Origin: Rhodobacterales bacterium
GTDB taxonomy: Bacteria; Pseudomonadota; Alphaproteobacteria; Rhodobacterales; Rhodobacteraceae
Assembly: GCA_038211355.1 (NCBI GenBank)
Contig: JBBQVR010000001.1
Location: forward strand, 491-64,490
Direction of reading: 5' to 3'
Length of the DNA stretch: 64,000 nt
Shown: positions 1 to 64,000 of the stretch, one piece after another
How positions within the stretch are numbered: the first letter of the stretch is position 1
Layout of the letters: every line of letters begins with the position of its first letter
Program-made: the position numbers and the translations under genes
The notes under the pieces: model-generated
Seen by the model: the letters and a program-made list of their open reading frames with translations, nothing else
Database searches by the model: none
Told to the model about the DNA's origin: nothing

Positions 1-125
1 TTGCCGCTTGTCAGAAGTTTCATGTCGCTGTTACCTGATCGTTACAAAATGCAGGCACTGACCGAACAAGCGAAAGCACTTGGTCTTCGAAAGCCTGGGC
101 TGACGTTCCAACTGGGAGAAGTGAA

Positions 126-1232
126 ATGCTGACAAGAAACATTCTTTGCCTGACAACCAGCCTTGCTGTGCTGATGTCGAACGGTGCCGTCTTCGCCGAA
201 GCCCACATGGCCGAACTTGAAGCCGCCGCCAAGGCCGAGGGCATGCTCTCGACCATCGCGCTGCCGCACGACTGGTGCGGCTATGGCGAAGTCATCGCCG
301 GGTTCAAGGCGAAGTACCCCGAAATCACCGTGAACGAGCTGAACCCCGATGCCGGTTCCGCAGATGAGCTTGAGGCCGTGAAGGCCAACAAGGACAACAA
401 GGGCCCGCAGGCACCCGACGTTCTGGACGTGGGCCTTGCCTTCGGCCCGCAGGCCAAGGCTGAGGGTCTGACCCAACCCTACAAGGTTGCGACCTGGGCC
501 GAGATCCCCGACACCATCAAGGATGCCGAAGGCCATTGGTACGGCGACTATTACGGTGTGATGTCCTTCATCGTGAACACCGACATGGTCGAGAACGTCC
601 CGCAGGACTGGGCTGACCTTCTCAAGCCGGAATATGCGGGCATGGTGGCACTCGCGGGTGATCCGCGCGCCTCGAACCAGGCGATCCTGGGTGTGCTGGC
701 CGCTGGCCTGTCAACCGGCGCTGCGCCGGGTGAAGCTGCGGGCCAGGCGGGCCTGGAGTTCTTCAAGGCGCTGAACGATGCGGGCAACTTCGTCCCGGTT
801 ATCGGCAAGGCCGGCACGCTGGCCCAGGGCACCACCCCGATCATCATCATGTGGGACTACAACGCCCTTGCCGCCCGTGACACGCTGGCCGGGAACCCCC
901 CGGTTGAGGTTGTGGTTCCGGCGACCGGCGTTCTGGCTGGCGTCTATGTGCAGGCGATCTCTGCCTACGCACCGCAGCCGAACGCAGCAAAGCTGTGGAT
1001 GGAATACCTCTACAGCGACGAAGGTCAGCTGGGCTGGCTGAAGGGCTACTGCCACCCGGCGCGCTTCAACGCGATGGCCGCTGCTGGCAAGATCCCGCAG
1101 GACCTGCTGGATGCGCTGCCTCCGGCTGCGTCGTATGAGGCCGCCTACTTCCCGACGCTGGAAGAAGTCGATGCCAACAAGGCCGCCGTCACCGGTGGCT
1201 GGGATGCCGTCGTCGGCGCCAACGTCGAGTGA
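126..1232 (+). CDS. ABC transporter substrate-binding protein (PotD/AfuA-like; substrate unknown)
   Basis: Signal peptide ending VFA|E; cluster-D SBP-like motifs (DVLDVG, YGDYYGVMSFIVN, QPNAAKLWMEYLYSDEGQ); first gene of an SBP-permease-permease-ATPase operon. Confidence 0.85.
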   Translation: MLTRNILCLTTSLAVLMSNGAVFAEAHMAELEAAAKAEGMLSTIALPHDWCGYGEVIAGFKAKYPEITVNELNPDAGSADELEAVKANKDNKGPQAPDVLDVGLAFGPQAKAEGLTQPYKVATWAEIPDTIKDAEGHWYGDYYGVMSFIVNTDMVENVPQDWADLLKPEYAGMVALAGDPRASNQAILGVLAAGLSTGAAPGEAAGQAGLEFFKALNDAGNFVPVIGKAGTLAQGTTPIIIMWDYNALAARDTLAGNPPVEVVVPATGVLAGVYVQAISAYAPQPNAAKLWMEYLYSDEGQLGWLKGYCHPARFNAMAAAGKIPQDLLDALPPAASYEAAYFPTLEEVDANKAAVTGGWDAVVGANVE

Positions 1233-1239
1233 TCCGACT

Positions 1240-1267
1240 GCCTGCCCCGGAGCATTCCGGGGCAGGC
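1240..1267 (+). terminator. 12-bp intra-operon hairpin after the SBP gene (mRNA stabiliser or attenuator)
   Basis: GCCTGCCCCGGA-gcat-TCCGGGGCAGGC perfect inverted repeat. Confidence 0.65.
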
Positions 1268-1310
1268 CACTTCAGGCGACCGTCAGAGTCGCTGTTTCGC
1301 AGGGGGAACC

Positions 1311-2183
1311 ATGTCAAGTGATCCGAACCGCCGGTCAACCCGACGGCTGCCGCTTGAATGGCTGGGCATCCTGCCCTTTGCGATCTTTGCCTTTCTGTTC
1401 CTGATCCTGCCCACCTTGCGCATCGTCACTGGCGCCTTTCAGGATCAGACGGGTGCTTTCACCTTCCAGAACCTGCTGGACCTGAACACCGCGTCAATCC
1501 GGGCGGCCTATTGGACATCAATCAAGCTGAGCCTGTATTCCGCCAGTCTGGGCTGTCTGATCGGCTTTGCCATGGCAGCGGCGGTGGTGTTTGGCGGGCT
1601 GCCAAAGGGCATACGGTCGCCGCTTCTGACATTCTCGGGCGTGGCGTCAAACTTTGCCGGTGTGCCCTTGGCCTTTGCCTTCATCGCCACAATCGGCCCG
1701 GCGGGCCTGATCACCATGGAGCTGCGCGATGTGGGCATCAACCTGCGCGCCCTTGGGTTCAACCTGTTGTCGTTCTGGGGGCTGGTGATCACTTACCTCT
1801 TCTTCCAGATCCCGCTGATGATCCTGATCATCATCCCCGCCCTCGACGGGTTGAAGCGTGAGTGGCGTGAGGCGGCTGAGGTTCTGGGTGCCACCGGCCT
1901 GCAATACTGGCGCATGGTGGCGCTGCCGATCCTGTTTCCGTCACTGCTGGGGACGTTCGCGCTGCTGTTCGCCAATTCGTTTGGCGCGGTTGCAACCGCC
2001 TTTGCGCTGACCGGGCCGCAGCTGAACATCGTGCCAATCAAGCTTTTCGCGCAAATCCGGGGTGATGTGCTGGGCAACCCGAACCTGGGCTTTGCGCTGG
2101 CCTTCGGGATGATCGTGATCACCGTCATCGCCAACACCGTCTACATCGTCCTGCGTGTCCGGTCAGAGAGGTGGCTGAAATGA
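1311..2183 (+). CDS. ABC transporter permease
   Basis: Multiple TM segments; EAA motif (EWREAAEVLGAT). Confidence 0.9.
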   Translation: MSSDPNRRSTRRLPLEWLGILPFAIFAFLFLILPTLRIVTGAFQDQTGAFTFQNLLDLNTASIRAAYWTSIKLSLYSASLGCLIGFAMAAAVVFGGLPKGIRSPLLTFSGVASNFAGVPLAFAFIATIGPAGLITMELRDVGINLRALGFNLLSFWGLVITYLFFQIPLMILIIIPALDGLKREWREAAEVLGATGLQYWRMVALPILFPSLLGTFALLFANSFGAVATAFALTGPQLNIVPIKLFAQIRGDVLGNPNLGFALAFGMIVITVIANTVYIVLRVRSERWLK

Positions 2184-2962
2184 CCCGCTTCCTGGCCTGG
2201 TTCGCGCTGATCTTTGGCTGCCTCTACTTCCTGCTGCCGCTGGTTGGCATGGCAGAGTTCAGCCTTAAAATGCGGCGGGGGGTGTATTCGTTTGATGCCT
2301 ACCGCCGCGTGTTTGAGGACCCGACCTTCTGGGCCACCTTCAGCTATTCGCTGGTGCTGGCGGGCGCGACCATTGTGGTGGGCATCTTCCTTGTGGTGCC
2401 TACGGCCTATTGGGTGCGGCTGAAACTGCCGCAGGCGCGGCCGTTCGTTGAGTTTGTCACGCTGCTGCCGCTGGTCATTCCGGCCATCGTCCTCGTCTTT
2501 GGCTATATCCGGCTTTACAACACCTCAAGCTGGTTGCCCCTTACGGGGTCGGCTCTGGGCACGGATTTCCTGCTGACCATGGGCTATTCCACGCTGGCGC
2601 TGCCCTACATGTACCGCAGCGTGGATACCGGCCTTCGCACCATCGACGTGGGCACCCTGACCGAAGCGGCGCAGTCGCTGGGTGCGGGGTGGATCACCAT
2701 TCTGGGGCGGATCATCTTGCCGAATGTGATGGTGGCGGTCCTGTCGGGGGCGTTCCTGACGCTGGCGATTGTCTTGGGCGAGTTTACCATGGCGGCCCTT
2801 CTCAACCGCCCCGCCTTTGGGCCTTACATGCAGATCCTGGGGGCCAACCGCGCCTATGAGCCGCCGGCGCTGGCCGTGATTGCCTTTGCCATCACCTGGG
2901 GCTGCATGGGGTTGATGCAACTGGTCACCCGGTTTTCCAAACACGAAAGGGCCAAGGCCTGA
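2180..2962 (+). CDS. ABC transporter permease
   Basis: ATGA overlap with previous gene; EAA motif (LTEAAQSLGAG); TM segments. Confidence 0.9.
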   Translation: MTRFLAWFALIFGCLYFLLPLVGMAEFSLKMRRGVYSFDAYRRVFEDPTFWATFSYSLVLAGATIVVGIFLVVPTAYWVRLKLPQARPFVEFVTLLPLVIPAIVLVFGYIRLYNTSSWLPLTGSALGTDFLLTMGYSTLALPYMYRSVDTGLRTIDVGTLTEAAQSLGAGWITILGRIILPNVMVAVLSGAFLTLAIVLGEFTMAALLNRPAFGPYMQILGANRAYEPPALAVIAFAITWGCMGLMQLVTRFSKHERAKA

Positions 2963-4014
2963 TGAGTTACCTTGCGATCCGGCATCTGGAAAAGGCCTTT
3001 GGGTCAAACCTGGTGGTGAAGGACTTCAATCTGGATGTCGAGAAGGGTGAGTTCATCTCGCTTCTTGGCCCGTCGGGCTGCGGCAAGACCACGGTCTTGC
3101 GCATGGTGGCGGGGTTTGAACGGCCGACCGCGGGCAGCATCACCATCGACGGGCAAGAGGTGACGGGCCTCAAGGCCAACGCCCGCAACATCGGGATGAT
3201 GTTTCAGGCCTATGCGCTGTTTCCGAACCTGACGGTGGCCGACAACGTGGCCTTCGGGTTGAAGGTAAAGGGCGTGGCCAAGGCCGAACGCGACGACCGT
3301 GTGGCCGAGATGCTGGCGCTGATCGGCCTGGCCGAAAAGGGCGGGTCTTATCCGTTCCAGCTGTCGGGAGGCCAGCAACAGCGCGTGGCCTTGGCGCGGG
3401 CGCTGGCCCCCAGCCCAAGGGTGCTGTTGCTGGACGAACCGCTTTCGGCGCTGGATGCCAAGGTGCGGGTATCCTTGCGCAACGAGATCCGCGAGATTCA
3501 GCAGCGACTGGGGATCACCACGATCTTCGTGACCCATGATCAGGAAGAGGCGATGAGCATTTCAGACCGGATCGTGGTGATGAACGCCGGGATCGCCGAT
3601 CAGGTGGGCACTCCGTTTGAAATCTACAACCGTCCGACGACGCGGTTCGTGGCCAACTTCGTCGGCACGCTGAACACTTTCGCGGTCACGGTCGAGGATG
3701 CGGCAACGGGCCGGGTGCGGCTTGGCGGGGCGGCGCTGACCCTGCCGCAAGGGCTTGTGACCGGCAGCACCATGCATATCGCGCTGCGCCCCGAGGCGCT
3801 GCGGCTGGGGCGTGAGCCGGGGTATGAGACAGTGGTGCCGGGCACCGTGGAAGAGGTGCATTTCATGGGGTCGATCATCCGGCTGCGCGCGCGTGTGGCG
3901 GGTGAGGCTGTGGTGCTGGACACCTTCAACCGCGCCGACCAGCCGCCCCCACGCCCCGGAACCGAGGTAGAAATCAGCCTGTCGGGCAAAGACGCGATTG
4001 TCCTGAACGGCTAG
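2962..4014 (+). CDS. ABC transporter ATP-binding protein (PotA/MalK type, C-terminal TOBE)
   Basis: Walker A GPSGCGKT, signature LSGGQQQR, Walker B LLLDEP, H-loop VTHD. Confidence 0.95.
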   Translation: MSYLAIRHLEKAFGSNLVVKDFNLDVEKGEFISLLGPSGCGKTTVLRMVAGFERPTAGSITIDGQEVTGLKANARNIGMMFQAYALFPNLTVADNVAFGLKVKGVAKAERDDRVAEMLALIGLAEKGGSYPFQLSGGQQQRVALARALAPSPRVLLLDEPLSALDAKVRVSLRNEIREIQQRLGITTIFVTHDQEEAMSISDRIVVMNAGIADQVGTPFEIYNRPTTRFVANFVGTLNTFAVTVEDAATGRVRLGGAALTLPQGLVTGSTMHIALRPEALRLGREPGYETVVPGTVEEVHFMGSIIRLRARVAGEAVVLDTFNRADQPPPRPGTEVEISLSGKDAIVLNG

Positions 4015-4018
4015 GCGC

Positions 4019-4062
4019 CAAAATCCTTCGAAGGATTTTGCAAATTTCTTTGAAGAAATTTG
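4019..4062. repeat. Tandem AT-rich double palindrome (REP-like or terminator)
   Basis: CAAAATCCTTCGAAGGATTTTG (perfect 22-bp palindrome) followed by CAAATTTCTT-tg-AAGAAATTTG; related element at 24567-24611. Confidence 0.75.
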
Positions 4063-4114
4063 GCCCTTCCCTCGGGCCGCAGTTCTTGGTGAATTGCGCG
4101 AAACGGGGGATGGC

Positions 4115-5527
4115 ATGGCTTTGATCGACGATCTTCAGGCAGTGGTTGGGGCGGCCCATGTGCTGACCGGGGCTGACATGGCCCGCCATGCGCGCGACTG
4201 GATGGGCAAGTATGAGGGCGCCCCGCTGGTGGTGGTACGGCCTGCGTCCACAGCCGAGGTGTCGGCGGTCGTGAAACTGGCGGCGGCGCAGGGGGTGGCG
4301 GTGGTGCCGATTGGCGGCAATACCGGGCTGGTCGGCGGCACGATGACCTGTGGCGGGTTGATGATCAGCCTTGAACGGATGAACCGCATACGCGCGGTCA
4401 AGCGCGATGCCCGGCTGGTGGTGGCCGAGGCCGGGGTGATCCTGACCCGCCTGCATGATGCGGCCGAGGCCGAGGGGCTGTGCTTCCCGCTGTGGTTCGG
4501 CGCGCGGGGGTCGGCGATGTTGGGCGGGGTTTTGTCCACCAATGCGGGCGGGTCGAACGTGCTGCGCTATGGCTCCACCCGCGCCTTGTGTCTGGGGCTT
4601 GAGGTGGTGCTGGCCGATGGCCGGGTGCTGGACCTGATGGGAGAGTTGCACAAGGACAACTCGGGCTATGATCTGAAAAACCTTTTCATCGGGGCCGAAG
4701 GGACGCTGGGCATCATCACGGCAGCGGTGATGAAGCTGGTGCCCGCCCCGAAGGCCCATGCCACGGCGACAGTGGCGGCGCGGTCGTTGCCCGATGCGCT
4801 GGTGCTGCTGAACCGGATGCAAGAGGCGACGGGGGGCCGGGTTGAGGCGTTCGAGTTCATGCCGCGCACCTATTCGGAACGGTTGGCGGTGGCGCGGCCC
4901 GATCTGGGGCTGCCCTTCGACACCATCCCCGAGGTCACCATCCTGATCGAGGCGGCGACGACGGTTGCCAAAGAGGCTGCGCCGGATGAGACCGGTGAGG
5001 TGCCGCTGGTCGGCCTGCTGGAAACCGTGCTGGCCGAGATGCTGGAGGCCGGGCTGATCACCGATGCCGTCCTTGCCCGCAGCGAACAGCAACGCCGCGC
5101 GATGTGGGCCCGGCGCGAGGCGGCGGCCGAGATCACCATGGGTCTGACCCCTGCCGTGGATACCGACGTCTGCCTGCCCCTGGACCGGGTGGAGGGTTTT
5201 CTGACCGAAGTTCTGGCTCGGCTTGAGGCGCTGGACCCCGGACTGAAAAGCCTGACCGTGGCGCATCTGGGCGACGGAAACCTGCATTTCACCGCCTTTC
5301 CCACGCTGGATGATGCGGTGTTGAAGGACCGGGTGATGGAGGTGGTCGAGGATGTGGTGGCCGACCTTGGCGGCAGTTTTTCAGCTGAGCATGGGGTGGG
5401 GCTGTCCAAGCTGACCTCAATGGCGCGGCGGAAGAACCCCGTGGCGCTGGATGTGATGCGGGCGGTCAAGGCAGCACTTGACCCCGAGGGGCGGATGAAC
5501 CCCGGCAAGGTCATTCCCGCGGGCTGA
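4115..5527 (+). CDS. FAD-binding oxidoreductase (GlcD / D-2-hydroxyacid dehydrogenase family)
   Basis: VVPIGGNTGLVGG, KDNSGYDL, GAEGTLGIIT, HLGDGNLH, SAEHGVG motifs. Confidence 0.88.
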   Translation: MALIDDLQAVVGAAHVLTGADMARHARDWMGKYEGAPLVVVRPASTAEVSAVVKLAAAQGVAVVPIGGNTGLVGGTMTCGGLMISLERMNRIRAVKRDARLVVAEAGVILTRLHDAAEAEGLCFPLWFGARGSAMLGGVLSTNAGGSNVLRYGSTRALCLGLEVVLADGRVLDLMGELHKDNSGYDLKNLFIGAEGTLGIITAAVMKLVPAPKAHATATVAARSLPDALVLLNRMQEATGGRVEAFEFMPRTYSERLAVARPDLGLPFDTIPEVTILIEAATTVAKEAAPDETGEVPLVGLLETVLAEMLEAGLITDAVLARSEQQRRAMWARREAAAEITMGLTPAVDTDVCLPLDRVEGFLTEVLARLEALDPGLKSLTVAHLGDGNLHFTAFPTLDDAVLKDRVMEVVEDVVADLGGSFSAEHGVGLSKLTSMARRKNPVALDVMRAVKAALDPEGRMNPGKVIPAG

Positions 5528-5572
5528 CGGCGCCCGCTTGCGCCGGGCTGGGCGGAGGGGTAGCCAGAGGCC

Positions 5573-6766
5573 ATGTCCGCAATCCGCCTGTGCCTGACCG
5601 ATCCCGCCTTGCGCGCCGCAGGGATCGTGATTGTCCTGCAAGGGGCGATCGTTTGCAGTTTCGGCCCGTATTTCAGCACCCTGGCCGTCAATGCCTATGG
5701 CTTTGGCGACCGGGGGTTTGCGGTTCTGCTGGCGCTGTCGTCGGTGGTGTCGGTCACCGCCTCGGTCTATGGGGGCATCCGGGCGGACCAGACGGCGAAC
5801 CGGCGGCAGGTGACGCTGGCGGCGGTGGTGGCGCTGGGGCTGGGGATGCTTTTGATGACCGTGGTGCCCGGGCCATGGGTCTTTGCGCTGGTGGCGGCTG
5901 TGTTGCTGCCGGTGGGGTCGGTAACCTTTGGCCAGGTCTTTGCGCTGACGCGGATGGCGGCGACGCGCCACCTCGAGGATCAGCGGGACGGGATCATGGC
6001 GGTGATCCGGGCGCTGTTTGCGCTGCCCTTCGTGGTGGTCTTGCCGCTGTGGGCGGTGGCCTTTGCGCAGGGATATGAGGTTACGGCGATCTTTCCGGTC
6101 GGGCTTTTGATGGCCGGTGGGATGCTGCTGGTGGTGCTGCGGCACTGGCCCAAGGATGGCGCGACCGCGTGGGAGGATCGGCCAAGCGGCCTTAGCTTTC
6201 GCGCAGCACTTGCCGAGATGGGGCAACCCCGGCTGGCTGCGCGGGTGCTGGCGCTGGGTGCCGTGAACGCGGCCGCGACGATCTACATCGCCATCGTGTC
6301 GCTGGTCCTGGTGGCAGATGTCGGGCGCGGCGTGGCGGATGTGGCGCTGTATGTCGGGTTGGTTGCCGGGTTGGAGGTGCCGTTCATGCTGGCCTTGCCG
6401 CGCCTGACGCGGGGCATGGACCGGACGGTGTTGATCCTGATCGGCGCGGCGCTTTATGCGGTGCATGTCGCGCTGTTGCCGGTGCTGGCGGGGTCGGCGC
6501 TGGTGTGGCTTTTGGTGCTGCCGGCGGCAGTGGGCGGGGCGATCACGCTGACGGTGCCGATTGCCTATCTGCAGGATCTGCTTTCCGACCGGCCGGGTGC
6601 CGGGGCCAGCCTGATGGCGCTGCAACGGCTGGCGGGCGAGGTCATCGCCGCGCTGTGCTTTGCGCTTGGCACGGTGCTGGCGGGCTATGGGCTGGTGGCG
6701 GCTTTGGGGGTGGCGGTGTCGCTGTTTGGGGCCTTGGCGCTGTGGTGGGCGGACCGCCGACGCTGA
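5573..6766 (+). CDS. MFS transporter (sugar-efflux-like)
   Basis: About 12 hydrophobic segments; GIRADQTANRR motif-A-like loop. Confidence 0.75.
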   Translation: MSAIRLCLTDPALRAAGIVIVLQGAIVCSFGPYFSTLAVNAYGFGDRGFAVLLALSSVVSVTASVYGGIRADQTANRRQVTLAAVVALGLGMLLMTVVPGPWVFALVAAVLLPVGSVTFGQVFALTRMAATRHLEDQRDGIMAVIRALFALPFVVVLPLWAVAFAQGYEVTAIFPVGLLMAGGMLLVVLRHWPKDGATAWEDRPSGLSFRAALAEMGQPRLAARVLALGAVNAAATIYIAIVSLVLVADVGRGVADVALYVGLVAGLEVPFMLALPRLTRGMDRTVLILIGAALYAVHVALLPVLAGSALVWLLVLPAAVGGAITLTVPIAYLQDLLSDRPGAGASLMALQRLAGEVIAALCFALGTVLAGYGLVAALGVAVSLFGALALWWADRRR

Positions 6767-6854
6767 CCCGCCTCTGACCCCCCACTGCTGACCCATTGCG
6801 CGGGGGCGCGGCTGGTGGCATGAGGTTCGCGAAACGCTGGCTTTGGGGGCTACC

Positions 6855-7856
6855 ATGACGATCAGGTTCGGGCTTTTGGGCGCAGGGCGCATTGGCAAGG
6901 TGCATGCGAAGGCTGTGACGGGAAATCCCGGCGCGCGGCTGGTTGCAGTGTCGGATGCGATGCCAGCCGCCGCGCAGGCGATTTCGGATCAGTATGGCTG
7001 CGATGTGCGCAGCATTGCCGATATCGCGGCGGCCAAGGACATCGACGCCGTGGTGATCTGCACGCCGACCGACACCCACGCCGACCTGATCGAGCTGTTC
7101 GTGAAGGCGGGCAAGGCGGTCTTCTGCGAAAAGCCGATTGATCTGTCGCTGGCCCGCGTGAAGCAATGCCTTGAGGTGGTGCGCGCCGCCAAAGGCACGC
7201 TGATGGTCGGCTTCAACCGCCGCTTTGACCCCCATTTCGCCGCAGTCCGCGCCGAGATCGACAAGGGCACCGTCGGCGCGGTTGAGATGGTGGTGATCAC
7301 CAGCCGCGACCCCGGCGCGCCGCCGGTGGACTACATCGCACGGTCTGGGGGAATTTTCCGCGACATGACGATCCATGACTTCGACATGGCGCGGTTCCTG
7401 TTGGGCGAAGAAGTGACCGAGGTTTCGGCCATGGCCGCCGTGCTGGTTGATCCGGCGATTGGCAAGGCGGGGGACAGTGACAGCGTTCAGGTGATGCTGA
7501 AGACGGCCACGGGCAAGATGGCCGTCATCTCGAACAGCCGCCGCGCGACCTATGGCTATGACCAGCGGATTGAGGTGCACGGATCGAAGGGTGCGGTGAG
7601 TGCCGAAAACCAGCGGCCGGTCAGCATCGAAGTGGCGACCGGCGCGGGCTATACCCGCCCGCCGCTGCATGATTTCTTCATGACCCGCTACACCGAAGCC
7701 TACGCCGCCGAAATCACCGCCTTCATCGACGCGATGGGCGGCAAGTCCAAGGCCAGCCCCTCGGGCGAAGATGGGCTTGCGGCGCTGGCACTGGCAGAAG
7801 CAGCGCTGAAATCGGTCGCCGAAGGGCGTATGGTGAAGGTCAGCGAGGTTCTCTGA
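6855..7856 (+). CDS. iolG: Inositol 2-dehydrogenase (Gfo/Idh/MocA)
   Basis: GLLGAGRIG Rossmann motif, FCEKPI, GFNRRFDP, SGGIFRDMTIHDFD. Confidence 0.85.
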   Translation: MTIRFGLLGAGRIGKVHAKAVTGNPGARLVAVSDAMPAAAQAISDQYGCDVRSIADIAAAKDIDAVVICTPTDTHADLIELFVKAGKAVFCEKPIDLSLARVKQCLEVVRAAKGTLMVGFNRRFDPHFAAVRAEIDKGTVGAVEMVVITSRDPGAPPVDYIARSGGIFRDMTIHDFDMARFLLGEEVTEVSAMAAVLVDPAIGKAGDSDSVQVMLKTATGKMAVISNSRRATYGYDQRIEVHGSKGAVSAENQRPVSIEVATGAGYTRPPLHDFFMTRYTEAYAAEITAFIDAMGGKSKASPSGEDGLAALALAEAALKSVAEGRMVKVSEVL

Positions 7857-7888
7857 CTTTAAGGCTTTGGGTGGCCCCTCCCACCCCA

Positions 7889-7912
7889 TCCCTCCCCCAC
7901 GAGGGGGAGGGA
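7889..7912. terminator. Hairpin between convergent iolG and caspase-family gene
   Basis: TCCCTCCCCC-acga-GGGGGAGGGA. Confidence 0.65.
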
Positions 7913-8007
7913 GGCACTTGGGGCGGGTGCCGGTCCGGGAGTCTGACGGCAGAAAATGCTGCGGGAAATGCTGCGCAGCAAATATGCGTTTTCAGTGGGT
8001 TGGCGGG

Positions 8008-10074
8008 TCAGTTCCGAGCGACTGTCCGCAATTCCAGTTGCAGGATGATGGGGCTGGGGCCGGTGTCATCGCCTTCCTCCGTCAGCCCAATTGCGCCGCG
8101 CGTGGTCTGGCCGAAACCAGCCTCGGCCAGCGCGTCGCCAAAGGCGGAACCGCCCAGGCTGCGGGTGGTGTCCAGCGCGTCTTGCGCAAGGTAGCCAAGA
8201 TCCTCAACCGGGCTTTGCGGTTTGGCGGGCGTCACGACGACCAGCATCCGTTCCTGCCCAAGGACCGTATCGGTGATCTTGAAGAGGCCCTTTTTCAATT
8301 CATCCCCCGGCTGCAGGCGGCCCGAAAACCAGTGGCTGATCGCATAATCCGCCGCGATGTAAAGGACGTTCACGTCAACCGGCCAGTCCGTGTTGTTGCG
8401 GGCAAGGACATGCACCTCGTCCTCGGGCAGCAGGGTGGGGACCGGTGCGAAGGGCAAGGCGCGTAGCGTGCGGTCTTCGGGCGTGCGGGTCTGCAGCGCA
8501 ACTGACACATCCAGCCCTTCGGACCCCACGGCAGCGCCGAGTTTCAGCAGGTTCTGCGCGCGGGCGATGGTGGTCAAAGTGTCGGCCAGGGTCGTGGCCA
8601 GCGTCGCGCCATCCTTGTCGGTGGCAAGGACGGACGGGGTGGTGCCAAGGTCTTCGGCCAGACCGGTTGCGGGCAAGACCCAGATTGCATCGGGGCGCGG
8701 GCTGTCGGGCAGGACGGCAAGGCGAAGGTCGGCCTCAACGCTTGCGTCAACGAAGATCAGCCGGGGACCTGCGGCTTCGGTCAGCGCCACCAGTGCCGTC
8801 AGCAGCTTGTCGGCGGGCGCGCTTCCCGGGGCGGGCAGGGCCACCGTCAGGGTGAAATCCAGCGCCTCATCCAGCTTGCGCAGGGTCATGCCCTTGGGCA
8901 GGTCGGCGGGAAGGGTCTTGCCGTCGCGCACCACAGGCCGGCCGGTGGCGGCGAAGGTGCCGACCGTGGTCAGTTCCACATATCCCAGCGCGGCATCGGT
9001 CGGATCGGCGGCACTTGCCAAGACGGCCATCACCGCGCCGGTCGCAAGGCCATGCAGCGACCCCGCGGCGATGGTCAGGCCCGCGTCAGTCACGTCAGCC
9101 TGCCACTGGGCGACGCGGGTGCCGGGGCTGGCCCCGAACACCACCTGATCAAGATCGCCCTCAAACAGCGGGGTAGAGCGGGCGAGGTTCCTGACCGAAT
9201 AGCGGCGCAGCACCTCTTGCCCGATCTGGCCATAGGTCGCACCGGGGTATTCGGCCAGCACCTCCATCAGGGTGAAGGTAAAGACGCCCTGCGGCTTGCG
9301 GCCCGGTTTGCCCTTGGGCAGGTTCTTTTCGGGGGTCACCTCGTTCGTCTGCGCGGCGAAGAAGGCGACAAAGCTGCCCTCACCCGCGCCGGCGTCAAAC
9401 GGTGCTTCGACCCCCTCGCGCGGATCACCCAGCGACCGGGTGGTCACAGCCTCCATCGCCATGGGATCAATCCCCAAAGCCTCGGGCGGGATCTGGCGGG
9501 TGCGCACATCTTCATCTGCCCCATCAAGGCTCCGGGTGGCGGTGCCGGAATGGCAGCTGTCGAACACCGCCCAGACATTGGCCCCCTTGGCGCGCAGGCC
9601 GTCGATCAGGGTGCCGATCTCATCATCGACCAGCGCGTTTTCCACCGTGCCCACGCCGTCTGACCAGGTGCCGATATCGACCGGCAGGAACAGCTCATCC
9701 AAGCCATCCAGTTCGGACGTGGGGTCAAGGGCCGGGGCCTGCGTGCCGTGGCCGGAAAAGTGGAGATAGACGAAATCACCGGGCTGGACCCGCGCAGTCA
9801 GATCGGCAAAGGCCGTGCGGATCGCGGCAAGCGTGGGGGCCTGATACCCCGCAACGCCATCGGTCAGGATGGTCAGATTTTCCGCGGCAAAGGGCACCGG
9901 CGCGCTGGTGGTCAGGTAGCCCGCGACCAGCTGCACATCATTGGCGGGGCCTTTCAGCCACCAGCGCTCCTCCAGGTTCTGGTATTGGTTCGCGCCGATC
10001 AGGATGGCGTGGTTTTCCGCCAACGCCGGAAAGGCGGCCGTCATCACGGCGAGGGTGAGGGCGCTGCGCCACAT
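8008..10074 (-). CDS. Secreted caspase-family (peptidase C14, metacaspase/orthocaspase type) protein with C-terminal DUF4384-like domain
   Basis: Signal peptide (FPALA|E); LKGPANDV, HFSGHG (His), FDSCHSG (Cys); C-terminal RNNTDWPVDVNVLYIAAD...GQERMLVVVT resembles DUF4384. Confidence 0.88.
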   Translation of the reverse strand: MWRSALTLAVMTAAFPALAENHAILIGANQYQNLEERWWLKGPANDVQLVAGYLTTSAPVPFAAENLTILTDGVAGYQAPTLAAIRTAFADLTARVQPGDFVYLHFSGHGTQAPALDPTSELDGLDELFLPVDIGTWSDGVGTVENALVDDEIGTLIDGLRAKGANVWAVFDSCHSGTATRSLDGADEDVRTRQIPPEALGIDPMAMEAVTTRSLGDPREGVEAPFDAGAGEGSFVAFFAAQTNEVTPEKNLPKGKPGRKPQGVFTFTLMEVLAEYPGATYGQIGQEVLRRYSVRNLARSTPLFEGDLDQVVFGASPGTRVAQWQADVTDAGLTIAAGSLHGLATGAVMAVLASAADPTDAALGYVELTTVGTFAATGRPVVRDGKTLPADLPKGMTLRKLDEALDFTLTVALPAPGSAPADKLLTALVALTEAAGPRLIFVDASVEADLRLAVLPDSPRPDAIWVLPATGLAEDLGTTPSVLATDKDGATLATTLADTLTTIARAQNLLKLGAAVGSEGLDVSVALQTRTPEDRTLRALPFAPVPTLLPEDEVHVLARNNTDWPVDVNVLYIAADYAISHWFSGRLQPGDELKKGLFKITDTVLGQERMLVVVTPAKPQSPVEDLGYLAQDALDTTRSLGGSAFGDALAEAGFGQTTRGAIGLTEEGDDTGPSPIILQLELRTVARN

Positions 10075-10697
10075 CAGTTTGTCATCAACGCATAGGTGGC
10101 CGCAGCGGGCCCCTTGTTGTCAACTTTCAGCGTGAAGGTCCCGCCAGCCGCCGGGGTCCAGCCGCAATAGGCGATGTGGCTGATGTCGGTATCGGTGCAG
10201 ACCAGACGGCCCTTGTCGTCAAGCACGGTCAGGTTGACGTTGGTGGCGGCCTTCGCCTCGACGTAAACCTCGGCGTATTCACCGCCGCGAAACTCAATCG
10301 GGGGGTAGGTGTCGTTGCCGCCGTTCGCCAGCGCCCCGATGTTGTAGACCGGGCCAGAGGCGACGCCCTTGGTCGTTTCAACTGCGATATCCTCGATCAG
10401 ACCCAGCAGGGTGGCATCGTCTGCGGCAAGCGCCTCGGCGGTGGCAAGCATCTCTTGCCAAGTGAGGGGGGCGCCCTCGGTGGGCTGGCCACCCAAGGGC
10501 AGACGGTCGCCCGCAACCGGGGCCAGCGATTTGCGCAGCCGGGCGGCCGACAGGATCAAAACGGGGTCAGCCGCCGCGACGCCGGTGTCATAAAGCCGCG
10601 CGGAAAGGGCGGCCACTTGCACGGGCGAGGCCGTCTCAGCCCCGGCGCTGGAGGCAAGGGCCAGGGCAAAGCTGGCGGCAAGCAGGGATCGGCGCAT
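10074..10697 (-). CDS. Secreted hypothetical protein, paralog A (helical N-domain plus PPC-like beta-sandwich)
   Basis: Signal peptide (SAGA|E); stop overlaps caspase start (TGATG); aligns by eye with 19121-19942 and 20066-20755. Confidence 0.8.
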   Translation of the reverse strand: MRRSLLAASFALALASSAGAETASPVQVAALSARLYDTGVAAADPVLILSAARLRKSLAPVAGDRLPLGGQPTEGAPLTWQEMLATAEALAADDATLLGLIEDIAVETTKGVASGPVYNIGALANGGNDTYPPIEFRGGEYAEVYVEAKAATNVNLTVLDDKGRLVCTDTDISHIAYCGWTPAAGGTFTLKVDNKGPAAATYALMTN

Positions 10698-10773
10698 CGG
10701 AAAACTCACACAAGGGATTGTCTTGCCGGTGACCATGCGTCCGGGTGCTTCGGCTGTAAATGCTGGAATTTTT

Positions 10774-10792
10774 CATGACGGGCTTTGTCATG
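10774..10792. promoter_or_regulatory. Putative regulator site 1, CATGAC-N7-GTCATG (minus strand TGACAAA-GCCC-GTCA)
   Basis: Inverted repeat in the divergent intergenic region; same motif at 15758 and 20044. Confidence 0.6.
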
Positions 10793-10851
10793 TGCCAAGG
10801 CTTTGGGCCGCTGTTAGCAAGGCGGCAAGCAGGCAGGAACAAAGGTGCACG

Positions 10852-12195
10852 ATGCAGACGGGACAAAAGGAAAGGCGCGGGCAACGGCGCATCTGGCCAC
10901 AGCGATATCTGGGTGAGGTGCTGGCCGCGCTGGTCGTGATCGTGCTGGTGGCGCTGGTCGGGCCGGCCAATGCCACCCCGCTTGATGATGCGATGGACCG
11001 CGTCTTCACGGTGCGCAGTGCCGACGCCGAGGACAGGTTTCTGGGGTCGGCCTTCCTGTGGGGTGCGGGGGACGTTGCCGTGACCAACGCCCATGTGGTC
11101 GGCACCGCAGGCGAGGTGCGTCTGGTGGGCCGCCACGGGGCAGAGGAAACCGCGCTGGTCATCGCGCGCGATGCGCTGCGCGATGTGGCAGTGATCGCGG
11201 TCAGCGCAAGGTTTGCCGGTGGCCGGGCCGGGCTGGACCTTGTGACCACGTCCCCCGGTCTGGGCGATGAGGTCTTTGCCCTTGGCGCACCGCTTGGGGT
11301 GGAATTCACCCTGACCGAGGGCCGGATTTCCGCCACCGCGCGGCAGGTGGACATCACCGTGCCGTTGCTGATGCTGCAGCATGATGCGGCGGTCAATCCG
11401 GGGTCTTCGGGCGGGCCTCTGGTCGATGCTGACGGGCGGCTTTTGGGGATGAACAGCCAGATCGCCGATGGCAGCCGGATGTTTGTCGGCATCGCCTATG
11501 CCATCGCGGCGCCTGACCTTGCGGCCTTCGTCACCGGCCTGATCGAGGAAACCCTGCCGCCGTTCCCGTCGCTTGGCGTGACCGCGCGACCGGTGGACCG
11601 GCAGGTGGCGGCAGCGCTGGGTGTTGCGGTGGCGGGATTGCTGGTCGACGGGGTGACCGCGGGCGGGCTGGCCGAGGCGGCGGGTCTGCGCGGTGGCGAT
11701 GTGATCGTGGCGGTGGACGGGACTGCGCTGGTGCAACCGGGCGATCTGGCCTTTGCGGTGGAACGGGCGGCTGTGGCGGGTGAAACGCTGATCACCGTGT
11801 TGCGGGGCGGGGCGCAGCTGAACCTGACCGTGTCGCTTTTGGCCGAGGAGGCTGGCCTGCGCCTGCGGCAGGTGTCGGGGGGCATGCCGGAAACGGTGCA
11901 GGCCTACCGGCTGGCAGCCCTTGGCGTGGTGCTGGACGCTGCGGGCCGGGTGACGGCGGTCACCGAAAGCTCGCCCGCCCTGTTCGCCGGGCTGGCGCTG
12001 GGTGACCGCATCCTGACGGTGAACGGCGCAGAGGTGGACCTGTCGGCCTATGAGGTGACCGAGCCGGTGTTGCTGCTGGTGCAGGCCCCGGGCGGTTTGA
12101 CGCGGCACATCCATCTGGACCCCTGGCGCGCGCAAGGCGGGGTGCGGCCTCTGGGCGGGGCGAATGTCCTTGACCCGGACGTGGTGGTGTTCTGA
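10852..12195 (+). CDS. HtrA/DegP-like serine protease with PDZ domain(s)
   Basis: VTNAHVV (His), RDVAVI (Asp), DAAVNPGSSGGPL (Ser); PDZ-like GLRGGDVIVAVDG; N-terminal hydrophobic segment. Start uncertain (10852 or GTG 10918). Confidence 0.88.
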   Translation: MQTGQKERRGQRRIWPQRYLGEVLAALVVIVLVALVGPANATPLDDAMDRVFTVRSADAEDRFLGSAFLWGAGDVAVTNAHVVGTAGEVRLVGRHGAEETALVIARDALRDVAVIAVSARFAGGRAGLDLVTTSPGLGDEVFALGAPLGVEFTLTEGRISATARQVDITVPLLMLQHDAAVNPGSSGGPLVDADGRLLGMNSQIADGSRMFVGIAYAIAAPDLAAFVTGLIEETLPPFPSLGVTARPVDRQVAAALGVAVAGLLVDGVTAGGLAEAAGLRGGDVIVAVDGTALVQPGDLAFAVERAAVAGETLITVLRGGAQLNLTVSLLAEEAGLRLRQVSGGMPETVQAYRLAALGVVLDAAGRVTAVTESSPALFAGLALGDRILTVNGAEVDLSAYEVTEPVLLLVQAPGGLTRHIHLDPWRAQGGVRPLGGANVLDPDVVVF

Positions 12196-12221
12196 ATGAG
12201 GGGCCAAGGGAAGGTGGGGGC

Positions 12222-12926
12222 ATGAACGACCGGATCCTGATCGTCGAAGACGATAGTGAGACTGCCGCCGCCGTGCGTGCGGTGGTCGAGGGGTTGGGCT
12301 GCCACGTCGACCATCACGACACGCTTGAGGCCGGCATCGCCGCTGCCATCGCCACGCCCTACAAGGTCATCGTGCTGGACCGGATGCTGCCGGGCGGCGA
12401 CGGGGTCGAGGCGATGGCACGGTTGCGGGCCGGTGGGTCAACCGCGCTGATCCTGATCCTGTCGGCGCTGGGTCGCGCCGCCAACCGGGTGGAGGGGCTG
12501 GAAAAGGGTGCGGATGACTATCTGCCGAAACCCTTTGAACCCGATGAGTTGCGCGCCCGCGTGCGCGCCCTGTTGCGACGCGGCACGATGCAGGTGCTGG
12601 ACAATGACCTTCTGGCCTTCGGTGATCTGGAAATCCGGCTGAAGGCGCGGACGGTGCATGTCAAACGCGCCCATGTGGCGGTCAGCCCGAAAGAGTTTGA
12701 GCTGTTGACCTATTTTGCCAGCAACGCCGGGCAGATCGTCACCCGGATGCAGCTTTTGGAAAACGTCTGGAACCTGCACTTCGACCCCGGCACCAATGTG
12801 GTTGATGTCCATGTCGGCCGCCTGCGCCGCAAGCTGGAAGAAGCAGGCTCCACCGCGATCCAGACCGCGCGGGGGGAGGGGTATGTCTTTGCCCCGCTTG
12901 CCCCGACTTTGGGGCCCGCCGGGTGA
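12222..12926 (+). CDS. OmpR-family response regulator (CusR/CopR-like C-terminus)
   Basis: ILIVEDD, VIVLD (phosphoacceptor), DDYLPKPF; wHTH LLENVWNLHFDPGTNVVDVHVGRLRRKL. Confidence 0.93.
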   Translation: MNDRILIVEDDSETAAAVRAVVEGLGCHVDHHDTLEAGIAAAIATPYKVIVLDRMLPGGDGVEAMARLRAGGSTALILILSALGRAANRVEGLEKGADDYLPKPFEPDELRARVRALLRRGTMQVLDNDLLAFGDLEIRLKARTVHVKRAHVAVSPKEFELLTYFASNAGQIVTRMQLLENVWNLHFDPGTNVVDVHVGRLRRKLEEAGSTAIQTARGEGYVFAPLAPTLGPAG

Positions 12927-14284
12927 CACAGGCCCGCCCCCTGGCGGCGCGGGCCACGTTGCGGCTGGCGGCGGTGATGGCCCTTGCGGTAACGGTTCTG
13001 TCGCTTCTGGCGATGGGGTTGCAATATCGGCTGGTCGAGGTGCGGCTGATGCAAGCGCAGCGCGCGCTTTTGTCAGCCGACCTGGACGGGTTCGCAGCCC
13101 TTTATGACCAGCGCCGGATCATCGCCCTGCGGCAGGCCATCGACTACCGTGCGGCGGCGGCGACGGGCGAAGAGATGCTGCTGTTGCTGGACCGTAGCGG
13201 CGCCAAGCTGGCTGGCACGCGCGCCGGCTGGCCGGCCGGCCTTACCGCCGAGGGGGATGCCTTCACCGTCGAACCCGCAACGGTGTTTGTGGAAGGCGGC
13301 ACACGCTGGCTGGTTGTGGCGCGCAAACTGCCGGGGGGGTTTCCGCTGCTTGTCGCACGATCGCTTGACCCGGTTGATGACACGCTGGCGGCCCTGCGGC
13401 GCGGGATGCTGGGACTGCTCGCCGCGCTGCTGGTGGCGGGGGGTGGGGTCGGCTGGCTGGCGGCGCGGTCGGTCATGGGCCGGATCGGGCGGGTGAATGA
13501 TCTGGCCGACCGCGTGGCCGAAGGGGCGCTGGACGCGCGGCTGCCGGGGGCGCGGTCTGACGATGAGTTCGGCCTGTTGGAAACCCACGTCCACGCCATG
13601 CTGGACCGTATTCAGAACCTGAACCGCGCCACGCACCGCCTGTCCGACACCATCGCGCATGAATTGCGCACACCGCTGAACCGGATGCTGCAAAAGCTGG
13701 GCCGGATCGAGGATCACGAAGAGGTCACGGCCGAGTTGAAGGCCGAGATGCGGCAAGCGATCCGCATGTTTGACAGCCTTCTGGACATCAGCCGCGCCGA
13801 GGCTGACGCAGGCACCGGCGGCGGTCTGGTGCCGGTTGACCTGTCTGCCGTGGCATCGGAAGTGTGGGAGTTGTATGAGCCCTTGGCCGAGGACAAGGGG
13901 CTTGCCTGCACCTCTGACATTGCCCCCGGCCTGCAGATCCTGGGTGACCGCAACCTGATTGCGCAGCTTTTGGCCAACCTTCTGGACAACGCCATCAAGT
14001 ATTGCGCGGCGGGTGACCTGCTTACCCTGACGCTGGTCGTCTTTGGCGACCGGCACCTGATGCGGGTATCGGACACCGGCCCCGGCCTGCCCGCCGAGAT
14101 GCGCGGCGAGGCGTTTGAGCGTTTCGTCCGGGCCGAGCGTGACCGGTCCACCCCCGGCCATGGCCTTGGTCTTGCCCTGGTGCGGGCCATTGCCGCCCGG
14201 CATGGCGCGCGGCTGGTGCTGCCTGACGGTGCTGGCGGATTCACGCTTGAAATCCACTGGCCCAGGCTGCAGCAATCGGACTGA
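12923..14284 (+). CDS. Sensor histidine kinase (2 TM, periplasmic domain, HAMP)
   Basis: H-box IAHELRTPL, N-box LLDNAIKY, G1 VSDTGPG, G2 GHGLGL; GTGA overlap with the regulator. Confidence 0.93.
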   Translation: MTQARPLAARATLRLAAVMALAVTVLSLLAMGLQYRLVEVRLMQAQRALLSADLDGFAALYDQRRIIALRQAIDYRAAAATGEEMLLLLDRSGAKLAGTRAGWPAGLTAEGDAFTVEPATVFVEGGTRWLVVARKLPGGFPLLVARSLDPVDDTLAALRRGMLGLLAALLVAGGGVGWLAARSVMGRIGRVNDLADRVAEGALDARLPGARSDDEFGLLETHVHAMLDRIQNLNRATHRLSDTIAHELRTPLNRMLQKLGRIEDHEEVTAELKAEMRQAIRMFDSLLDISRAEADAGTGGGLVPVDLSAVASEVWELYEPLAEDKGLACTSDIAPGLQILGDRNLIAQLLANLLDNAIKYCAAGDLLTLTLVVFGDRHLMRVSDTGPGLPAEMRGEAFERFVRAERDRSTPGHGLGLALVRAIAARHGARLVLPDGAGGFTLEIHWPRLQQSD

Positions 14285-14305
14285 CCCTCTCATTCCGGAC
14301 CCTGC

Positions 14306-15748
14306 ATGAAACGCGCTGTCCTTCCCCTGCTGTTGCTTCTGGGCTGCGCGCCGTGGAATTCGCCGCTGAACCAGCCGTTGCAGGGGGAAAACGCCAGTCT
14401 GGTTGAACCGGCGGTCGTGGGCGATGGAGAGCTTTACATCGGTCTGGCCTTTTCAGGCGGCGGGTTCCGGGCCACGTCCTTCGCCTACGGTATGCTTGAG
14501 GAATTGCGCGCGGCGGGGGTGGAAACCGGCACGCCGAACGGCCTGCTTGATCAGGTGCGGCTGGTGTCGGGTGTCTCTGGCGGGTCGGTGATGGCGGCGC
14601 AGTTTGGCTTGCGTGGGCCAGAGGGGCTGACCGGGTTCCGGGAGAAGTTCCTTCTGACCGACGGTGAGGCCTATATGGTCACCTCAGGCCTGAACCCCTT
14701 GACCATCGCCAAGGGCGTGGCGGGCGGGGTGAACGGGCGCGATACCTTTGGCCGCTATCTGGATGATACGCTGTTCAACGGCGCCACCTTCGGCGATCTG
14801 CGCAAATCCTCACGCATCAAGACCTGGATCAACGCCACCGACATGGCGAACAACACGCCGTTTCTGTTCAGCCCCGAGACGTTTGATGCGCTGTGTTCCG
14901 ACCTGTCGCAGGTGCGCCTGTCCGAGGCGGTGGCTGCCAGCGCCGCCTTCCCGCTTGTCTTCACCCCCATCGTGCTGAAGGCGCATCAGGGCAAGTGCAA
15001 CTACGTTGAGCCCGACTGGCTGACAGCCGCGCGCTATAACCCCGAGGCGACGGCCGCAATGCGCGCCCATGCCCGCGCGCTGGAAAGCTATACCAACCCA
15101 GATGAGGTGAAGTTCGTCAAACTGCTGGATGGCGGGATCACCGACAACTTCGGCACGACAGGTCTTGCGGTAGAGCGCGCCCGCGCGCAGGTGCCCTATG
15201 CGCCGCTGACGGCGGAAGAGGCGGTCAAGCTGAAACGGATGCTGTTCCTTGTCGCCAACGCCGGGGTTGAGGAAGACTATGACTGGACGCAGCAAGTGGC
15301 CGGTCCCGGTGGGGTCAACCTTGCGATGTCGATTGCCACCAGCGCCATGTCGGCGGCGTCACGGTCTGGCTATGACTCCATGCGGGGTGAACTGCGCGTG
15401 TGGGAGGCAGAGCTGATCGACTGGCGCTGCGCCTTGCCGATGGTTGAAGTGCGCCGGTTGCGCGGATCGACCGAAGGGTGGGACTGCAAGGATGTAAAGC
15501 TGTTCGTGGGTGAGGCCAGCTTTGCCAGCCTGCCCCCGGCGCTGCGCGACAAGCTGAACAATGTGCCGACCCGTCTGAAACTGCCGCCTGCTGAGGTGGA
15601 CATGGTGATTGAAGCCGGGCGATTGGCCACCCGCATGACGCCGGAGTTCAACGGTTTCCTCGCCTCGCTGGCTGGAAATAATGTGGACGGGCGGATCGTG
15701 GACGGCATCGCCGCAGGCGGGCGGCGGGTGATGCCCTTGGGGAATTGA
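14306..15748 (+). CDS. Patatin-like phospholipase, predicted lipoprotein
   Basis: Lipobox LLG|C; SGGGFRA oxyanion loop, GVSGG nucleophile, LLDGG Asp motif. Confidence 0.88.
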   Translation: MKRAVLPLLLLLGCAPWNSPLNQPLQGENASLVEPAVVGDGELYIGLAFSGGGFRATSFAYGMLEELRAAGVETGTPNGLLDQVRLVSGVSGGSVMAAQFGLRGPEGLTGFREKFLLTDGEAYMVTSGLNPLTIAKGVAGGVNGRDTFGRYLDDTLFNGATFGDLRKSSRIKTWINATDMANNTPFLFSPETFDALCSDLSQVRLSEAVAASAAFPLVFTPIVLKAHQGKCNYVEPDWLTAARYNPEATAAMRAHARALESYTNPDEVKFVKLLDGGITDNFGTTGLAVERARAQVPYAPLTAEEAVKLKRMLFLVANAGVEEDYDWTQQVAGPGGVNLAMSIATSAMSAASRSGYDSMRGELRVWEAELIDWRCALPMVEVRRLRGSTEGWDCKDVKLFVGEASFASLPPALRDKLNNVPTRLKLPPAEVDMVIEAGRLATRMTPEFNGFLASLAGNNVDGRIVDGIAAGGRRVMPLGN

Positions 15749-15757
15749 CGGGTCAGG

Positions 15758-15772
15758 TGACAAATCCGGTTA
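15758..15772. promoter_or_regulatory. Putative regulator site 3, TGACAAA-TCCG-GTTA
   Basis: About 53 bp upstream of the caspase-2 start; one mismatch to the palindrome of sites 1 and 2. Confidence 0.5.
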
Positions 15773-15824
15773 GCTGCAGGAAGCCGCTTGTTCCATGCGG
15801 GCCCTTGGCTATCTTGGGCAGGTC

Positions 15825-17801
15825 ATGCGCAAGCCTCTGTCTGCCCTTGCGGGCCTTCTGGCCCTGATGATCGCCCCGCCCGCGCTGGCCGAGGTGCGGG
15901 CAGTGCTGGTCGGAGTCAGCGATTATCTGGTGCTGGATGCCGATCTGAAAGGCCCCGCAAACGACGTGCGCCTGATGGCCGAGACGCTTGCCTTGCGCGG
16001 CGTTGATCCCGGCGCGATGACCGTGCTGACGGCTGATCCTGCAGGCCTGCCACCCGGCGTGAAAACGGCAGCCCCGCTGCGGGCCGCGATCCTTGCGGCG
16101 ATGGCGGCGGTGGCCGATGCGTCAGCCCCCGGCGATACGGTGGTTTTCTACTTCTCCGGCCACGGCGCGCAGGCCCCGGACATGAGCGGCGACGAAGGCG
16201 GTGGCTATGATGAGATATTGCTGCCCGCCGATGCTGCCGGGTGGAGAGGCGCCATCGGCGCGGTGGAAAACGCGATTCTGGATGATGAGCTGCAGGTCTG
16301 GGCGCAAGGGATGCTGTCGCGCGGCGTGCAGGTGGTGGGGCTGATCGACGCCTGCCATTCAGCCACGGGCTTTCGCGCGGCTGGGGGCGCGGGCGTGGCG
16401 CGGGTGATTGATGCGGCGGCGCTGGGCATCCCTGCGGATGTGGTGCCGGTCACGGGCAACCCCGTGCCGCCGCTGACGGGAAGTTTCGTGTTCCTCTACT
16501 CCTCTCAATCCGATCAGCGGTCGTTTGAATACCCGATGGCGGATGGCACCTGGCAGGGAGAATTCACCTTGCGGCTGGCGCAAACCTTGCAGACCGCGCC
16601 GCAGGCCAGCTGGGCGCAGGTGCTTGCCGCCACGACCGAAGGCATGGTGCAAGGCCCCGCGCGGCAGATGCCGGATGGCGAGGGGACATTGTTGCAAGCC
16701 CCGGTTTTCGGGACCGGGCAAGCCGCGCTGCGGGTGCCGGTGGCGGGGGGCAAACTGGCGGCGGGCCTGTTTCAGGGGCTGGCGGCGGGGGCAGAGGTCG
16801 CGGTTTATGCCGATGCTGCGGGGGGGGAGGCGCTGGCTGTCCTTACCCTTGGGACAGTAAGCGCGCGTGAGGCGGTTCTGATCGGCGCACTCCCCGACGC
16901 GGCGCTTTGGGCCGAGGTGGTCAGCGCCCCGCCCCCCGCGCCGCTGGTGCTGGCGGCCCCGGTGCGGGCCGATAGGGCAGACGGGTTTGAGTATGCGGCC
17001 TGGGAAGCGGCCTTGCGTGATGGAGCCGCCACCGGCCCTTCGCCCGACCTTGTGCCGATCCTGACCGGTGGCGCGGTGGCGCTGGCCGGGGCGGACGGGG
17101 TGCTGGACCCTGAGGGGCCGGGATCTACCCCGCGGATCAGGCTGCGCGAGGGCGAGGCAGAGGCGGATGCCGTGGCGCGGGTGCTGGAGGCTGCCGCCCA
17201 TGGCCTTGGCCTGCGCGCGGTCCTTGCGGGGGCGGCGGGGCGGTCGCTGACCGGCAAGGCTGCGCTCTCCATGGTGGTTGAACGCCGGGCGGCCGGGCCG
17301 GACTGTGGCGCGGTGGGCCGGGGCGTGTCGCATGACCCGGCCCAGGGGGTTGCCCCCTGTGACCAGCTTTGGCTGACGCTGACCAACACCGGCGGCAAGG
17401 CGCAGGATGTCAGCGTGCTGTACTTCGCGGCGGATTTCAGCGTGGCCCCGATCTGGCCCGCGCAGAACCTTGCCAACCGCCTGGCACCGGGGGAAAGCAC
17501 CCGCGTCGGCCTGATGATCGAGGCGGACAGCACGGCAGGACTGGAGGAAATCTGGGTTCTGGCCGTTCCGGCAGACCCCGACACCCCCCGCGTGGACCTG
17601 ACGCGCCTTGCCACGCCGGAAACCGCGCGCGACCTTGGGGGCGCAGACCCCATGACGCAGTGGCTGGAAAGCCGCCTGCCCAAGGACGGTGGCACGACGC
17701 GCGGCTTTTCCCTGAAACCCGCCGTGTTGACGATGATCCGTCAGATGGTGCGCCTGACCCCCCCAGAGTTCTTCCCCGCCGATCCCTTGATGGAGAATTG
17801 A
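15825..17801 (+). CDS. Second secreted caspase-family (C14, metacaspase type) protein with C-terminal DUF4384-like domain
   Basis: Signal peptide (PPALA|E); LKGPANDV, YFSGHG, IDACHS; C-terminal TNTGGKAQDVSVLYFAAD...GLEEIWVLAV parallels the first caspase. Confidence 0.88.
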   Translation: MRKPLSALAGLLALMIAPPALAEVRAVLVGVSDYLVLDADLKGPANDVRLMAETLALRGVDPGAMTVLTADPAGLPPGVKTAAPLRAAILAAMAAVADASAPGDTVVFYFSGHGAQAPDMSGDEGGGYDEILLPADAAGWRGAIGAVENAILDDELQVWAQGMLSRGVQVVGLIDACHSATGFRAAGGAGVARVIDAAALGIPADVVPVTGNPVPPLTGSFVFLYSSQSDQRSFEYPMADGTWQGEFTLRLAQTLQTAPQASWAQVLAATTEGMVQGPARQMPDGEGTLLQAPVFGTGQAALRVPVAGGKLAAGLFQGLAAGAEVAVYADAAGGEALAVLTLGTVSAREAVLIGALPDAALWAEVVSAPPPAPLVLAAPVRADRADGFEYAAWEAALRDGAATGPSPDLVPILTGGAVALAGADGVLDPEGPGSTPRIRLREGEAEADAVARVLEAAAHGLGLRAVLAGAAGRSLTGKAALSMVVERRAAGPDCGAVGRGVSHDPAQGVAPCDQLWLTLTNTGGKAQDVSVLYFAADFSVAPIWPAQNLANRLAPGESTRVGLMIEADSTAGLEEIWVLAVPADPDTPRVDLTRLATPETARDLGGADPMTQWLESRLPKDGGTTRGFSLKPAVLTMIRQMVRLTPPEFFPADPLMEN

Positions 17802-17802
17802 G

Positions 17803-18861
17803 ATGACGCTTTCCCATTTGCCCAAGGCCGCGTTTCTTGCGGTGCTGCTCGCCTCAACCGCGCTGGCGGAAGAGGGGCCGGGCTTTGCTGTCAAGGCCGG
17901 CGGGGTGACGGTCTCACCCTTCGCCTACGCAAAGTCCGGGGCCAAGGCGGCGCGGGCGGCCACGGCCGAGGCGGCAGGCGCAAAGGTCATCGGCGGCGAG
18001 GTTGCGGCCGAGGGGGCCTGGCCCTGGCAGGTGGCACTGCTGGTCGGCGGGGCAGAGGTCAGCTCTGACAGCCAGTTCTGTGGCGGGTCGCTGGTCATGG
18101 ACCGCTGGGTGCTTACGGCGGCGCATTGCATCCATATGGACCAGGGGGATGGCAGCTTTGCCGATCTGGCACCGCAGGACCTGTCGATCCTGGTTGGAAC
18201 GAACGCGCTGGTGCCGGGCAGGGGGGATCTGATCCCGGTCGCGGCGATCTTTCGCCACCCGTCCTACGATGGCGCCAAGTTCGACTTTGACCTAGCGCTG
18301 GTGCAACTGGCGCGCGCGCCGAATGTGCCCTACGCGCTGATCGAGGTGCCGGACGCCGAGTTTGGCGGTCTTTTGAACCAGCAGGGGGTGACGACGATCG
18401 TCACTGGCTGGGGTCTGCAGGAAGGGGCGACCCCGTCAACCGAATTGCGGCAGGCCGAGATTCAGGTGCTGGACCGTGACCTCTGCAACGCCTCGATGCT
18501 GGAGGCGCGGGCGGAAGATGCGGCCGGCGGGTTTTCCTATGCGGCGCAGACGCTGGGCCTTGGCGAGGACGATGCCTTTGCGCTGTGGGATCAGATGGTG
18601 GCGCGCGCGCCGATGCCGGTCAGCGAGAACATGATCTGTTCCGGCACATTCGAGGGCGGCAAGACCAGCTGCAACGGCGACAGCGGCGGGCCTTTGGTGG
18701 TTCCCCTGGACGACGGCAGCTACATTCAGGCCGGGATCGTCAGCTGGGGGCTGAGCGCAAGTTCGGGTCAGGGCTGCGAGGAGACGGCGCTGTTTTCCGC
18801 CTATACCGACATTTCGAAGTTCGTGCCCTGGCTGAACGAGGTGATCGCGGCGAACCCCTGA
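17803..18861 (+). CDS. Secreted chymotrypsin-family (S1A) serine protease zymogen
   Basis: Signal peptide (TALA|E), propeptide ending AK|VIGG, WPWQVAL, CGGSL, TAAHC, DLALVQL, GDSGGP. Confidence 0.92.
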   Translation: MTLSHLPKAAFLAVLLASTALAEEGPGFAVKAGGVTVSPFAYAKSGAKAARAATAEAAGAKVIGGEVAAEGAWPWQVALLVGGAEVSSDSQFCGGSLVMDRWVLTAAHCIHMDQGDGSFADLAPQDLSILVGTNALVPGRGDLIPVAAIFRHPSYDGAKFDFDLALVQLARAPNVPYALIEVPDAEFGGLLNQQGVTTIVTGWGLQEGATPSTELRQAEIQVLDRDLCNASMLEARAEDAAGGFSYAAQTLGLGEDDAFALWDQMVARAPMPVSENMICSGTFEGGKTSCNGDSGGPLVVPLDDGSYIQAGIVSWGLSASSGQGCEETALFSAYTDISKFVPWLNEVIAANP

Positions 18862-18874
18862 GCGGTCGCCCTAT

Positions 18875-18907
18875 CCTGGCGCCGACCTGGCCCTGACCTG
18901 GCGCTGA
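18875..18907. repeat. Imperfect 11-bp tandem repeat x3
   Basis: CCTGGCGCCGA CCTGGCCCTGA CCTGGCGCTGA. Confidence 0.6.
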
Positions 18908-18950
18908 CCTTGCGGCGCCGCATTTTGCGGCACGGCCTTGCCCCCCAGCC

Positions 18951-19108
18951 GCGGCCAAAGGGGCCGCAGCCGGGGCCCCGTGGGGGCGTTTCGCCCCCAA
19001 AGGCTGCAAGCACGCTTGCAGCCTTTCCCCCGAGGATATTTGGCGAAGAGGAAGGGCAGGAAGACGGGATCTTCCTGCAGAACGGCCCGCAGCTTTGGGC
19101 TGCGAGCC
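18951..19108. repeat. Mosaic of hairpins (REP/BIME-like) between convergent genes
   Basis: GCGGCC-aaagg-GGCCGC; GGGGGCG-ttt-CGCCCCC; AAAGGCTGCAAGC-ac-GCTTGCAGCCTTT; CGCAGC-tttgg-GCTGCG. Confidence 0.6.
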
Positions 19109-19120
19109 GGGTTTGCGGTC

Positions 19121-19942
19121 TTAGTTCGTCATCAGGTGGTAGCTGTTGCGCACGCTGCCCATGTTCTGGACAGTGACGTAGAAATAGCCATCCCAAGCGG
19201 GGGTAAAGTCGCAGTAAAGCGAGTCTGACCAGCTGACATCATAGCAAAAGACGTTGCCGTTTTCATCGGTGATCGCCACGTCAAGATCGGTGTCGCCGTC
19301 GCCCACCACCGCAATTTCGCCGTAGGAATTGCCGTAGAACGGGATTTCCCAGACATCGGTCTGGCCCGCGGGCAGGCGGGACAGCCACTGCACCGCGCCG
19401 CCGATCCGCCCGCGGGAGCCTTCGGCCATCGCATCCTCGATCAGGCCAAGGATCGCCTCATCTCCGGCGGCAAGCTCGGTCGCCTTGGCGAACATCGCTT
19501 CTGCGGTCACGGGGGCGTCGGCGGCGCCTTCCTCTTCTGATGTGGCGGTAAAAAAGCTGGCCTTGGCGGCAGGGCGCATCCCGTCAGCCATCATCGGGGC
19601 CGGAGCGGCAGGGGCTGCGGAAGGGGCAACCTTTTTGCGCAAGGATTCCTGATCCCCCTCGGCGAAGGCGATGGTGGCAGGGTCGAGTGCCGCAGCCTCA
19701 GCCGTGGTGACGCTGACCGAAGCCGCGAGTTTGGCCGCGGCCAGCACGGTCAGCGCATCGCCTTGCGCAAGGCCCACGTCATAGAGGTCCTGGGCCAGGC
19801 CCATGGTCGTGGCACCCCCGGCAGCGGTGGCGGTGGCCGCGGGGTCGATGTTGGTGCCCGATTTGTCTTGTGCAAAGGCGGGAATGGCCAGCGCGACCAG
19901 TGTGGTCGTGGCCAGCGCGCGCGAAAGGGATTTCAGCGTCAT
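19121..19942 (-). CDS. Secreted hypothetical protein, paralog B (helical N-domain plus PPC-like beta-sandwich)
   Basis: Signal peptide (PAFA|Q); GDGDTDLDVAITDENGNVFC...YCDFTP...YHLMTN. Confidence 0.8.
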   Translation of the reverse strand: MTLKSLSRALATTTLVALAIPAFAQDKSGTNIDPAATATAAGGATTMGLAQDLYDVGLAQGDALTVLAAAKLAASVSVTTAEAAALDPATIAFAEGDQESLRKKVAPSAAPAAPAPMMADGMRPAAKASFFTATSEEEGAADAPVTAEAMFAKATELAAGDEAILGLIEDAMAEGSRGRIGGAVQWLSRLPAGQTDVWEIPFYGNSYGEIAVVGDGDTDLDVAITDENGNVFCYDVSWSDSLYCDFTPAWDGYFYVTVQNMGSVRNSYHLMTN

Positions 19943-20041
19943 GTCTGATCCTGTGAGATGGGAGCCCGGAACAGGGGCCCGGAATGGGAACCACGTGGAT
20001 CAACCTTGGCAGGCAGCCCGCCCTTTGAGAAGAGAGCATGG

Positions 20042-20060
20042 CGTGACAAATACCGTCATG
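20042..20060. promoter_or_regulatory. Putative regulator site 2, CGTGACAAA-TACC-GTCATG
   Basis: About 100 bp upstream of paralog B; may also act as the terminator hairpin of paralog C. Confidence 0.55.
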
Positions 20061-20065
20061 CCACC

Positions 20066-20755
20066 CTAGTTGCCGATCAGGCGGTAGCTGTTTTGCAGGC
20101 TGCCGGGGTTGTGGATGGTGGCGGTGAAAAAGTCGTTGCGGGCCGGGGTCAGCCGGCACAGGGCCGGATCAACCGACGGCGGCGTGGCGCAGACGATGTT
20201 GCCCGCCGCATCTTGCAGGGTCAGGGACAAGGGGGTGTCGCCATCGCCGATCACGCCGATCTCGGCTGTGACCTCACCAAAGAGGGGGAGGCGCCATGTA
20301 TCGGTCTGGCCGGGGCCAAGGTCGGCCTTCGCCTCGGTCGCGGTTTCGGTGGGTCCGCGCGGCAACTGTGCGTCAAGGTCATAGGCCAGGTCCTGCAAGG
20401 CGGGATCGTCGCCGACCAGGTTGCGGACGATGGCCAAGGCTGCCTCGCTGGCCGGGTCGGGGGCGGCGGTGCGGCCGGTGGGGGCGTCAGGGACCGCATC
20501 ACCGCTGGTCGTGCGCGCCCAGGCCGGGGCGGGGCGCAGGGTGACGCCGCGCGCCAGGCGAATGGCCACCAGCATGGGCAGCACCTCGCCCGAAGTCAGG
20601 GCCTGTTGCCAGGTGCGCTGCGCCAGGATCAGGCGTTGGGCCGTGCCGGGCGTGCCACCGGGGGTGGCGGACAGGTTTGCCGCCTCAGCCAGCGCGGCGG
20701 GGGCGGCAAGAAGCGTCACAAGAAGGGCGGCACCAATGGCTGGGGAGCGGATCAT
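20066..20755 (-). CDS. Secreted hypothetical protein, paralog C (helical N-domain plus PPC-like beta-sandwich)
   Basis: Signal peptide from ATG 20755 (AALA|E); GDGDTPLSLTLQDAAGNIVC...LCRLTP...YRLIGN. Confidence 0.78.
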   Translation of the reverse strand: MIRSPAIGAALLVTLLAAPAALAEAANLSATPGGTPGTAQRLILAQRTWQQALTSGEVLPMLVAIRLARGVTLRPAPAWARTTSGDAVPDAPTGRTAAPDPASEAALAIVRNLVGDDPALQDLAYDLDAQLPRGPTETATEAKADLGPGQTDTWRLPLFGEVTAEIGVIGDGDTPLSLTLQDAAGNIVCATPPSVDPALCRLTPARNDFFTATIHNPGSLQNSYRLIGN

Positions 20756-20870
20756 TTTCGGGCTTTCCGGGGCTGCGGCGAACTGTGGCAAAGCCAGGTG
20801 CAAGGGACAAGTGCGGAAACCTTTCCGTACCCGGCATTTCCGGCTAGCAGAAGGGAAACGGAGGTGATGC

Positions 20871-22019
20871 ATGCGCGACATTCTGGACCGGCTTTTGGCC
20901 TTCGACACGGTCAGCTTCAAGCCAAACATGGGGCTGATGCTTTATGTGAAGGACTTGCTGGAGGGGGCAGGCATTGCCGTGACCCTGATCCCGGATGCCG
21001 GGGGCGGGAAGGCGAACCTCTTTGCCACCGTGGGGCCACAGGGGCAGGGTGGGGTCATGCTCTCAGGCCATACCGATGTGGTGCCGGTAGAGGGGCAGAC
21101 CTGGACCAAGCCCCCCTTCGCGATGACCGAGGCTGACGGCCGCATCTACGGGCGGGGGGCGGCAGACATGAAGGGCTTCGTTGCCTGTGCGGTGGCGGCG
21201 ATGCTTGACGCCGCAAACCGGCCGTTGCGCGTGCCGCTGCATCTGGCGCTGTCTTATGACGAAGAGATTGGCTGCATGGGGGTGCGCAGTCTGATCGACA
21301 TGCTGGATGCGGCCCCGGTGCGGCCAAGGATGTGCATCGTGGGGGAACCCACGGGGATGCAGGTCGCGACCGGCCACAAGGGCAAGGTCGCGCTGCGGGC
21401 AACCTGCGTGGGGCGTGAGGGGCATTCGGCGCTGGCCCCGCTGGCCTTGAATGCGCTGCATCTGGCGGGGGATTTTCTGGTGGCGGTCAGGGGTTTGCAG
21501 GCTGAGGTGGCGGCGACGGGCCTGCGCGATGGTGACTATGACGTGCCCTATACCACGCTGCATGTCGGCAAGATGTCGGGCGGGGTGCAGGTCAATATCG
21601 TGCCCAACCACGCGAGCCTGGACTTTGAGATCCGGTCGCTGGCGGATGAGGATGTGGCGGGCCTGATCACCCGGCTGGAGGCGGCGGCGGAAGGGATCGT
21701 GGCACCACTTCGGGCAGAGTTTCCAGAGGCCGCGATCAGGGTGGAGCGCTTGTGGAATTACCCCGGCCTTGGCACGCCATCGGATGCGGGGGTGGTCAAC
21801 TTCGTCAAGGGGCTGACGGGGGCGAACGGGACGATCAAGGTGGCTTTCGGGACGGAAGGGGGCCTCTTTGACCAGCGGCTTGGCATTCCGACGGTGATCT
21901 GCGGGCCGGGGTCAATGGCGCAGGGGCACAAGCCGGATGAGTTCGTGACCGTGGAGCAGCTGGAGCGGTGCGAGGCGATGCTGGGCGCATTGATCCAGCG
22001 GCTGGAGGCGGGGTTTTAG
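20871..22019 (+). CDS. argE: Acetylornithine deacetylase (M20)
   Basis: LSGHTDVVP, YGRGAADMKG, SYDEEIGC, IVGEPT, AHKPDEF-like terminal motif. Confidence 0.85.
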   Translation: MRDILDRLLAFDTVSFKPNMGLMLYVKDLLEGAGIAVTLIPDAGGGKANLFATVGPQGQGGVMLSGHTDVVPVEGQTWTKPPFAMTEADGRIYGRGAADMKGFVACAVAAMLDAANRPLRVPLHLALSYDEEIGCMGVRSLIDMLDAAPVRPRMCIVGEPTGMQVATGHKGKVALRATCVGREGHSALAPLALNALHLAGDFLVAVRGLQAEVAATGLRDGDYDVPYTTLHVGKMSGGVQVNIVPNHASLDFEIRSLADEDVAGLITRLEAAAEGIVAPLRAEFPEAAIRVERLWNYPGLGTPSDAGVVNFVKGLTGANGTIKVAFGTEGGLFDQRLGIPTVICGPGSMAQGHKPDEFVTVEQLERCEAMLGALIQRLEAGF

Positions 22020-22020
22020 T

Positions 22021-22045
22021 GCCCACCCCACCGTCCGGGGTGGGC
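22021..22045 (+). terminator. Hairpin directly after the argE stop
   Basis: GCCCACCCC-accgtcc-GGGGTGGGC. Confidence 0.6.
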
Positions 22046-22369
22046 GGCGGGTCTGGGGGCGCTTTGGCGGGCGAGTGGGCCGCACGCCCTCGTGACTGGC
22101 CGGGATGCACCACACCAGCACAAGCCATTGCGATTGATCAAGATAACATCGCTCAGGCCCAATCGCTCAGGCCCCCGCGCGCCCCTCGACAGAACCGTTC
22201 AGACCGACACCCCAAACACTGCACGGCCAACCCCGCGGCGCGTCTGCGCCGGCGACATATCGCTTGCGGCGTGACGCGAGGCCGGAATGGCAAACGGTGC
22301 AACAGGCGCACCCCTCGCCATTCCGGCCTGCGCGGGGTAAGCCGTCGCAACCCTACGGACCTGCAGCCC

Positions 22370-24553
22370 ATGACCCCGGCCACCTATCCCCCGATCCGCG
22401 ATCTTGTCCTTCTGGGGGGCGGGCACACGCATGCGCTTGTGCTGCGGATGTGGGCGATGGACCCCTTGCCCGGTACCCGGCTGACCGTCATCAACCCGGA
22501 CCCTGTTGCCCCCTATACCGGCATGCTGCCCGGCCTGATCGCCGGGCATTACCGGCGCGACGCGCTGATGATCGACCTTGTGCGCCTGGCCCGCTTCGCC
22601 AATGCCCGCCTGATCCTGGACCGCGCGACCGGCATCGACCGGGAGGCCTGCGTGATCCACCTGAAAGATCGCCCGCCCCTGGCTTACGACCTTGCCGCCA
22701 TCGACATCGGCATCACCTCGGACCTGCCCGGCCTTCCCGGTGCGCTGGATCATGCCGTTGCCGCCAAACCCCTTGGCGCCTATGCCGCGCGGTGGGAGAC
22801 GTTTCTGGCCCGCCGCCTTGCCTTTCCCCGTGTGGCGATCCTTGGCGCGGGCCTTGGCGGGGTGGAGCTGGCGCTTGCCACGGCCCATCGCCTGAAAACC
22901 GAGGGGGTGAAGGCGCAGGTCACGCTGCTGGACCGGGGCGACAGCCCCTTGCCGGGCCTCTCTGCCAGCGCCCGCCGCGCCGTCTTGCAGGCGCTTGCCA
23001 CTTTGGGCGTGACCCTGCGTCTTGGGGCCAATGTCACCGCCATCGGCCCCGATAGCGTGACCTTGGCAGACGGTGACAAGATCGGCTCCGACTTTACCCT
23101 GACTGTCACCGGTGCGCGGCCGCAACCCTGGCTTTCCACCCTTGGTCTGGCGCACGCCAACGGTTTTCTGACCACCGACGCCACTTTGCGCACGTCAGAC
23201 CCGCTGATCTTCGCCTCGGGCGACTGCGCCACGCTTGCCGATGACCCACGCCCCAAGGCTGGCGTTTTCGCGGTGCGCGCGGCACCGATCCTGCTACATA
23301 ACCTTCGCGCCACCCTTTCGGGCCAGGCGCTGCGCCAGTTCAAGCCGCAGACGGATTACCTCAAGCTGATCTCGCTTGGCGCGCAGTCTGCCGTGGCTGA
23401 AAAGTGGGGGGTTACCCTCTCTGGCCCGCGCTTCTGGCGGATGAAGGACCGGATCGACCGCGCCTTCATGGACAAGTTCGGCGTCTATCCCGCCATGGCC
23501 ACTGTGCCAGTGCCCGCGCCCGCGACCACGGGCCTTGGCCCGTTCCTTGCCCAGCGCCCGTTGTGCGGCGGCTGTGGGGCCAAGCTTGCACCGGGTGTCC
23601 TGTCGGCGGCCTTAAGCACCCTGCCCGCCCCCCGGCGGGCTGAGGTTCTGTCCGGCCCCGGCGATGATGCCGCGATCCTTGCCACTGCCACCGGCGTGCA
23701 AGTGTTGACGACCGACCACCTGCGTGCCTTCACGAACGACCCGCGCCTGATGGCCCGGCTTGCCGCCCTGCACGCGCTGGGGGATATCTGGGCCATGGGG
23801 GCAACCCCGCAGGTGGCGCTGGCGCAAGTGACCCTGCCGCGCCTTGGACCCACCCTGCAGACCCGCATGCTGGCCGAGGTGATGGAGGAAGCCGCCGCCA
23901 TCTTCCGTGCCGCCGGGGCCGATATCGTCGGGGGCCACTCAACCGAAGGTTCAGAGCTGACGATCGGCTTTACCGTGACCGGCACCGCCCCCCGTGCGAT
24001 CTCAAAGCAGGGCGCCCGCCCCGGCGACGCGCTGATCCTGACCAAGCCCCTTGGCTCGGGCACCATCCTTGCGGCCGAGATGGCGATGGCCCAGCCCACG
24101 GGTCTGCTGCTGGGTGAGGTCTGGACCGCCTGCATCGACCAGATGACCCGGCCCCAAGGCACCGCCGCCGCGATCCTTGGCCCCTGCGCGCATGCGATGA
24201 CAGACGTGACCGGCTTTGGCCTTGCCGGTCACCTGCTGGAGATGCTGACGACCGCCGCCACCCTGACGCTGTCCGCTATCCCCCTGATGCCCGGCGCGGC
24301 CGAGCTTGCGGCGATGGGGCAGGCGTCCTCGCTGCAACCCGCGAACCTTGCGGCCGTCAGCTGGCGGATGACCGCGCCGGATGACCCGCGCGCGAGCCTT
24401 CTTGCCGACCCGCAAACCTGCGGCGGGCTGCTTGCCGCTGTCCCGGCCGACAAGGCCGCAGATCTCGTGCAGCGTCTGCGCATCGCAGGCCACGACGCAG
24501 CGATCATCGGCACTGTGACCGAAGGTGCGCCCCATCTGACCGTGGTGCCCTGA
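22370..24553 (+). CDS. selD: Selenide, water dikinase fused to an N-terminal FAD/NAD-binding oxidoreductase domain
   Basis: N-domain LVLLGGGHTH, YTGMLPG, IFASGDCA; SelD domain CGGCGAK, GDDAA, DIWAMG, GGHS, TDVTGFGLAGHL, DPQTCGGLL. Confidence 0.9.
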   Translation: MTPATYPPIRDLVLLGGGHTHALVLRMWAMDPLPGTRLTVINPDPVAPYTGMLPGLIAGHYRRDALMIDLVRLARFANARLILDRATGIDREACVIHLKDRPPLAYDLAAIDIGITSDLPGLPGALDHAVAAKPLGAYAARWETFLARRLAFPRVAILGAGLGGVELALATAHRLKTEGVKAQVTLLDRGDSPLPGLSASARRAVLQALATLGVTLRLGANVTAIGPDSVTLADGDKIGSDFTLTVTGARPQPWLSTLGLAHANGFLTTDATLRTSDPLIFASGDCATLADDPRPKAGVFAVRAAPILLHNLRATLSGQALRQFKPQTDYLKLISLGAQSAVAEKWGVTLSGPRFWRMKDRIDRAFMDKFGVYPAMATVPVPAPATTGLGPFLAQRPLCGGCGAKLAPGVLSAALSTLPAPRRAEVLSGPGDDAAILATATGVQVLTTDHLRAFTNDPRLMARLAALHALGDIWAMGATPQVALAQVTLPRLGPTLQTRMLAEVMEEAAAIFRAAGADIVGGHSTEGSELTIGFTVTGTAPRAISKQGARPGDALILTKPLGSGTILAAEMAMAQPTGLLLGEVWTACIDQMTRPQGTAAAILGPCAHAMTDVTGFGLAGHLLEMLTTAATLTLSAIPLMPGAAELAAMGQASSLQPANLAAVSWRMTAPDDPRASLLADPQTCGGLLAAVPADKAADLVQRLRIAGHDAAIIGTVTEGAPHLTVVP

Positions 24554-24566
24554 CGGCCGCGCAGTG

Positions 24567-24611
24567 CCGATTTCTTTCAAGAAATCGGACCGGAGTTTTC
24601 AAAAACTCCGG
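24567..24611. repeat. Tandem double palindrome (REP-like or bidirectional terminator) between convergent selD and mnmH
   Basis: CCGATTTCTT-tc-AAGAAATCGG then CCGGAGTTTT-ca-AAAACTCCGG. Confidence 0.75.
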
Positions 24612-25667
24612 CTACGCCCCGGCCAGCCCGCGCACCGCGGCCGCCACCCGCGCGGCCACCTCGGGCAGGGCTGCGGGTGACAGGTCCTCGGCCACGATCT
24701 CGACCATCGGCACCTCCATCCGCGCCCGGTGCTTGCCGTAGCGCGGGTCGTAGTGCCACTCCATCAGGCTGTCGGCCAGTGTCACGAAGGCCCCCGCCCC
24801 GGCCAGGGCCTGCCAGCCCTCGATCACCTCAGCCGGCTGCATCCGCCGCAGCATCTCGACCGTCGCTGCCAGCCGCGCCGCATCGGCCGTCAGGTCACTG
24901 TAGGCCCGCGCCAGATACGTCGCCCGCACCGTGCGAGGGGCGGCAATCGCCACGCGGGGGGCTGCGACCATCGCCTTCCAGATCTCAGGCGGCAACCGCC
25001 GCTCACCGATCTTGGAACTCTCGGCCTCAACCACCACAGGCCGTGCGGGGTCAAGGGCGGCCAAGGCCTGTGCCAAGGCCCCCTCGAACGCCTTTTGCGA
25101 CGGTTGCACCCCCACCGACCCGAACAGCGACCCCCGGTGCCGCGCCAGCCCCTCAAGGTCGATCACCTGCACGCCCAACCCCGGCAGAAGGTTCAGAACC
25201 TCGGTCTTGGCCGACCCGGTATTGCCATCCAGCACCACCACCCGCGACGCGATGGGGGTGTCATAGACCGCATCCACCACCAGCGACCGCCAGGCCTTGT
25301 AGCCGCCCGCGAGCGTCTCAACCCGCCAGCCGATCTGCGAAAGGATCGTCGCAAACGACCCCGACCGTTGCCCGCCCCGCCAGCAATAGACCAGGGGCCG
25401 CCACCCGCCGGGCTTGTCCGCCAGCGCGCCCTCAAGGTGCGCCGCTGCGTTGCGGGCCACCAGCGCCGCCCCCAGCTTGCGCGCCGTGAAGGGCGACACC
25501 TGCTTGTAGACTGTTCCGACCCGTGCCCGCTCGTCGTCGCTAAGGACTGGAAGGGATATCGCCCCCGGCAGGTGATCTTCGGCAAACTCGGCCGGGGCGC
25601 GCACGTCGATGATGTCATCAAAGCCGTGCGCGGCAAGGTCGGCCAGGGATGCAAGGGTAATCGCCAT
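24612..25667 (-). CDS. mnmH: tRNA 2-selenouridine(34) synthase
   Basis: Rhodanese IIDVRAPAEFAEDHLPGA, YCWRGGQRS; P-loop DGNTGSAKT; DLEGLARHRGS; VEAESSKIG; next to selD. Confidence 0.93.
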   Translation of the reverse strand: MAITLASLADLAAHGFDDIIDVRAPAEFAEDHLPGAISLPVLSDDERARVGTVYKQVSPFTARKLGAALVARNAAAHLEGALADKPGGWRPLVYCWRGGQRSGSFATILSQIGWRVETLAGGYKAWRSLVVDAVYDTPIASRVVVLDGNTGSAKTEVLNLLPGLGVQVIDLEGLARHRGSLFGSVGVQPSQKAFEGALAQALAALDPARPVVVEAESSKIGERRLPPEIWKAMVAAPRVAIAAPRTVRATYLARAYSDLTADAARLAATVEMLRRMQPAEVIEGWQALAGAGAFVTLADSLMEWHYDPRYGKHRARMEVPMVEIVAEDLSPAALPEVAARVAAAVRGLAGA

Positions 25668-25766
25668 CACGCGATCTTTACAGAACCCGGCGGAAAGGTG
25701 CCACCCCTTGGCAAGGCCCGGAATTCCCCTCTCGTCAGGCTGCTGTCAAAAAGGCATCATTGCCCG

Positions 25767-26372
25767 ATGCGCAGTCTGATCCTTCTTGTCCTTATGCTTG
25801 CCACCCCTGCCCTTGCCGGGGTTGAGCCTTCGCGCCTGACCGAGGCTGCCCGGTCGCAGGTCGGCGTCACCGTGGCTTATGATCCCGCCTACACCGCCCT
25901 TGGCTTTCCCGGCGGCGATCTGCCGCGTGACCGGGGCGTCTGCACCGATGTGGTGATCCGCGCCCTGCGCGATGGCTGGGGGATCGATCTGCAACTGGCC
26001 GTCAACCGCGACATGCAGGCGAACTTCGATGCCTATCCCGCACTTTGGGGCCTTGCGACGACGGACCGCAACATCGACCACCGCCGCGTGCCGAACCTGG
26101 CCACCCTTCTGACCCGCATCGGCGCTGACCTGCCCGTGACCGAGGCCCCGACCCCCTATCTGCCGGGCGACATCATCACCTGGACCCTGCCTGGCAACCT
26201 TGCCCACATCGGCATCGTCTCTGACCGCCACACGGCTGAGGGCACGCCCCTGATCCTGCACAACATCGGCGCCGGCGCGCGTGAAGAGGATATTCTTTTC
26301 ACCTACCCGATGACCGGCCACTACCGCCTGTCGGTGGATGCCGTCAGCAAACTGAAATCCCTCGCCCGCTAG
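25767..26372 (+). CDS. DUF1287 (YijF-like) secreted protein
   Basis: Signal peptide; YDPAY...YPGG-like, GVCTDVVIRA, NIDHRRVPNL, HIGIVS, HNIG. Confidence 0.75.
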   Translation: MRSLILLVLMLATPALAGVEPSRLTEAARSQVGVTVAYDPAYTALGFPGGDLPRDRGVCTDVVIRALRDGWGIDLQLAVNRDMQANFDAYPALWGLATTDRNIDHRRVPNLATLLTRIGADLPVTEAPTPYLPGDIITWTLPGNLAHIGIVSDRHTAEGTPLILHNIGAGAREEDILFTYPMTGHYRLSVDAVSKLKSLAR

Positions 26373-26417
26373 GGCGCGCAGTCAAGCCCAAGCGCCCCCC
26401 GTTCAGAGCGCCCCCGT

Positions 26418-29264
26418 TCAGGCAGCGTCCAGCACCGGGCGTAAAAGCTGCATCGGGTGGGCGCGCAGCGTCAGGCGCATGGCGAGGTAATCTTCAACCA
26501 CCGCCTCGCCCAGCGTCATCTCGCGGAAGGTGACGGCGGGTTCGGCGATGGCCTCCCCCTCCATGTCGGTGGCAAAGAGGGGCAGGGCGGGGCCGGGGGC
26601 CAGCGCCTCGGCGGCCCAAAGCGCATCGCGGCGCGCAAGGCCAAGGGCGGCGAAGGCATCAGCCTCGGCAAGGCGGGCCAGCACATCGGGCGCCACCCCG
26701 GCGCGGCGCCAGACATCCTGCACGGTGTGGTAGCCGTTGCCGCGGGCGCATGCGATCCAATGCGCCTCTTCCTCGGCCATGCCCTTGATCTGGCGAAAGC
26801 CAAGGCGGAGGGCCAGTTCGGGCGCGCCGTCCGGTGGGGTCAGCCATTCCATACGGTTGTCCCATTCGCTGGACTGGATACAGGGCGGCAGCACGATGAC
26901 CCCATGTTCGCGCGCATCGCGCACGATCTGGGCGGGGGCGTAAAAGCCCATCGGCTGGCTGTTCAGCAGCGCGCAGGCGAAGATGCCGGGGTGGTGGAAC
27001 TTGATCCAGGCAGAGGCGTAGACCAGCAGGGCAAAGCTTGCCGCATGGCTTTCGGGGAAACCGTAGCTGCCGAAGCCTTCGATCTGGGCAAAGCAGCGGC
27101 GGGCGAAATCCTCATCATAGCCGCGCGCCAGCATCCCGCCGATGAAACGGTCATGAAACTCGCTGACCGACCCGTGTTTCTTGAACGTGGCCAAGGACCT
27201 GCGCAGGCGGTCCGCCTCTTCGGGGGTGAAGCCCGCGCCGACGATGGCGATCTGCATGGCCTGTTCCTGAAACAGCGGCACGCCAAGGGTCTTGCCCAGC
27301 ACCTTGCCAAGCTCATCCGACGGAAAGCTGACCTGTTCCTGCCCGTTGCGCCGCCGCAGAAAGGGGTGGACCATATCCCCCTGAATCGGCCCTGGCCGGA
27401 TGATGGCGACCTGGATCACCAGGTCATAAAAGCAGCGCGGCCGCATCCGAGGCAGGAAGTTCATCTGGGCGCGGGATTCCACCTGAAAGACGCCAAGGCT
27501 GTCGGCGCGGCAGAGCATCCGGTAGGTCTCCGGATCCTCGGGTGGCAACGTGGCGAGCGTAAAGCGCTGATGGTGGTGCTGGTCCAGAAGGTCAAAGGCC
27601 TTGCGCAGGCAGGACAACATCCCCAGCGCCAGAATGTCGATCTTGAGGATCTTCAGCGTGTCGATATCGTCCTTGTCCCAGGGGATGATGGTGCGATCCT
27701 CCATCGTGGCGTTTTCCACGGGGCAAAGCTCATCCAGCCGGCCTTCGGTGATGATGAAGCCGCCGACGTGTTGCGACAGGTGGCGGGGGAAGCCCTGAAT
27801 TTCGTCGATCAGCGCCATGGTCTGGCGCAACCGGCGGTCCTTGGGGTCCAGTCCGATTTCGGCCAGCCGTGTGTCCGTCACCGCCCCCGGCCCGCCCCAG
27901 CCCCAGATCTGGCTGGACATGGCGGCAAGGGTGTCTTCCGAAAGGCCCATGGCGCGGCCCACCTCACGCACGGCGCGCTTGCCCCGGTAGTGGATGACGG
28001 TGGCGCAAAGGCCCGCGCGGTGGCGGCCGTATTTTTCGTAGATGTGCTGGATCACCTCTTCGCGGCGTTCATGTTCGAAATCGACGTCGATATCGGGCGG
28101 TTCATTCCGCGCCTCAGAGATGAAACGCTCAAAGACCATGGTGCCGATCTCGGGGGAAACCGAAGTGACGCCAAGCGCGTAGCACACGACCGAATTGGCG
28201 GCGGACCCGCGCCCCTGACACAGGATGCCGCGTGAGCGGGCGAAGGCCACGATGTCGTGGACGGTCAGGAAGTAGGGTTCATACCGCAGCTTGCCGATCA
28301 GGGTCAGCTCATGCGCCATCTGGGCGCGAGCCTTGTCGGGTGGGCCTTCGGGATAACGCCAGTGCAGGCCTGCGTCGGCCAGACGGGCAAGGCGCTGTTG
28401 GGCCGTCTCACCCTCTGCATTTTCGGACGGGTAGTCGTAGCGCAACTCATCCAGCGAAAAGGCGGCGCGGGTGGCCACTTCTTCGGCGCGGGTGACGGCG
28501 GAGGCGTGGCCCTTGAAGATGCGCAACATCTCGGCCCCGGACCGCAGGCGGCCTTCGTTGTTCGGCAGCGCGCGGCGGCCCAGTTTGTCGACCGGCACGC
28601 CAAGGCGGATGGCGGTCAGCACATCGGCCAGACGGCGGCGGGACCCGTGGTGCAGAAAGGGCAGGCCACTGGCGACGGTGGGGATGCCGATATGGTCGGC
28701 CAGGGCGGCAAGGCGGCGGAAGTGGTCCTGATCCTGGCCATCATAGCGCGGGGCCAAAAGCAGGCTGACCTGACCGGGAAAGTGCTGCGCCAGCCTGCGG
28801 GCATGGGACTGCCAGCGGGCCTTGTCCATCATCGGTTCGGGCGGCGCTTCGGCAAGGGTCAGGCGCTGGCCGGGGGGAAGGATCAGCATCTCAAGCCCCG
28901 CGCCCCAGTCCAAGAGGTCGGCAAGGTGCAGCGTGCAATCGCCCTTGGCGGCGCGCAGGCGGCCAAGGCTGAGCAGACGGCAGAGCCGCCCCCAGGCCGT
29001 CCGGTCACGCGGCAGGCAGGTGAGCTGAAAGCCGTCGGCCAGGATGATCCGCGCGGCCGGGATGAGGCGGATGCGCGGGCCGCCATCGCGGGCAAGCTCA
29101 CGCGTGCGGGTATGGGCGCGCACGATCCCGGCGACTGAGTTTACATCCGCCACCGCCAGCGCAGGCATGCCCATTTCGGCGGCACGGGTCATCATCTCTT
29201 CGGGGTGGGAGGCCCCGGTGAGGAAGGTGAAGTTCGTGAGCGCAGAAAGTTCGACGAAGGGCAT
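26418..29264 (-). CDS. dnaE2: Error-prone DNA polymerase DnaE2, 948 aa, ending before the usual OB-fold
   Basis: Degenerate PHP (NFTFLTGASHPEE), GRGSAANS, PPDIDVDFE, HLSQHVGG, KIDILALG, GSYGFPESH, NSQPMGFY. Confidence 0.92.
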   Translation of the reverse strand: MPFVELSALTNFTFLTGASHPEEMMTRAAEMGMPALAVADVNSVAGIVRAHTRTRELARDGGPRIRLIPAARIILADGFQLTCLPRDRTAWGRLCRLLSLGRLRAAKGDCTLHLADLLDWGAGLEMLILPPGQRLTLAEAPPEPMMDKARWQSHARRLAQHFPGQVSLLLAPRYDGQDQDHFRRLAALADHIGIPTVASGLPFLHHGSRRRLADVLTAIRLGVPVDKLGRRALPNNEGRLRSGAEMLRIFKGHASAVTRAEEVATRAAFSLDELRYDYPSENAEGETAQQRLARLADAGLHWRYPEGPPDKARAQMAHELTLIGKLRYEPYFLTVHDIVAFARSRGILCQGRGSAANSVVCYALGVTSVSPEIGTMVFERFISEARNEPPDIDVDFEHERREEVIQHIYEKYGRHRAGLCATVIHYRGKRAVREVGRAMGLSEDTLAAMSSQIWGWGGPGAVTDTRLAEIGLDPKDRRLRQTMALIDEIQGFPRHLSQHVGGFIITEGRLDELCPVENATMEDRTIIPWDKDDIDTLKILKIDILALGMLSCLRKAFDLLDQHHHQRFTLATLPPEDPETYRMLCRADSLGVFQVESRAQMNFLPRMRPRCFYDLVIQVAIIRPGPIQGDMVHPFLRRRNGQEQVSFPSDELGKVLGKTLGVPLFQEQAMQIAIVGAGFTPEEADRLRRSLATFKKHGSVSEFHDRFIGGMLARGYDEDFARRCFAQIEGFGSYGFPESHAASFALLVYASAWIKFHHPGIFACALLNSQPMGFYAPAQIVRDAREHGVIVLPPCIQSSEWDNRMEWLTPPDGAPELALRLGFRQIKGMAEEEAHWIACARGNGYHTVQDVWRRAGVAPDVLARLAEADAFAALGLARRDALWAAEALAPGPALPLFATDMEGEAIAEPAVTFREMTLGEAVVEDYLAMRLTLRAHPMQLLRPVLDAA

Positions 29265-29311
29265 GGGCGATTCAGGTCTATGGCGGCTGGGGATACGGCG
29301 ACTCAGTTCCG

Positions 29312-29326
29312 GAACAAAGAAAGAAC
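29312..29326 (-). promoter_or_regulatory. Alphaproteobacterial LexA (SOS) box upstream of dnaE2
   Basis: GAAC-AAAGAAA-GAAC (GTTC-N7-GTTC on the coding strand), about 50 bp upstream of the ATG. Confidence 0.85.
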
Positions 29327-29500
29327 ATTTTGTCATGTCCGCGCCCTTCAGGCCAGCGGCATCGTGGGGCCCGGACGGTTGTGAAATTGAGCGCGTGCCG
29401 CGCATGCCTTTTGTCTCGCGTTTTGTGCGTGAAGGACGCACAAAACGCTCGGTCAGGGCCTCCGGCGGGGATATTTGGGCAAATGTGAAAGGGCAAAGGC

Positions 29501-30721
29501 TCAGCGCAGGAGGCTGAGAACCTCAAGGCTGGGGTAGCCGTCGGGCACCAGGCTGCGCGCGGTCTGGAAGGCCTTGACGGCTGCGATGGTCTTGGGGCCC
29601 ATCCGGCCATCGACGCCACCCGGGTCAAACCCGGCCGTTCCTAGCAGGTCCTGAAGCTCTTTGCGTTCGTCGAGGGTGAGGGCGCGCAAGTCACGCGGCC
29701 AGGTCGCGGCGATTGGAGGGCCACCCTTCAGCCGGTCAGCCAGATGGCCGATGCCGATGATGTAGGCGTCGGCCGTGTTATACTTTTCGATCACCTGGAA
29801 GTTCGGGAAAATCAGGAAGGCCGCACCCCGGTGACCGCCGGGCAGAAGGATCGACCCGGGGCCATGATCGGGCAAGTCACCGCCGGTTGCGGTGCGGACG
29901 CCCATCGCCTGCCAGTCGGGCACGGGCTCTACCACACGCTCGGTCGTCTGGTCGTAGTCAAAGCCTTGCGGCAGCGTGACCTCCAGCCCCCAGGGTTGGC
30001 CCGTCGTCCAGCCCCAATGCCGCAGATAGTTGGCGGTCGAGGCCAGGGCATCGCCCGGGTCCTCGCCCCAGAGGTTGCGTTTGCCGTCACCGTCAAAGTC
30101 GACGGCGAAAGCCTCCCAGCTGGAGGGCATGAACTGGGTATGCCCGCTTGCCCCCGCCCATGAGCCGGCAAATGCCTTCACATGACCGCCGTCCACGATC
30201 TTGAGGGCGGCAATCAGCTCTGCCTCGAAGAAGGCCCCACGCCGCCCGTCATAGGCCAGCGTGGCAAGGGACCCCAACACTGGCAGATCGCCGCGATAGG
30301 TGCCGTAGGCGCTTTCCAGCCCCCAGACGGCGGCAAGGATTTCCGCCTCTACCCCGTAGTCGGCGGCAATCGCGTCCAGCAGGTCACGGTGCTGCGCCAT
30401 TGCCTTGATGCCAAGCGCCACCCGGTCTTCGGACACTGCGGTGTCGAGGTAGTCCCAGATGGTCTTGGAGAATTCGTTCTGGTTGCGGTCGCGTTCTACG
30501 ACCTTGGGGTTGAAGTCCACCCTGCGCAGCGCGGCATCAAACACCGCCGCAGGCACCCCTGCCGCCAAGGCGCGCGGGCGAAACCCCCGCACCCAGGCCT
30601 CAAGCCCCGTTTGCGTGCCCATCTTCGCCTCTCCCTGCGGGGCATCGGGCAGGATCGTCTGCGCCGATGCCGAAGACATGCCCAGCATTCCGCACAGGAT
30701 TGCCCTGAAAGCCCGCTTCAT
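29501..30721 (-). CDS. Lytic murein transglycosylase (MltB/SLT_2 family) with C-terminal PG-binding domain
   Basis: AVWGLESAYG, GSWAGASGHTQFMPS, VDFDGDGKRNLW, YNTADAY; GFDPGGVDGRMGPKT. Confidence 0.9.
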   Translation of the reverse strand: MKRAFRAILCGMLGMSSASAQTILPDAPQGEAKMGTQTGLEAWVRGFRPRALAAGVPAAVFDAALRRVDFNPKVVERDRNQNEFSKTIWDYLDTAVSEDRVALGIKAMAQHRDLLDAIAADYGVEAEILAAVWGLESAYGTYRGDLPVLGSLATLAYDGRRGAFFEAELIAALKIVDGGHVKAFAGSWAGASGHTQFMPSSWEAFAVDFDGDGKRNLWGEDPGDALASTANYLRHWGWTTGQPWGLEVTLPQGFDYDQTTERVVEPVPDWQAMGVRTATGGDLPDHGPGSILLPGGHRGAAFLIFPNFQVIEKYNTADAYIIGIGHLADRLKGGPPIAATWPRDLRALTLDERKELQDLLGTAGFDPGGVDGRMGPKTIAAVKAFQTARSLVPDGYPSLEVLSLLR

Positions 30722-30825
30722 TCCGTCGCCTGCCCCATACCTGTTCGCCAAAGTTCACCTGAAATCGTGCTTCCTTTCTGCACAAGTATCCCACAGGGGT
30801 GCGGGGGTGTGAAACCCCCGCTCCG

Positions 30826-33057
30826 TCATTTCCGCCGACGCAGCACCCGCCGTTTCGCCTCGGCCTGGGCGGGCTTGCGCGGCTGATACTTCCCCGGCTT
30901 GCGCCCGGCTGGTCGCAGCGTGGCGCCCTCAACCGACAAAAGGTCAAGGATCAGCCCGCCGGTCACCGGCACCGCCTCGGCCAGCCGCACCAGCACCTTT
31001 TGCCCGATGCCAAGGGTCACGCCGCTTTCCGATCCGGTCAACGTCTGGCTGGTCTCATCGTAGTGGAAGAACTCTCGCCCGATGGCGCGGATCGGGATCA
31101 GGCCATCTGCCCCCGTCTCATCCAGCCGCACGAAAAGACCGAACCGCTGCACACCCGAGATGCGCCCGGCAAATTCTGCCCCCACCCGGTCTGCAAGATA
31201 GGCGGCCAGATAGCGGTCGGTCGTATCCCGCTCTGCCGCCATGCTGCGGCGCTCGGCGTCCGAGATCAGTTTGCCGGTCTCCTGAAGGTTCTCGATATCC
31301 CAGTGGGAAAGACCATCCGCCCCCCAGCCATGCCCGCCAATCAGCGCGCGGTGGACGATCAGGTCGGAATAGCGCCGGATCGGACTGGTGAAATGCGCGT
31401 AGTTCCGCAAGGCCAGACCGAAATGCCCAAAATTCTCGGGGTGGTAATAGGCCTGGGTCATCGACCGCAGGGTCGACAGGTTGATGAGTTCGTCAAACTC
31501 TGTCCCCTGCGCCTGTGAGAGCAGCCGGTTCAGATGCTGGGTCTTCAGCACCTGCCCCTTGGCAAGCGTCATCCCGGCGCCCTCGGCCACCTCGCGCAGC
31601 GCATCCAGCTTCATCGGGGACGGCTCTTCATGCACGCGAAACAGCAAGGGCCGCTTCAGGCGGATCAACTCTTCGGCGGCGGCGACGTTCGCCAGCACCA
31701 TGAATTCCTCGATCAGCTTGTGGGCATCCAGCCGGTCCTTGAACGCGACCGAGGCAACGCGGCCCGCCTCATCCAGCACGATCTTGCGTTCGGGCAGGTC
31801 CAGTTCCAGCGGCTGGCGCAGCTGACGCGCCCGCACAAGGGCGGCGTAGGCGGCGTAAAGCGGGCGCAGAACCGGTTCCAGCAAGGGCCCGGTCACGTCA
31901 TCGGGGCTGCCGTCAATCGCCGCTTGCACCCGCTCATAACTTAGCGAGGCGGCCGACCGCATCAGCCCTCGCACAAACCGGTGGCTGCGCTTGGCCCCAC
32001 CTTCGTCAATCACCATGCGGACGGCCAGACAGGCGCGATCTACGCCTTCGTGCAAGGAACACAGATCGCCCGACAGGATATCGGGCAGCATCGGCACCAC
32101 GCGGTCGGGAAAGTAGGTCGAGTTGCCGCGTTTGCGCGCCTCACGGTCCAGGGCTGACCCCGGCGTGACGTAATGCGCCACATCGGCGATGGCGACCCAG
32201 AGGATAAAGCCACCGGGATTGCCTGGATCAGTATCGGCCTCGGCCAGCACGGCGTCATCACGGTCGCGGGCATCGGCGGGGTCGATGGTCAGCAATGGCA
32301 GGTTGCGCAGGTCTTCGCGGCCTTTCAGGTCCACGGGTTCGGCGCGGTCCGCCTCAAGGATCACTGCATCAGGGAACTGGTCGGGAATCCCGTGCTGGTG
32401 GATTGCAATCAGGCTGGCCGCGCGGGGGCCCGAAGGGTCACCCAGCCGGGCCACGATCCGCGCCGCAGGCAGGCCCAGACGGCGGGCACCGATGGCCTCG
32501 GCCTCGACCAACTCACCGTCCTTGGCCCCCATCGTCAGGTCGGATGACACGCGCCATTCCTTGTCTGACCCCTTCTCGATCGGCTGGATGCGGCCCCCTT
32601 CCGCATTCACCCGGAAGACCCCCAGCACCTTGGCCGGGTTCGACCCCAGCTTGCGGATCAGCCGCGCTTCATACGCGTAGTCGTCCAGATCCACCTTCGC
32701 CAGCCGTGCCAGAATACGGTCGCCACCCCCAAGGGCCGGATCGCCCTTCTTTGCGATAATCAGGATGCGGGGGCTGTCATCTACCCCTTCCTCCAGCGGC
32801 CGCGCGTAAAGATCGCCCGCACTGTCCGGTGGCAGCACTTGCAGCACGGCAACGGGGGGCAGCACGCCCGCCTCGTGGAACCGGCGCATGGTCTTTTCGA
32901 CCACGCCTTCGCCCTCAAGCTCGTGCAGCAGGCGCTTCAGCTCGATCCGGCCATCGCCCTTGATGCCAAAGGCCTTGGCAATGTCGCGCTTGGCCGAAAG
33001 GCCGGGGTTTTCACTGATCCACTGGCGGATCTGGTCTTTGGAGGGCAGATTTTTCAT
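30826..33057 (-). CDS. rnr: Ribonuclease R
   Basis: TIDPADARDRDDA, AIADVAHYV, RGNSTYFP, HFTSPIRRYSD, C-terminal S1 domain. Confidence 0.95.
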   Translation of the reverse strand: MKNLPSKDQIRQWISENPGLSAKRDIAKAFGIKGDGRIELKRLLHELEGEGVVEKTMRRFHEAGVLPPVAVLQVLPPDSAGDLYARPLEEGVDDSPRILIIAKKGDPALGGGDRILARLAKVDLDDYAYEARLIRKLGSNPAKVLGVFRVNAEGGRIQPIEKGSDKEWRVSSDLTMGAKDGELVEAEAIGARRLGLPAARIVARLGDPSGPRAASLIAIHQHGIPDQFPDAVILEADRAEPVDLKGREDLRNLPLLTIDPADARDRDDAVLAEADTDPGNPGGFILWVAIADVAHYVTPGSALDREARKRGNSTYFPDRVVPMLPDILSGDLCSLHEGVDRACLAVRMVIDEGGAKRSHRFVRGLMRSAASLSYERVQAAIDGSPDDVTGPLLEPVLRPLYAAYAALVRARQLRQPLELDLPERKIVLDEAGRVASVAFKDRLDAHKLIEEFMVLANVAAAEELIRLKRPLLFRVHEEPSPMKLDALREVAEGAGMTLAKGQVLKTQHLNRLLSQAQGTEFDELINLSTLRSMTQAYYHPENFGHFGLALRNYAHFTSPIRRYSDLIVHRALIGGHGWGADGLSHWDIENLQETGKLISDAERRSMAAERDTTDRYLAAYLADRVGAEFAGRISGVQRFGLFVRLDETGADGLIPIRAIGREFFHYDETSQTLTGSESGVTLGIGQKVLVRLAEAVPVTGGLILDLLSVEGATLRPAGRKPGKYQPRKPAQAEAKRRVLRRRK

Positions 33058-33113
33058 CCATCCCCCCTAGCATGGTGCCAGCCCAAAGCCCATCCCCTCA
33101 GCCAATGGCGGAC

Positions 33114-33506
33114 CTACAGCAGCGCCATCACCGCGCCGACAAGGCCCATTCCGATCAGGATGACGATGGCAAAGAACTGCGCCCCGAAGGCCGGTCCGCG
33201 GGATGCCGGATTGGCCATGTACAACGTCAGATAGGCAACCCGCGCCAGAACCCAGACCAGCCCGACGACCGCAGCCCAAAGATCGCTCATCCACAGGGCG
33301 GCCATCCACAGCGCGGGCAGGATCGCAGGCGCCGTTTCGACCGCATTCATTTGCACGCGCAAGGCACGCTCCAACAGCGGGTCGCCGGTCACGGCAGGGG
33401 CGGAAATCTTGACCTTGCCCCGGACGATGCTGACGTTGATCGCAACCCACAGATAATAAAGCGCAATCAGCAGCGTGACGAGCGAGGTGTAAACCGGCAG
33501 TTGCAT
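33114..33506 (-). CDS. MAPEG family membrane protein
   Basis: 4 TM; ERALRVQMNAVE motif. Confidence 0.75.
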   Translation of the reverse strand: MQLPVYTSLVTLLIALYYLWVAINVSIVRGKVKISAPAVTGDPLLERALRVQMNAVETAPAILPALWMAALWMSDLWAAVVGLVWVLARVAYLTLYMANPASRGPAFGAQFFAIVILIGMGLVGAVMALL

Positions 33507-33608
33507 GTCAGGTCCTTCAAAGGTGGCGATGGTTCCCAGATACCCGGCGGCGGCCGCAAAAGCCAGCGGCTGCAGGCGCGGACCTCGGCTATCCGGCGCT
33601 ACACCATG

Positions 33609-34040
33609 TCACAGGTCCAGAACCATCTCTCGGTGCGGAATTCCGGCGTCGGTGAACGCATCGCCGACCACGCGGAACCCCAGCTTTTCGTAAAACCCCG
33701 TCGCATGGGATTGCGCACCAAGGGTGGCAAGGGTCACCGCCGGCTGACCGCGCAGGACGTCAATCGCTGCCCGGATCAGGCTTGCGCCAAGGCCGGTGCC
33801 CCGCGCGGTGGCGCGCACGCAGACCCGGCCGATCTTGCCGGTGTCACCCTTGAGCAAAAGCCGCGCGGTGCCAACCGGGGCATCGCCCACATAGGCCAGA
33901 AGGTGTATGGCGGTATCGTCCAGCCCGTCCACCTCATCGGCCTCGCTGACGCCTTGCTCTTGGATGAACACCTCACGCCGCAGGGCGCGGCAGGTGGCGA
34001 TGTCACGGGTGACTTCGATGCGGATTGCGGGCTCGGTCAC
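33609..34040 (-). CDS. GNAT N-acetyltransferase (ElaA/YjcF-like)
   Basis: [19 protein letters not shown]...[19 protein letters not shown]. Confidence 0.88.
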
Positions 34041-35188
34041 GCGAAGTAATCCTGCAGGATGCGTCCATAGATCGCTTTCAGGGTGTGGATGTGGGCCACC
34101 TCGACGCGTTCATCCACCTGATGCATGGTCTTGCCGACCAGCCCGAATTCCACCACCGGGCAGTGATCCTTGACAAAGCGCGCGTCCGACGTGCCGCCGC
34201 TGGTGGACGCCACCGGCTTGCGCCCGGTTTCCGCCTGCACCGCCGCCGCGACCAGCGCCGACAATTCGCCGGGCGGGGTCAGGAACGCCTCGCCCGAGAT
34301 GCTGATCTTCAGCGCGATCTCGACCCCGGTCGCTTCGGCCACGGCCTCGGCCTCGGAGCGCAGCCAGGAGGAAAGGGTCTCGCCAGAATGGGTGTCGTTG
34401 AAGCGGATGTTGACCGTTGCCGTCGCCCGCGCGGGGATGACGTTGTTGGCCGGATTGCCGCAGTCGATGGTGGTGATCGCCAGCGTCGAGGGGTCGAAAT
34501 GCTGCGTGCCCCGGTCCAGCGGTTCGGCATCCAGCTTGGCCAGAAGCTTGACCATCGCGGTCAAGGGGTTCTTCGCCCGGTGCGGATAGGCGCTGTGCCC
34601 TTGCACGCCCGTCGCCGTGATCTGCGCGGTCATCGACCCACGGCGGCCGATCTTCATCATCTCGCCCATCTCGTTCGGGCAGGTCGGTTCGCCGACCAGG
34701 CAATCGGTCATCCGTTCGCCGTTGAAGGCCATCCAGTCCAGAATGGCGAGTGTGCCATCCCGCCCCTCGCCTTCCTCGTCACCCGTAATCGCCAGGATCA
34801 CTGCGCCGTCGGGGGGCGTGGTCTGCACGAAATCCACCGCTGCCGCGACAAAGGCCGCCACGGCAGACTTCATGTCGCAGGCGCCACGGCCATACATCAC
34901 GCCGTCTTCAACCTCGGCACCGAAGGGGTCATGCGTCCAGGCGGCGGCATCGCCCACCGGGACCACATCGGTATGCCCGTTAAAGCCGAAGGACCGGTTT
35001 GCCCCGGGCTTGCCCCAGCGGGCATAGAGATTGGCAATGCCACCCCGGTCCACCCGGGTGCAACTGAACCCCGCCGTTGCCAAAACGTCCGCCAGCAAGG
35101 CAATCGCCCCGCCTTCGGCCGGAGTGACCGAAGGGCAGCGGATCAGTCGGGCAGTCAGATCGACGGGGTCAAGCAAGGATGGGGGCAT
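34037..35188 (-). CDS. dapE: Succinyl-diaminopimelate desuccinylase
   Basis: [53 protein letters not shown]. Confidence 0.93.
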
Positions 35189-35290
35189 GCAGTGTTCCAG
35201 GCAATTTCTTGATTTGGGACCCGTAGCGGCTTCGACAGCGGGCTGCAACCGGAACGGGTGGCCAGCCCCCATGCAGGGCAGGGGTGGGGG

Positions 35291-35704
35291 TCAATCGAAG
35301 AAGGGTGTCATCTCGGCCACGATGACCGAGTTTTCGGCCAGCGCGCGCTGCATCAGGGCCTGTTCTTCGGGGTCGATCTCATCGCCGGCCTTAAGGCGTT
35401 CCTCAAGGGTGCCGTGGCCGGTCACCTCAAGCGGGGAAAGATCGGCCTCTTTCAGGATGGCAACGGTTTCGCGCACCGCCTCGGCCTCATCCACGCCGCT
35501 GGCATAGATCAGAAGGCCGGCACCCGTGGCCTTTTCTGGCAGTCCATCCCCGGCCTTGCGGCCAACCTCGACCACCAGGGTGTAGACCTGCTGGGGGCGC
35601 TTGAGGCGTGGGGTGCCCGTTGCATCACCAGCGGTCGCATCACTGGCGGTCGCATCACTGGCGGTCAAGGCCGCCTCATCGTTGTCTTCGCTACCGTTGT
35701 CCAT
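35291..35704 (-). CDS. Hypothetical protein
   Basis: Acidic ORF with plausible composition; contains a 15-bp in-frame repeat (ASDAT). Confidence 0.65.
   Translation of the reverse strand: MDNGSEDNDEAALTASDATASDATAGDATGTPRLKRPQQVYTLVVEVGRKAGDGLPEKATGAGLLIYASGVDEAEAVRETVAILKEADLSPLEVTGHGTLEERLKAGDEIDPEEQALMQRALAENSVIVAEMTPFFD
35622..35666. repeat. 15-bp in-frame tandem repeat x3
   Basis: GCATCACCAGCGGTC GCATCACTGGCGGTC GCATCACTGGCGGTC. Confidence 0.8.
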
Positions 35705-35936
35705 GCCTTACCCCCAACGCCCCCTGTCGAAGTGGCGGGGGCGCATGCGTTTGTCAATGGTGGCCACTATCCGGACGAAAGGGCCACATAGGAGCCAAAA
35801 GTTTGTCTCAATTTCACATTAGAATTATGGGGTGGTTTAGCAGTGCTAAAGAACCTTGCGGTGACTGTGGCTGCAAACAATGTGACGTGTTTTTGGGTGT
35901 AGGGCTGGGCTTCGGGCCTGGGCGTAGGGGTCTATC

Positions 35937-37511
35937 TTGGCGACTGTAGCAGAACTGCCGATCCAGACCAATGTCAGCGCAATGGACATGGCGAATGCCA
36001 TGTTCGGCCCCAGCATCACCATCGTCGACGCGACCTATAGTGGTGACGCCAGATCAGCCGGGATCTATACGAACGGCCTCGCCACATCACCGGGGGCGGT
36101 GCCGTCGGACAGCGGGGTGATCCTGTCCACGGGCAGGGTCGATGACTTTACCAACAGCAGCGGCCAGGTAAACCAGGTTGGGAACCGGTCAACCGACACC
36201 ACCGGCGCCAACGGCGATACGGACCTGAATGCTATCGCGGGCGTCCAGACCTACGACGCGGCGATCTTTCAGGCCACCTTTGTGCCTGCCGGGTCTGTCC
36301 TGACCATGCAGATCACTTTTTCTTCGGAAGAGTATCTGGAATACGTCGGAAGCGGGTTCAACGATGCGGTCGGCGTCTGGGTCAATGGCCAGAAGGCCGA
36401 ACTGACGGTCGGCAACGGCGACATCTCGATCAACAACATCAACCCCAATTCGAATGGCAACCTTTACCGTGATAACGCCAACGACCAATACAACACCGAG
36501 ATGGACGGATTTACCGTCACGCTGACACTGAAGGCGCCGGTCAATCCGGGTGTAAACAACACGATCAAGATCGGCATCGCCGATGGCGGCGACGCGGCAT
36601 GGGACAGCAACCTGCTGATCGCGGGCGATTCCGTCCAGACGGCGGTGGTGGCGGGGGATGACAGCTTTGTCGTAACCCAAGCCGGGACGGTGCAGGTCAA
36701 TCTGCTGGCCAATGACATCAATACCGGCGGCGGGACGCTGACGATCACCAAGATCAACGGGGTCGATGTTTTCGCAGGCCAGACGATCACCCTGCCGTCC
36801 GGGCTTGAAATTGTGGTGAACGCCAATGGCACGATCACCGTCATCAGCGATTACTCCGATCTGCCCGGCACGGCGAACTTTTCCTATGAGGTAGAGAACG
36901 CGGCAGGTGTGACGGACGTCGGCTTTGTCTCGGGCCAGATCATACCGTGCTTTGTCGAAGGCGCGCGGATCGAGACGGCGCGCGGGCCGGTCCGGGTTGA
37001 AGACGTGCGCGTTGGCGATCTGGTTCTGACGCTGGACGACGGGTTTCAGCCGGTCCGCTGGCACGGGCGGCGGCAGGTGGCGCAGCCCGGATCACTGGCC
37101 GCGATCCGCATTCCGGCAGGAGCGTTCGGTGACCATGGGGCGCTGGCAGTGTCTCCACAGCACCGGCTGTACCTGACCGGCTGGCGCGCCGAACTTTACT
37201 GCGGTGAAGGCGAGGTGCTGGTGAAGGCCATGCATCTGGTGCGGGCGGGCCGCCTGCGACAGGACGGGCCTGACACGGCGGTATCCTATCACCACCTTCT
37301 CTTTGACCGCCACCAGATCATCCGCGCCGAAGGGTTGTGGAGCGAGAGCTACCACCCAGGCCCGGCCACGCTGGCCGACCACGATCCCGACACGCTGGAC
37401 GAACTGCTGACGCTGTTCCCGGAACTGGCGACGGACCCCGCGCATGGCTATGGGCCGATTGCCCGCCCCGAAGCGACGGCACAGGCGGTGCGCCTGCTGG
37501 CCTTGGCCTGA
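35937..37511 (+). CDS. Choice-of-anchor-L-like domain, Ig/cadherin-like repeat and C-terminal Hint (bacterial intein-like) domain protein
   Basis: SGVILSTG, FSSEEYLEY, FNDAVG, KIGIADGGD...DS; AGDDSF...NLLAND; Hint begins PCFVEGARIET, VSPQHRL, YHHLLFDRHQII...SESYHPG. TTG start. Confidence 0.8.
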   Translation: MATVAELPIQTNVSAMDMANAMFGPSITIVDATYSGDARSAGIYTNGLATSPGAVPSDSGVILSTGRVDDFTNSSGQVNQVGNRSTDTTGANGDTDLNAIAGVQTYDAAIFQATFVPAGSVLTMQITFSSEEYLEYVGSGFNDAVGVWVNGQKAELTVGNGDISINNINPNSNGNLYRDNANDQYNTEMDGFTVTLTLKAPVNPGVNNTIKIGIADGGDAAWDSNLLIAGDSVQTAVVAGDDSFVVTQAGTVQVNLLANDINTGGGTLTITKINGVDVFAGQTITLPSGLEIVVNANGTITVISDYSDLPGTANFSYEVENAAGVTDVGFVSGQIIPCFVEGARIETARGPVRVEDVRVGDLVLTLDDGFQPVRWHGRRQVAQPGSLAAIRIPAGAFGDHGALAVSPQHRLYLTGWRAELYCGEGEVLVKAMHLVRAGRLRQDGPDTAVSYHHLLFDRHQIIRAEGLWSESYHPGPATLADHDPDTLDELLTLFPELATDPAHGYGPIARPEATAQAVRLLALA

Positions 37512-37521
37512 CGGCCGTTGG

Positions 37522-37881
37522 TCAGGGGCAGCGTTTCAGCGGGCTGACAAAGCCATCTTCAATGATTGCAAGGCCTTCGGGCAGGCGCATCAGCATCATG
37601 CGGTAAGAAGACGTCTCGCCCTCGGCGGCGCATTCGGCGTCATAGAGGATGGCATCCATGCCGGTGACCGGCACCGGATTGGTCAGCTTGCACTGATTTT
37701 CGACGCCCTTGAAGAGGTCACCCTCGATCGCGAGGGCGCCCCCGTCAGAGCCGACGCTTTGGCAATCCCAGCCTTCGGCCCAAGGTTGGTCAGGTCGGTA
37801 AAGCCCATCAAACGGCCCGGCCAGACCGGGGGTGGCAAGGCCGACGGCCAGACAGAGGATCAGGGGACGGCAAGGGTGCAT
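37522..37881 (-). CDS. Small secreted hypothetical protein (Cys-containing)
   Basis: Signal peptide (PGLA|G); several Cys; coupled to the dapD stop. Confidence 0.6.
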   Translation of the reverse strand: MHPCRPLILCLAVGLATPGLAGPFDGLYRPDQPWAEGWDCQSVGSDGGALAIEGDLFKGVENQCKLTNPVPVTGMDAILYDAECAAEGETSSYRMMLMRLPEGLAIIEDGFVSPLKRCP

Positions 37882-37882
37882 G

Positions 37883-38707
37883 TCAGTCCCGCAGAAGTTC
37901 GTTGATGCTGGTCTTGGAGCGGGTCTGCGCATCAACCTTCTTCACGATCACCGCGCAGTAAAGGTTGATACCGCCTTTCGACGGCATTGACCCTGCGACA
38001 ACGACCGACCCGGCCGGAACCTCGCCATACATGACCTCGCCCGTCTCACGGTCGACGATCTTGGTCGACTTGCCGATGAAGACCCCCATGCCAAGGACCG
38101 ACCCTTCGCGGATGATGCAGCCTTCCACGACTTCACTGCGTGCGCCGATAAAGCAGTCGTCTTCAATGATCGTGGGGCCGGCCTGCATGGGTTCCAGCAC
38201 CCCGCCGATGCCGACGCCGCCCGACAGGTGGACGTTCTTCCCGATCTGCGCGCAAGAGCCCACCGTGGCCCATCCATCGACCATCGACCCTTCGCCGACA
38301 TAGGCCCCGATGTTCACAAAGGATGGCATCAGGACCACACCCTTGGCAATGAACGCCGAACGCCGCACGATGGACCCCGGCACTGCGCGAAAGCCAGCCT
38401 TGCGCCAATCCTCAGCCGTCCAGCCGTGCCACTTCGACGGCACCTTGTCCCACCAGTTGGAACCGCCATTGCTGCCCGAAATCTCATGCATGTCGGTCAG
38501 GCGAAAGGACAGCAGCACCGCCTTCTTGGCCCACTGGTTCACATGCCAGTCGCTGCCCCGCTTTTCCGCCACCCGCAAGGCACCAGTATCCAGCGCCGTC
38601 AATGTCGCCTCGATCGCGTCGCGCGCCTCGCCCTTGGTGGCGGGAGTGATGCTGTCGCGGGCGTCCCAGGCGGACTCAATGGCGGCTTCAAGTGCGGCGT
38701 TGGACAT
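37883..38707 (-). CDS. dapD: 2,3,4,5-tetrahydropyridine-2,6-dicarboxylate N-succinyltransferase
   Basis: [57 protein letters not shown]. Confidence 0.97.
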
Positions 38708-38786
38708 GTGCAGGGCCTTTTCGGTTGGTCACGGGCGTGGCGACCCTATAAAGCTGATGCCAGCCCCACGCAATCCGAGAGCCGTG

Positions 38787-39608
38787 ATGAAAGACGAACC
38801 CCGCGCCCACCCGTTCCGCGACTCTGTCGAGGATATCGCCGCCACCAAGCGCATTCCCGACACGCCACAGACCCGCGCGCCGGCCTACCGCCTTGCCTTT
38901 GCCGACCGCGATTTCATGACGCGCGAGGAATTGCGCCCGGTGCGGTTGCAGCTAGAGCTGCTGAAGCCGCAGCTGATCATGGACGAGCGGGGGATCGAGT
39001 CGACCGTTGTCATGTTCGGCGGCGCCCGGATCCCGGCGCCCGAACACAGGGATACTGCACGGACCAAGACCCTGGCCGACCTGTCGCACTACTATGACGA
39101 GGCGCGGCGCTTTGCTCGGATCATGACAGAGCGCAGCCTTGCAACCTATGGGCGGCAGAACGTGATCGTCACCGGCGGCGGCCCCGGCGTGATGGAGGCA
39201 GGCAATCGCGGTGCGGATGATGCGGGCGGGCAGTCGATCGGCCTGAACATCGTCTTGCCGCATGAACAGGCGCCGAACGTTTACGTGACCCCGGACCTGT
39301 CGTTCAACTTCCACTACTTCGCCATCCGCAAGATGCATTTCCTGATGCGCGCCAGCGCGGTCTGCGTTTTCCCCGGCGGCTTTGGCACGCTGGACGAGAT
39401 GTTCGAAAGCCTGACCCTGATCCAGACCAAACGGATGAAGGCGATCCCGTTCCTGCTGTTTGGCCGGCAGTGGTGGGAAAGTGTGATCAACTGGAACCAG
39501 CTGGCCGAGGCGGGGGTAATCTCGCCCGAGGATCTGAGCCTGTTCTCCATGGTGGAAACGGCGGAAGAGGCAGTTGCGGTGATTGACGGCTGGGTGGAGC
39601 CGTGTTGA
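38787..39608 (+). CDS. LOG-family (TIGR00730-like Rossmann fold) nucleotide phosphoribohydrolase
   Basis: VVMFGGAR, TGGGPGVMEAGNRGA, FHYFAIRKMHF, FPGGFGTLDE. Confidence 0.88.
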   Translation: MKDEPRAHPFRDSVEDIAATKRIPDTPQTRAPAYRLAFADRDFMTREELRPVRLQLELLKPQLIMDERGIESTVVMFGGARIPAPEHRDTARTKTLADLSHYYDEARRFARIMTERSLATYGRQNVIVTGGGPGVMEAGNRGADDAGGQSIGLNIVLPHEQAPNVYVTPDLSFNFHYFAIRKMHFLMRASAVCVFPGGFGTLDEMFESLTLIQTKRMKAIPFLLFGRQWWESVINWNQLAEAGVISPEDLSLFSMVETAEEAVAVIDGWVEPC

Positions 39609-39633
39609 TCCGCGGCGGTCAGGCCTGACGACA

Positions 39634-40830
39634 TCAGGCCGTCTGGCGCTGCCATCCCTCCAGAAACTCAACCCGGTTGCAGCCGGCAAAGGCCGCCAGG
39701 CGGTCAAGCTCGGCTTCAAGTGCGCGCTGACGGGCCTTGGTCAGCCGGACCCCCGGTTCGGGCCAGAATCCCTTGATCCGCAGCGACCCGACATCACGAT
39801 GGGCCTTGGCATCAAGGCGGCCGATCAGCCGGTCCCCTTCCAGCACCGGAAAGACATAGTAGCCGAAGACGCGCTGCGGTTCGGGGACGAAAACCTCGAT
39901 CCGGTAGACGAAGCCGAACAGGAATTCGGTCCGCTTGCGGTCCCGCAGGGCGGGATCGAAGGGTGACAGAATCCGCAGGCGGGCGCTGGGCGGGGGCGGC
40001 ACTTCGTCCAGCGTGTCTGGACGGGCAAAGGCCCGGCGGCGCTGCCCGGTGGCACCTTCCACCTCAACCTCCAGTATCTCACCCCGGGACAGGGCTGTGC
40101 GACACCAGTCGCGGGCGTCTTCGGGGGTGATGGCGTTCCAGTAGGCCGCAATCTCACCCGAGGTAGCAAAGCCCAGGTGGCCAAGCGCGCTGGTGCAGGC
40201 CCAGTCGGTTACCGTCTCTTGCGGCGCAGGCGCGCGGTGGGCAGCCGGGATCACGCGTTCCGTCAGGTCAAACATCTTGCGGAACCCCTCACGCCGGGTG
40301 ATGGCGACCTGCCCGGTGCGCCAAAGCCATTCCAGCGCGGTTTTCGACGGATGCCAGTCCCACCAGCCGCCCTTGCCGCGCACCTCATCCTTGCCGACAT
40401 CGCCGGTGCCCACCGGGCCATCCTTGGCGATGCGGTTCAGGATGGTGTCAAACTGCGCCTCATACCCCTCACGGAACCAACGGCGCCAATTGGCGTGCAG
40501 CCGGTCAGCGTCGCGGGCAAAGCGGTGCTGCCAGACCCCGTGCAGACGCACCGGCAGGATCGAGGCGTCATGCGTCCAGTGTTCCCAAAGACTGCGGTCG
40601 CGTTCCAGAAGCTGCTTGAGGGTTTCGGGCCGGTAGGACTGCCGCCGCGACCACAGGATCATGTCATGCGCGCGGGCGACGGTGTTGATGCTGTCCACCT
40701 GCACAAAGCCGATCCGGCTGATCAGGTCGTGCAAGGCCGGGCCCGTGACGGGGCCGACAGGCGCCTCGGCCAAGGCATGGCGGTGCAGGAACAGGCGGCG
40801 GGCATCGGGGTTGGCGATCAGCTTTGACAT
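39634..40830 (-). CDS. YcaQ/AlkZ-family (HTH_42) DNA glycosylase, YcaQ-like QxD type
   Basis: FVQVDSINTVARAHDMILWSR, LSPFDP, YRIEVFVPEPQRVFGYY, IGRLD. Confidence 0.82.
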   Translation of the reverse strand: MSKLIANPDARRLFLHRHALAEAPVGPVTGPALHDLISRIGFVQVDSINTVARAHDMILWSRRQSYRPETLKQLLERDRSLWEHWTHDASILPVRLHGVWQHRFARDADRLHANWRRWFREGYEAQFDTILNRIAKDGPVGTGDVGKDEVRGKGGWWDWHPSKTALEWLWRTGQVAITRREGFRKMFDLTERVIPAAHRAPAPQETVTDWACTSALGHLGFATSGEIAAYWNAITPEDARDWCRTALSRGEILEVEVEGATGQRRRAFARPDTLDEVPPPPSARLRILSPFDPALRDRKRTEFLFGFVYRIEVFVPEPQRVFGYYVFPVLEGDRLIGRLDAKAHRDVGSLRIKGFWPEPGVRLTKARQRALEAELDRLAAFAGCNRVEFLEGWQRQTA

Positions 40831-41011
40831 TTGCAAGGCCTAGCATTGCGCAGGCCTGCGACAGAAGCGGGAAATACCCATGTTAGCCTGCATGACGCAT
40901 TGGAAAGTTCCCGCTTTGGACTTAGCGTGACATGGCCTTCGGAGATGAAGGCCATGTCACCGCTTGGCGCGTTTGCCGATCTGGGCATCGGGCTGGAAAG
41001 GACAATCGCCA

Positions 41012-42292
41012 TTGCCACATGACACGCCCCTGATCACCACCCTTGTTGCGGGCTTTGGCCTGGCCTTCCTGTTCGGCCTTCTGGCGCAGCGGCTGAAGTT
41101 GCCGCTGATTGCGGGCTATCTTCTGGCGGGTGTCGTGATCGGGCCGTTTACACCGGGCTATGTGGCCGACATGGGCCTGGCCACGGAACTGGCGGAACTG
41201 GGGGTGATCCTTCTGATGTTCGGGGTGGGTCTGCACTTTTCGCCCAGGGACCTGATGGCGGTAAAGGCGATTGCGGTGCCCGGCGCGGTTGCGCAGATTG
41301 CGGTGGCCAGCGCATTCGGCACGGCGATGGGCTGGGCGCTTGGCTGGGGGCTCGGTGCGGGGCTTATCTTCGGGCTGGCGCTGTCTGTCGCGTCCACCGT
41401 GGTGCTGCTGCGGGCCTTGCAGGACCGCGACCTTGTGCACACCGAAAAGGGCCGCGCCGCCGTGGGCTGGCTGATCGTCGAGGATCTGGTGATGGTTCTG
41501 GCACTGGTCCTGATTCCGCCGCTGGCCGGGCTGTTGGGCGGCATCGCCATGCCCGTAGTCGAAGAGGCCGAGATTGTAGCCGAGGTTGGCATTGGCATCG
41601 GGCCGATTGCGGCGACCGTGCTGATCACCTTGGCAAAGGCCGCGACCTTTGTGGCCTTCATGCTGGTCATTGGCCGCAGGGTCATCCCTTGGGTGCTGCA
41701 TTTCGTGTCGCAAACCCGCTCGCGTGAGCTGTTTCGGCTGGCGGTGCTGGCGATTGCGTTGGGGGTTGCCTATGGCGCGACGTTCTTCTTTGGCGTGTCC
41801 TTCGCCCTTGGTGCGTTCTTTGCCGGGATGGTGATGTCGTCATCAACGCTCTCGTCGCAGGCCATGCGTGAGACGCTGCCCCTGCGCGATGCCTTTGCCG
41901 TGCTGTTCTTCGTGTCGGTGGGGATGCTGTTCAACCCCGAGGTCGTTCTGACCTCCCCCCTCGCCTTGCTGGCGACGGTGGTGATCATCGTCGGCGTCAA
42001 GGCGGCGACGGCCTACTACCTCGTGCGGGCTTTCGGGCATGACCGCGACATGGGGCTGACGATCGCCGCCAGCCTGGCCCAGATAGGCGAGTTTTCGTTC
42101 ATCCTGATTACCATGGGCGTCAAGCTGGCCATCGTCCCGGATGAGGCGCGGGATCTGGTGGTTGCGGGGGCAATGATCTCGATTCTGGTGAACCCGCTGC
42201 TGTTTCACCTGCTGGACCGAAGGTTGGCGCGCAATGCAGCTTCGCCAGATCCGGCTACAAGTGAAGCGCCCGCCGCGGCACCGAACCCTTAG
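41012..42292 (+). CDS. CPA2-family cation:proton antiporter (YbaL/RosB-like, no C-terminal KTN domain)
   Basis: TTG start after GAAAGGA RBS gives MPHDTPLITT; GYLLAG, GPFTPG, LSVASTVV, LAQIGEFSF. Confidence 0.85.
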   Translation: MPHDTPLITTLVAGFGLAFLFGLLAQRLKLPLIAGYLLAGVVIGPFTPGYVADMGLATELAELGVILLMFGVGLHFSPRDLMAVKAIAVPGAVAQIAVASAFGTAMGWALGWGLGAGLIFGLALSVASTVVLLRALQDRDLVHTEKGRAAVGWLIVEDLVMVLALVLIPPLAGLLGGIAMPVVEEAEIVAEVGIGIGPIAATVLITLAKAATFVAFMLVIGRRVIPWVLHFVSQTRSRELFRLAVLAIALGVAYGATFFFGVSFALGAFFAGMVMSSSTLSSQAMRETLPLRDAFAVLFFVSVGMLFNPEVVLTSPLALLATVVIIVGVKAATAYYLVRAFGHDRDMGLTIAASLAQIGEFSFILITMGVKLAIVPDEARDLVVAGAMISILVNPLLFHLLDRRLARNAASPDPATSEAPAAAPNP

Positions 42293-42293
42293 A

Positions 42294-43466
42294 TCAAAGC
42301 CCCGCCTCAGCCGCGATTTGCGCCTTGGACTTGCGCGCGCGCTCGGTGGCAGATTTCAGCTGGCCGCAGGCGGCCATGATATCTTCACCCCGCGGCGTGC
42401 GGATCGGGCTGGCGTAACCGGCGTGGTAGATGATGTCGGCAAAGGCGTGAATGCGGTTGCCGGAAGACCGTTTGTAAGGCGCGCCGGGCCATTCGTTGAA
42501 CGGGATCAGGTTGACCTTCGCCGGGATGCCCTCAAGCAGTTTCACCAACCGGTGAGCGTCTTCCTTGGTGTCGTTGACGCCGTCCAACATCACGTATTCA
42601 AAGGTGATCCGTTCGCTGTTCGACAGGCCCGGATAGGCCTTCAGCGCCTCCAGGAGAGTGGCGATGTTCCAGCGCTTGTTGATCGGCACCAACTGGTCGC
42701 GCACCTCATCCGTGGTGGCGTGGAAGCTGACGGCCAGCAAGCAGCCGATTTCCGTCGCCGTGCGGGCAATCTCGGGGACGACGCCGCTGGTTGACAGGGT
42801 GATCCGGCGGCGGCCAAGGGCGATGCCTTCGTTGTCCATCACCACGCGCATCGCGTCGCGGACGTTGTCGAAGTTGTACAAAGGCTCACCCATGCCCATC
42901 AGCACGATGTTCGAGATCAGGCGCGTTTCCACCTTGGGCGCGCCCTGCACCGGCCATTCGCCAAGGTCATCGCGGGCCAGCATCACTTGCCCCACAATCT
43001 CACCGGCGGTCAGGTTGCGGACCAGTTTCTGCGTGCCGGTATGGCAGAAGGAGCAGGTCAGCGTGCAACCAACCTGGGACGAAATGCACAGCGTGCCCCG
43101 GTCGGTTTCAGGGATATAGACCACCTCAACCTCATGCCCGCCGGCGATGCGGACAAGGTATTTGCGGGTGCCATCCTCGGAAATCTGACGGGTGACGACC
43201 TGCGGCAATTCGATGGTGAAGTGGTCGGCCAGCAGCGCGCGGTAGTCCTTGGCAAGGTTGGTCATCAGCGCGAAATCACGCACGCCCCAGTGGTAGACCC
43301 ACTGCCAAAGCTGCCCAAGGCGCATCTTGGCCTGCTTTTCAGGCGTCCCCGCCGCAATCAGGGCCTCACGCAGCTGGTCGCGGGTCAGGCCGACGATGTT
43401 GGTCTTGTCCGACACAGGCAGCTTGCGCGGCAGGGTCAGCACGTCTTGGGTGATCGGGGCGGTCAT
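42294..43466 (-). CDS. rlmN: 23S rRNA/tRNA m2A methyltransferase RlmN
   Basis: [39 protein letters not shown]. Confidence 0.97.
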
Positions 43467-43546
43467 CGGGGCAGATCCTTGCTTGGGGCCTTGCGACAGG
43501 CGATCTGGTGGGGTTGGCAGCGCTATAGGCCATCCGCCGCCAAAAC

Positions 43547-43573
43547 AAAAGCGCCCCGCGAGGGGGGCTCTTT
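43547..43573 (-). terminator. Probable intrinsic terminator after the IalB-family gene
   Basis: GC-rich stem with GCGA loop flanked by A-tracts on + (U-tract on -). Confidence 0.55.
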
Positions 43574-43591
43574 GCGGGCCTTTCGGCTGCT

Positions 43592-44110
43592 TTACTTGCA
43601 GCGCGCTTCGGCGTCGGTCATGGCTGCAGTGAAGCCGCGAAGCGAGAACGTGTCGGCCGTCTGCGTGCCACGACCTGACCGCGCGGTCATCACGGCGGTG
43701 GTGCCATTCTTCATCGCGGCCAGCAGGGCTGCATCATCCTCGGCGCTGCCCGGCCAGGCCCATTCACCATCGGTGAACAGCTGGTAGGGCTGGCCATCGA
43801 CGGTCACATCGACCGTTGATCCGCCCGCAAAGGGGTAGCCGCCGGTAAAGCTGATCTCACCGGGTTTGCCGGGCCGGAAGGTAACGAACAGCAGCACATC
43901 GCCACGCCGCACCGACACCGGCGCACCGTCACGGGTGTTGTTCATTTCCTTCGGCTTGGACACGCCCCAACACTCCTTGGGGGTTTCCTCGGTGAAGACG
44001 TTCCAATCGGTCATGGTGGCGACCCGGTTGGTGGATTCTTGTGCGAAGCTGGCCGTGGCGGCAAAGCTGATCGCGGCTACCGCAAGCGTGCGACCGAAAA
44101 GGGAAGTCAT
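43592..44110 (-). CDS. Invasion-associated locus B (IalB) family periplasmic protein
   Basis: Signal peptide (SFA|Q); DWNVF...CWGVSKP; AMKNG...[13 protein letters not shown]. Confidence 0.8.
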
Positions 44111-44283
44111 GTCTGACGCAGCCTCCAAGCTGTCTTGTGCCTTTGCGCCGGTGCCAGCGGGTCTTTGCAACCCTTTTGACTGGCGCGGCACGTCTCTACC
44201 CGATATCCCACCCTTAGACAAAAACACCAATCCGCGAAAGCCCTGTGGGCGACAATTCGCGCAGATGTTACGGGATGCTACCG

Positions 44284-45279
44284 ATGACCAGACCGCAACC
44301 GATGGCCGATCTCTGGCGTGGGGGACTTCTGGAAAGCAGCCATGCCGGTCATGCCGTGATCTGTGATGGCGCGGGCGTGGTCGACTGCTGGGGTGATCCG
44401 GCGGCGGTGATCTTTCCGCGGTCGTCGTGCAAGATGATCCAGGCGCTGCCCCTGCTGGAAACCGGGGCGGCTGCGGCGGCGGGGCTGACCGATGCCCATC
44501 TGGCCTTTGCCTGCGCCAGCCATCAGGGCGAGGGGCGGCATGTGAAGCTGGCCGGTGACTGGCTGACAACGCTTGGTCTGGCCGAACCTTCCTTACGCTG
44601 CGGTGCGCATGAACCCTATGACCGCGATGAACGCAACCGCCTGATCAAGACCGACACCAGCCCGTGCCAGCTGCACAACAACTGCTCGGGCAAGCATTGC
44701 GGGTTCCTGACCGTGACGCAGCACCTGAAGGCGGGGCCGGAATATGTTGAGCTGGACCACCCCCTCCAACGCCTGATCCGCCAGACGACTGAGGAAGTGA
44801 CCGATGAAACCGTCGCCGGCTACGGGATTGACGGCTGCTCGGCCCCGAATTTTGCAATGTCGGTGACGGGCCTTGCCCGCGCGATGGCCCGCTTTGCCAA
44901 TGCCAGTGACGCAGGCGACACCCGGTCGCGCGCCATGCACCGGCTGACGCGCGCGATGGCCACCTATCCGGAACTGGTGGCGGGCGAAGGCCGCGCCTGC
45001 ACCGAACTGATGCGCGCGATGGGCGGCCGTGTGGCGTTGAAAACCGGGGCCGAGGCGGTCTTTGTGGCCATCCTGCCCGAGCAGAAGCTGGGCATCGCTC
45101 TCAAGATCACCGATGGCGGTACCCGCGGGGCCGAGGCTGCGATCACCGCCCTTTTGATCCGCGCCGGGGTTCTGGACGCAAACCACCCGGCGGCCAGAAA
45201 GCGGCTGGGCGGCCCGCAGACCAACTGGCGCGGCCTTTACACCGGTGAGACGCGCCTTGCCCCGGGGTTTCCTGGTTGA
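44284..45279 (+). CDS. L-asparaginase II (rhizobial AnsA type)
   Basis: RGGLLESSHAGH, PRSSCKMIQ, CASHQGE, NNCSGKH, DGCSAP, KTGAE. Confidence 0.85.
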   Translation: MTRPQPMADLWRGGLLESSHAGHAVICDGAGVVDCWGDPAAVIFPRSSCKMIQALPLLETGAAAAAGLTDAHLAFACASHQGEGRHVKLAGDWLTTLGLAEPSLRCGAHEPYDRDERNRLIKTDTSPCQLHNNCSGKHCGFLTVTQHLKAGPEYVELDHPLQRLIRQTTEEVTDETVAGYGIDGCSAPNFAMSVTGLARAMARFANASDAGDTRSRAMHRLTRAMATYPELVAGEGRACTELMRAMGGRVALKTGAEAVFVAILPEQKLGIALKITDGGTRGAEAAITALLIRAGVLDANHPAARKRLGGPQTNWRGLYTGETRLAPGFPG

Positions 45280-45309
45280 TTTGAAAGCCGAAGCCGGTAA
45301 ACTTTCCCG

Positions 45310-45657
45310 ATGAACGCCGAAGCGCCCATACCGTTTCCAGCCCTCAACCTCAGCTTTGATGAGGTTGTCCGCTTTGACCGCAAAGAGCTGAACCTGATCC
45401 TGCGGGTCTATGGCCAGATGGTCGCGGCAGGGGAATGGCGGGATTACGCCATCAGCGCCCTGCGCGATCTGGCGGTGTTCAGCGTCTTTCGCCGAACCGC
45501 AGAACACGCGCTTTACCGGATCGAAAAGCGCCCGAAGCTGCGGGCGCGGCAGGGGCTTTATGCCGTGGTAGCAATGGACGGCCGGATCTTGCGCCGGGGT
45601 CAGGATCTGGAGCAGGTGCTGAAGGTGCTTGAACGGCGGCTGATCGGCCCCGTCTGA
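45310..45657 (+). CDS. DUF2794-family protein
   Basis: FDRKELNLILRVYGQMVAAGEWRDYAI...AVFSVFRR. Confidence 0.8.
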   Translation: MNAEAPIPFPALNLSFDEVVRFDRKELNLILRVYGQMVAAGEWRDYAISALRDLAVFSVFRRTAEHALYRIEKRPKLRARQGLYAVVAMDGRILRRGQDLEQVLKVLERRLIGPV

Positions 45658-45668
45658 TCCCTATGGCC

Positions 45669-46487
45669 CTAAACCACCCGCTGCCGCGCCTGCACCAGCC
45701 CGCCACCGCCCGCGGAAATGCGGGCAACCGCCTCACGGATGCCTTCATACGAGACGGACATCGTATGGCCATTCGCGTGGATCAGCAGCTTTTCGTTGAC
45801 CACCATCGCCACATGCCCGCGCCAGAAGATCAGGTCGCCCCGCTGCAACTCATCAGTGGGGGACAGACCACGCCCCAGGGCCATCTGCATGTCGCTGTCG
45901 CCTGGGCAATCGCGGCCCGTGGCGTGAATTGAGATTTGCACCAGACCGGAACAATCAATCCCGAAGCTGGAGTTGCCGCCCCAAAGATAGGGCGTCCCAA
46001 GCAGGCTTTCGGCCACCGATACGGCATCCGGCGCCTCATGGTCAAGCGGGCGGATATGGCACATCGGCACATAGCCGTGGGGCGTGTTTGCCCAGGCGCC
46101 CCAGGCCCCGGTGACAGCCAGCCGCGCCCCAAGGCTGAGGCTGCCTTTTTCCGGCGACTGCACAAGGGGTTCGGAATAGATATGGGTGGCGGGGGCGGCG
46201 ACCCAATGCGTCACCTCAGGCCCACGCCCCACAGCCTTTTCCGGGATCCAGCCGCAATAGCCGTCGCGCACCGATTGTACGAAGACATGGCCCTGATCGC
46301 GGTCGATCAGCAGCACGTCGGCCCCCAGCAAAAGCTGGCGGCTCCGCGCGCCCCCCGGCTTGTCCAAGAGGTTGGTCATGTGCATGACCACTTGCGCGCG
46401 TTCGCCTTCGGTAAAGCGGGCCGAGACCTGACCCTGCAGGCTGACATGGGCGACACGGCCTGAAAACGGGGTGGTGCGCTTGTCCAT
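45669..46487 (-). CDS. NlpC/P60 (C40) peptidase with N-terminal SH3-like domains
   Basis: LGTPYLWGG...GIDCSGLVQ, GDLIFWRGHV, IHAN. Confidence 0.9.
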   Translation of the reverse strand: MDKRTTPFSGRVAHVSLQGQVSARFTEGERAQVVMHMTNLLDKPGGARSRQLLLGADVLLIDRDQGHVFVQSVRDGYCGWIPEKAVGRGPEVTHWVAAPATHIYSEPLVQSPEKGSLSLGARLAVTGAWGAWANTPHGYVPMCHIRPLDHEAPDAVSVAESLLGTPYLWGGNSSFGIDCSGLVQISIHATGRDCPGDSDMQMALGRGLSPTDELQRGDLIFWRGHVAMVVNEKLLIHANGHTMSVSYEGIREAVARISAGGGGLVQARQRVV

Positions 46488-47896
46488 TACAGGGTCCTCA
46501 GGTTCAGCATTGCGGGAAGGGCAGCCAGCACAGCGCGCGCGCCCTGGCCTGCGCCACCTTTCGGGCGGGCAGGCTGGTCGGCGGGGGTGTGGCCATAGAT
46601 GTCAAAGTGGATGTAGCGCGGGACATCGACAAAGCGGCGCAGGAACAGCGCCGCCGTGATTGATCCGGCAAAGCCAAAGCCCGGCGCATTGTCCAGGTCG
46701 GCAATTCCGGGTTCGATCACCGGCTCATAGGCGTCGTGGAACGGCAGGCGCCAGACAGGGTCGCAGCCCGCCACAGCCCCCGCCTCCAACGCGGCGACAA
46801 GGCCGGGATCGTCGGTGTAATAGGGGGCAAGGTCCGGCCCCACCGCCACCCGTGCAGCCCCGGTCAGCGTCGCCATCGAGATCACAAGATCCGCCTCTTC
46901 CTCACAGGCCAGGGCCAGCGCGTCGGCCAGCACAAGGCGGCCCTCGGCGTCGGTGTCGTTCACCTCAACCGTAAGGCCCTTGCGGCTGGTCAGGATATCC
47001 TTTGGTTTCAGGGCATTGCCTGCAATCACATTCTCAACCGCAGGGATCAGCACGCGCAGCCGCAAGGGCAGGTTCAGCGCCATGATCATCTGCGCCAGCC
47101 CAAGCACGGTGGCAGCACCACCCATGTCCTTTTTCATCAGGTTCATGCCGGAGGAGGGCTTGAGGTTCAGCCCCCCGGTGTCAAAGCACACCCCCTTGCC
47201 AACCAGCGTCAGCGCCGGGCCATCCGTGCCCCAGCGCATGTCCAAAAGGCGTGGCGCGCGCGGGCTGGCGCGGCCCACCGCGTGGATCATCGGAAAGTTC
47301 TGGTCCAACAGCGCATCGCCCACAATCGCGCGGGTCTTGGCGCCAAAGCGGGCGGCCAGCGCCATGAACGCGGCCTCAAGCTCATCCGGGCCCATGTCTT
47401 GCGCAGGGGTGTTGATCAGGTCGCGGGTCAGCGCCTCACCCTCTGCCATGGCGATCAGCCGGGCGGCATTCACGCCTTCAGGACAGACCAGCGTGGGCAG
47501 AACCGCCGCCTTGCGCCCCGGGCGATAGCGGTCAAAGCGGTAGCCTGCCAGCAGCCAGCCAAGCGCGGCCTCACCCCGTTCCGCAACCGTCAGGTCGCCG
47601 GTCAGGGCCCAGTTTCCTGCCGGCAGGCTGGCGACGGCCTTTGCCAGCCCGAACCGCACCCGCCGCCGCGCCTGCGCATTGCCAAGCCCGACCACGCCCG
47701 CTGTCACTGCACCCTGTGCATCCGGCAAGGCGCGCGCATCGCCCAGACCCGCTTCAAATCCGGTGGCGGTCAGCCACTGCGCCCATTGCGCCCCGGGTCC
47801 GGCCAGAAACGCGGCCAGATCTTCGGCCCGGATGGTGAAAAGCGCGCGCGCCGGGGCGGTCGGGCTGGCAAAGGCAAATCGGGTGGCAGCGGTCAT
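46487..47896 (-). CDS. Leucyl aminopeptidase family (M17)
   Basis: LVGKGVCFDTGG, MKKDMGGAA, ENV, NDTDAEGRL, ATLTGA. Confidence 0.93.
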   Translation of the reverse strand: MTAATRFAFASPTAPARALFTIRAEDLAAFLAGPGAQWAQWLTATGFEAGLGDARALPDAQGAVTAGVVGLGNAQARRRVRFGLAKAVASLPAGNWALTGDLTVAERGEAALGWLLAGYRFDRYRPGRKAAVLPTLVCPEGVNAARLIAMAEGEALTRDLINTPAQDMGPDELEAAFMALAARFGAKTRAIVGDALLDQNFPMIHAVGRASPRAPRLLDMRWGTDGPALTLVGKGVCFDTGGLNLKPSSGMNLMKKDMGGAATVLGLAQMIMALNLPLRLRVLIPAVENVIAGNALKPKDILTSRKGLTVEVNDTDAEGRLVLADALALACEEEADLVISMATLTGAARVAVGPDLAPYYTDDPGLVAALEAGAVAGCDPVWRLPFHDAYEPVIEPGIADLDNAPGFGFAGSITAALFLRRFVDVPRYIHFDIYGHTPADQPARPKGGAGQGARAVLAALPAMLNLRTL

Positions 47897-48165
47897 GTTT
47901 GGGTCAATCGCTAAAGTCACATTGGGCCATGATCTTGGTGTCATCACCCCCCAGTGAAAGAGGAATTCCCCGCAGCGCAAGCTTGCCATGCCGGGGCACA
48001 CCTAGTTTTGCACCAATTTCCCCGGATTGCGGCAATTGGCCGCCGCGTGGCACTCAAGCCCGTTAATCAAGGACTACTCAGGATGGTTGGAATTTCGATA
48101 ATCACAACCAATGCTTGTATCGTCACATGATTCGTCCGGCCGACCAGACCCCCCGCACCGATGCC

Positions 48166-48546
48166 CTATCCTGACTGATCCGCCAGCCCGTGATCTGGCG
48201 AAAGTGACCGTTCCGCGACCCGCAAAAGCCGCGCCCAGACGGCTGAAAAGGCCGTACCATCCGCCCGCTCAAGGCAGGTTTGCGCGTCACCGGACACCTT
48301 GGCCAGGCTGACAAGGCCGATGTCATCGGCCAGCCGTCGCAGCCGCGCCAGTTGGCGCGCCACATCGCGCAGGTCTTGCGCCTTCACCTTTTCCACGATG
48401 CCCGCCATCGTCAGCGCCAGGTCCCCCAGCGCGCGCGTCACCACCTGTTCAGCGGTTGGGGCACCCAGATTGCGGTAGATTTCCGCCACCGCCTCAACGT
48501 TCTGACGGACCACCTCATGTGGTCGCAGCACGGCCACTTCTGTCAT
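48166..48546 (-). CDS. Hypothetical helical protein (possibly degenerate HPt fold)
   Basis: Amphipathic helices; LARLRRLADDIGLVSL resembles HPt helices but lacks His at the expected position. Confidence 0.6.
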   Translation of the reverse strand: MTEVAVLRPHEVVRQNVEAVAEIYRNLGAPTAEQVVTRALGDLALTMAGIVEKVKAQDLRDVARQLARLRRLADDIGLVSLAKVSGDAQTCLERADGTAFSAVWARLLRVAERSLSPDHGLADQSG

Positions 48547-48708
48547 TTCAACACCCGATCATCCAACACTACCCGGCTCTGATCCTGAGGGCGCATGCTG
48601 AAGAAATGGTTGCCTTCCCCCCGGTATCTGCGGGAATTGCCTCTCGAATTTACATTGAATGCCGCATAGGCAGGGGGCTGTGACAAAGGCCCCTGACCAA
48701 GGACGCTG

Positions 48709-49359
48709 ATGATGACTGAGATCCGCCCCCTGCCAACCTATCTGGTCCAGCGCTTTCACGGCTGGCGCGCCACCACCTATCAGGACAACCGCGCCTGGTA
48801 TCGGCGGCTGGCAACCAGCGGCCAGCATCCGCGCGCCATGGTGATTTCCTGCTGCGACAGCCGGGTGCATGTGACCAGCATCTTTGGCGCGGATGAGGGG
48901 GAGTTCTTCATTCACCGCAACGTGGCCAATCTGGTGCCGCCCTATAATCCGGATGGCGAATACCACGGCACCTCGGCGGCGGTGGAGTATGCCGTCAGCA
49001 GCCTGGGGGTGGCGCATATCGTGGTGCTGGGCCATTCCAACTGCGGCGGGGTGAAGGGCTGCCATGACATGTGCCTGGGCCACGCGCCGGAACTTGAGGC
49101 GAAGTCCAGCTTTGTGGGCCGCTGGATGGATATCCTGCGCCCCGGTTTCCAGACTGTCGCCCACCTGCCCGAGGATCAGATCTTGCAAGCCCTGGAAAAG
49201 CAGGCGGTGTTGATCAGCCTGGCGAACCTGCTGACCTTTCCTTTTGTGCGCACAGCGGTTGAGGATGACCGCCTGACGCTGCATGGCCTGTGGACCGACA
49301 CCGGCGAAGGCGGGCTGGAGCAGTATGAACCGGTGCGGGACGGGTTTGTTCCGGTCTAG
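48709..49359 (+). CDS. Beta-class carbonic anhydrase
   Basis: ISCCDSRV, HRNVANLV, VLGHSNCGG. Confidence 0.95.
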   Translation: MMTEIRPLPTYLVQRFHGWRATTYQDNRAWYRRLATSGQHPRAMVISCCDSRVHVTSIFGADEGEFFIHRNVANLVPPYNPDGEYHGTSAAVEYAVSSLGVAHIVVLGHSNCGGVKGCHDMCLGHAPELEAKSSFVGRWMDILRPGFQTVAHLPEDQILQALEKQAVLISLANLLTFPFVRTAVEDDRLTLHGLWTDTGEGGLEQYEPVRDGFVPV

Positions 49360-49457
49360 CTGGCTGGTGCGGGTGCAATGTCGGTGGCCGTGACCCAGGT
49401 GCCGGGCCAAGGCGCACCGGGGGAGCTGCACGGGGGGACCTGCAAGGGGGGCCCGGA

Positions 49458-51086
49458 TCAGCGCAGGATCATCCCCTCGGGCCAGCTTAGCTTGTGTTCA
49501 AGGGTGATCGTCGCTTTGCCGCCGGCGGGAAGGTCCATCTCCCATGCAAGGATGCCGCGCTGGCCGTCGACATCGGTTTCTGTCGGGGCGGGGGTAGCGG
49601 TGACCTCAACCTCAAGATCATCCTGTTCGCTGTAGGGCACCTGATCCAGCAGGCGCACTGGCCAGGCTTCATCCCCGGTATTCTCGACCGTGATGACGGC
49701 GCTTTCGCTGCGTTCGTTTGAGGTGGTGAAAACCCCGGTTTCACCTTCGGCCGCCACAAGCATCTCACGCTTGATGCGCAGGGTTTCCAGCGCCCCGAAG
49801 GCGACATCGGTTTCAACCCCCGGCGCGATCACGTCCAGCCAGATGGTGCCGACCAGAACGCCTTCGCGAAAGAGCATCGCTTCACCGGGAAGCAGGGGCT
49901 CGTCGCTGGCGTTGGTGAAGCTGGCCATGACAAAGGCGGTGCGGTCGATGCGCGGGACGGCCACGGCCTTGACCACCGGGGTGAAGGCCAGACTGTCCAG
50001 CGCAAGCCGCAGGTCTTCTGCGCCAGAGGCGACGGTGACAGGGGTTGGATAGCGGTAGACGACGGTATCCCCCTCAACCCCGGCGGCGGCGGTGATCGGG
50101 GCGGGGGCGGCTTCCAGCAGCATATCGGACATCTCGGACTCAACCGCGCCCAGACTTTTGCGCCGAAGATCCTCGTCTTCAAGTTCGGCGCCAATGCTGC
50201 GCAATTCAGGCCAAAGGGTTGACGGTGCCGCCTGCTGGCTGGGGGCGGAGGAGGACAGGGTCAGCGCCACCCCTGACCAATCCTCACCCGTATACTGCGT
50301 CACAAGAACCGACCGGCCAATCGCCAGCGCATCGTCACCGTCGCGCGTCAGGTTCAGGTCGTAGAACGGCCGCCAGCTGGCCCCGCGGATGTACTGGGTG
50401 ACAGTGACGGTCTGTTCCCCTGCGGCAGCGGCTGTGACGGCAACAGACAGCGCGGTATAGGCCATATCGGCCGAGGGCAGCGCATCATAGGCGGCGCGGG
50501 CCTTTGCCAGCGCCTCTTGCGCTTCGACCAGCGCCTTTTGCGCCGGGAAAAGGTCAGCGCGGGCGGCAAGGGCGGCCTGCCGCGCGGCAAGGGTCTCGGT
50601 GCCGATCATGGCGGCCATGGCCTTGATGCTGTCGGGCGTCGCGGCATCCGGCAGCGCCCCGGTGAAGGACGACAGAAAGCGCACCTGTGCCTCAGCCGCA
50701 TCCACGCGGGCCTGCACGGCGTCAAGGGCCAGGATGGCAGTTTGTTCGCCGGCCTCTAGCTGCTCAACCTTGATCTTGGCGGCCTGTTGGTCGGGGGTCA
50801 GCGGGTCTTCGCGTGGCGGCAGGCGGTCATCGCGCAAGGTGAAGGCACCAAGCTGCAGGCCATCGCCGGGGGCGATCTGGATCAGGCCGGGGTCGCTGTC
50901 GGCGGGCAGATCGGTGACCAAAAGGTCATGCGTGCCGGGGCTGGGGGCGGCAAAGACTACCTCTCGCGTCAGTTTCGCGCCTTCGGGGTAGACGGTGACG
51001 GCGGTGATCCGGCTGGTGGCGGGCAGTGTGTCGGCCAGCGCTGGCAGGGCAGTCGAGGCAAGGAGAACGGTCAACAGAGCGCGCAT
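49458..51086 (-). CDS. DUF4140/DUF4139 (MuiA-like, TIGR02231-type) secreted protein
   Basis: Signal peptide (PALA|D); ITAVTVYPEGAKLTR, coiled coil, ASWRPFYD, QYTGEDWSGVALTLSS, DQVPYS. Confidence 0.8.
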   Translation of the reverse strand: MRALLTVLLASTALPALADTLPATSRITAVTVYPEGAKLTREVVFAAPSPGTHDLLVTDLPADSDPGLIQIAPGDGLQLGAFTLRDDRLPPREDPLTPDQQAAKIKVEQLEAGEQTAILALDAVQARVDAAEAQVRFLSSFTGALPDAATPDSIKAMAAMIGTETLAARQAALAARADLFPAQKALVEAQEALAKARAAYDALPSADMAYTALSVAVTAAAAGEQTVTVTQYIRGASWRPFYDLNLTRDGDDALAIGRSVLVTQYTGEDWSGVALTLSSSAPSQQAAPSTLWPELRSIGAELEDEDLRRKSLGAVESEMSDMLLEAAPAPITAAAGVEGDTVVYRYPTPVTVASGAEDLRLALDSLAFTPVVKAVAVPRIDRTAFVMASFTNASDEPLLPGEAMLFREGVLVGTIWLDVIAPGVETDVAFGALETLRIKREMLVAAEGETGVFTTSNERSESAVITVENTGDEAWPVRLLDQVPYSEQDDLEVEVTATPAPTETDVDGQRGILAWEMDLPAGGKATITLEHKLSWPEGMILR

Positions 51087-51214
51087 GAACGGGGCCTTTC
51101 GGGCTGGAGCTGGCAGCAAGCTAGGGCCGGCCTGCGCGGCCAGGCAAGTCAGCGAAACCCACCCCGGGGGCGCGCCAAGGGCGATGCACCCTGCCGCGTC
51201 AAAGCCACCAGGTC

Positions 51215-52267
51215 CTAGTTCACCATCGGCATGGCGATCAGGATTTGCAGGTCCTGCATTGGGGTAAAGTCGGTCTTTTCCATCACGAATGTCGTGGGCC
51301 CGGTCTTCGTGATCCCGTCCGCGCAAAGCGACAGGATGTTGCGCACATCGCCCTTGTCGATGGTCAGCTTGAACCGGCCGATCGGCCCGGCCCAGCTGTT
51401 GGCGGTGCGCAGGACATAGGCGATGTTCCATGACATCCCCATCGAATAAGGCTCACCAGCATCTTCTGGCGTCTGCGTCAGCGCCTTGACCAGCCCTTTT
51501 GAGGTGCCCTCATCGATGCAATACTGATCGACGGTGTATTGCTGATAGTCCTCGGGTGGGTGCGACCAGCCGAAAATGCCCCCGCCCGACCGGTTCTCAT
51601 ACGCATGGCTGATCTGCATGACCTTGCCGGCGGGGAAGGTCTGGGTCCAGTGATAGCGCAGGACAATGGACCAGTTGGGGTAGGCATAGCCTTCGGAAAA
51701 CTCAGCCAGGCCAAGGCTGGCAGCCTCATCGCGCTGGGCAGGCGTCAGGGCGGCCATGGCGGCGATCACGGTTTCGGCGTTCAGCGACAGCGGCAATCCA
51801 AGGCGGGCCATGTCAGCCGTCACATCCCGACCGGGGGTATCATACTGCTCCGAGAGGGGGCGGGCCTCATCATAAGGCGGCTCAACCACGGCAATCCGGT
51901 CAATCGTCAGGGTGACCGGCGCCCCATCGACCGTGGCGGTGAAATTGACAAGGTTCGGGCGGTCAGGGTCTTCGGGCAGGTTCCACTGGCTTTCCAGAAT
52001 GAAACCCACATGGACCGGGGGCAGGGGGAAGATCACCTCACCCGTCACATCGGCGCTGGTGGTGTTGCGGAAGGTGTAATCGACGGTGATGCGGTCGATC
52101 CCGATGAAAAGATCCTCTTTCTCCATCGCGATGGCGTCGGTCTGGCTGAAGGTCAGGCCGGTGGCGGACAGGCCGCCAAAGCCGTCATTGGCAAAGGCCG
52201 GGGGGGCAAAGGCCGGGGGGGCAAGGGTGGCGGTGGCCAAAAGGGCAAGAGCCGGGAAAAGCCGCAT
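51215..52267 (-). CDS. DUF4424-like secreted protein
   Basis: Signal peptide; EKEDLFIGIDRITVDYTFRN, YVLRTANSWAGPIGRFKL. Confidence 0.7.
   Translation of the reverse strand: MRLFPALALLATATLAPPAFAPPAFANDGFGGLSATGLTFSQTDAIAMEKEDLFIGIDRITVDYTFRNTTSADVTGEVIFPLPPVHVGFILESQWNLPEDPDRPNLVNFTATVDGAPVTLTIDRIAVVEPPYDEARPLSEQYDTPGRDVTADMARLGLPLSLNAETVIAAMAALTPAQRDEAASLGLAEFSEGYAYPNWSIVLRYHWTQTFPAGKVMQISHAYENRSGGGIFGWSHPPEDYQQYTVDQYCIDEGTSKGLVKALTQTPEDAGEPYSMGMSWNIAYVLRTANSWAGPIGRFKLTIDKGDVRNILSLCADGITKTGPTTFVMEKTDFTPMQDLQILIAMPMVN
52191..52220. repeat. 15-bp tandem duplication in a signal peptide (PPAFA x2)
   Basis: GCAAAGGCCGGGGGG repeated twice. Confidence 0.75.
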
Positions 52268-52401
52268 GAAATCCTCCGACAGGGCAATGACGGCATCTGA
52301 CGCCTTGAGAGGGATTCCCGCAAGTGGGGTGTTGCACCTGCCAAGGGGCGCTGCGACAAGGCTGGTCGGCCTTGCTTTGGCCAACCTTGGGAGGGGTATG
52401 C

Positions 52402-53571
52402 ATGCGGGTCGGACTTGCGGCGCTAGTCTGCGGCTATCTTCTAAGCCAGTTTTACCGCGCCTTTCTGGCGGTGCTGTCCCCGGTCCTGCAGACCGAGCTT
52501 GGGGCGACGGCGGCAGACCTTGCCAATGCATCGGGCTGGTGGTTCCTGGCCTTTGCGGCTGTGCAACTGCCCATCGGCGTGGCGCTGGATCGCCACGGCC
52601 CCCGGCGGACGGCAGGGGGGCTGATGCTGGTCGGGGCGGCGGGGGCGGCGCTGTTTGCGCAGGCCAGTGCGCCGTGGCAGCTGAACGTGGCGATGGCGCT
52701 GATCGGGGTGGGCTGCGCGCCGGTGCTGATGGCCTGCTACTACATCTTTGCCCGCAGCTATTCGCCGGCGCTGTTCGGCACGCTGGCCGGGGTGACGATC
52801 GGCGTAGGCTCGCTGGGCAATGTGGCCGCGTCGCTGCCCCTGTCGGCCGCGGTCGAGGTGTTGGGCTGGCGCGGCGCGGTCTGGGGGCTGGCGGGGTTCA
52901 CCGCGGTGGTGGCGCTGGCAATCCTGGCGCTGGTGCGCGACCCGCCAAGCCTTGGGCGTGAGGAACGCGGGTCCCTGATGGACCTTTTGCGGATGCCCGC
53001 AATCTGGCCGATCCTGGCGATGATGACGGTCTGCTACATGCCGGTTGCGGGCCTGCGGGGGCTTTGGGTCGGGCCATACTTCGCGGATGTGCATGGTTAT
53101 GGCGCGGGGCAGATCGGCCAGATCAGCCTGTGGATGGGTCTGGCGATGGTGGCGGGCAACTTCGCCTACGGGCCGCTGGACCGCTGGGTTGGCAGCCGGA
53201 AATGGGTGATCTTCACCGGCAACGCGCTGACGGTGCTATGCCTGCTGGGCCTGTGGGCCTTTGCGGGTGGGCAACCGGCGGTGGCGGCGGGCCTTCTGGT
53301 GGCGGCGGGGCTGTTCGGGGCCAGCTTTCCGATGGTCGTGGCGCATGGCCGCGCCTTCATTCCTGCGCACATGATGGGGCGGGGGGTGACGCTTCTGAAC
53401 CTGTTCGGCATCGCGCCCATCGGCCTTGCCCAGATCATTACCGGGCGCATCCATGCGGCCACCCCGGCGGACCCCGCCACCGCGCCCTATCAGGCGGTGT
53501 TCCTGTTCTTTGCCGTCACCACGGCCATCGGGCTGGCGGTCTACCTGATGTCACGCGACCGCACCGACTGA
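52402..53571 (+). CDS. MFS transporter
   Basis: GVALDRHGPRR motif A; 12 TM; GGAGGGG RBS before the ATG. Confidence 0.85.
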   Translation: MRVGLAALVCGYLLSQFYRAFLAVLSPVLQTELGATAADLANASGWWFLAFAAVQLPIGVALDRHGPRRTAGGLMLVGAAGAALFAQASAPWQLNVAMALIGVGCAPVLMACYYIFARSYSPALFGTLAGVTIGVGSLGNVAASLPLSAAVEVLGWRGAVWGLAGFTAVVALAILALVRDPPSLGREERGSLMDLLRMPAIWPILAMMTVCYMPVAGLRGLWVGPYFADVHGYGAGQIGQISLWMGLAMVAGNFAYGPLDRWVGSRKWVIFTGNALTVLCLLGLWAFAGGQPAVAAGLLVAAGLFGASFPMVVAHGRAFIPAHMMGRGVTLLNLFGIAPIGLAQIITGRIHAATPADPATAPYQAVFLFFAVTTAIGLAVYLMSRDRTD

Positions 53572-53663
53572 CGACAGGACGTACGGGCCCCCCTTCCCCC
53601 CGGCCCGCCCTTGGGATAACAGGCCCTGTCCCGAAGGTCGGGGCTGACACAAGGAGAACCCCG

Positions 53664-54686
53664 ATGGGCTACAAGGTCGTCGTCGCGGGTGCCACGGGTA
53701 ACGTGGGCCGCGAAATGCTGAACATCCTGGCGGAGCGTGAGTTCCCGGTGGACCAGATCACTGCGCTTGCCTCGCGCAAGTCGCTGGGAACCGAGGTCAG
53801 CTTTGGCGACAAGACCTTGAAATGCAAGGATCTGGAAACGTTCGATTTCACTGGCTGGGACATTGCGCTGTTCGCCATCGGATCGGATGCGACCAAGATC
53901 TATGCCCCCCGGGCCGCCGCTGCGGGCTGCGTCGTCATCGATAACTCCAGCCTCTACCGCTATGATCCTGATGTGCCGCTGATCGTGCCAGAGGTGAACG
54001 CGGACGCGATCTTTGGCTACACGAAAAAGAACATTATCGCGAACCCCAACTGTTCCACCGCGCAGATGGTGGTGGCGCTGAAGCCGCTCCATGACCGCGC
54101 GACGATCAAGCGGGTGGTGGTGGCAACCTACCAGTCGGTCAGCGGTGCGGGCAAGGAAGGGATGGATGAGCTTTGGGATCAGACCAAGGCCGTCTACAAC
54201 CCGGTACAGGAAGTGCCGCCGAAGAAGTTCCAAAAGCAGATTGCCTTCAACGTGATCCCGCAGATCGACGTGTTCCTGGACTCGGGCGAGACCAAGGAAG
54301 AATGGAAGATGGTGGCGGAAACGAAGAAGATCCTCGACACCAAGATCAAGGTCACCGCGACCTGCGTGCGGGTGCCGGTCTTCGTCGGCCACTCGGAAGC
54401 CATCAACATCGAGTTTGAAGAGTTCCTGGATTGGCAGGAAGCCCAGGACATCCTGCGCGAAGCGCCGGGGATCATGCTGATCGACAAGCGCGAACCGGGT
54501 GGCTACATCACCCCGATCGAATGTGTGGGCGAATATGCGACCTATATCAGCCGGGTCCGGCAGGACAGCACCATCGACAACGGGCTGTCGCTGTGGTGCG
54601 TGTCCGACAATCTGCGCAAAGGGGCCGCGCTGAACGCGGTGCAGATTGCGGAACTTCTGGGCCAGAAGTGCCTGAAAAAGGGCTAA
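53664..54686 (+). CDS. asd: Aspartate-semialdehyde dehydrogenase
   Basis: VAGATGNVG, IDNSS, ANPNCSTAQ, TYQSVSGAG, TCVRVPV, SDNLRKGAALN. Confidence 0.97.
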   Translation: MGYKVVVAGATGNVGREMLNILAEREFPVDQITALASRKSLGTEVSFGDKTLKCKDLETFDFTGWDIALFAIGSDATKIYAPRAAAAGCVVIDNSSLYRYDPDVPLIVPEVNADAIFGYTKKNIIANPNCSTAQMVVALKPLHDRATIKRVVVATYQSVSGAGKEGMDELWDQTKAVYNPVQEVPPKKFQKQIAFNVIPQIDVFLDSGETKEEWKMVAETKKILDTKIKVTATCVRVPVFVGHSEAINIEFEEFLDWQEAQDILREAPGIMLIDKREPGGYITPIECVGEYATYISRVRQDSTIDNGLSLWCVSDNLRKGAALNAVQIAELLGQKCLKKG

Positions 54687-54692
54687 CGGCTT

Positions 54693-54717
54693 GCAGGCGG
54701 CGGATCACGCCGCCTGC
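54693..54717. terminator. Hairpin between convergent asd and MFS genes
   Basis: GCAGGCGGCG-gatca-CGCCGCCTGC. Confidence 0.6.
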
Positions 54718-55952
54718 GCCACCATCGGACGTTCCCGGATTGGCAGGTGAACGATCGCGCTGAAGGCACCAACGCCGACGCCGATCCACCAGACCAGCGT
54801 GTAATCGCCGTTCAGGTCATACATCTTCCCCCCCAGCCAGACCCCCAGAAACCCGCCGATCTGGTGGCTTAGGAACACAAACCCATAAAGCGTGCCCATG
54901 TAGCGGATGCCGTAGATATGCGCGACCAACCCGCTGGTCAGCGGCACCGTGGCCAGCCACAGCGACCCCATCACAGCCGAGAACACCAGCACGCTGACCG
55001 GCGTGATCGGCATCAGGATGAACACCGCCGCCGCGATGGTGCGCCCGACATAGATCCCGAACAGCAGGTATTTCTTGGTATAGCGCTTGCCCAGCCAGCC
55101 CGCGTAAAGCGTGCCTGCGATGTTGAAGAACCCGATCACCGCGATGCTTACGGCCCCAAGGGCCGAGGTCGTGGTCACCCCGATCCCGGCCAGCATCCCG
55201 TTGGGGTCTATCGGGCCGCAAAGCTCGGTCACGAAGGCGGGGAAGTGGGCGGTGATGAAGGCCAGCTGATAGCCGCAGGAAAAGAAGCCAAGGAAGATCA
55301 GAGTATAGGTCGGGTCCTTGAAGGCGCGGACCAGGACGGTGCCCAGCGATTCCTCCAGTTCCTGCCGTGATGCCAGCTTGGGGCTGCGCAGGAATGGCAG
55401 CGCAAAGAGCGTGAGCAAGATCACCACGGCGAAGATCACGAAAACTGATTGCCAGGGCATGAACCGCATCAGCCATTCGGCTGTCGGTGCGCCAAAGACC
55501 TGACCGGCAGACCCGGCAGCGGTTGCGATACCCAGGGACATCGACCGGTTCTCTGCGCTGGTCGCGCGGCCAACGATGGCAAGGATCACGCCAAACCCGG
55601 TGCCCGCGATGCCGAATCCCACCAGAATCGCCAGCAGCTGATGCTGCCCCGGCGTCACCGCGTAAGATGACAGCACCAGCCCCGCCGCATACAGGATCGC
55701 ACCGCAGATGATCGCCTTGCGGTCACCAAAGCGTTCTGCCAGCGCGCCAAAGATCGGCTGGCCGATCCCCCAGGCCAGGTTCTGGATCGCAATCGCCATG
55801 GAAAAGTCGGCGCGTAGCCAGCCAAACTCCGCGGCGATGGGGATCTGGAACACGCCAAAGCTGGCGCGGACGGCAAAGGAAAACATCAAGATGACGCAGC
55901 CCGCGATCAAGACCGGTGTCAGAAGTGGTGTCTTGGTCATCGGTTGCCTCAT
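54705..55952 (-). CDS. MFS transporter
   Basis: GALAERFGDRK; 12 TM; HQIGGFLG. Confidence 0.85.
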   Translation of the reverse strand: MRQPMTKTPLLTPVLIAGCVILMFSFAVRASFGVFQIPIAAEFGWLRADFSMAIAIQNLAWGIGQPIFGALAERFGDRKAIICGAILYAAGLVLSSYAVTPGQHQLLAILVGFGIAGTGFGVILAIVGRATSAENRSMSLGIATAAGSAGQVFGAPTAEWLMRFMPWQSVFVIFAVVILLTLFALPFLRSPKLASRQELEESLGTVLVRAFKDPTYTLIFLGFFSCGYQLAFITAHFPAFVTELCGPIDPNGMLAGIGVTTTSALGAVSIAVIGFFNIAGTLYAGWLGKRYTKKYLLFGIYVGRTIAAAVFILMPITPVSVLVFSAVMGSLWLATVPLTSGLVAHIYGIRYMGTLYGFVFLSHQIGGFLGVWLGGKMYDLNGDYTLVWWIGVGVGAFSAIVHLPIRERPMVAQAA

Positions 55953-56130
55953 GGGTCAGGCGCGGAAGGTGCGCCGGGCGGCCGGGTGCGTCAATTGAAG
56001 AATTGTGATGGATAGAGCGCGGGCGCGGATGCCCGTTTCCTGCGCAGCCCGTGGCGGAAGTGCCGCAAGGCAGGCGTTTTGGCTGGCGGGGCTTTTGTGG
56101 ATAGGGTCCAGTGGCTATTGGCGCTTGGGG

Positions 56131-56156
56131 GGCGTGGGCACTATTGCCCACCCTAC
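56131..56156 (-). repeat. GTAG-type REP element
   Basis: Minus strand GTAG-GGTGGGCA-atag-TGCCCACGCC; second copy at 57804-57828. Confidence 0.75.
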
Positions 56157-56178
56157 GGCGCTGGGGCGGGAGGATCGG

Positions 56179-57786
56179 ATGCAGGACTGGTGGCGAGGTG
56201 CCGTGACCTATCAGGTCTATCCCCGATCGTTTCAGGATTCGAACGGCGACGGGGTGGGCGACCTGCCGGGGATCACGCGGCGCCTGCCCTATCTGGCCGA
56301 TCTTGGGGTTGAGGCGGTGTGGCTCTCGCCCTTCTTTCGCAGCCCGATGAAGGACATGGGCTATGATGTCAGCGATTACTGCGACGTGGACCCGGTCTTT
56401 GGTACCCTTTCCGACTTTGACGCGCTGGTGGCGCGGGCGCATGATCTGGGGCTGAAGATCATCATCGATCAGGTCCTTAGCCACACGTCAGATCAGCATC
56501 CCGCTTTCGCGGAAAGTAGGGTGGATCGGATGAACCCCAAGGCTGACTGGTATGTCTGGGCCGACCCACGCCATGACGGCAGCCCGCCGTCGAACTGGCT
56601 TTCGGTGTTCGGCGGGTCTGCCTGGGCTTGGGATGCGCGCCGCAAACAATATTACCTGCACAACTTCCTGACCAGCCAGCCCGACCTGAACTATCACAAC
56701 GCGGATGTGCAGGACTGGGCGCTGTCGGTCCTGCGCTTCTGGCTGAAACGGGGGGTGGACGGGTTCCGCTTTGACACGGTCAACTACTTCTTCCACGATC
56801 CCCTGATGCGCGACAACCCCGCCGATTACCGCGTGAAGGTTGAGGCCGAGGGCAACCCCTACGGCATGCAGTACCACCTGTTCGACAAGAACCAGCCCGA
56901 GAACCTGCCCTGGGTGGAGCGTATCCGCGGCGTGCTGGACGAATTCGGCGCGGCAAGCGTGGGTGAGATGGGCGAAAGCCACCATGCCATCCGGATGATG
57001 GGCGACTACACCGCGCCGGGGCGGCTGCATCAGTGCTATTCGTTTGAACTGATGGGCTATGACTATTCGGCCGCGTTCTTCCGCAGCCGGGTAGAGGGGT
57101 TCCTCACCGGCGCGCCAGAGGGTTGGCCGATGTGGGCGTTTTCCAACCATGACGTGGTGCGCCACGCCACCCGCTGGGCCAAGCATGGTGAGAGCGTGGA
57201 GGCCGTGGCCAAACAGGCCGCAGCACTTCTGTTGTCGTTTGAAGGGTCCATCTGCCTGTGGCAGGGCGAGGAGCTGGGGCAGACCGACACGCCCCTCACG
57301 CTGGACGAACTGACCGATCCGCAGGGCATCGCCTTCTGGCCCGAACCGGTGGGCCGTGACAACACCCGCACGCCGATGGTTTGGGATGGATCGGCTGAAG
57401 GGGGCTTTACGACCGGTACCCCATGGTTGCCCGTCAAGCCAGAGCAGGCGGCGCGGCATGTCGAGGGGCAGTTGGGCGCGCAAGGGTCAGTGCTTGAGGC
57501 ATACCGGGCGATGCTGGCGTTCCGCAAAGCCAGCGCGCTGAAGGATGGGAAGACCCGGTTTTTCCAACTGGCTGAGCCGCTGCTGGCCTTTCAGCGGGGG
57601 GAGGGTGCGGATGCGATCCTTTGCCTTTTCAACCTGTCGCCGGTGACGCGCTCGCTGACCCTGTCGGGTGTCGGGGCAGTCACCGGGCCGTCGCTTTCGG
57701 CGCTGCTGACGGGGGACCGGCTGACCCTTGGCCCCAACGCGGCGGCCTTTCTGACGGTCACCGGGGCCGTCATCCTGCAGGACTGA
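56179..57786 (+). CDS. Alpha-glucosidase (GH13)
   Basis: YQVYPRSFQDSNGDGVGDL, MGYDVSDY, DQVLSHTS, GFRFDTV, FSNHD, RDNTRTP. Confidence 0.9.
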   Translation: MQDWWRGAVTYQVYPRSFQDSNGDGVGDLPGITRRLPYLADLGVEAVWLSPFFRSPMKDMGYDVSDYCDVDPVFGTLSDFDALVARAHDLGLKIIIDQVLSHTSDQHPAFAESRVDRMNPKADWYVWADPRHDGSPPSNWLSVFGGSAWAWDARRKQYYLHNFLTSQPDLNYHNADVQDWALSVLRFWLKRGVDGFRFDTVNYFFHDPLMRDNPADYRVKVEAEGNPYGMQYHLFDKNQPENLPWVERIRGVLDEFGAASVGEMGESHHAIRMMGDYTAPGRLHQCYSFELMGYDYSAAFFRSRVEGFLTGAPEGWPMWAFSNHDVVRHATRWAKHGESVEAVAKQAAALLLSFEGSICLWQGEELGQTDTPLTLDELTDPQGIAFWPEPVGRDNTRTPMVWDGSAEGGFTTGTPWLPVKPEQAARHVEGQLGAQGSVLEAYRAMLAFRKASALKDGKTRFFQLAEPLLAFQRGEGADAILCLFNLSPVTRSLTLSGVGAVTGPSLSALLTGDRLTLGPNAAAFLTVTGAVILQD

Positions 57787-57803
57787 TCAGGGCGCGGAAA
57801 GGC

Positions 57804-57828
57804 GCGTGGGCAGGATTGCCCACCCTAC
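57804..57828 (-). repeat. GTAG-type REP element supplying the GH42 stop codon
   Basis: Minus strand GTAG-GGTGGGCA-atcc-TGCCCACGC; TAG at 57825-57827. Confidence 0.75.
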
Positions 57829-59726
57829 AAAGCCGTCCAATGCACCCCAGCCGGGGGAATACTGACGCCGCCCCATTCCGCCGGCACCGGATTGTAGTTG
57901 AACATGAACCTATGGGTCGCCGTGTCGCGGCGGCGCAGGCCTTCGGGCAGGGGGTCAGTCTCGATCCCTTCGGACAGGCAGGCGCGATGCAGGATGCGGG
58001 TCAGGGCCTGATCGTCGGGCCAGCCGGCCAGATAGTGCATCCGGCCCGCACTGACGAGGGCGGGCCAGCCATCCTCGGCCACCTCGGTCACGGTCGCCGA
58101 GCCTTCCAGCTTTTCGCGCCAATGCACCAGCGCGCCGCCCATGGCCAGCGGCACCGGAACATCGGGCGGCAGGCTTTCGACGCGGATCACGCGGGCGTCC
58201 AGCCCGGGCAGGTTGGGCGGCAGGGGAACGGGGATCGAGAAATTCGCGGTCTTGGAGTTGGTGCGGGGCCCAAGGATCGCCGTGCCCTGATACGCGGCCA
58301 GCGCGGCCTTCAGCGGGTCTGACAGGGTGAACAGGCCCGGCGCCAGCACCAGCTTGTAGGCCGAGAGGTCAGCCGTATCGGGGGGCAGGATATCGACGTT
58401 CAGGCCAAGGCGGCGCAGCCCCTTGTACAGGTGGAACACCAGCCAGAAGTAGCTGAAGCTGCGGCCCTGCGGCTGAATTTCCCACGCCCAGTCCGAGGCA
58501 TAGTCGAAAATAAGCGCCACGTTGGCCGTAGCGGTATCCACATCCGGCATTGCAGCCAGTTCGCGGGCGACCTGCTCTGCCTCGCCAAAGGCCTGAGCGG
58601 GGGCGCTGTCCGGGCGCAGCAGGCCGGCGTGCATCTGTTCCTGCGCGAAAGGCGCCTGACGCCAGCGGAAATAGCACACTGCCTCGGCCCCATGGGCGAA
58701 AGCCTCCCACGCCCAGAGCCGGGCCATGCCGGGCAGCGGGTCGGGGTTGTAGGGCGCCCAGTTCACGGGGCCCGGCTGCTGTTCCATGATCCACCAGCGG
58801 CCCCGGCCAACGGCGCGGTAAAGGTCATGGTGGAAAGCCTGAAAGTCCGGGTCGCCTTGGCGCACGAAGCGCAGCTTGTGATCGGCAGGTGCGGGGATGC
58901 GATCAGAGAGGAAGCCGAGGGGGTAGCTGTCCCAGCTGGCGATATCAAGGTCAGCGCCCACGGCGAAATGGTCAAACTCGGTCACCGCGCCCATGTAGTT
59001 GTGGGCGACGGGCGAAGGCGAGTGTTTGCGGATGATGTCCGTTTGCAGACGGTTGAAGCTGACAACCTCGTCACTGGCAAAGCGGCAGAAGTCCATGACG
59101 TGGGACGGGTTCGGTTCGGTTACGGTCAGGTTCGGCAGGCCGATGTCGCTCCAATCGCTATACTCCATCGACCAGAATACATTTCCCCAGGCGCGGTTGA
59201 GCGCATCGGGGGATTGGTATTTCTGCGCCAGCCAGTCGCGGAAACCGGTCTTGGCGGCGTTGGAATAGCTGAGGGTCGTGGCGTGGCAGGCGTATTCGTT
59301 GTCGGTCTGCCAGGCGGCGACATGGGGGTTCTTGCCATAACGCTCGGCCATTGCGGAAACAATCTTGGCGCATTCTGCCCGATAGCCGGGGTGCGAGAAA
59401 CAGTAGTGCCGACGTGAGCCAAAGCCGCGCGGTTTGCCGTCGCGATCCAGCGCCAGCATGTCGGGGTGACGCTCCAGCATCCAGCGCGGGGGCGTGGCGG
59501 TGGGGGTTCCAAGGACGACCTTGAGGCCATGGGAACCCAGCGTCTCAATCGCACGGTCCAGCCAAGCCCAGTCATAGGTGCCGGGGGTGGGCTCCATCCG
59601 GCTCCACGCGAATTCGCCGATGCGGACCCAGGTCAGGCCAAGCGCGGCCATGCGGGAGGCATCTTCGGCCCATTGCGCCTCGGGCCAGTGTTCGGGGTAG
59701 TAGCAGACGCCTAAAGTGCGTTTCAA
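57825..59726 (-). CDS. Beta-galactosidase (GH42)
   Basis: GVCYYPEHW, GEFAWSRMEP, WQTDNE, MEQQPG, EQMHAG. TTG start. Confidence 0.92.
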   Translation of the reverse strand: MKRTLGVCYYPEHWPEAQWAEDASRMAALGLTWVRIGEFAWSRMEPTPGTYDWAWLDRAIETLGSHGLKVVLGTPTATPPRWMLERHPDMLALDRDGKPRGFGSRRHYCFSHPGYRAECAKIVSAMAERYGKNPHVAAWQTDNEYACHATTLSYSNAAKTGFRDWLAQKYQSPDALNRAWGNVFWSMEYSDWSDIGLPNLTVTEPNPSHVMDFCRFASDEVVSFNRLQTDIIRKHSPSPVAHNYMGAVTEFDHFAVGADLDIASWDSYPLGFLSDRIPAPADHKLRFVRQGDPDFQAFHHDLYRAVGRGRWWIMEQQPGPVNWAPYNPDPLPGMARLWAWEAFAHGAEAVCYFRWRQAPFAQEQMHAGLLRPDSAPAQAFGEAEQVARELAAMPDVDTATANVALIFDYASDWAWEIQPQGRSFSYFWLVFHLYKGLRRLGLNVDILPPDTADLSAYKLVLAPGLFTLSDPLKAALAAYQGTAILGPRTNSKTANFSIPVPLPPNLPGLDARVIRVESLPPDVPVPLAMGGALVHWREKLEGSATVTEVAEDGWPALVSAGRMHYLAGWPDDQALTRILHRACLSEGIETDPLPEGLRRRDTATHRFMFNYNPVPAEWGGVSIPPAGVHWTAL

Positions 59727-60589
59727 AGGATCACCTGATGTTCGGTCTGGCCGGTGGCAATGCCCCGGGCCATGAAAGTCTTGCCCGCCTGGGGATGGGC
59801 GGCCTTTGCGGCGGCGTCCATGCCTTGCAGGGCGGTGGTGCAGTACAGCGTGTCGCCCCCGAAGGCCGGGCAGGAGGTGTGGGGCGCGTCAAAGCCGACG
59901 GCGCGCAGAAACTGGCCATCCGGCGCATAGGCCGCCACGCGGGCGGCGCCCCATTGGGCCAGCCACATCACACCGGTCGTGTCGATGACCGCGCCGTCGG
60001 GGTTCAGCCCCTCGGCGGTCAGGTCAAGATAGACCTCGGGTTCGCCTTTGGGCCAGCCTGCGCTGTCCAATCCCACGCGCATCACGCGACCGGTTTCGGT
60101 GTCAGCAAAGCAGGCGCTTTTGCCGTCCGGTGCAAAGGAGATGCTGTTGGAGATGCCGATGGGCGCGAAAAGCCTGCGCAGTTCGCCCCGGTAGAACCGG
60201 TAGATCGCGCCCTTTGCGGGCAGGCCGCCACCGTGGGCCTTGCCAAGCGTGCCGATCCAGAAGCCACCCTGCGGGTCGGCCCGCCCGTCGTTGGAGCGAT
60301 TGTCGGGAAGGTCAGCCTCTAGCGGGACGATCAGGGCCTTGGTGCCGGTTTCCAGATTGAACCGGTAAAGCCCGGTTTCCGAGGCGAGCAGAAGCTCATC
60401 CCGGTTGATCCAGCCTGCGGCAGAGGTCATGTCGTCCATTGCCCAGTCCAGAGGGCCATCGGCGGTGCGCGACAGCATGCGTTTGCCGGTGATGTCAAAC
60501 CAGATCAGCTGCTGGCGCAGGGGGTGCCACAGCGGGCCTTCGCCAAGATTGCAAGGGCGGTCATCAAAGACTGTGGCCTTGAGGGTCAT
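59723..60589 (-). CDS. SMP-30/gluconolactonase family (sugar lactonase)
   Basis: [31 protein letters not shown]. Confidence 0.88.
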
Positions 60590-61206
60590 CGAAACGCCTC
60601 ATCATGGGCGGCGACGATGGCGGCGGCGCGGGACGTGATCTCGGCCGGGGTGGTGCCGGGGGTGTAAAGCGCGGTGCCGATGCCAAAGCCACTGGCGCCG
60701 GCGTTTACCCATTGGACAAAGTTGGACGGACCCGCGCCGCCGACGGCATAGACCGGCAAGGCCTTTGGCAGGACGGCACGCATGGCTTTCAACCCGTCAG
60801 GACCGATCAGCGAGGCGGGGAAGATCTTCAGGCCGGTGGCCCCGGCCTGAAGCGCCGCGAAACACTCGGTCGGGGTCATCACGCCGGGCCAGCTGGCCAT
60901 GCCGCGGTCGCGGGTGGCGCGGATGACGGCGGGATCACAGTTGGGCGAGACGATCAGCGTGCCGCCTGCCGCCTGAACGGCGGCCACGTCTTCGACGGTC
61001 AGGACGGTTCCGGCGCCAACCTCGGCCCCGTCGCCAAGCGCGGTTGCCATGGCCGCGATAGAGGTGAACGGATCGGGAGAGTTCAGTGGCACCTCAATCC
61101 TTGTGATCCCGGCGGCCACCAGCGCCTGCGCCACGGCTACGGCATCAGCGGGGGTGATCCCGCGCAAAATGGCAATGAGGTTGCGGTGCAGGATCGGGGG
61201 GGTCAT
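60586..61206 (-). CDS. dgoA: 2-dehydro-3-deoxy-6-phosphogalactonate aldolase
   Basis: [33 protein letters not shown]. Confidence 0.88.
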
Positions 61207-62117
61207 CTGGCGGCCTCTGGCTGAAGGGCAAGGCTGGACAGCCCGGCAAGGGTGCAATCGGTGACAGACAGGCTTTGGGCGTCAACCCCTTGGAATTTCA
61301 GCGCGCGGGCATAGGCGTTGGACAGCCGGGACGCGCCCACCAGCGTAACGCGCTGGCCCAGCCAGTAGGGGCGGGCGGCGGCAAGTTCGGTCCCGATCAG
61401 CAGGCCCGACAGCCGCGCACGGGCGGCGGCAGGGGTCAGGCCCGCGATCAACCCCTCAGCCCTAAGCGAGAACAGCCGCGCGCCAAGGCGTTCGGGGCGC
61501 GACAGGGCGTCGGACACTGCGGTGTCAAAGGCGGTGTCGTCCCAGCCGTCGCCCAGCAGCCCGTGGCGCAGGACCGACTGTTCGGACAAAAGCGCGAACA
61601 TCTCACCGGTCATGAAGGTCTGGAAGCTGACCACCTCACCGGCGCTGATCTGAACCCATTTGGAATGGGTGCCGGGCAGGCAAAGGATGCCGTCATAGCC
61701 GGGCATCAGGGACAAGGCCCCGGCGATCTGGGTTTCTTCGCCGCGCATCACATCTGCCGGGGTGGTCTGTTTCAGGCCCGGGGCGATGTGGACGGTCAGG
61801 CGCGGGTCAGTCGTCGGGGCGGCCACAAGGGCCTCGGCGTCAAGCGGCGTGCAGGGGGCGGCGCGATAGGGCGCCTCACACCAGCCCTGACGGCTGCCGA
61901 CCATGCCGCAGGCGTAGACCGGCACCGACCCACGCTCTAGCCAAGGGCCGATCAGGCGGAGGAGGGCAGGCTCAAACCCCTCACGCGTCAGCTTGCCCAT
62001 GCCGTCATCCGACACGGCCTCGGCCAGCACGCGGGCACCGTCCATCGCCCAGGCGCGAAGGTTTGATGTGCCCCAGTCGACCGCGATCCAGCCAGGGGTG
62101 ATCTGTGCATCGGTCAT
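61203..62117 (-). CDS. dgoK: 2-dehydro-3-deoxygalactonokinase
   Basis: [39 protein letters not shown]. Confidence 0.92.
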
Positions 62118-62878
62118 CCGGCGATGAACCCCCCGTCAAGGACCAGCGTCTGCGAGGTCATCATGCGTGAGGCGTTGGAGGCAAGGTAAAGCACCGCACC
62201 CGAGACATCGGCAGGCTCAATCGGGTCTGGCAGGCATTGCTTGGCAAGGTGACTGGCCAGGCTTTCCGGCGTCACCCAAAGCTCTTTCTGGCGGTCGGTC
62301 AGCACCCAGCCGGGGGCGATGGCGTTCACGCGGATGCGGTTTGGCCCAAATTCCCGCGCAAGGGTCCGGGTCAGGCCGATGATCCCGGCATTGGCGGTGA
62401 TGTAGGCGGCATAGCCGGTGTCGGCCATCATGAAGCTGATCGACGAGAAGTTGATGATGCTGCCCCCGCCTGCAGCCTGCATGCTAGGAATGACCGACTG
62501 GCAGGCGAAGAAATAGGACCGCAGGTTGACGGCCATCGACCAGTCCCAAAAGGCCTGGTCGGTGTCCAGCGTGGTGTGGCGCTGGTCGTTGGCGGCGTTG
62601 TTGACCAGCACGGTGATGGGCCCGTGCGCCTTGGCGGCTGTCGAAAGCGTCAGCTGCAACTGGTCAGTCACGGCGATGTCACAGGGCAGGAACAACGGAC
62701 GGTTGCCGGTGGCCACCTCCATCGCGTCACAAAACGGCGTCGCGTCCGAGCGTTGGCAAAACGCCACCTTCGCGCCTTGCCGCAGAAAGGATTCCGTCAG
62801 CGCAGCCCCGATGCCAGAGCCGCCGCCGGTGATGAAAACCGACTGGCCGTGAAGATCGGGAAAGGTGGGGTCGGTCAT
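62114..62878 (-). CDS. SDR oxidoreductase (probable galactose/pentose 1-dehydrogenase)
   Basis: TGGGSGIG, VNNAAND, Y-x3-N variant of the catalytic motif (YITANAG); galactose cluster context. Confidence 0.75.
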   Translation of the reverse strand: MTDPTFPDLHGQSVFITGGGSGIGAALTESFLRQGAKVAFCQRSDATPFCDAMEVATGNRPLFLPCDIAVTDQLQLTLSTAAKAHGPITVLVNNAANDQRHTTLDTDQAFWDWSMAVNLRSYFFACQSVIPSMQAAGGGSIINFSSISFMMADTGYAAYITANAGIIGLTRTLAREFGPNRIRVNAIAPGWVLTDRQKELWVTPESLASHLAKQCLPDPIEPADVSGAVLYLASNASRMMTSQTLVLDGGFIAG

Positions 62879-64000
62879 AGGCGTGTTCCTTCGACGACCC
62901 ACATCGTGGCGGGCCACGCCACGGGGAGCAAGAGCCCACGCGTCATCAGCGCCTGTCCAGTCAGGGTCAGCGGCGCGGATTTAAGCGCGTTTGGCCCGCG
63001 GGATTGGCGCGGGGCGTCTTCGGGGTTGATCAGGGTGACAGCGTAGCGGGCGTCAGGGTCAAGCCCGGTCAGGCGCAAAGGGCGGGGCAGGATCTGGCGG
63101 CTGGTCGCAGCTTGCCCCGCGAAGGTAACAAAGCGCTGGTCATCGGCAGCAATCTGCATCTCAGCCGTCACGGCGGGGTCATCGCTATCCAGCCGGTGGA
63201 TCGTGCCCGCCAGCATCCAAGCCCGGTTATCCTTCCACCAGCGCGTGACGCGGGCGAGGGTCAGGGCCTCAGCCTCGGTCAGTTCCCGCAGGTCCATCTC
63301 AAACCCCATGTGGCGCTGGGCGGCGACCCAGGCCCGGAACGCCATTGGCAGGACACGGCCCGAGGTGTGGCAATGGCGCGGGCCGACATGGCTGCCGGTA
63401 ACGGCGGCGGGCAGGAACAGGGCGGCGTCATGCTGGATACGCAGACGCTCCAGCGCGTCGTTGCTGTCGCTCAGCCAGACGCGGTGGGTGTGGGCGAGGA
63501 TGCCCGCGTCGATGCGGCCACCACCGCTGGCGCAGGATTCGATCTCAACCATCGGGTGTGTGGCGCGAAGGCGGGCCAGAAGGTCATAAATGCCGTGGGT
63601 CTGGGCGGTATCGACAACGGGCAACAGGCGGTTGTGGTCCCACTTGATGTAGTCGATGGGGTATTCGGTCAGGATGGCCGAGACCTGATGAAAGAGGTTG
63701 TCGCGCACCTGCGGCAGCCCAAGGTTCAGCACCATCTGGTTGCGGCCGGTGATCTGGTCGGCTGGCCCCAGCAGCCAGTCCGGGTGGGCGCGGTAGAGGT
63801 CTGAGTTGGGGTTGACCATCTCAGGCTCAAACCACAGGCCGAAGGTCATGCCAAGGCTGTGGATGTGCGCTATCAGGGGGTGCAGGCCATCGGGCCATTT
63901 GGCGCGGTCGATGGTCCAGTCACCAAGGCTGGTCGTGTCGTCGTCGCGCTTTCCGAACCAGCCGTCATCCAGGACGAAGCGTTCCGCGCCAAGTGCGGCG
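62875..64000 (-). CDS. Alpha-galactosidase (GH36), 5' part outside the window
   Basis: RFVLDDGWFGKRDDDTTSLGDW, FGLWFEPEMVN, YIKWDHNR, ESCASGGGR, WLSDSND. Confidence 0.92.
   Translation of the reverse strand, partial: AALGAERFVLDDGWFGKRDDDTTSLGDWTIDRAKWPDGLHPLIAHIHSLGMTFGLWFEPEMVNPNSDLYRAHPDWLLGPADQITGRNQMVLNLGLPQVRDNLFHQVSAILTEYPIDYIKWDHNRLLPVVDTAQTHGIYDLLARLRATHPMVEIESCASGGGRIDAGILAHTHRVWLSDSNDALERLRIQHDAALFLPAAVTGSHVGPRHCHTSGRVLPMAFRAWVAAQRHMGFEMDLRELTEAEALTLARVTRWWKDNRAWMLAGTIHRLDSDDPAVTAEMQIAADDQRFVTFAGQAATSRQILPRPLRLTGLDPDARYAVTLINPEDAPRQSRGPNALKSAPLTLTGQALMTRGLLLPVAWPATMWVVEGTRL

Follow-up and report, generated by a model that had tools for sequence, protein, structure and literature searches.

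A conserved gene cluster around two exported metacaspase-like proteases resembles a protease-activation system acting outside the cytoplasm

Genes and features at the locus

The window analyzed here, a stretch of 64,000 nucleotides from a freshwater Tabrizicola bacterium, carries a cluster of ten open reading frames at positions 8008–20755 (Table 1). The observations of a sequence-only reading hold: the ten genes are all there, the domains, catalytic residues, and export signals can be recognized in their products, and the tight junctions (TGATG, GTGA, and a 1-bp gap) match the sequence letter for letter. Sequence and comparison place nine of the genes (casp1, parA, htrA, the response regulator [RR] and histidine kinase [HK] genes, the patatin gene, casp2, the S1A gene, and parB) in one unit with one putative operator. 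Every non-regulatory product carries a predicted export signal, as had been proposed: signal-like N-termini are conserved among orthologues, and a crude hydrophobicity/AxA test scored 75% to 100% of the exported candidates as signal-like, compared with 0% to 11% of the cytoplasmic controls (RR, u4, u5, u7, d1, and d3). A literature search found no published description of the cluster.

Table 1. Features of the cluster, in order of position.
Feature	Position	Strand	Description
casp1	8008..10074	-	Exported metacaspase-like cysteine protease, 688 aa; Pfam Peptidase_C14, 62.6 bits
parA	10074..10697	-	Exported partner protein, 207 aa; start ATG 10697 likely
Operator copy 1, TGACAAAGCCCGTCA	10776..10790	-	Divergent parA/htrA promoter region
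htrA	10852..12195	+	HtrA/DegP-like serine protease, 447 aa from the likely start ATG 10852; Pfam Trypsin_2, 85.8 bits, two PDZ
RR gene	12222..12926	+	OmpR/PhoB-type response regulator, 234 aa; Pfam Response_reg and Trans_reg_C
HK gene	12923..14284	+	Sensor histidine kinase, 453 aa; Pfam HAMP, HisKA, and HATPase_c
Patatin gene	14306..15748	+	Patatin-like phospholipase lipoprotein, 480 aa; Pfam Patatin, 55 bits (cut-off 27.7)
Operator copy 2, TGACAAATCCGGTTA	15758..15772	+	Ahead of casp2
casp2	15795..17801	+	Second exported metacaspase-like protease; Pfam Peptidase_C14, 69.4 bits
S1A gene	17803..18861	+	S1A chymotrypsin-fold zymogen, 352 aa; Pfam Trypsin, 150.8 bits
Terminator-like hairpin	19056..19078	-	10-bp stem, downstream of parB; consensus scan only
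parB	19121..19942	-	Exported partner paralog, 273 aa; invariant linker and PPC-like jelly roll
Operator copy 3, TGACAAATACCGTCA	20044..20058	+	~100 bp upstream of parB
parC	20066..20755	-	Third paralog, 229 aa; no operator, junction variable

Two exported metacaspase-like proteases

The casp1 product consists of a signal peptide, a C14 domain (residues 20–310), and three C-terminal domains, and the casp2 product, which likely starts at ATG 15825, has an identical architecture at 33% identity; both exceed the Peptidase_C14 cut-off of 21.4 bits. Residues D46, H109, D172, and C174 are invariant across 23 homologues and line up with the LRGCIND, SGHG, and DSCHSG motifs of Yca1 (casp1 versus Yca1, E = 2e-15), H109 and C174 forming the catalytic His-Cys dyad (SGHG ... 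D-x-C-H-S). The AF2 model of casp1 (pLDDT 75.5) has the caspase/hemoglobinase fold, and Foldseek matched it to AtMC9, AtMC4, GSU0716, Yca1, and TbMCA2 at E = 1e-13 to 1e-8. The aspartates of G-x-x-N-D (D46) and D-x-C-H (D172), which we take to be pocket residues from the published TbMCA2/Yca1 structures, would make the S1 pocket acidic and predict Arg/Lys specificity; residues of this metacaspase type are present in both proteins, consistent with the basic specificity suggested earlier. In both caspases, T-R-[GSA] motifs lie in low-confidence loops, and the conserved Arg residues of these disordered loops are putative sites of autoprocessing. The DUF4384 domain previously ascribed to the caspases is withdrawn, as Pfam returned nothing at E ≤ 10 from residue 330 to the end of either protein. 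Membership in NCBIfam caspase_w_EACC1 (NF047832) was also rejected, with scores of 33.6 and 27.7 bits where the cut-off is 140.

The partner paralogs

The genome encodes exactly three copies of the paralog, which are mutually 26% to 38% identical and share a conserved C-terminal region of ~130 aa. In ParA, an invariant linker, T/S-K-G-V, joins a helical N-domain to a PPC-like jelly roll; the corresponding linker of ParB, (S/A/G)-R-G-R-I-G-G, is likewise invariant. Pfam assigned no family to any of the three; PPC (PF04151) was matched by ParB only, below the gathering cut-off (14.8 versus 25.9 bits, E = 0.056). All three fall in a large unnamed family, comprising 2,869 clusters, whose domain is a PPC-like jelly roll. 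In the AF2 model of ParB, residues 181–272 form an eight-stranded beta jelly roll (pLDDT 75–89), with the K/R-Gly linker positioned between the two domains; Foldseek matched the paralog jelly roll to GOLD, the Tk-SP C-domain, the ColH/ColG collagen-binding domains, and collagenase PPC (E = 1e-6 to 1e-4).

The stop codon of parA overlaps the start of casp1, and parA adjoins casp1 in every case, whether in Tabrizicola, in further genera, or in other orders. In caspase-free genomes, the ParA/ParB counterparts at the equivalent chromosomal site lack both K/R-Gly and the operator. K/R-Gly is missing from the same-site counterpart in seven sampled genomes without a detectable C14 caspase and also in one with a generic C14 match only (G117); according to the tree, it was lost independently at least twice. 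This decay of the linker where caspases are absent suggests that ParA and ParB are caspase clients, as the sequence-only reading had proposed for the paralogs. Two genomes, both carrying other C14 genes, count against the proposed cascade: one (G178) has C14 genes but none of the casp1 type and keeps the RGRIG junction, and in the other (G317) the stretch parA-htrA-RR-HK-patatin persists with no caspase beside it. A conserved K/R-Gly loop would fit the bait loop of an inhibitor as well as a substrate site. ParC, previously counted as a member of the system, is probably outside the regulon: its gene has no operator and its product no conserved basic junction, it is linked to an M20 peptidase gene, and it persists in caspase-free genomes, so that membership is not demonstrable.

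Serine proteases and patatin

No S1A gene occurs in the genome besides the one that starts 1 bp past the casp2 stop codon. Its product combines a signal peptide with a propeptide that ends in AGAK|VIGG and a catalytic triad in AAHC, D, and GDSGG (GDSGGP), with Thr at position 189. Trypsin-like specificity (Asp189) was rejected, since all 21 of 21 orthologues have Thr or Gly there; they also all keep K/R|[VI][IV]GG. Self-activation at K/R is unlikely because of this Thr/Gly189 pocket. A basic residue at the activation site is the norm in the S1A family and on its own points to no particular activator; the constant K/R|[VI][IV]GG junction together with a non-basic pocket nevertheless fits the earlier proposal that the zymogen is a client of a basic-specific protease.

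The htrA product has an N-terminal signal or anchor ahead of the Trypsin_2 and two PDZ domains. It misses the NCBIfam degP_htrA_DO cut-off (202.9 versus 416.2 bits), and a second, housekeeping-type HtrA is encoded elsewhere in the genome; judged from these matches, the cluster protein is a divergent DegP-family member and a dedicated extra copy. The patatin translation contains a lipobox (LLGC), found in 22 of 24 patatins, and the motifs GGGFR (oxyanion), GVSGG (GxSxG), and DGG. The clusters of Fuscovulum, Cypionkella, Pseudogemmobacter, and Shimia lack the patatin gene. Being dispensable in several genera, patatin is therefore accessory and not the membrane effector that it had been taken for.

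Two-component system and putative operator

The kinase has two transmembrane segments enclosing a periplasmic loop of ~130 aa, and its gene overlaps the regulator gene at GTGA. No NCBIfam equivalog was above cut-off for the regulator/kinase pair. The putative operator is a palindrome, TGACAAA-N4-GTCA; copy 1 has the core CATGAC-N7-GTCATG. Three exact copies occur in the window, all in cluster promoters, and none elsewhere in the 3.57-Mb genome (reversed-motif control, 0 copies); copy 2 precedes, by 15 bp, the conserved promoter-like element TTGTTC-N16-TATCTT ahead of casp2. The shared promoter motif noted earlier is thus real, but its sites are parA/htrA, casp2, and parB, not parC.

In many genera the operator is conserved at all three of these sites, and it is found in 64 of 77 loci with the two-component system. 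In block-bearing genomes, it is kept upstream of parB even when parB is unlinked from the block, and same-site parB counterparts in block-free genomes lack it. That one operator joins three promoters and tracks the two-component system argues for the regulatory tie previously suggested. Another factor could bind the site, because OmpR-family regulators usually bind direct repeats and the operator is an inverted repeat. The motif also occurs one to three times in genomes without the cluster.

Conservation across genomes

The sequence-only reading had called for a check of gene co-occurrence, and the gene order proved to be kept across genera and orders. At least 12 named genera of Paracoccaceae preserve the order casp1-parA|htrA-RR-HK-(patatin)-casp2-S1A. 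Within Tabrizicola, where 34 of the 36 sampled genomes have the cluster, the 8 genes of the block stand together in the same order in every genome examined, and in other genera the block is collinear at 40% to 70% identity. Parts of the block recur in new arrangements in Hyphomicrobiales, and other alphaproteobacterial orders carry the combinations caspase+paralog, caspase+S1A, caspase-S1A-HK-RR-paralog, and caspase-CHAT-S1A-patatin-paralog. A casp1-type gene occurs in 23 of 300 sampled genera, 22 of which also have the paralog family, and the ratio of paralogs to caspases is roughly one in most genera. In eight genera, a related caspase occurs but no paralog does. Distribution of the cluster across genera is patchy, and many carriers belong to aquatic or alga-associated genera.

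A proposed cascade and its alternatives

The cluster looks like an undescribed protease-activation system acting outside the cytoplasm, and we infer the following cascade and role from its gene content and conservation. The kinase would sense an envelope or external cue through its periplasmic loop and phosphorylate the OmpR-type regulator, which would bind the palindrome (CA)TGACAAA-N4-GTCA(TG) at an activator-like position upstream of the parA-casp1/htrA-RR-HK-patatin, casp2-S1A, and parB promoters. Each caspase would be made with a client, casp1 with the translationally coupled ParA and casp2 with the S1A zymogen across the 1-bp gap. Both metacaspases, presumed Arg/Lys-specific from D46 and D172, would cut after K/R in exposed (T/S/A)-(K/R)-(G/S/V) sites and probably trim their own disordered loops. 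A caspase cut at K/R|[VI][IV]GG would remove the S1A propeptide, a step that S1A itself, with its Thr/Gly189 pocket, is unlikely to perform; a cut in ParA and ParB would free the C-terminal PPC-like jelly roll from the helical N-domain. HtrA would supply dedicated quality control, with patatin, a lipoprotein of the outer-membrane type, as an optional co-effector. The most likely end use seems to be degradation or antagonism at the cell surface. To the whole reading, in which two exported metacaspase-like cysteine proteases are the center of a conserved proteolytic module that regulates itself, acts outside the cytoplasm, and runs the proposed cascade, we assign about an even chance.

The paralogs could, instead of being substrates, be dedicated periplasmic inhibitors or chaperones of the metacaspases, akin to staphostatins, with the K/R-Gly loop as a bait or reactive-site loop that holds the proteases latent until release, and with regulation, export, and S1A activation as in the cascade. 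We consider this unlikely. It would suit the translation of parA directly before the ever-adjoining casp1 on one message, the near-parity of paralogs and caspases, and the conservation of the loop solely where caspases exist; beta-sandwich folds with a disulfide are common among periplasmic inhibitors, and PliG is among the weak fold matches of the paralog. The PPC, collagen-binding, and GOLD matches, however, are not known protease inhibitors, parB has its own promoter and often lies far from any caspase, and a linker between two domains is typical of a processing site.

That the cluster encodes independent, co-regulated digestive hydrolases (proteases and a lipase) scavenging proteins and lipids, with PPC-like substrate-binding helpers and no cascade, is improbable. 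Exported hydrolases under one regulator, PPC and collagen-binding folds typical of secreted degradative proteases, and the many aquatic or alga-associated carriers speak for scavenging, but it leaves unexplained the fixed, translationally coupled casp1-parA and casp2-S1A pairs, an S1A zymogen unlikely to activate itself, and the loss of the K/R-Gly junction upon caspase loss; the cluster also contains no secretion-system genes.

Defence, predation, and lysis had all been raised for the cluster and found no specific support. Known defence systems do use caspase-like proteases and patatins as effectors, and the patchy distribution and PADLOC domain-level matches to "caspase" and a phospholipase effector would accord with an envelope-based anti-phage or programmed-lysis system in which an envelope cue triggers the caspases and patatin destroys the membrane. 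We judge this very improbable: PADLOC matched single domains only and none of its systems, patatin is missing in several genera, the neighbors are metabolic genes in conserved synteny and not a defence island, nearly all sampled genomes of the genus carry the cluster, and exported enzymes have no link to a cytoplasmic infection signal. An ordinary envelope-stress module beside unrelated secreted enzymes is scarcely credible, for although HtrA beside an OmpR-type system is a common arrangement, chance neighborhood is contradicted by the collinearity across more than 12 genera at 40% to 70% identity, by the reappearance of these parts in a second taxonomic order, and by the cluster-specific operator common to the promoters.

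Comparison with known systems

Gasdermin, type III-E Craspase, and CBASS-linked caspase/CHAT systems were rejected as counterparts of the proposed cascade: no gasdermin, Cas7-11, or cyclase gene is adjacent, and signal peptides are present. CpxAR-DegP, MprAB-PepD, and CssRS-HtrA share with the cluster a HAMP kinase paired with an OmpR-type regulator and a neighboring protease of the HtrA family; unlike in these envelope-stress modules, no NCBIfam equivalog reaches its cut-off here, HtrA is an extra copy, and the operator is confined to the cluster, with no broad stress regulon.

The staphylococcal cascade runs from aureolysin through SspA to staphopain B, with staphostatins. It resembles the proposed cascade in activating secreted zymogens of different catalytic classes in series and in the small co-encoded partners of its cysteine proteases, but it is Gram-positive and extracellular, draws on the unrelated families M4, S1B, and C47, has cytoplasmic inhibitors, and answers to global regulators, whereas the system here is cluster-encoded. 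Gingipains (C25, clan CD) mature type V pilins in Porphyromonas; there, as proposed here, an exported Arg/Lys-specific clan-CD protease cleaves exported structural proteins at a conserved basic site and frees a functional beta-rich domain. Gingipains are T9SS-dependent, and their substrates are lipoprotein pilins, not PPC-like proteins; the cluster shows no sign of polymerization. Fragipain (C11, clan CD) activates the B. fragilis protoxins BFT and Fab1 (PMC8406203) and is likewise an exported clan-CD cysteine protease that matures unrelated secreted pro-proteins, as proposed here; it differs in being C11 rather than C14, in another phylum, not clustered with its substrates, and without a dedicated two-component system or partner family.

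Many bacterial metacaspases have N-terminal signal-like helices, and multi-metacaspase operons occur in Alphaproteobacteria (PMC3501461); that paper had pointed out the existence of exported prokaryotic metacaspases in 2012. The prokaryotic metacaspases/orthocaspases (MEROPS C14B; Yca1 of yeast, MCA2 of T. brucei, GSU0716 of Geobacter, MaOC1 of Microcystis) share with the cluster caspases the fold, the His-Cys dyad, the two pocket aspartates, and a disordered linker past the catalytic Cys. What sets the cluster apart is the presence of two exported copies, each with ~370 extra C-terminal residues, in a fixed and regulated cluster; no characterized metacaspase is known to occur in such a context or to act in the periplasm. 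The partners here are an S1A zymogen, an HtrA, a patatin, and an unnamed partner family.

Gene content and genomic setting

The window (~66% G+C) comes from a 3.57-Mb assembly of 265 contigs assigned to a Tabrizicola sp. (Paracoccaceae/Rhodobacteraceae). ORF calling recovered all ten genes named in the sequence-only reading, G+C varies over their codon positions as in genuine genes, and the tight junctions were as described (TGATG at parA/casp1, GTGA between regulator and kinase, and a 1-bp gap between casp2 and the S1A gene). Pfam and NCBIfam models assigned two Peptidase_C14 proteins of 688 and 668 aa, which are 33% identical across their full length (E = 4e-50), an HtrA-like protein with Trypsin_2 and two PDZ domains, an OmpR-type regulator (RR), a HAMP-HisKA-HATPase kinase (HK), a patatin and a classical S1A trypsin-fold protease, whereas the three paralogs (ParA, ParB and ParC) matched no family. 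In the translations, the catalytic motifs of every enzyme are intact; DUF4384, expected earlier in the caspase C-termini, was not found in a Pfam-type domain search. The regulator, kinase and HtrA could not be assigned to Cpx, Bae, Pho, Cop or other named systems, since all NCBIfam equivalogs fell below their cut-offs, and because the PADLOC matches were at domain level only, we rejected an assignment to any known defence system. The HtrA gene is an extra copy, with a second, DegP-like gene elsewhere in the genome, and the S1A gene is the only one of its kind in the genome.

All non-regulatory products had been predicted to be exported. Consistent with this, signal-peptide-like N-termini are kept among the orthologues of each of these proteins in a crude test on which cytoplasmic controls scored near zero, and 22 of 24 patatin orthologues have the lipobox.

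The flanks encode ordinary metabolism: an ABC transporter, an FAD oxidase, an MFS transporter, a GFO/IDH/MocA oxidoreductase, an M20 peptidase and a rhodanese. An 861-aa ORF, in which a pyridine-nucleotide-disulphide oxidoreductase domain (146-435) is fused to AIR-synthase-related/SelD-like domains (565-853), adjoins the rhodanese gene, and the window also holds a 1007-aa ORF, read as a stand-alone dnaE2 in a separate sequence-only note. We considered a mobile-island origin of the cluster, with mixed indications: its base composition is that of the genome and its flanks are metabolic, whereas the neighbourhood of the block changes between genera.

Features of the cluster and of related loci (positions in the window unless a locus handle, L, is given; G, genome handle)
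Feature	Position	Strand	Remark
casp1	8008-10074	-	metacaspase-like
parA	10074-10697	-	paralog
casp2	15795-17801	+	metacaspase-like; annotated start
S1A gene	17803-18861	+	chymotrypsin-fold zymogen
parB	19121-19942	-	paralog
parC	20066-20755	-	paralog
Operator copy 1	divergent parA/htrA region		site-1 type
Operator copy 2	15 bp upstream of the conserved TTGTTC-N16-TATCTT element before casp2		
Operator copy 3	~100 bp upstream of parB		
Promoter-like element	15788-15827		TTGTTC-N16-TATCTT; ends 9 nt ahead of ATG 15825, the likely start of casp2
861-aa fusion ORF	21968-24553	+	
Rhodanese gene	24612-25670	-	
1007-aa ORF	26418-29441	-	
Variant cluster, Oricola indica JL-62	L143, 9929-18362		
casp2 orthologue	L048, 6300-8348	-	single in-frame stop
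Block of G317	L171, 4289-9910		patatin-HK-RR-htrA and divergent parA, with operator and TKGV junction; no caspase after parA

Conservation and distribution of the cluster

Within the genus, the paralog family occurs in 34 of 36 sampled genomes, and the block casp1-parA/htrA-RR-HK-patatin-casp2-S1A is contiguous and collinear in all 20 fetched loci. The parB-parC pair always lies beside the M20 gene and adjoins the block in about half of the genomes; elsewhere a distance of over 20 kb separates the two, or they are on different contigs. Two near-complete genomes (G020 and G001) have no caspase of any kind, and what persists between the same flanks is parB and parC or only parC.

A family-wide survey of 300 genera detected the paralog family in 35 genera and a full-length casp1-type caspase in 23, of which 22 also have a paralog; the remaining one is represented by a contig-edge fragment in a genome that is 83% complete. 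A lone paralog without a casp1-type caspase occurs in 13 genera and, where examined, occupies a conserved site between the GFO/IDH/MocA (u7) and M20 peptidase (d1) genes. The full block was found again in other genera at protein identities of 40-70%. Named carriers are Fuscovulum blasticum, Cypionkella, Pseudorhodobacter, Pseudogemmobacter, Shimia biformata, Ruixingdingia, Oceaniglobus, Thalassobius, Thalassovita, Marinovum algicola and Oceanicola, in several of which the cluster lacks the patatin; F. blasticum DSM 2131, M. algicola FF3, Pseudorhodobacter wandonensis and Cypionkella species are cultivable. In other alphaproteobacterial families the caspase again adjoins the paralog, once together with RR-HK, and Hyphomicrobiales carry caspase-S1A pairs and a caspase-S1A-HK-RR-paralog arrangement. 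The variant cluster of Oricola indica JL-62 (Hyphomicrobiales) encodes a 702-aa caspase, a 1012-aa TPR-CHAT protein with a signal peptide, an S1A protease, a patatin and a paralog, and both the two-component system and the operator are absent from it. Co-occurrence in other genomes, on which the sequence-only reading had staked its proposal beforehand, was thus borne out in other genera and other alphaproteobacterial families.

A related caspase subfamily of ~730 aa was observed in eight genera (G311, G225, G274, G082, G344, G158, G115 and G312; E = 1e-60 to 1e-118, ~550 of 663 profile positions matched), and the paralog family is absent from all eight genomes. A single in-frame stop interrupts some caspase orthologues: the casp2 of locus L048 and, with one TGA each, copies in genomes G087 and G234; these could reflect decay, sequencing error or recoding.

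A shared operator

A shared promoter motif had been proposed earlier. The pattern TGACAAA-N4-GTYA occurs as three exact copies within the window and nowhere else in the genome, and its reversed control returned none. Its core is an inverted repeat, (CA)TGAC-N7-GTCA(TG). Many genera carry this operator at the same three positions, and at least one copy is present in 64 of 77 loci with the two-component system; two Hyphomicrobiales loci carry it in the interval that separates RR from the paralog. The operator also precedes parB in genomes that have this gene away from the block (G087, G234, G101, G108 and the split Tabrizicola genomes), and in block-less genomes the paralog stands at the same chromosomal site without it. 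The operator is not unique to cluster-bearing genomes, because one to three background exact copies occur in cluster-free genomes (G020, G001 and G086). One of the background copies, in G020, matches the site-1 type exactly (TGACAAAGGCCGTCA). The cluster's own regulator is predicted to bind the operator, although OmpR-type regulators usually bind direct repeats.

A sigma-70 consensus scan of the cluster promoters gave nothing useful. The TTGTTC-N16-TATCTT element preceding casp2 keeps identical spacing to the start codon in other genomes; its position 9 nt before ATG 15825 suggests that the casp2 mRNA is leaderless or has a very short leader, and that translation does not begin at the annotated ATG 15795.

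Metacaspases and a predicted zymogen client

Casp1 matches the metacaspase Yca1 in sequence (E = 2e-15), and its AF2 model matches the folds of AtMC9, AtMC4, GSU0716, Yca1 and TbMCA2. Across 23 homologues, residues H109, C174, D46 and D172 do not vary; the two aspartates align with the LRGCIND and DSCHSG motifs of Yca1, which line the basic-specific S1 pocket in published metacaspase structures. The catalytic Cys is followed by a disordered stretch of ~55 residues with invariant R181 and R193 and then by three further domains, and both caspases have T-R-[GSA] motifs in low-confidence loops near the C-terminus.

The S1A propeptide ends in K or R before [VI][IV]GG in 21 of 21 orthologues, and position 189 is Thr or Gly, a combination that points to the need for a foreign Arg/Lys-specific activator. 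The product of the caspase gene directly upstream would be the only candidate activator in the cluster.

Paralog linkers co-vary with caspases

No Pfam model covers the paralog family, and wherever a source names one of its 644 close relatives, the name is "hypothetical"; a profile search collected 2,869 clusters (50% identity) at E ≤ 1e-3 and 1,460 at E ≤ 1e-10. The AF2 model predicts four helices in the N-terminal part, then a linker, then a jelly roll of eight strands that has two conserved cysteines. The jelly roll matches the folds of GOLD, subtilase C-, collagen-binding and PPC domains, the PPC sequence match being below the cut-off.

Every ParA from caspase-bearing genomes has the linker T/S-K-G-V, and every ParB from such genomes (S/A/G)-R-G-R-I-G-G. 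Counterparts at the same chromosomal site lack the motif in seven of the sampled genomes, all without a detectable C14 caspase (G020, PGARIG; G086, AFAPLT; G166, TAAPEL; G162; G203; G212; and G001, which retains parC only), and also in G117 (SRARRS), which has only a generic C14 hit. In the tree, at least two losses are independent, on long branches inside or beside the ParB clade. There are two exceptions: G178 keeps RGRIG and has C14 genes, none of them casp1-type, and G317 keeps the parA-htrA-RR-HK-patatin block, its two C14 genes lying together elsewhere. By sequence comparison, both the linker junction and the operator co-vary with caspase presence. The proposal of ten genes as a single unit is rejected for parC, which has no operator, persists without caspases and varies at the junction even among genomes with caspases.

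Such co-variation would be expected of substrates cut at the linker, and the main rival reading, in which ParA and ParB would be no substrates but inhibitors with a bait loop, accommodates it as well; the data do not separate the two.

A proposed regulated, exported proteolytic module

The best-supported reading, which starts from the gene-family membership, cluster conservation, shared operator and export signals established by these comparisons, is a regulated, exported proteolytic module whose metacaspases would cut co-expressed clients at K/R sites. A simple digestive role, a defence role and a chance neighbourhood are poorer fits. We infer what binds the operator, which protease cuts which client and what the module puts out. 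A more specific version, which we hold only tentatively and think rather unlikely as a whole, is the first bacterial extracytoplasmic caspase cascade, in which two-component-switched Arg/Lys convertases would activate the S1A zymogen and split the paralogs, with the PPC-like jelly roll as effector (e.g., an adhesin, receptor-binding module or polymerising unit). If true, caspase-type proteolytic signalling would reach the bacterial envelope, and the paralog family, with its ~2,900 sequence clusters, would gain a first function. The cluster offers a concrete, testable system of two exported metacaspases with predicted clients (the S1A zymogen and two proteins of the large, unnamed paralog family), predicted cleavage sites, a predicted operator and a predicted regulator.

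A literature search found no description of the cluster, the operator or the partner family. Bacterial caspase homologues are mainly known as cytoplasmic death or defence proteases; to our knowledge, exported ones have been spotted in surveys and never explained. Secreted zymogen cascades are known from Staphylococcus, and gingipains are exported clan-CD proteases that mature secreted pro-proteins. Many bacterial metacaspases were found to have signal-like helices in a 2012 survey, which also pointed out alphaproteobacterial operons with multiple metacaspases (PMC3501461), and fragipain is likewise an exported clan-CD protease that matures secreted pro-proteins (PMC8406203).

What the first reader, a model, noticed from the sequence alone, without database searches (positions are those of the whole stretch)
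10074..20755. Three paralogous secreted proteins with a basic-Gly junction and a strictly conserved C-terminus
Seen: paralogs A (10074-10697), B (19121-19942) and C (20066-20755) share a common layout. After the signal peptide comes a helical N-domain (LSARLYDTGV..DPVLILSAARL / LAQDLYDVGL..DALTVLAAAKL / LAQRTWQQAL..EVLPMLVAIRL). A linker ends D-x(3-4)-L-x(2)-L-x(2)-D-x(4-6)-[KR]G (ETTK|G, EGSR|G, QLPR|G). Then follows a ~95-aa beta domain with a Cys pair (LVC..AYC, VFC..LYC, IVC..ALC), ending Y-x-L-(M/I)-(T/G)-N-stop. Inference: the beta domain resembles a PPC (pre-peptidase C-terminal) module. The N-domain may be a prodomain removed at K/R-G by the caspases, releasing a small disulfide-bonded ligand, inhibitor or signal for the kinase. 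The invariant C-terminal Asn could be a PDZ ligand for the HtrA-like protease.
Basis: partly seen in the sequence, partly recalled or inferred. Interest (0 to 1): 0.75.

Follow-up and report, generated by a model that had tools for sequence, protein, structure and literature searches.

The report
Exported partner proteins of bacterial metacaspases
Three related genes encode small exported proteins with a four-helix head joined to a beta-sandwich of the kind usually attached to secreted proteases; they belong to a large unnamed family. Family members often lie next to exported caspase-like proteases and are probably cut or bound by them, but this has not been shown.

Summary

They belong to an unnamed family of about 2,500 clusters at 50% identity:
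- 134 of the 150 best representatives end exactly in Asn (..Y-x-L-x-T-N-stop).
- The Cys pair is about 96% conserved.
- A basic residue followed by Gly sits at the domain junction in 65% of representatives.

AlphaFold models (pLDDT 94 and 86) show a four-helix N-domain, a short linker holding K/R-G, and an eight-strand sandwich. That sandwich matches PPC and collagen-binding domains, so the PPC idea holds at fold level.

The three genes are not equivalent:
- A is translationally coupled to metacaspase 1. All 10 A-clade genes examined sit beside that protease.
- B carries the cluster's shared DNA box.
- C belongs to an older stand-alone clade next to an M20 peptidase gene. That clade also occurs in genomes with no caspase and there lacks the basic-Gly junction.

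Cleavage at K/R-G is plausible but unproven, and there is evidence against it. The PDZ-ligand idea is disfavoured.

This scan has already met the same family in other genomes.

The parts
10074..10697 (-). Paralog A (207 aa): exported two-domain protein of the A clade, the partner of metacaspase 1
   Evidence: Translation. A 100% identical 207-aa record exists. AF2 pLDDT 93.8. All 10 A-clade rows are adjacent to casp1.
10638..10697 (-). Signal peptide of A (residues 1-20, ..SSAGA|E)
   Evidence: Read from the sequence. Modelled as helix 2-19. No signal-peptide predictor was available.
10365..10370 (-). Junction K110-G111 of A, in the linker between helix 4 and strand 1; candidate processing site
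   Evidence: Coordinates. Linker 107-116 lies in the lowest-pLDDT block of the mature protein (83). [KR]G is present in 65% of representatives.
10077..10364 (-). PPC-like beta-sandwich of A (residues 112-207) with Cys167/Cys178 and the terminal ..YALMTN
   Evidence: Eight strands between 117 and 206. Foldseek hits to 3afg, 3jqw, 1nqd and 5sv5.
8008..10074 (-). Metacaspase 1 (casp1, 688 aa, exported); its start overlaps A's stop (TGATG)
   Evidence: Pfam C14 E 6e-17. Yca1 4f6o E 6e-16, with SGHG and DSCHSG motifs. Overlap seen in the sequence.
19121..19942 (-). Paralog B (273 aa), B clade, at the end of the cassette, convergent with the trypsin gene
   Evidence: Translation. AF2 pLDDT 85.7, with a disordered insert at about residues 91-120. 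Tree.
19409..19414 (-). Junction R177-G178 of B
   Evidence: Coordinates. Residues 171-180 show a pLDDT dip to 81.
20066..20755 (-). Paralog C (229 aa), C clade: stand-alone type, divergent from the M20 peptidase gene
   Evidence: Translation. Tree. The same GFO-fam-M20 arrangement occurs in relatives without the cassette.
20354..20359 (-). R133-G134 of C; not conserved within the C clade (PPG, FAP, AAP, PRS, PDA in relatives)
10776..10790 (-). Box TGACAAA-N4-GTCA in the divergent A / HtrA promoter region
   Evidence: Exact match. The same box sits at the same place in loci L005, L006, L016, L020 and L023.
20044..20058 (+). The same box upstream of B, between the stop of C and the start of B
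   Evidence: Exact match. The box also lies upstream of B-type and unlinked family genes in L004, L005, L006, L018, L021 and L022.
15758..15772 (+). The same box between the patatin gene and casp2
   Evidence: Also present in L006 and L013.
10852..12195 (+). HtrA-like serine protease with PDZ domains (probable ATG at 10852; the ORF is open from 10723)
   Evidence: Pfam Trypsin_2 and PDZ. Sequence.
12222..14284 (+). OmpR-type response regulator (12222-12926) and HAMP sensor kinase (12923-14284)
   Evidence: Pfam. NCBIfam matches below the cut-offs.
14306..18861 (+). Patatin-like lipase (14306-15748), metacaspase 2 (15795-17801) and S1 trypsin-like protease (17803-18861)
   Evidence: Pfam.

Best explanation
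A, B and C belong to an undescribed family of Sec-exported proteins. Each has a four-helix N-domain, a short linker that usually reads [S/T]-[K/R]-G, and a PPC-like beta-sandwich. The sandwich carries a conserved Cys pair, presumably a disulfide, and its last strand ends in a free ..T-N carboxy-terminus.

A and B are components of a co-regulated envelope cassette: metacaspase 1, HtrA, RR-HK, patatin, metacaspase 2 and trypsin. A is made together with metacaspase 1 from overlapping genes.

The most likely mechanism is inferred, not shown. The N-domain would be a carrier or docking module. The Arg/Lys-specific metacaspase would cut after the conserved basic residue of the linker and separate the N-domain from its cargo. 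The cargo is the beta-sandwich in A and B, or a short Cys/aromatic-rich peptide in rare N-domain-only relatives.

C is the descendant of an older stand-alone copy beside the M20 peptidase gene. It is outside the regulon and is probably not processed in this way.
For: Shown:
- Paralogy and a large family.
- Two-domain fold with the basic-Gly pair in the linker, at the local pLDDT minimum.
- PPC-like fold.
- A's stop overlaps the casp1 start as TGATG.
- The A-casp1 pair is conserved in 9 other Paracoccaceae genera, always beside an RR-HK and/or patatin gene of the cassette.
- A family gene directly flanks a casp1 homolog in 5 further genomes from other families (G168, G613, G771, G891, G749), and N-domain-only genes lie in a casp1 operon in G167.
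- All 10 A-clade rows are casp1-adjacent.
- The same DNA box lies upstream of A/HtrA, casp2 and B, and upstream of family genes in orthologous and even unlinked loci.
- casp1 aligns with Yca1, AtMC4 and TbMCA2 and keeps the His/Cys dyad, the 'ND' motif and the D-x-C acidic S1 residues. All characterised metacaspases cut after Arg/Lys (established knowledge).

Supporting the cleavage idea:
- Basic-Gly is present in 97 of 149 representatives, and any basic residue in about 75%.
- C-clade genes from genomes with no C14 (G026, G106) lack the motif, and they lack the box.
- Six N-domain-only ORFs in four genomes (three in tandem in G167, one each in G033, G048 and G749) all end with K or R followed by a variable tail of 12 to 21 residues. 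One tail reads GCIWAWQCYWNGWCEYAWLCY. No beta-domain remnant follows where the flanks were searched for one (G033, G048).
- casp1 orthologs carry two conserved T-R-[G/S/A] sites in their C-terminal linkers.
Against: - No cleavage has been observed.
- A divergent RR-HK-linked subgroup keeps R-G-R-x-L-G-P-A-[Y/F] although two of its complete genomes have no C14 peptidase. The motif may therefore be structural, or cut by another enzyme.
- The high pTM values (0.84 and 0.79) mean the two domains pack together, so the linker may not be freely accessible.
- Translational coupling in a 1:1 gene pair is also typical of inhibitor or chaperone pairs.
- The N-domain-only genes are rare, and the Cys/Trp tail was found in one genus only among 150.
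- About 25-35% of family representatives lack the motif.
Confidence: 0.42

Rival explanations
1. A-type proteins are dedicated periplasmic inhibitors or regulators of the co-encoded metacaspase. The basic-Gly linker would act as a bait or reactive-site loop that occupies the S1 pocket. This would keep the protease silent until the two-component system or HtrA removes the partner.
For: - Translationally coupled 1:1 gene pair, conserved across families.
- Compact two-domain model that could hold the loop rigid (pTM 0.84).
- P1 matches metacaspase specificity.
- Periplasmic beta-sandwich inhibitors such as PliG appear among the fold matches.
- Loss of the motif where no caspase exists fits this reading as well as the substrate reading.
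Against: - The Cys pair braces strands 5 and 6 of the sandwich, not the linker, unlike canonical inhibitors.
- Several unlinked paralogs occur per genome (B; L045, L048, L049), and N-domain-only forms with hypervariable tails look more like cargo diversity than like an inhibitor.
- No similarity to any known inhibitor family was found.
Confidence: 0.25
2. The proteins are uncleaved accessory binding modules. They would be a PPC or collagen-binding-type domain supplied in trans to the exported proteases, for example to bind Ca2+, cell-wall or polymer substrates. The basic-Gly pair and the terminal Asn would be purely structural.
For: - PPC and collagen-binding domains are binding modules of secreted proteases (fold match).
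- The acidic G-D-G-D-x-D-L-D and D-E-x-G motifs and the invariant free C-terminus suggest a metal or ligand site.
- The R-G motif persists in caspase-less genomes of the divergent subgroup.
- Earlier notes of this scan report exported C14 proteases fused to PPC-like domains in other phyla. This was not checked here.
Against: - It does not explain why the basic residue is kept at the end of N-domain-only proteins that have no sandwich.
- It does not explain why the motif is lost in the C clade.
Confidence: 0.2
3. The invariant C-terminal Asn is a PDZ ligand that activates or recruits the HtrA-like protease.
For: An HtrA with two PDZ-type matches is encoded divergently from A. The C-terminus is extremely conserved.
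Against: - The last six residues form the final strand of the sandwich at pLDDT about 95, not a free tail.
- The ..TN ending is conserved in loci where no HtrA-like gene was found in the flanks (L010, L011, L044-L050, and the C clade in L007-L009).
- From general knowledge, HtrA, DegS and DegP PDZ domains bind hydrophobic C-terminal residues.
Confidence: 0.05

Closest known systems
PPC (bacterial pre-peptidase C-terminal domain, PF04151) and the collagen-binding domains of ColG/ColH
   Same: An eight-strand beta-sandwich of the same topology (Foldseek E 2e-7 to 1e-4, TM about 0.65-0.77 on the target). Sub-threshold Pfam matches in 10 of 131 members. The D-x-D-L-D / D-x-x-G sequence pattern. 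A genomic link to secreted proteases.
   Different: This is a stand-alone protein, not a C-terminal appendage of a peptidase. It is preceded by a four-helix domain with no Pfam family or informative PDB match. It has a conserved Cys pair and an invariant ..T-N-COOH ending. Scores are below the Pfam threshold for A, B and C.
Plant PROPEP1 / metacaspase-4 / PEPR signalling, and GRI / metacaspase-9 / PRK5 (from memory: Hander et al. 2019; Wrzaczek et al. 2015)
   Same: A metacaspase-type protease cutting after Arg/Lys would release the C-terminal part of a precursor outside the cytoplasm, in a system that also encodes a membrane sensor kinase.
   Different: There is no sequence relationship. Here cleavage and sensing are both hypothetical, the cargo is mostly a folded 95-aa domain, and the kinase is a bacterial histidine kinase.
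Bacterial gasdermin and caspase-like protease gene pairs (from memory: Johnson et al. 2022)
   Same: A substrate gene immediately upstream of a clan-CD protease gene. The protease would remove an inhibitory part of the substrate.
   Different: Gasdermin systems are cytoplasmic and act in phage defence. Here every component is exported, the fold is unrelated, and no pore-forming domain is evident.
Operon-encoded protease inhibitors (staphostatin-staphopain, AprI/Inh-serralysin, ecotin)
   Same: A small beta-rich periplasmic or co-encoded partner of a protease. A P1 residue matching the protease's specificity sits on a loop.
   Different: No sequence or specific fold match. The disulfide does not brace the candidate loop. 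Multiple unlinked paralogs and cargo-swapped variants exist.
CpxP and the divergent cpxP / cpxRA arrangement with DegP
   Same: A small helical periplasmic protein gene lies divergent from a two-component operon, and an HtrA/DegP-type protease is involved.
   Different: No LTXXQ motifs and no Pfam CpxP hit. There is an extra beta-sandwich, and the gene is coupled to a metacaspase.

Membership tests
PPC (PF04151) | Sequence match at or above Pfam's gathering score (25.9 bits) | tested here: not met
   B's beta domain scores 17.4 bits, E 0.008. A and C have no hit. 10 of 131 relatives match at E <= 0.01, best 1e-6.
PPC (PF04151) | Beta-sandwich/jelly-roll fold of solved PPC and collagen-binding domains | tested here: met
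   Foldseek hits: 3afg E 2.1e-7, 3jqw 2.1e-5, 1nqd 5.2e-5, 5sv5 8.4e-5, with rmsd 2.0-3.0 A over 91-97 columns for 1nqj_A, 1nqd_B and 5sv5.
PPC (PF04151) | C-terminal appendage of a secreted peptidase precursor | tested here: not met
   A, B and C are separate genes with their own signal peptides and no peptidase domain.
Substrates or pro-proteins of metacaspases (C14B) | Cleavage after Arg/Lys by the cognate metacaspase | not testable with these tools
   Only indirect evidence: a conserved basic residue in the linker, a metacaspase-type casp1 and gene adjacency.
Standard-mechanism or bait-type protease inhibitors | Exposed reactive-site loop with a matching P1 residue, held rigid, usually by a nearby disulfide | tested here: inconclusive
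   The P1 K/R lies in the linker, but the Cys pair lies in strands 5 and 6 of the sandwich, 57 and 68 residues away in sequence. No coordinates were available to measure contacts.
PDZ ligands of HtrA/DegS-type proteases | Free, flexible C-terminal tail ending in a hydrophobic residue; co-occurrence with the PDZ protease | tested here: not met
   The terminal residue is Asn. The last strand runs 200-206 in A and 266-272 in B at high pLDDT. The ending is conserved in loci where no HtrA-like gene was found in the flanks.
CpxP/Spy-type periplasmic regulators | Pfam LTXXQ/CpxP family match | tested here: not met
   No Pfam hit for the N-domain even at E <= 1.
   No family at E <= 1 for the C-terminal 370-380 residues of casp1 and casp2.

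The most novel reading that the evidence does not exclude
The four-helix N-domain is a dedicated exported leader or carrier recognised by periplasmic metacaspases. These would cut after its terminal basic residue and release interchangeable cargos: a PPC-like sandwich or short Cys/Trp-rich peptides. The cargos would act as signals or effectors read by the co-encoded histidine kinase or ECF sigma system. This would be a bacterial counterpart of plant PROPEP-metacaspase-receptor-kinase signalling.
Probability: 0.2. Interest if true: 0.85.

Novelty: new variant of a known kind. Interest (0 to 1): 0.62.

Why it matters
Bacterial metacaspases and orthocaspases are widespread, yet to my knowledge almost none has a known physiological substrate or partner, and those acting outside the cytoplasm are unstudied.

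This family supplies a concrete, conserved, co-regulated candidate partner with a defined candidate cleavage site. The function of an exported metacaspase therefore becomes directly testable with two purified proteins and one point mutant.

If cleavage is confirmed, it would reveal a leader-cargo processing system in the cell envelope, coupled to two-component or ECF signalling.

Even if cleavage is not confirmed, the family is large enough to deserve a name: a four-helix domain plus a remote PPC domain with an invariant free ..TN terminus, in about 2,500 clusters at 50% identity.

Tried and rejected
1. C-terminal Asn shared with other cluster proteins. In this window casp1 (..ARN), casp2 (..MEN) and patatin (..LGN) also end in Asn, which I first took for a cluster-wide signal. 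Their orthologs end in D, P, R, G or E, so it is not conserved. Rejected, apart from a weak residual excess.

2. Sequence search of the PDB with family profiles gave only designed helical repeats for the Ala/Leu-rich N-domain, which is uninformative. It also gave non-significant Tk-SP hits.

3. The search for related loci with the 131-sequence alignment failed because no conserved 7-10 column stretch exists. I used the genome search plus fetch from genomes instead.

4. A strict rule that the basic-Gly junction occurs only with caspases was rejected. Two complete genomes of a divergent subgroup keep R-G-R but have no C14.

5. Conservation of the Cys/Trp-rich tail of the N-domain-only gene of G048: no second example in 150 genera. 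That tail is a singleton.

6. Literature searches for periplasmic metacaspase, orthocaspase signal peptide, and PPC with caspase found nothing on this family.

8. DUF4384 in the caspases and any Pfam family for the N-domain: none found.

Full report
**What is there**

On the minus strand lie three ORFs: A at 10074-10697, B at 19121-19942 and C at 20066-20755.
- Pairwise BLASTP gives A/B E 2e-25, B/C 3e-28 and A/C 2e-10.
- A profile search of the whole assembly (3.57 Mb, 265 contigs, 92.8% complete) finds exactly these three copies.
- Each begins with a classic Sec signal (..AGA|E, ..AFA|Q, ..ALA|E), read from the sequence.
- None matches any Pfam or NCBIfam model at E <= 0.01.

**Surroundings**

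The neighbouring genes, by Pfam, solved structures and translations, are:
- casp1, an exported metacaspase-type C14 peptidase, at 8008-10074 on the minus strand.
- An HtrA-like protease with PDZ domains.
- An OmpR-type regulator and a HAMP histidine kinase.
- A patatin-like lipase with a lipoprotein-type signal sequence (lipobox-like LLLLGC).
- A second C14 peptidase, casp2.
- An S1 trypsin-like protease.
- B and C follow on the opposite strand, with an M20 peptidase gene divergent from C.

A's stop codon overlaps the casp1 start as TGATG. A and casp1 are therefore very likely translated as a coupled pair.

**The family**

A profile of A, B and C finds 2,514 cluster representatives at E <= 1e-3 among 1.84 billion. 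Of these, 1,240 reach 1e-10 and 147 reach 1e-30.
- Of the 150 best, 134 end exactly with Asn, nearly all as Y-x-L-x-T-N-stop.
- In 131 full-length relatives, nearly invariant positions include both Cys (126 and 127 of 131), D226, P248, N260, G262 and Y268, in B numbering.
- The junction reads R (68) or K (36) followed by G (105).
- On an HMM alignment of 149 representatives the pair is RG in 60 and KG in 37 (65%). Another 15 have R or K followed by a different residue.

**Fold**

- AlphaFold2 with a 71-sequence alignment gives A a pLDDT of 93.8 and pTM of 0.84. It has four helices (25-41, 45-56, 80-91, 95-106), a linker at 107-116 that contains K110-G111 and lies in the lowest-confidence block of the mature protein, and eight strands from 117 to 206.
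- B has the same plan (pLDDT 85.7, pTM 0.79). A low-confidence, coil-modelled Ala/Pro insert (about residues 91-120) lies between helices 2 and 3, and there is a pLDDT dip at R177-G178.
- Foldseek against the PDB ranks the C-terminal jelly roll of Tk-SP subtilase first (3afg, E 2e-7). ColH and ColG collagen-binding domains, a B. anthracis collagenase PPC domain (5sv5), GOLD domains, the RetS sensor domain and the lysozyme inhibitor PliG follow.
- Pfam PPC is the only recurrent sub-threshold family. B scores E 0.008, and 10 of 131 relatives match, best 1e-6.
- One database names a close homolog 'Peptidase C-terminal archaeal/bacterial domain-containing protein'.

The beta domain is therefore a remote PPC-type sandwich. 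The helical domain has no informative match.

**The three paralogs are not equivalent**

In a sample of one genome from each of 150 other genera of the same family (Paracoccaceae by the names on hits), 20 carry the family and 82 carry some C14 peptidase. I fetched about 20 kb around the hits. A maximum-likelihood tree resolves three clades.

1. A clade (support 96/87).
   - All 10 members lie directly beside a casp1 ortholog.
   - Eight of the ten lie divergent from RR-HK, usually preceded by HtrA and often followed by patatin, casp2 and trypsin. L011 has patatin there instead, and L010 has RR-HK without HtrA.
2. B clade (support 95/88).
   - Members sit at the far end of that cassette or elsewhere in the genome.
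3. C clade (support 92/80).
   - Members lie between a GFO-type oxidoreductase gene and the M20/SelD genes.
   - This includes two complete genomes (G026, G106) with no C14 peptidase at all.

In the window, GFO (6843-7856) and C/M20 flank the cassette. The block 8008-19942 therefore looks inserted into the ancestral GFO-C-M20 arrangement.

**Regulon**

The box TGACAAA-N4-GT(C/T)A has three exact matches in the 64-kb window. All three are in intergenic regions of this cluster: A/HtrA, patatin/casp2 and upstream of B. With up to one mismatch there are 4 matches, against 0.76 expected by chance.
- The same box precedes family genes in orthologous loci and in unlinked ones: L004, L018, L021, the N-domain-only gene in L036, and, with one mismatch, the one in L052.
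- No box precedes C or the C-clade genes of L007-L009 and L012.

**Beyond the family**

The family is rare. It was found in 8 of 400 genomes sampled across the phylum and in 6 of 400 across the class. Where it occurs it is usually multi-copy and linked to casp1:
- A family gene directly flanks a casp1 homolog in G168, G613, G771, G891 and G749.
- In G749 the order on one strand is N-domain-only gene, casp1, family gene, family gene, RR, HK.
- In G167 three tandem N-domain-only genes sit in an operon with an ECF sigma factor, a casp1 homolog (40% identity) and a TPR-CHAT protease.

**Evidence bearing on cleavage at K/R-G**

For:
- casp1 aligns with yeast Yca1 (E 6e-16), AtMC4 and TbMCA2. It keeps SGHG, D-S-C-H-S-G, the 'ND' motif and the DG-x-DE acidic cluster. 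Metacaspases cut after Arg/Lys (established knowledge).
- The basic residue sits in the inter-domain linker.
- C-clade proteins from caspase-less genomes read FAP or AAP there, and other C-clade members read PPG, PRS or PDA. C's own 'PRG' is thus an exception within its clade.
- Six N-domain-only ORFs in four genomes all stop 12 to 21 residues after a basic residue at the same profile position. Their tails are variable, aromatic or Cys-rich. No beta-domain remnant follows in the two loci searched for one (G033, G048).
- casp1 orthologs carry two conserved T-R-[G/S/A] sites around a variable C-terminal segment.

Against:
- A divergent RR-HK-linked subgroup (L039-L041) keeps R-G-R-x-L-G-P-A-[Y/F]. 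Two of its complete genomes have no C14.
- The two domains are predicted to pack tightly.
- N-domain-only genes are rare, and one tail is a singleton among 150 genera.
- Nothing experimental could be consulted.

I therefore rate processing by the metacaspases as the single most likely mechanism, at about 0.4. An inhibitor or regulator role (0.25) and an uncleaved accessory binding module (0.2) are serious rivals.

**The C-terminal Asn**

Its invariance as the very last residue argues that the free carboxylate itself is functional, perhaps in a metal, ligand or interface contact. This is inference.
- It is part of the last beta strand.
- It is conserved in loci where no HtrA-like gene was found in the flanks.
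- The PDZ-ligand idea is therefore disfavoured.
- The Asn endings of casp1, casp2 and patatin in this window are not conserved in their orthologs.

**Relation to earlier work in this scan**

Earlier notes on other genomes (e1-4327640, e1-4200963, e1-4327639) already described this family as exported PPC-fold partners of metacaspases sharing a control box. My independent tests agree. They add:
- the A/B/C clade split;
- the caspase-free C clade, which lacks the junction motif;
- the N-domain-only cargo variants;
- the counter-example subgroup;
- the rejection of the PDZ idea.

**Verdict**

This is a real, conserved and uncharacterised protein family. It is a new variant of a known kind, a PPC-type module recruited as a stand-alone two-domain partner of exported metacaspases.

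Noticed in passing
L052 about 9779-10201 (+) (G048:C9); L051 9136-9513 (-) (= L036, G033:C26); L042 9279-10722 (-) (G167:C11); L050 6618-7106 (-) (G749:C10): ORFs consisting of the family's N-domain only. Each ends with K or R plus a short variable tail, for example ..YRG-GCIWAWQCYWNGWCEYAWLCY and ..GSRR-LPICARNGFCF. G167 has three tandem copies with different tails. This looks like a leader-plus-cargo layout.
   Followed up: partly
window 10776-10790, 15758-15772, 20044-20058: A shared box TGACAAA-N4-GT(C/T)A lies in three intergenic regions of the cluster. It is conserved upstream of family genes in related genomes, including unlinked ones, and is absent upstream of C.
   Followed up: partly
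window 8008-19942 versus loci L008, L009, L012: In relatives, GFO oxidoreductase, a C-type family gene and M20/SelD are adjacent. In the window, the nine genes from casp1 to B sit between GFO and C, as if inserted. No integrase or flanking repeat was looked for.
   Followed up: no
window 8008-10074 (-), C-terminal 80 residues of casp1: Two T-R-[G/S/A] sites (..DALDTTRS.. and ..GFGQTTRGA..) flank a variable segment. They are conserved in the 14 full-length casp1 orthologs aligned, from several families (a 15th is truncated), and are candidate autoprocessing sites. casp2 has a similar ..GGTTRGF.. site.
   Followed up: partly
window: C-termini of casp1 (8011), casp2 (17798) and patatin (15745): These three cluster proteins also end in Asn here, but their orthologs do not consistently do so (N in about 3 of 9 casp1 orthologs and 3 of 6 patatin orthologs). 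This is probably chance or shared ancestry.
   Followed up: yes
L043 9045-11141 (+) (G456:C2): A 698-aa exported protein made of five tandem copies of the family's beta domain, with no helical domain.
   Followed up: no
L039-L041 (G456, G182, G524): A divergent subgroup with the junction R-G-R-x-L-G-P-A-[Y/F] lies directly downstream of an RR-HK pair. Two of these genomes have no C14 peptidase.
   Followed up: partly
L037 4284-5140 (-) (G168:C56): The family gene next to a casp1 homolog is split into two overlapping ORFs, covering profile positions 6-98 and 120-231. This is either a frameshift or a pseudogene.
   Followed up: no
L042 2414-13864 (-) (G167:C11): One operon-like block holds a CHASE2 protein, three N-domain-only genes, an ECF sigma factor, a possible anti-sigma factor, a casp1 homolog and a TPR-CHAT protease. 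Here the signalling module is an ECF system instead of a two-component system.
   Followed up: partly
window 21968-24553 (+): An 861-aa fusion of a pyridine-nucleotide disulphide oxidoreductase domain with an AIR-synthase/SelD-type domain. It is conserved next to the M20 gene in relatives.
   Followed up: no

Follow-up and report, generated by a model that had tools for sequence, protein, structure and literature searches.

Recurrent conserved arginine motifs as candidate processing or self-blocking sites in two exported metacaspase-like proteases of a Rhodobacterales bacterium

Introduction

C14 enzymes other than the caspases cleave after Arg or Lys (review, PMC5756287). Among the type II (C14B) metacaspases of plants, AtMC9 carries a linker residue, Arg183, that lies in the catalytic pocket 36 residues past Cys147 and is self-cleaved, and in AtMC4 the linker residue Lys225 occupies the active site and self-cleavage activates the enzyme (PMC12122906). 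The type I metacaspases undergo no p20-p10 processing (PMC5756287), and the S1 pocket of one of them, TbMCA2, is built from Asp95, Ser156, and Asp211 (PMC4357240). A prokaryotic C14 homolog, MaOC1 from Microcystis aeruginosa, cuts after basic residues, processes itself on expression, and requires removal of its p20 domain from the chain for activity (PMC5756287). It is the only characterised orthocaspase and, rather than Thr at P2, favours clustered basic residues (PMC7935541).

Two caspase homologs, caspase-1 and caspase-2, are encoded in a Rhodobacterales bacterium (Tabrizicola-type) together with several secreted proteins. A preliminary description of the locus had proposed that a short Arg motif marks cleavage sites across the cluster. 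All coordinates below and in Table 1 are positions in the window, that is, the whole 64,000-nt stretch of DNA that was analysed.

Table 1. Features of the locus, with positions in the 64,000-nt window
Feature	Residues or size	Position	Strand	Location or basis
Caspase-1 (P0001)	688 aa	8008..10074	-	PF00656, Yca1 p20 alignment, AF2, Foldseek
Caspase-1 site 1	T-A-T-R181/S	9529..9543	-	seven residues past catalytic Cys174
Caspase-1 site 2	V-T-T-R213/S	9433..9447	-	p20-p10 linker, Cys174 +39
Caspase-1 site 3	D-T-T-R638/S (DTTR/SLGG)	8158..8172	-	first motif, inserted C-terminal loop
Caspase-1 site 4	Q-T-T-R659/G	8095..8109	-	second motif, same loop as site 3
Paralog A (P0003)	220 aa, secreted	10074..10736	-	AF2 pLDDT 90.2; Foldseek 3afg, 3jqw, 5sv5
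Paralog A junction	E-T-T-K123/G124	10365..10379	-	linker between its two domains
Caspase-2 (P0002)	668 aa	15795..17801	+	PF00656, BLASTP against caspase-1
Caspase-2 site 1	T-G-F-R194/A	16365..16379	+	seven residues past Cys187
Caspase-2 site 3	E-T-A-R612/DLGG	17619..17642	+	column of R638
Caspase-2 site 4	G-T-T-R636/G	17691..17705	+	column of R659
S1 protease (17803-18861), zymogen junction	G-A-K61/V-I(GG)	17977..17991	+	K 49 and R 8 of 57 sequences
Paralog B junction	G-S-R/G-R	19406..19420	-	ORF 19121-19942; BLASTP against P0003, E 4e-23
Paralog C junction	L-P-R/G-P	20351..20365	-	ORF 20066-20929; BLASTP against P0003, E 3e-8

Identity and Domain Organization of the Caspases

Caspase-1 consists of a Sec signal peptide, a metacaspase-like C14 domain, a middle domain, and a C-terminal beta-sandwich. 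It matches PF00656 with an E of 6e-17 (62.6 bits against the Pfam cut-off of 21.4), and caspase-2 does so with an E of 4.7e-19 (69.4 bits, same cut-off). Caspase-2 also carries a signal peptide and is a full-length paralog of caspase-1 (33% identity, BLASTP E 4e-50 across the entire length). The catalytic dyad is formed by H109 (in SGHG) and C174 (in DSCHSG) in caspase-1 and by H123 and C187 in caspase-2. The family is large, with more than 1,000 representatives at 50% identity and E below 1e-30, and the His-Cys dyad was kept in 129 of 130 sampled representatives sharing less than 50% mutual identity. Site conservation was followed in these 130 sequences and in 77 orthologs of caspase-1 and 57 aligned orthologs of caspase-2 (59 at site 4).

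The C14 domain of caspase-1 aligns to the Yca1 p20. TbMCA2 and Yca1 (4af8, 4f6o) were the best PDB matches by sequence (E 2e-15), and AtMC9, AtMC4, and GSU0716 headed the Foldseek matches of the AF2 model (pLDDT 83.6). AtMC9 and AtMC4 (8a53, 9n3d-f, 6w8r-t) gave the best fold matches of the protease domain (Foldseek E ~1e-15) and have in common with caspase-1 the dyad, an acidic S1 pocket, and the p20-linker-p10 layout; the self-cleaved linker residue of AtMC9 (Arg183) stands at Cys+36 and its candidate counterpart in caspase-1 (R213) at Cys+39. Unlike these enzymes, the caspases described here are bacterial and Sec-exported, and their ~690 aa include two additional domains; the Cys+7 Asp that serves as a Ca2+ ligand is replaced by an invariant Arg; and further copies of the motif stand at three sites, including two in one loop of the C-terminal beta-sandwich, and others are found in partner proteins.

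The S1-pocket residues are also common to caspase-1 and the type I enzymes: through Yca1, D46, S107, and D172 align to D95, S156, and D211 of TbMCA2, and D46 and D172 are invariant among 120–130 relatives. From this conserved acidic pocket, cutting after Arg or Lys is to be expected. Both proteins are best explained as exported metacaspase-like (C14B-type) cysteine proteases, predicted to cut after Arg or Lys. They differ from MaOC1, which is cytoplasmic and consists of p20 only, in being exported and multi-domain and in having motifs with Thr or Ser at P2 and a small P1'. They also differ from the animal caspases, which are cytosolic and dimeric and have Asp at P1 and a basic S1 pocket.

The C-terminal domain had been called DUF4384-like. 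Two of the motifs do lie in a loop of this beta-sandwich, but Pfam searches for DUF4384 (PF14326) were negative both in the C-terminal halves of the two caspases (E cut-off 10) and in 27 diverse relatives (E cut-off 0.1), and the model has a generic Ig/MSP-like fold.

Recurrence and Conservation of the Arginine Motif

Translation of both ORFs returned all six peptides originally listed for the caspases, and ETTK/G of paralog A was likewise found (Table 1). The motif occupies four places, namely Cys+7 (site 1), the p20-p10 linker (site 2), and two positions in a loop that interrupts the C-terminal beta-sandwich (sites 3 and 4). All four sites of caspase-1 have T/S at P2, R at P1, a small P1', and an aliphatic P2' in the 77 orthologs. 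The proposed form T-T/A-R-G/S was borne out as a recurrent, conserved Arg motif, but its T-T/A doublet lies outside the conserved core because P3 varies; the core reads [A/V/T]-[T/S]-Arg, then [G/S/A], then aliphatic [V/L/I/A]. Codons differ among the copies, so the repetition is at the level of protein and not of DNA.

Conservation extends deep into the family and is far above that of the surroundings. At site 1, Arg was present in 129/130 representatives, with P2 Thr in 92 and P1' G/A/S in 120. Site 3 had R/K in 118/130 (P2 T/S 81, P1' G/S/A 99) and site 4 had R/K in 124/130 (P2 T/S 97, P1' G/S/A 122), the context FG-x-TTRGA being invariant among close orthologs. An acidic P1' is frequent at site 3. 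Site 2 was examined in the 77 caspase-1 orthologs, where Arg was found in 99%, T/S at P2 in 92%, and S/A/G at P1' in 99%. The caspase-1 lineage shares this linker motif with most of the wider family, in which [ST][RK][GSA] occurred in 78/130 linkers, whereas shuffled sequences predict 24.

The two C-terminal sites of caspase-2 are homologous to those of caspase-1, as had been proposed (R612 and R636 share alignment columns with R638 and R659), and R194 shares the Cys+7 column with R181. At site 4 of caspase-2, Arg was kept in 59/59 orthologs, with Gly at P1' in 49 and then an invariant Phe. The code is not uniform, since caspase-2 deviates at three sites: it has Phe instead of Thr at P2 of site 1 (R 57/57), no Arg or Lys in the linker stretch matching site 2, and a variable P1' at site 3 (R 56/57, P2 Thr 39).

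Could chance or composition account for the recurrence? At 65% G+C, Thr, Ala, Arg, and Gly are frequent residues, the motif was defined post hoc, and [ST]R[GSA] is expected about 1.5 times in a protein of this size. The broad rule of small-small-basic-small, [GAST][GAST][RK][GAST], was indeed not enriched (4 vs. 2.4 expected) and is no more frequent here than in the proteome. The enrichment over the proteome (crude calls, 2,511 ORFs, 838,842 aa) is seen with the narrow forms: TTR[GS] occurred 3 times in caspase-1 against 0.024 expected (Poisson P 2e-6, or ~0.005 corrected for 2,511 proteins) and [TA]TR[GS] 4 times against 0.06. Proteome-wide there were 29 occurrences of TTR[GS], of which caspase-2 has one. 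Apart from caspase-1, three T[TA]R[GS] matches were reached only by an Arg/Ser-rich, wrong-frame ORF, an artefact of gene calling. The family mean of [ST]R[GSA] was 3.9 per protein (1.6 after shuffling) and that of TRG was 1.36 (0.24 after shuffling). In addition, R181, R638, and R659 are the only ones of 13 conserved R/K columns to combine T/S at -1 with G/S/A at +1, and also the only ones located in loops of low pLDDT. Each site is thus independently confirmed by ortholog and deep-family conservation, which largely refutes chance and leaves it a very improbable explanation.

Loops, the Calcium Site, and Inactive Relatives

The AF2 model of caspase-1 has four segments below pLDDT 50 (176–186, 217–220, 636–641, and 657–670). 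Sites 1, 3, and 4 fall inside the first, third, and fourth of these, and the second starts four residues past R213, the block 211–220 having a mean pLDDT of 48. Residues 175–234 form a mostly unstructured 60-residue segment after the Cys that carries conserved [TS]R[GSA] motifs. The motif sites are thus predicted to lie in or beside flexible loops. Strong conservation combined with low pLDDT would equally suit loops that order upon binding a ligand or partner.

This last point bears on a rival account, which we consider rather unlikely, in which the motifs are structural or regulatory and never cut. The C-terminal TRG loops would bind an anionic ligand or a partner such as the PPC-domain paralogs, or act as a permanent plug, and R181 would substitute for a Ca2+ ion, paired with the acidic residues that are retained as a cluster (D117, D126, and E127). 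Type I enzymes bind Ca2+ through Asp220 (TbMCA2), one of four Asp (D173, D189, D190, and D220) forming the site. The set is incomplete in caspase-1: D189 and D190 have retained equivalents in D126 and E127, the other acidic ligand positions are retained as well, and the D220 position at Cys+7 is Arg181, an Arg in 129/130 relatives that is essentially invariant even where P2 differs (Phe in caspase-2). Because it occupies the position of a metacaspase Ca2+ ligand, the Cys+7 Arg may be structural or regulatory, as a built-in cation or part of substrate binding, rather than a cut site. To our knowledge, no characterised C14 enzyme is cut as close to its catalytic Cys as seven residues. Caspase-3 and caspase-7 are cut for activation about 12 residues past the catalytic Cys, in the loop that follows it, and by analogy a Cys+7 site is conceivable. 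Sites 3 and 4 are also separated by a conserved amphipathic helix (L-x-x-L-L-x-x-A-G-F-G), which suggests a folded element. Against a purely structural role, AF2 models the remainder of the protein well but places none of the four motifs confidently, the linker motif persists inside an otherwise indel-rich and unconserved stretch, and the same five-residue pattern appears at four unrelated places and in partners, which four separate structural roles would hardly explain.

Only two catalytically dead relatives were found, P0132 and P0274. Both have lost the Arg of site 1 (R181, to H or Q), a loss confined to these two, and that of site 2 (R213), and P0132 has also lost R659 of site 4, changed to SAQ. 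They retain 84–85% of 176 near-invariant positions, of which active sequences lose 1.5 on average. The two form one lineage, effectively a single event, and at least one lies outside the cluster, so that general relaxation of constraint is a confounder. Their losses are compatible with any catalysis-coupled feature, and they would be equally expected if Arg181 had a substrate-binding or cation role. Together, conservation across a large family and decay in dead enzymes suggest that the motifs are probably the caspases' own cut or self-blocking sites.

Candidate Substrates Encoded in the Cluster

The gene order of the cluster is kept across ~70 Paracoccaceae loci. The stop of paralog A overlaps the start of caspase-1 (TGATG), and its product has a helical N-domain and a PPC/collagen-binding-like beta-sandwich. 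The linker 120–129 between the two is the lowest-confidence internal block of the AF2 model, and its junction has K in 75 and R in 4 of 79 sequences followed by G in 79/79. G124 is invariant across the three paralogs A, B, and C (72 sequences), and R-G occurs at the junction in 24/24 B/C-type sequences; the true start of paralog C is probably further inside its ORF. The junction of the S1 protease has K in 49 and R in 8 of 57 sequences, followed by an invariant VIGG. The basic junctions of the three secreted paralogs and of the S1 zymogen fit enzymes that cut after Arg or Lys, as predicted for the caspases.

The S1 protease and an HtrA/DegP-like protease are encoded beside the caspases in conserved gene order, and one of these or a housekeeping envelope protease might cut the motifs instead. 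This appears improbable on several grounds. The S1 protease has Thr at chymotrypsin position 189 in 54/57 sequences, so it is likely not trypsin-like and is unlikely to activate itself after Lys, the cut that it needs. HtrA enzymes generally favour aliphatic P1 residues, which counts against them. The motif Args decay along with the caspases' own dyad, and the acidic S1 pocket of the caspases suits Arg.

Proposed Mechanism

We consider it probable, if only just, that the motif is a linear signal recognised by the caspases' own active sites, for self- or cross-processing or self-blocking and for cutting of partners. That a bond is cleaved at any motif, and by which enzyme, is an inference. If the zymogen resembles that of type II metacaspases, its acidic S1 pocket would be filled and blocked by a linker motif Arg, that of site 2 or perhaps of site 1. 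A cut there, made in cis or by another molecule of the enzyme, would then bring about activation. Sites 3 and 4 would be further self- or cross-processing sites or, alternatively, a second pseudosubstrate plug. The caspases would then cut each of the three secreted PPC-domain paralogs in the linker between its domains, at [T/S/P]-[K/R]/G, and would cut the activation site K/VIGG of the S1 protease, whose own pocket is unlikely to accept Lys.

A bolder extension, which must be regarded as a long shot, is that a double cut at R638 and R659 releases a peptide of about 21 residues (S639–R659) as an envelope signal for the histidine kinase and response regulator encoded mid-cluster. The segment follows the family pattern x-x-[L/I/F]-x-x-[L/M]-[L/F]-x-x-A-G-F-G-x-T-T-R, and the final beta-strand would remain docked to the sandwich. 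Plant metacaspases release Pep elicitors. Such a peptide, if real, would be a bacterial counterpart of these, atop a caspase-to-S1 zymogen cascade.

Implications

Bacterial caspase homologs are very numerous, and the consensus offers a handle on the activation and targets of the exported ones. Since it recurs in the enzymes and in secreted partners encoded with them, it provides mutable sites at four places and a peptide substrate for testing, along with a candidate substrate set of three PPC-domain paralogs and an S1 zymogen that is probably unable to activate itself. Overall, the proposed role of the motif, if confirmed, would show that the way in which type II metacaspases inhibit and cleave themselves also operates in the bacterial envelope, and would define a two-tier protease cascade under two-component control.

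Recurrence of the Motif in the Two Caspases

Caspase-1 (P0001, 688 aa, His109/Cys174) and caspase-2 (P0002, 668 aa, His123/Cys187), both with a signal peptide, are full-length paralogs with 33% identity (E 4e-50). The preliminary description had listed short Thr- and Ala-rich basic peptides in both proteins and in paralog A, a secreted protein of 220 aa, and all of these exist where it placed them. In caspase-1 the motif occurs at R181, seven residues past the catalytic Cys (site 1), R213 in the p20-p10 linker (site 2), and R638 and R659 in a loop of the C-terminal sandwich (sites 3 and 4). Two independent multiple alignments put the C-terminal Args of the two caspases in shared columns, which bears out the homology claimed for them, and also matched the Arg at Cys+7.

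Of the 29 TTR[GS] matches among the 2,511 ORFs of a crude proteome, caspase-1 accounts for three, where 0.024 would be expected (P 2e-6), and caspase-2 for one. The enrichment anticipated in the preliminary description thus holds in caspase-1 for this narrow form but not for the broad small-small-basic-small class, which was not enriched relative to the proteome and was therefore dropped in favor of the conserved core. Three T[TA]R[GS] matches also turned up in just one further ORF, on contig C5, but its reading frame is wrong and stems from crude gene calling. A repeat at the DNA level was ruled out: codons differ between motifs, so the repeat resides in the protein. The recurrence is clearly not due to chance. 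The two C-terminal motifs (caspase-1 residues 635-660) resemble a local duplication, DAL-D-TTRS-LGG and DAL-AEAGFGQ-TTRG-AIG.

Conservation across the Family

With an E-value cut-off of 0.001 the caspase family numbers 11,733 representatives, and with one of 1e-30 it numbers 1,193; most are about 700 aa in length. The sites are kept both in 77 caspase-1 orthologs and in an alignment of 130 full-length family representatives with mutual identity under 50%. Among 13 conserved Arg/Lys columns of the family, T/S before and G/S/A after the basic residue are found only at sites 1, 3, and 4.

Residues at three sites of caspase-1 among 130 family representatives (P1, residue before the putative cut; P2, residue upstream of it; P1', residue downstream)
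Site	Residue	P2	P1	P1'
1	R181	T 92	R 129	G/A/S 120
3	R638	T/S 81	R/K 118	G/S/A 99
4	R659	T/S 97	R/K 124	G/S/A 122

Site 2 appeared unconserved in the first family alignment, a result of misalignment of the variable-length linker that was reversed by an alignment-free count: 78 of the 130 linkers contain [ST][RK][GSA], with RTRG and TTRG as frequent forms, whereas shuffled sequences would give 24. Among the 77 orthologs the Arg of site 2 is 99% conserved amid a stretch otherwise rich in insertions and deletions. Family-wide, [ST]R[GSA] occurs 3.9 times per protein versus 1.6 in shuffles, and TRG 1.36 versus 0.24 times.

The pattern common to all four sites in the orthologs is A/V/T at P3, T/S at P2, R at P1, G/S/A at P1', and V/L/I/A at P2'. 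The motif first written as T-T/A-R-G/S is therefore shared, but its core is better given as [T/S]-R-[G/S/A]-aliphatic. A single code across both caspases was only partly upheld: the Arg is common to sites 1, 3, and 4, but the surroundings are not uniform. In caspase-2 orthologs, site 1 has an invariant Arg preceded by Phe, neither Arg nor Lys occurs in the linker beyond R203, site 3 has a variable P1', and site 4 has an invariant Arg followed by Gly-Phe.

Structural Setting of the Sites

Linear motifs, unlike the structural core, typically combine high conservation with low modelling confidence. An AlphaFold2 model of caspase-1, based on an alignment of 82 orthologs and paralogs from fetched related loci, has a mean pLDDT of 83.6 and a pTM of 0.67. 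Only residues 176-186, 217-220, 636-641, and 657-670 fall below pLDDT 50, and the motif lies inside the first, third, and fourth of these segments; the second begins four residues past site 2, and the ten-residue block that includes this site has an average of 48. In the model, the strand that ends at the catalytic Cys is followed by a long linker (residues 175-234), which is for the most part unstructured and leads to the next core strand. The C-terminal sandwich is Ig-like; its last two strands are separated by an excursion of 45 residues, in which sites 3 and 4 bracket a short helix. This region had been called DUF4384-like, a label not borne out by Pfam, which gives no DUF4384 there or in 27 diverse relatives. 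The structures nearest to the protease domain are the type II metacaspases AtMC9 and AtMC4, and the bacterial GSU0716.

Predicted Specificity and the Possible Role of R181

All characterized non-caspase C14 enzymes have Arg or Lys as P1 (PMC5756287). Alignment of caspase-1 to Yca1 and to the list of S1-pocket residues for TbMCA2 (PMC4357240) indicates that its acidic S1 pocket is intact (D46, S107, and D172). In AtMC9, Arg183 of the linker, 36 residues past the Cys, is held in the catalytic pocket, and cleavage after it activates the enzyme (PMC12122906); R213 of caspase-1 lies at Cys+39.

For site 1, a structural role is a credible alternative. Where classical metacaspases have a Ca2+-ligand Asp (Asp220 in TbMCA2), the caspase family has an invariant Arg (R181 in caspase-1 and R194 in caspase-2), and because of this position R181 may serve in regulation or as a built-in cation instead of as a cut site. 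The remaining acidic ligand positions, D126 and E127, are retained in caspase-1. Judged by these residues, the family may do without Ca2+ and carry its own cation.

Catalytically Dead Relatives

The catalytic Cys has been lost in only two of about 250 relatives examined, the sister sequences P0132 (H109L, C174A) and P0274 (C174A). Active sequences share 176 positions with a conservation of 95% or more, of which both dead relatives retain 84-85%; an active sequence has on average lost 1.5 of these positions. R181 is replaced by H in one and by Q in the other, the linker R213 is gone in both, TTR659 has become SAQ in P0132, and both have Leu for Thr at P2 of site 3. Conservation of the motif Args is thus confined to active enzymes. 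Their decay, seen in a single lineage of which P0132 lies outside the protease cluster, is suggestive rather than decisive. Given its place outside the cluster, beside unrelated iron and zinc uptake genes, the gene of P0132 (L081:723-2834, Aquicoccus/Carideicomes sp. SCR17) is uninformative on cutting of caspase-1 by caspase-2 in trans. The small dead lineage may represent a pseudo-protease that has taken on another role, or else a copy in decay.

The Gene Cluster and Basic Junctions in Its Products

The window has 65% G+C and its nearest relatives are Tabrizicola and other Paracoccaceae. A cluster encoding exported proteins occupies 8.0-21 kb.

Genes of the cluster and motif-bearing segments in the window (an arrow marks a putative cut)
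Feature	Position	Strand or direction	Remark
Caspase-1	8008-10074	minus	
Caspase-1 C-terminal motifs	8095-8172		
Caspase-1 site 1 (R181)	9529-9543		
Paralog A (P0003)	10074-10736	minus	stop overlaps caspase-1 start
HtrA/DegP-like protease		opposite to caspase-1	
OmpR-type response regulator		opposite to caspase-1	
Histidine kinase		opposite to caspase-1	
Patatin		opposite to caspase-1	
Patatin A-S-R↓S-G	15356-15370		residues 351-355
Caspase-2	15795-17801	opposite to caspase-1	
Caspase-2 R194	16365-16379		
S1 protease	17803-18861	opposite to caspase-1	start two bases past caspase-2 stop
Paralog B of A	19121-19942	minus	
Paralog C of A	20066-20929	minus	

Of 80 related Paracoccaceae loci, about 70 retain the cluster order, with caspase-1 identity as low as 56%. 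Two departures from this arrangement occur among loci L030-L032, L035, L037, L038, L045, L051, L057, L067, L069, L073, and L078, and also L044, L046, L059, L066, and L070. A subset of genera (Fuscovulum, Neotabrizicola, and others) lacks the patatin gene in the cluster, and the caspase-2/S1 protease pair has been turned around and relocated at a distance from the kinase in Cypionkella and in some Pseudorhodobacter loci. HtrA stays with the two-component system and with paralog A/caspase-1. Two more, much longer C14-domain proteins are encoded elsewhere in the genome (C115:4806-5504 and C163:1194-1940; open frames of 1,148 and 987 aa). They are of a different subtype, and a regular-expression search found no D-x-C-H-S-G-type motif in either.

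In the secreted paralogs A, B, and C, a basic-Gly linker connects a helical N-domain to a PPC/collagen-binding-like beta-sandwich that ends in Y-x-L-[M/I]-[T/G]-N. The model of paralog A (pLDDT 90) has this arrangement, with K123↓G124 in the linker. Across 72 sequences of the three paralogs the junction Gly does not vary; the P1 residue before it is Lys in A but Arg in the other two, with Thr or Ser at P2 in most cases. Paralog A has no Pfam or NCBIfam family match; the NCBIfam search also returned nothing for the S1 protease or patatin, and the match to 'caspase_w_EACC1' was weak and sub-threshold.

The S1 protease has a conserved activation junction, [A/S]-G-x-[K/R]↓VIGG, and Thr at chymotrypsin position 189. 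From these residues, self-activation of the zymogen is probably impossible, and an Arg/Lys-specific activator is probably required. Among the non-caspase enzymes of the cluster just one further conserved [ST]R[GSA] occurs, the S-R↓S of the patatin (45 orthologs: S 100%, R 100%, small P1' 91%); the HtrA-like protease has no such conserved motif.

A Candidate Shared Recognition Motif

Full-text searches for orthocaspase, exported bacterial metacaspase, and DUF4384, with incomplete coverage, returned no description of the motif or the family. The motif is best read, with moderate confidence, as a candidate shared recognition motif of predicted Arg-specific exported metacaspases, most convincingly so for the linker site (site 2), which upholds part of the interpretation in the preliminary description. 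At the C-terminus of caspase-1, a double cut at sites 3 and 4 would liberate a peptide of about 21 residues with the conserved amphipathic helix that lies between the two motifs.
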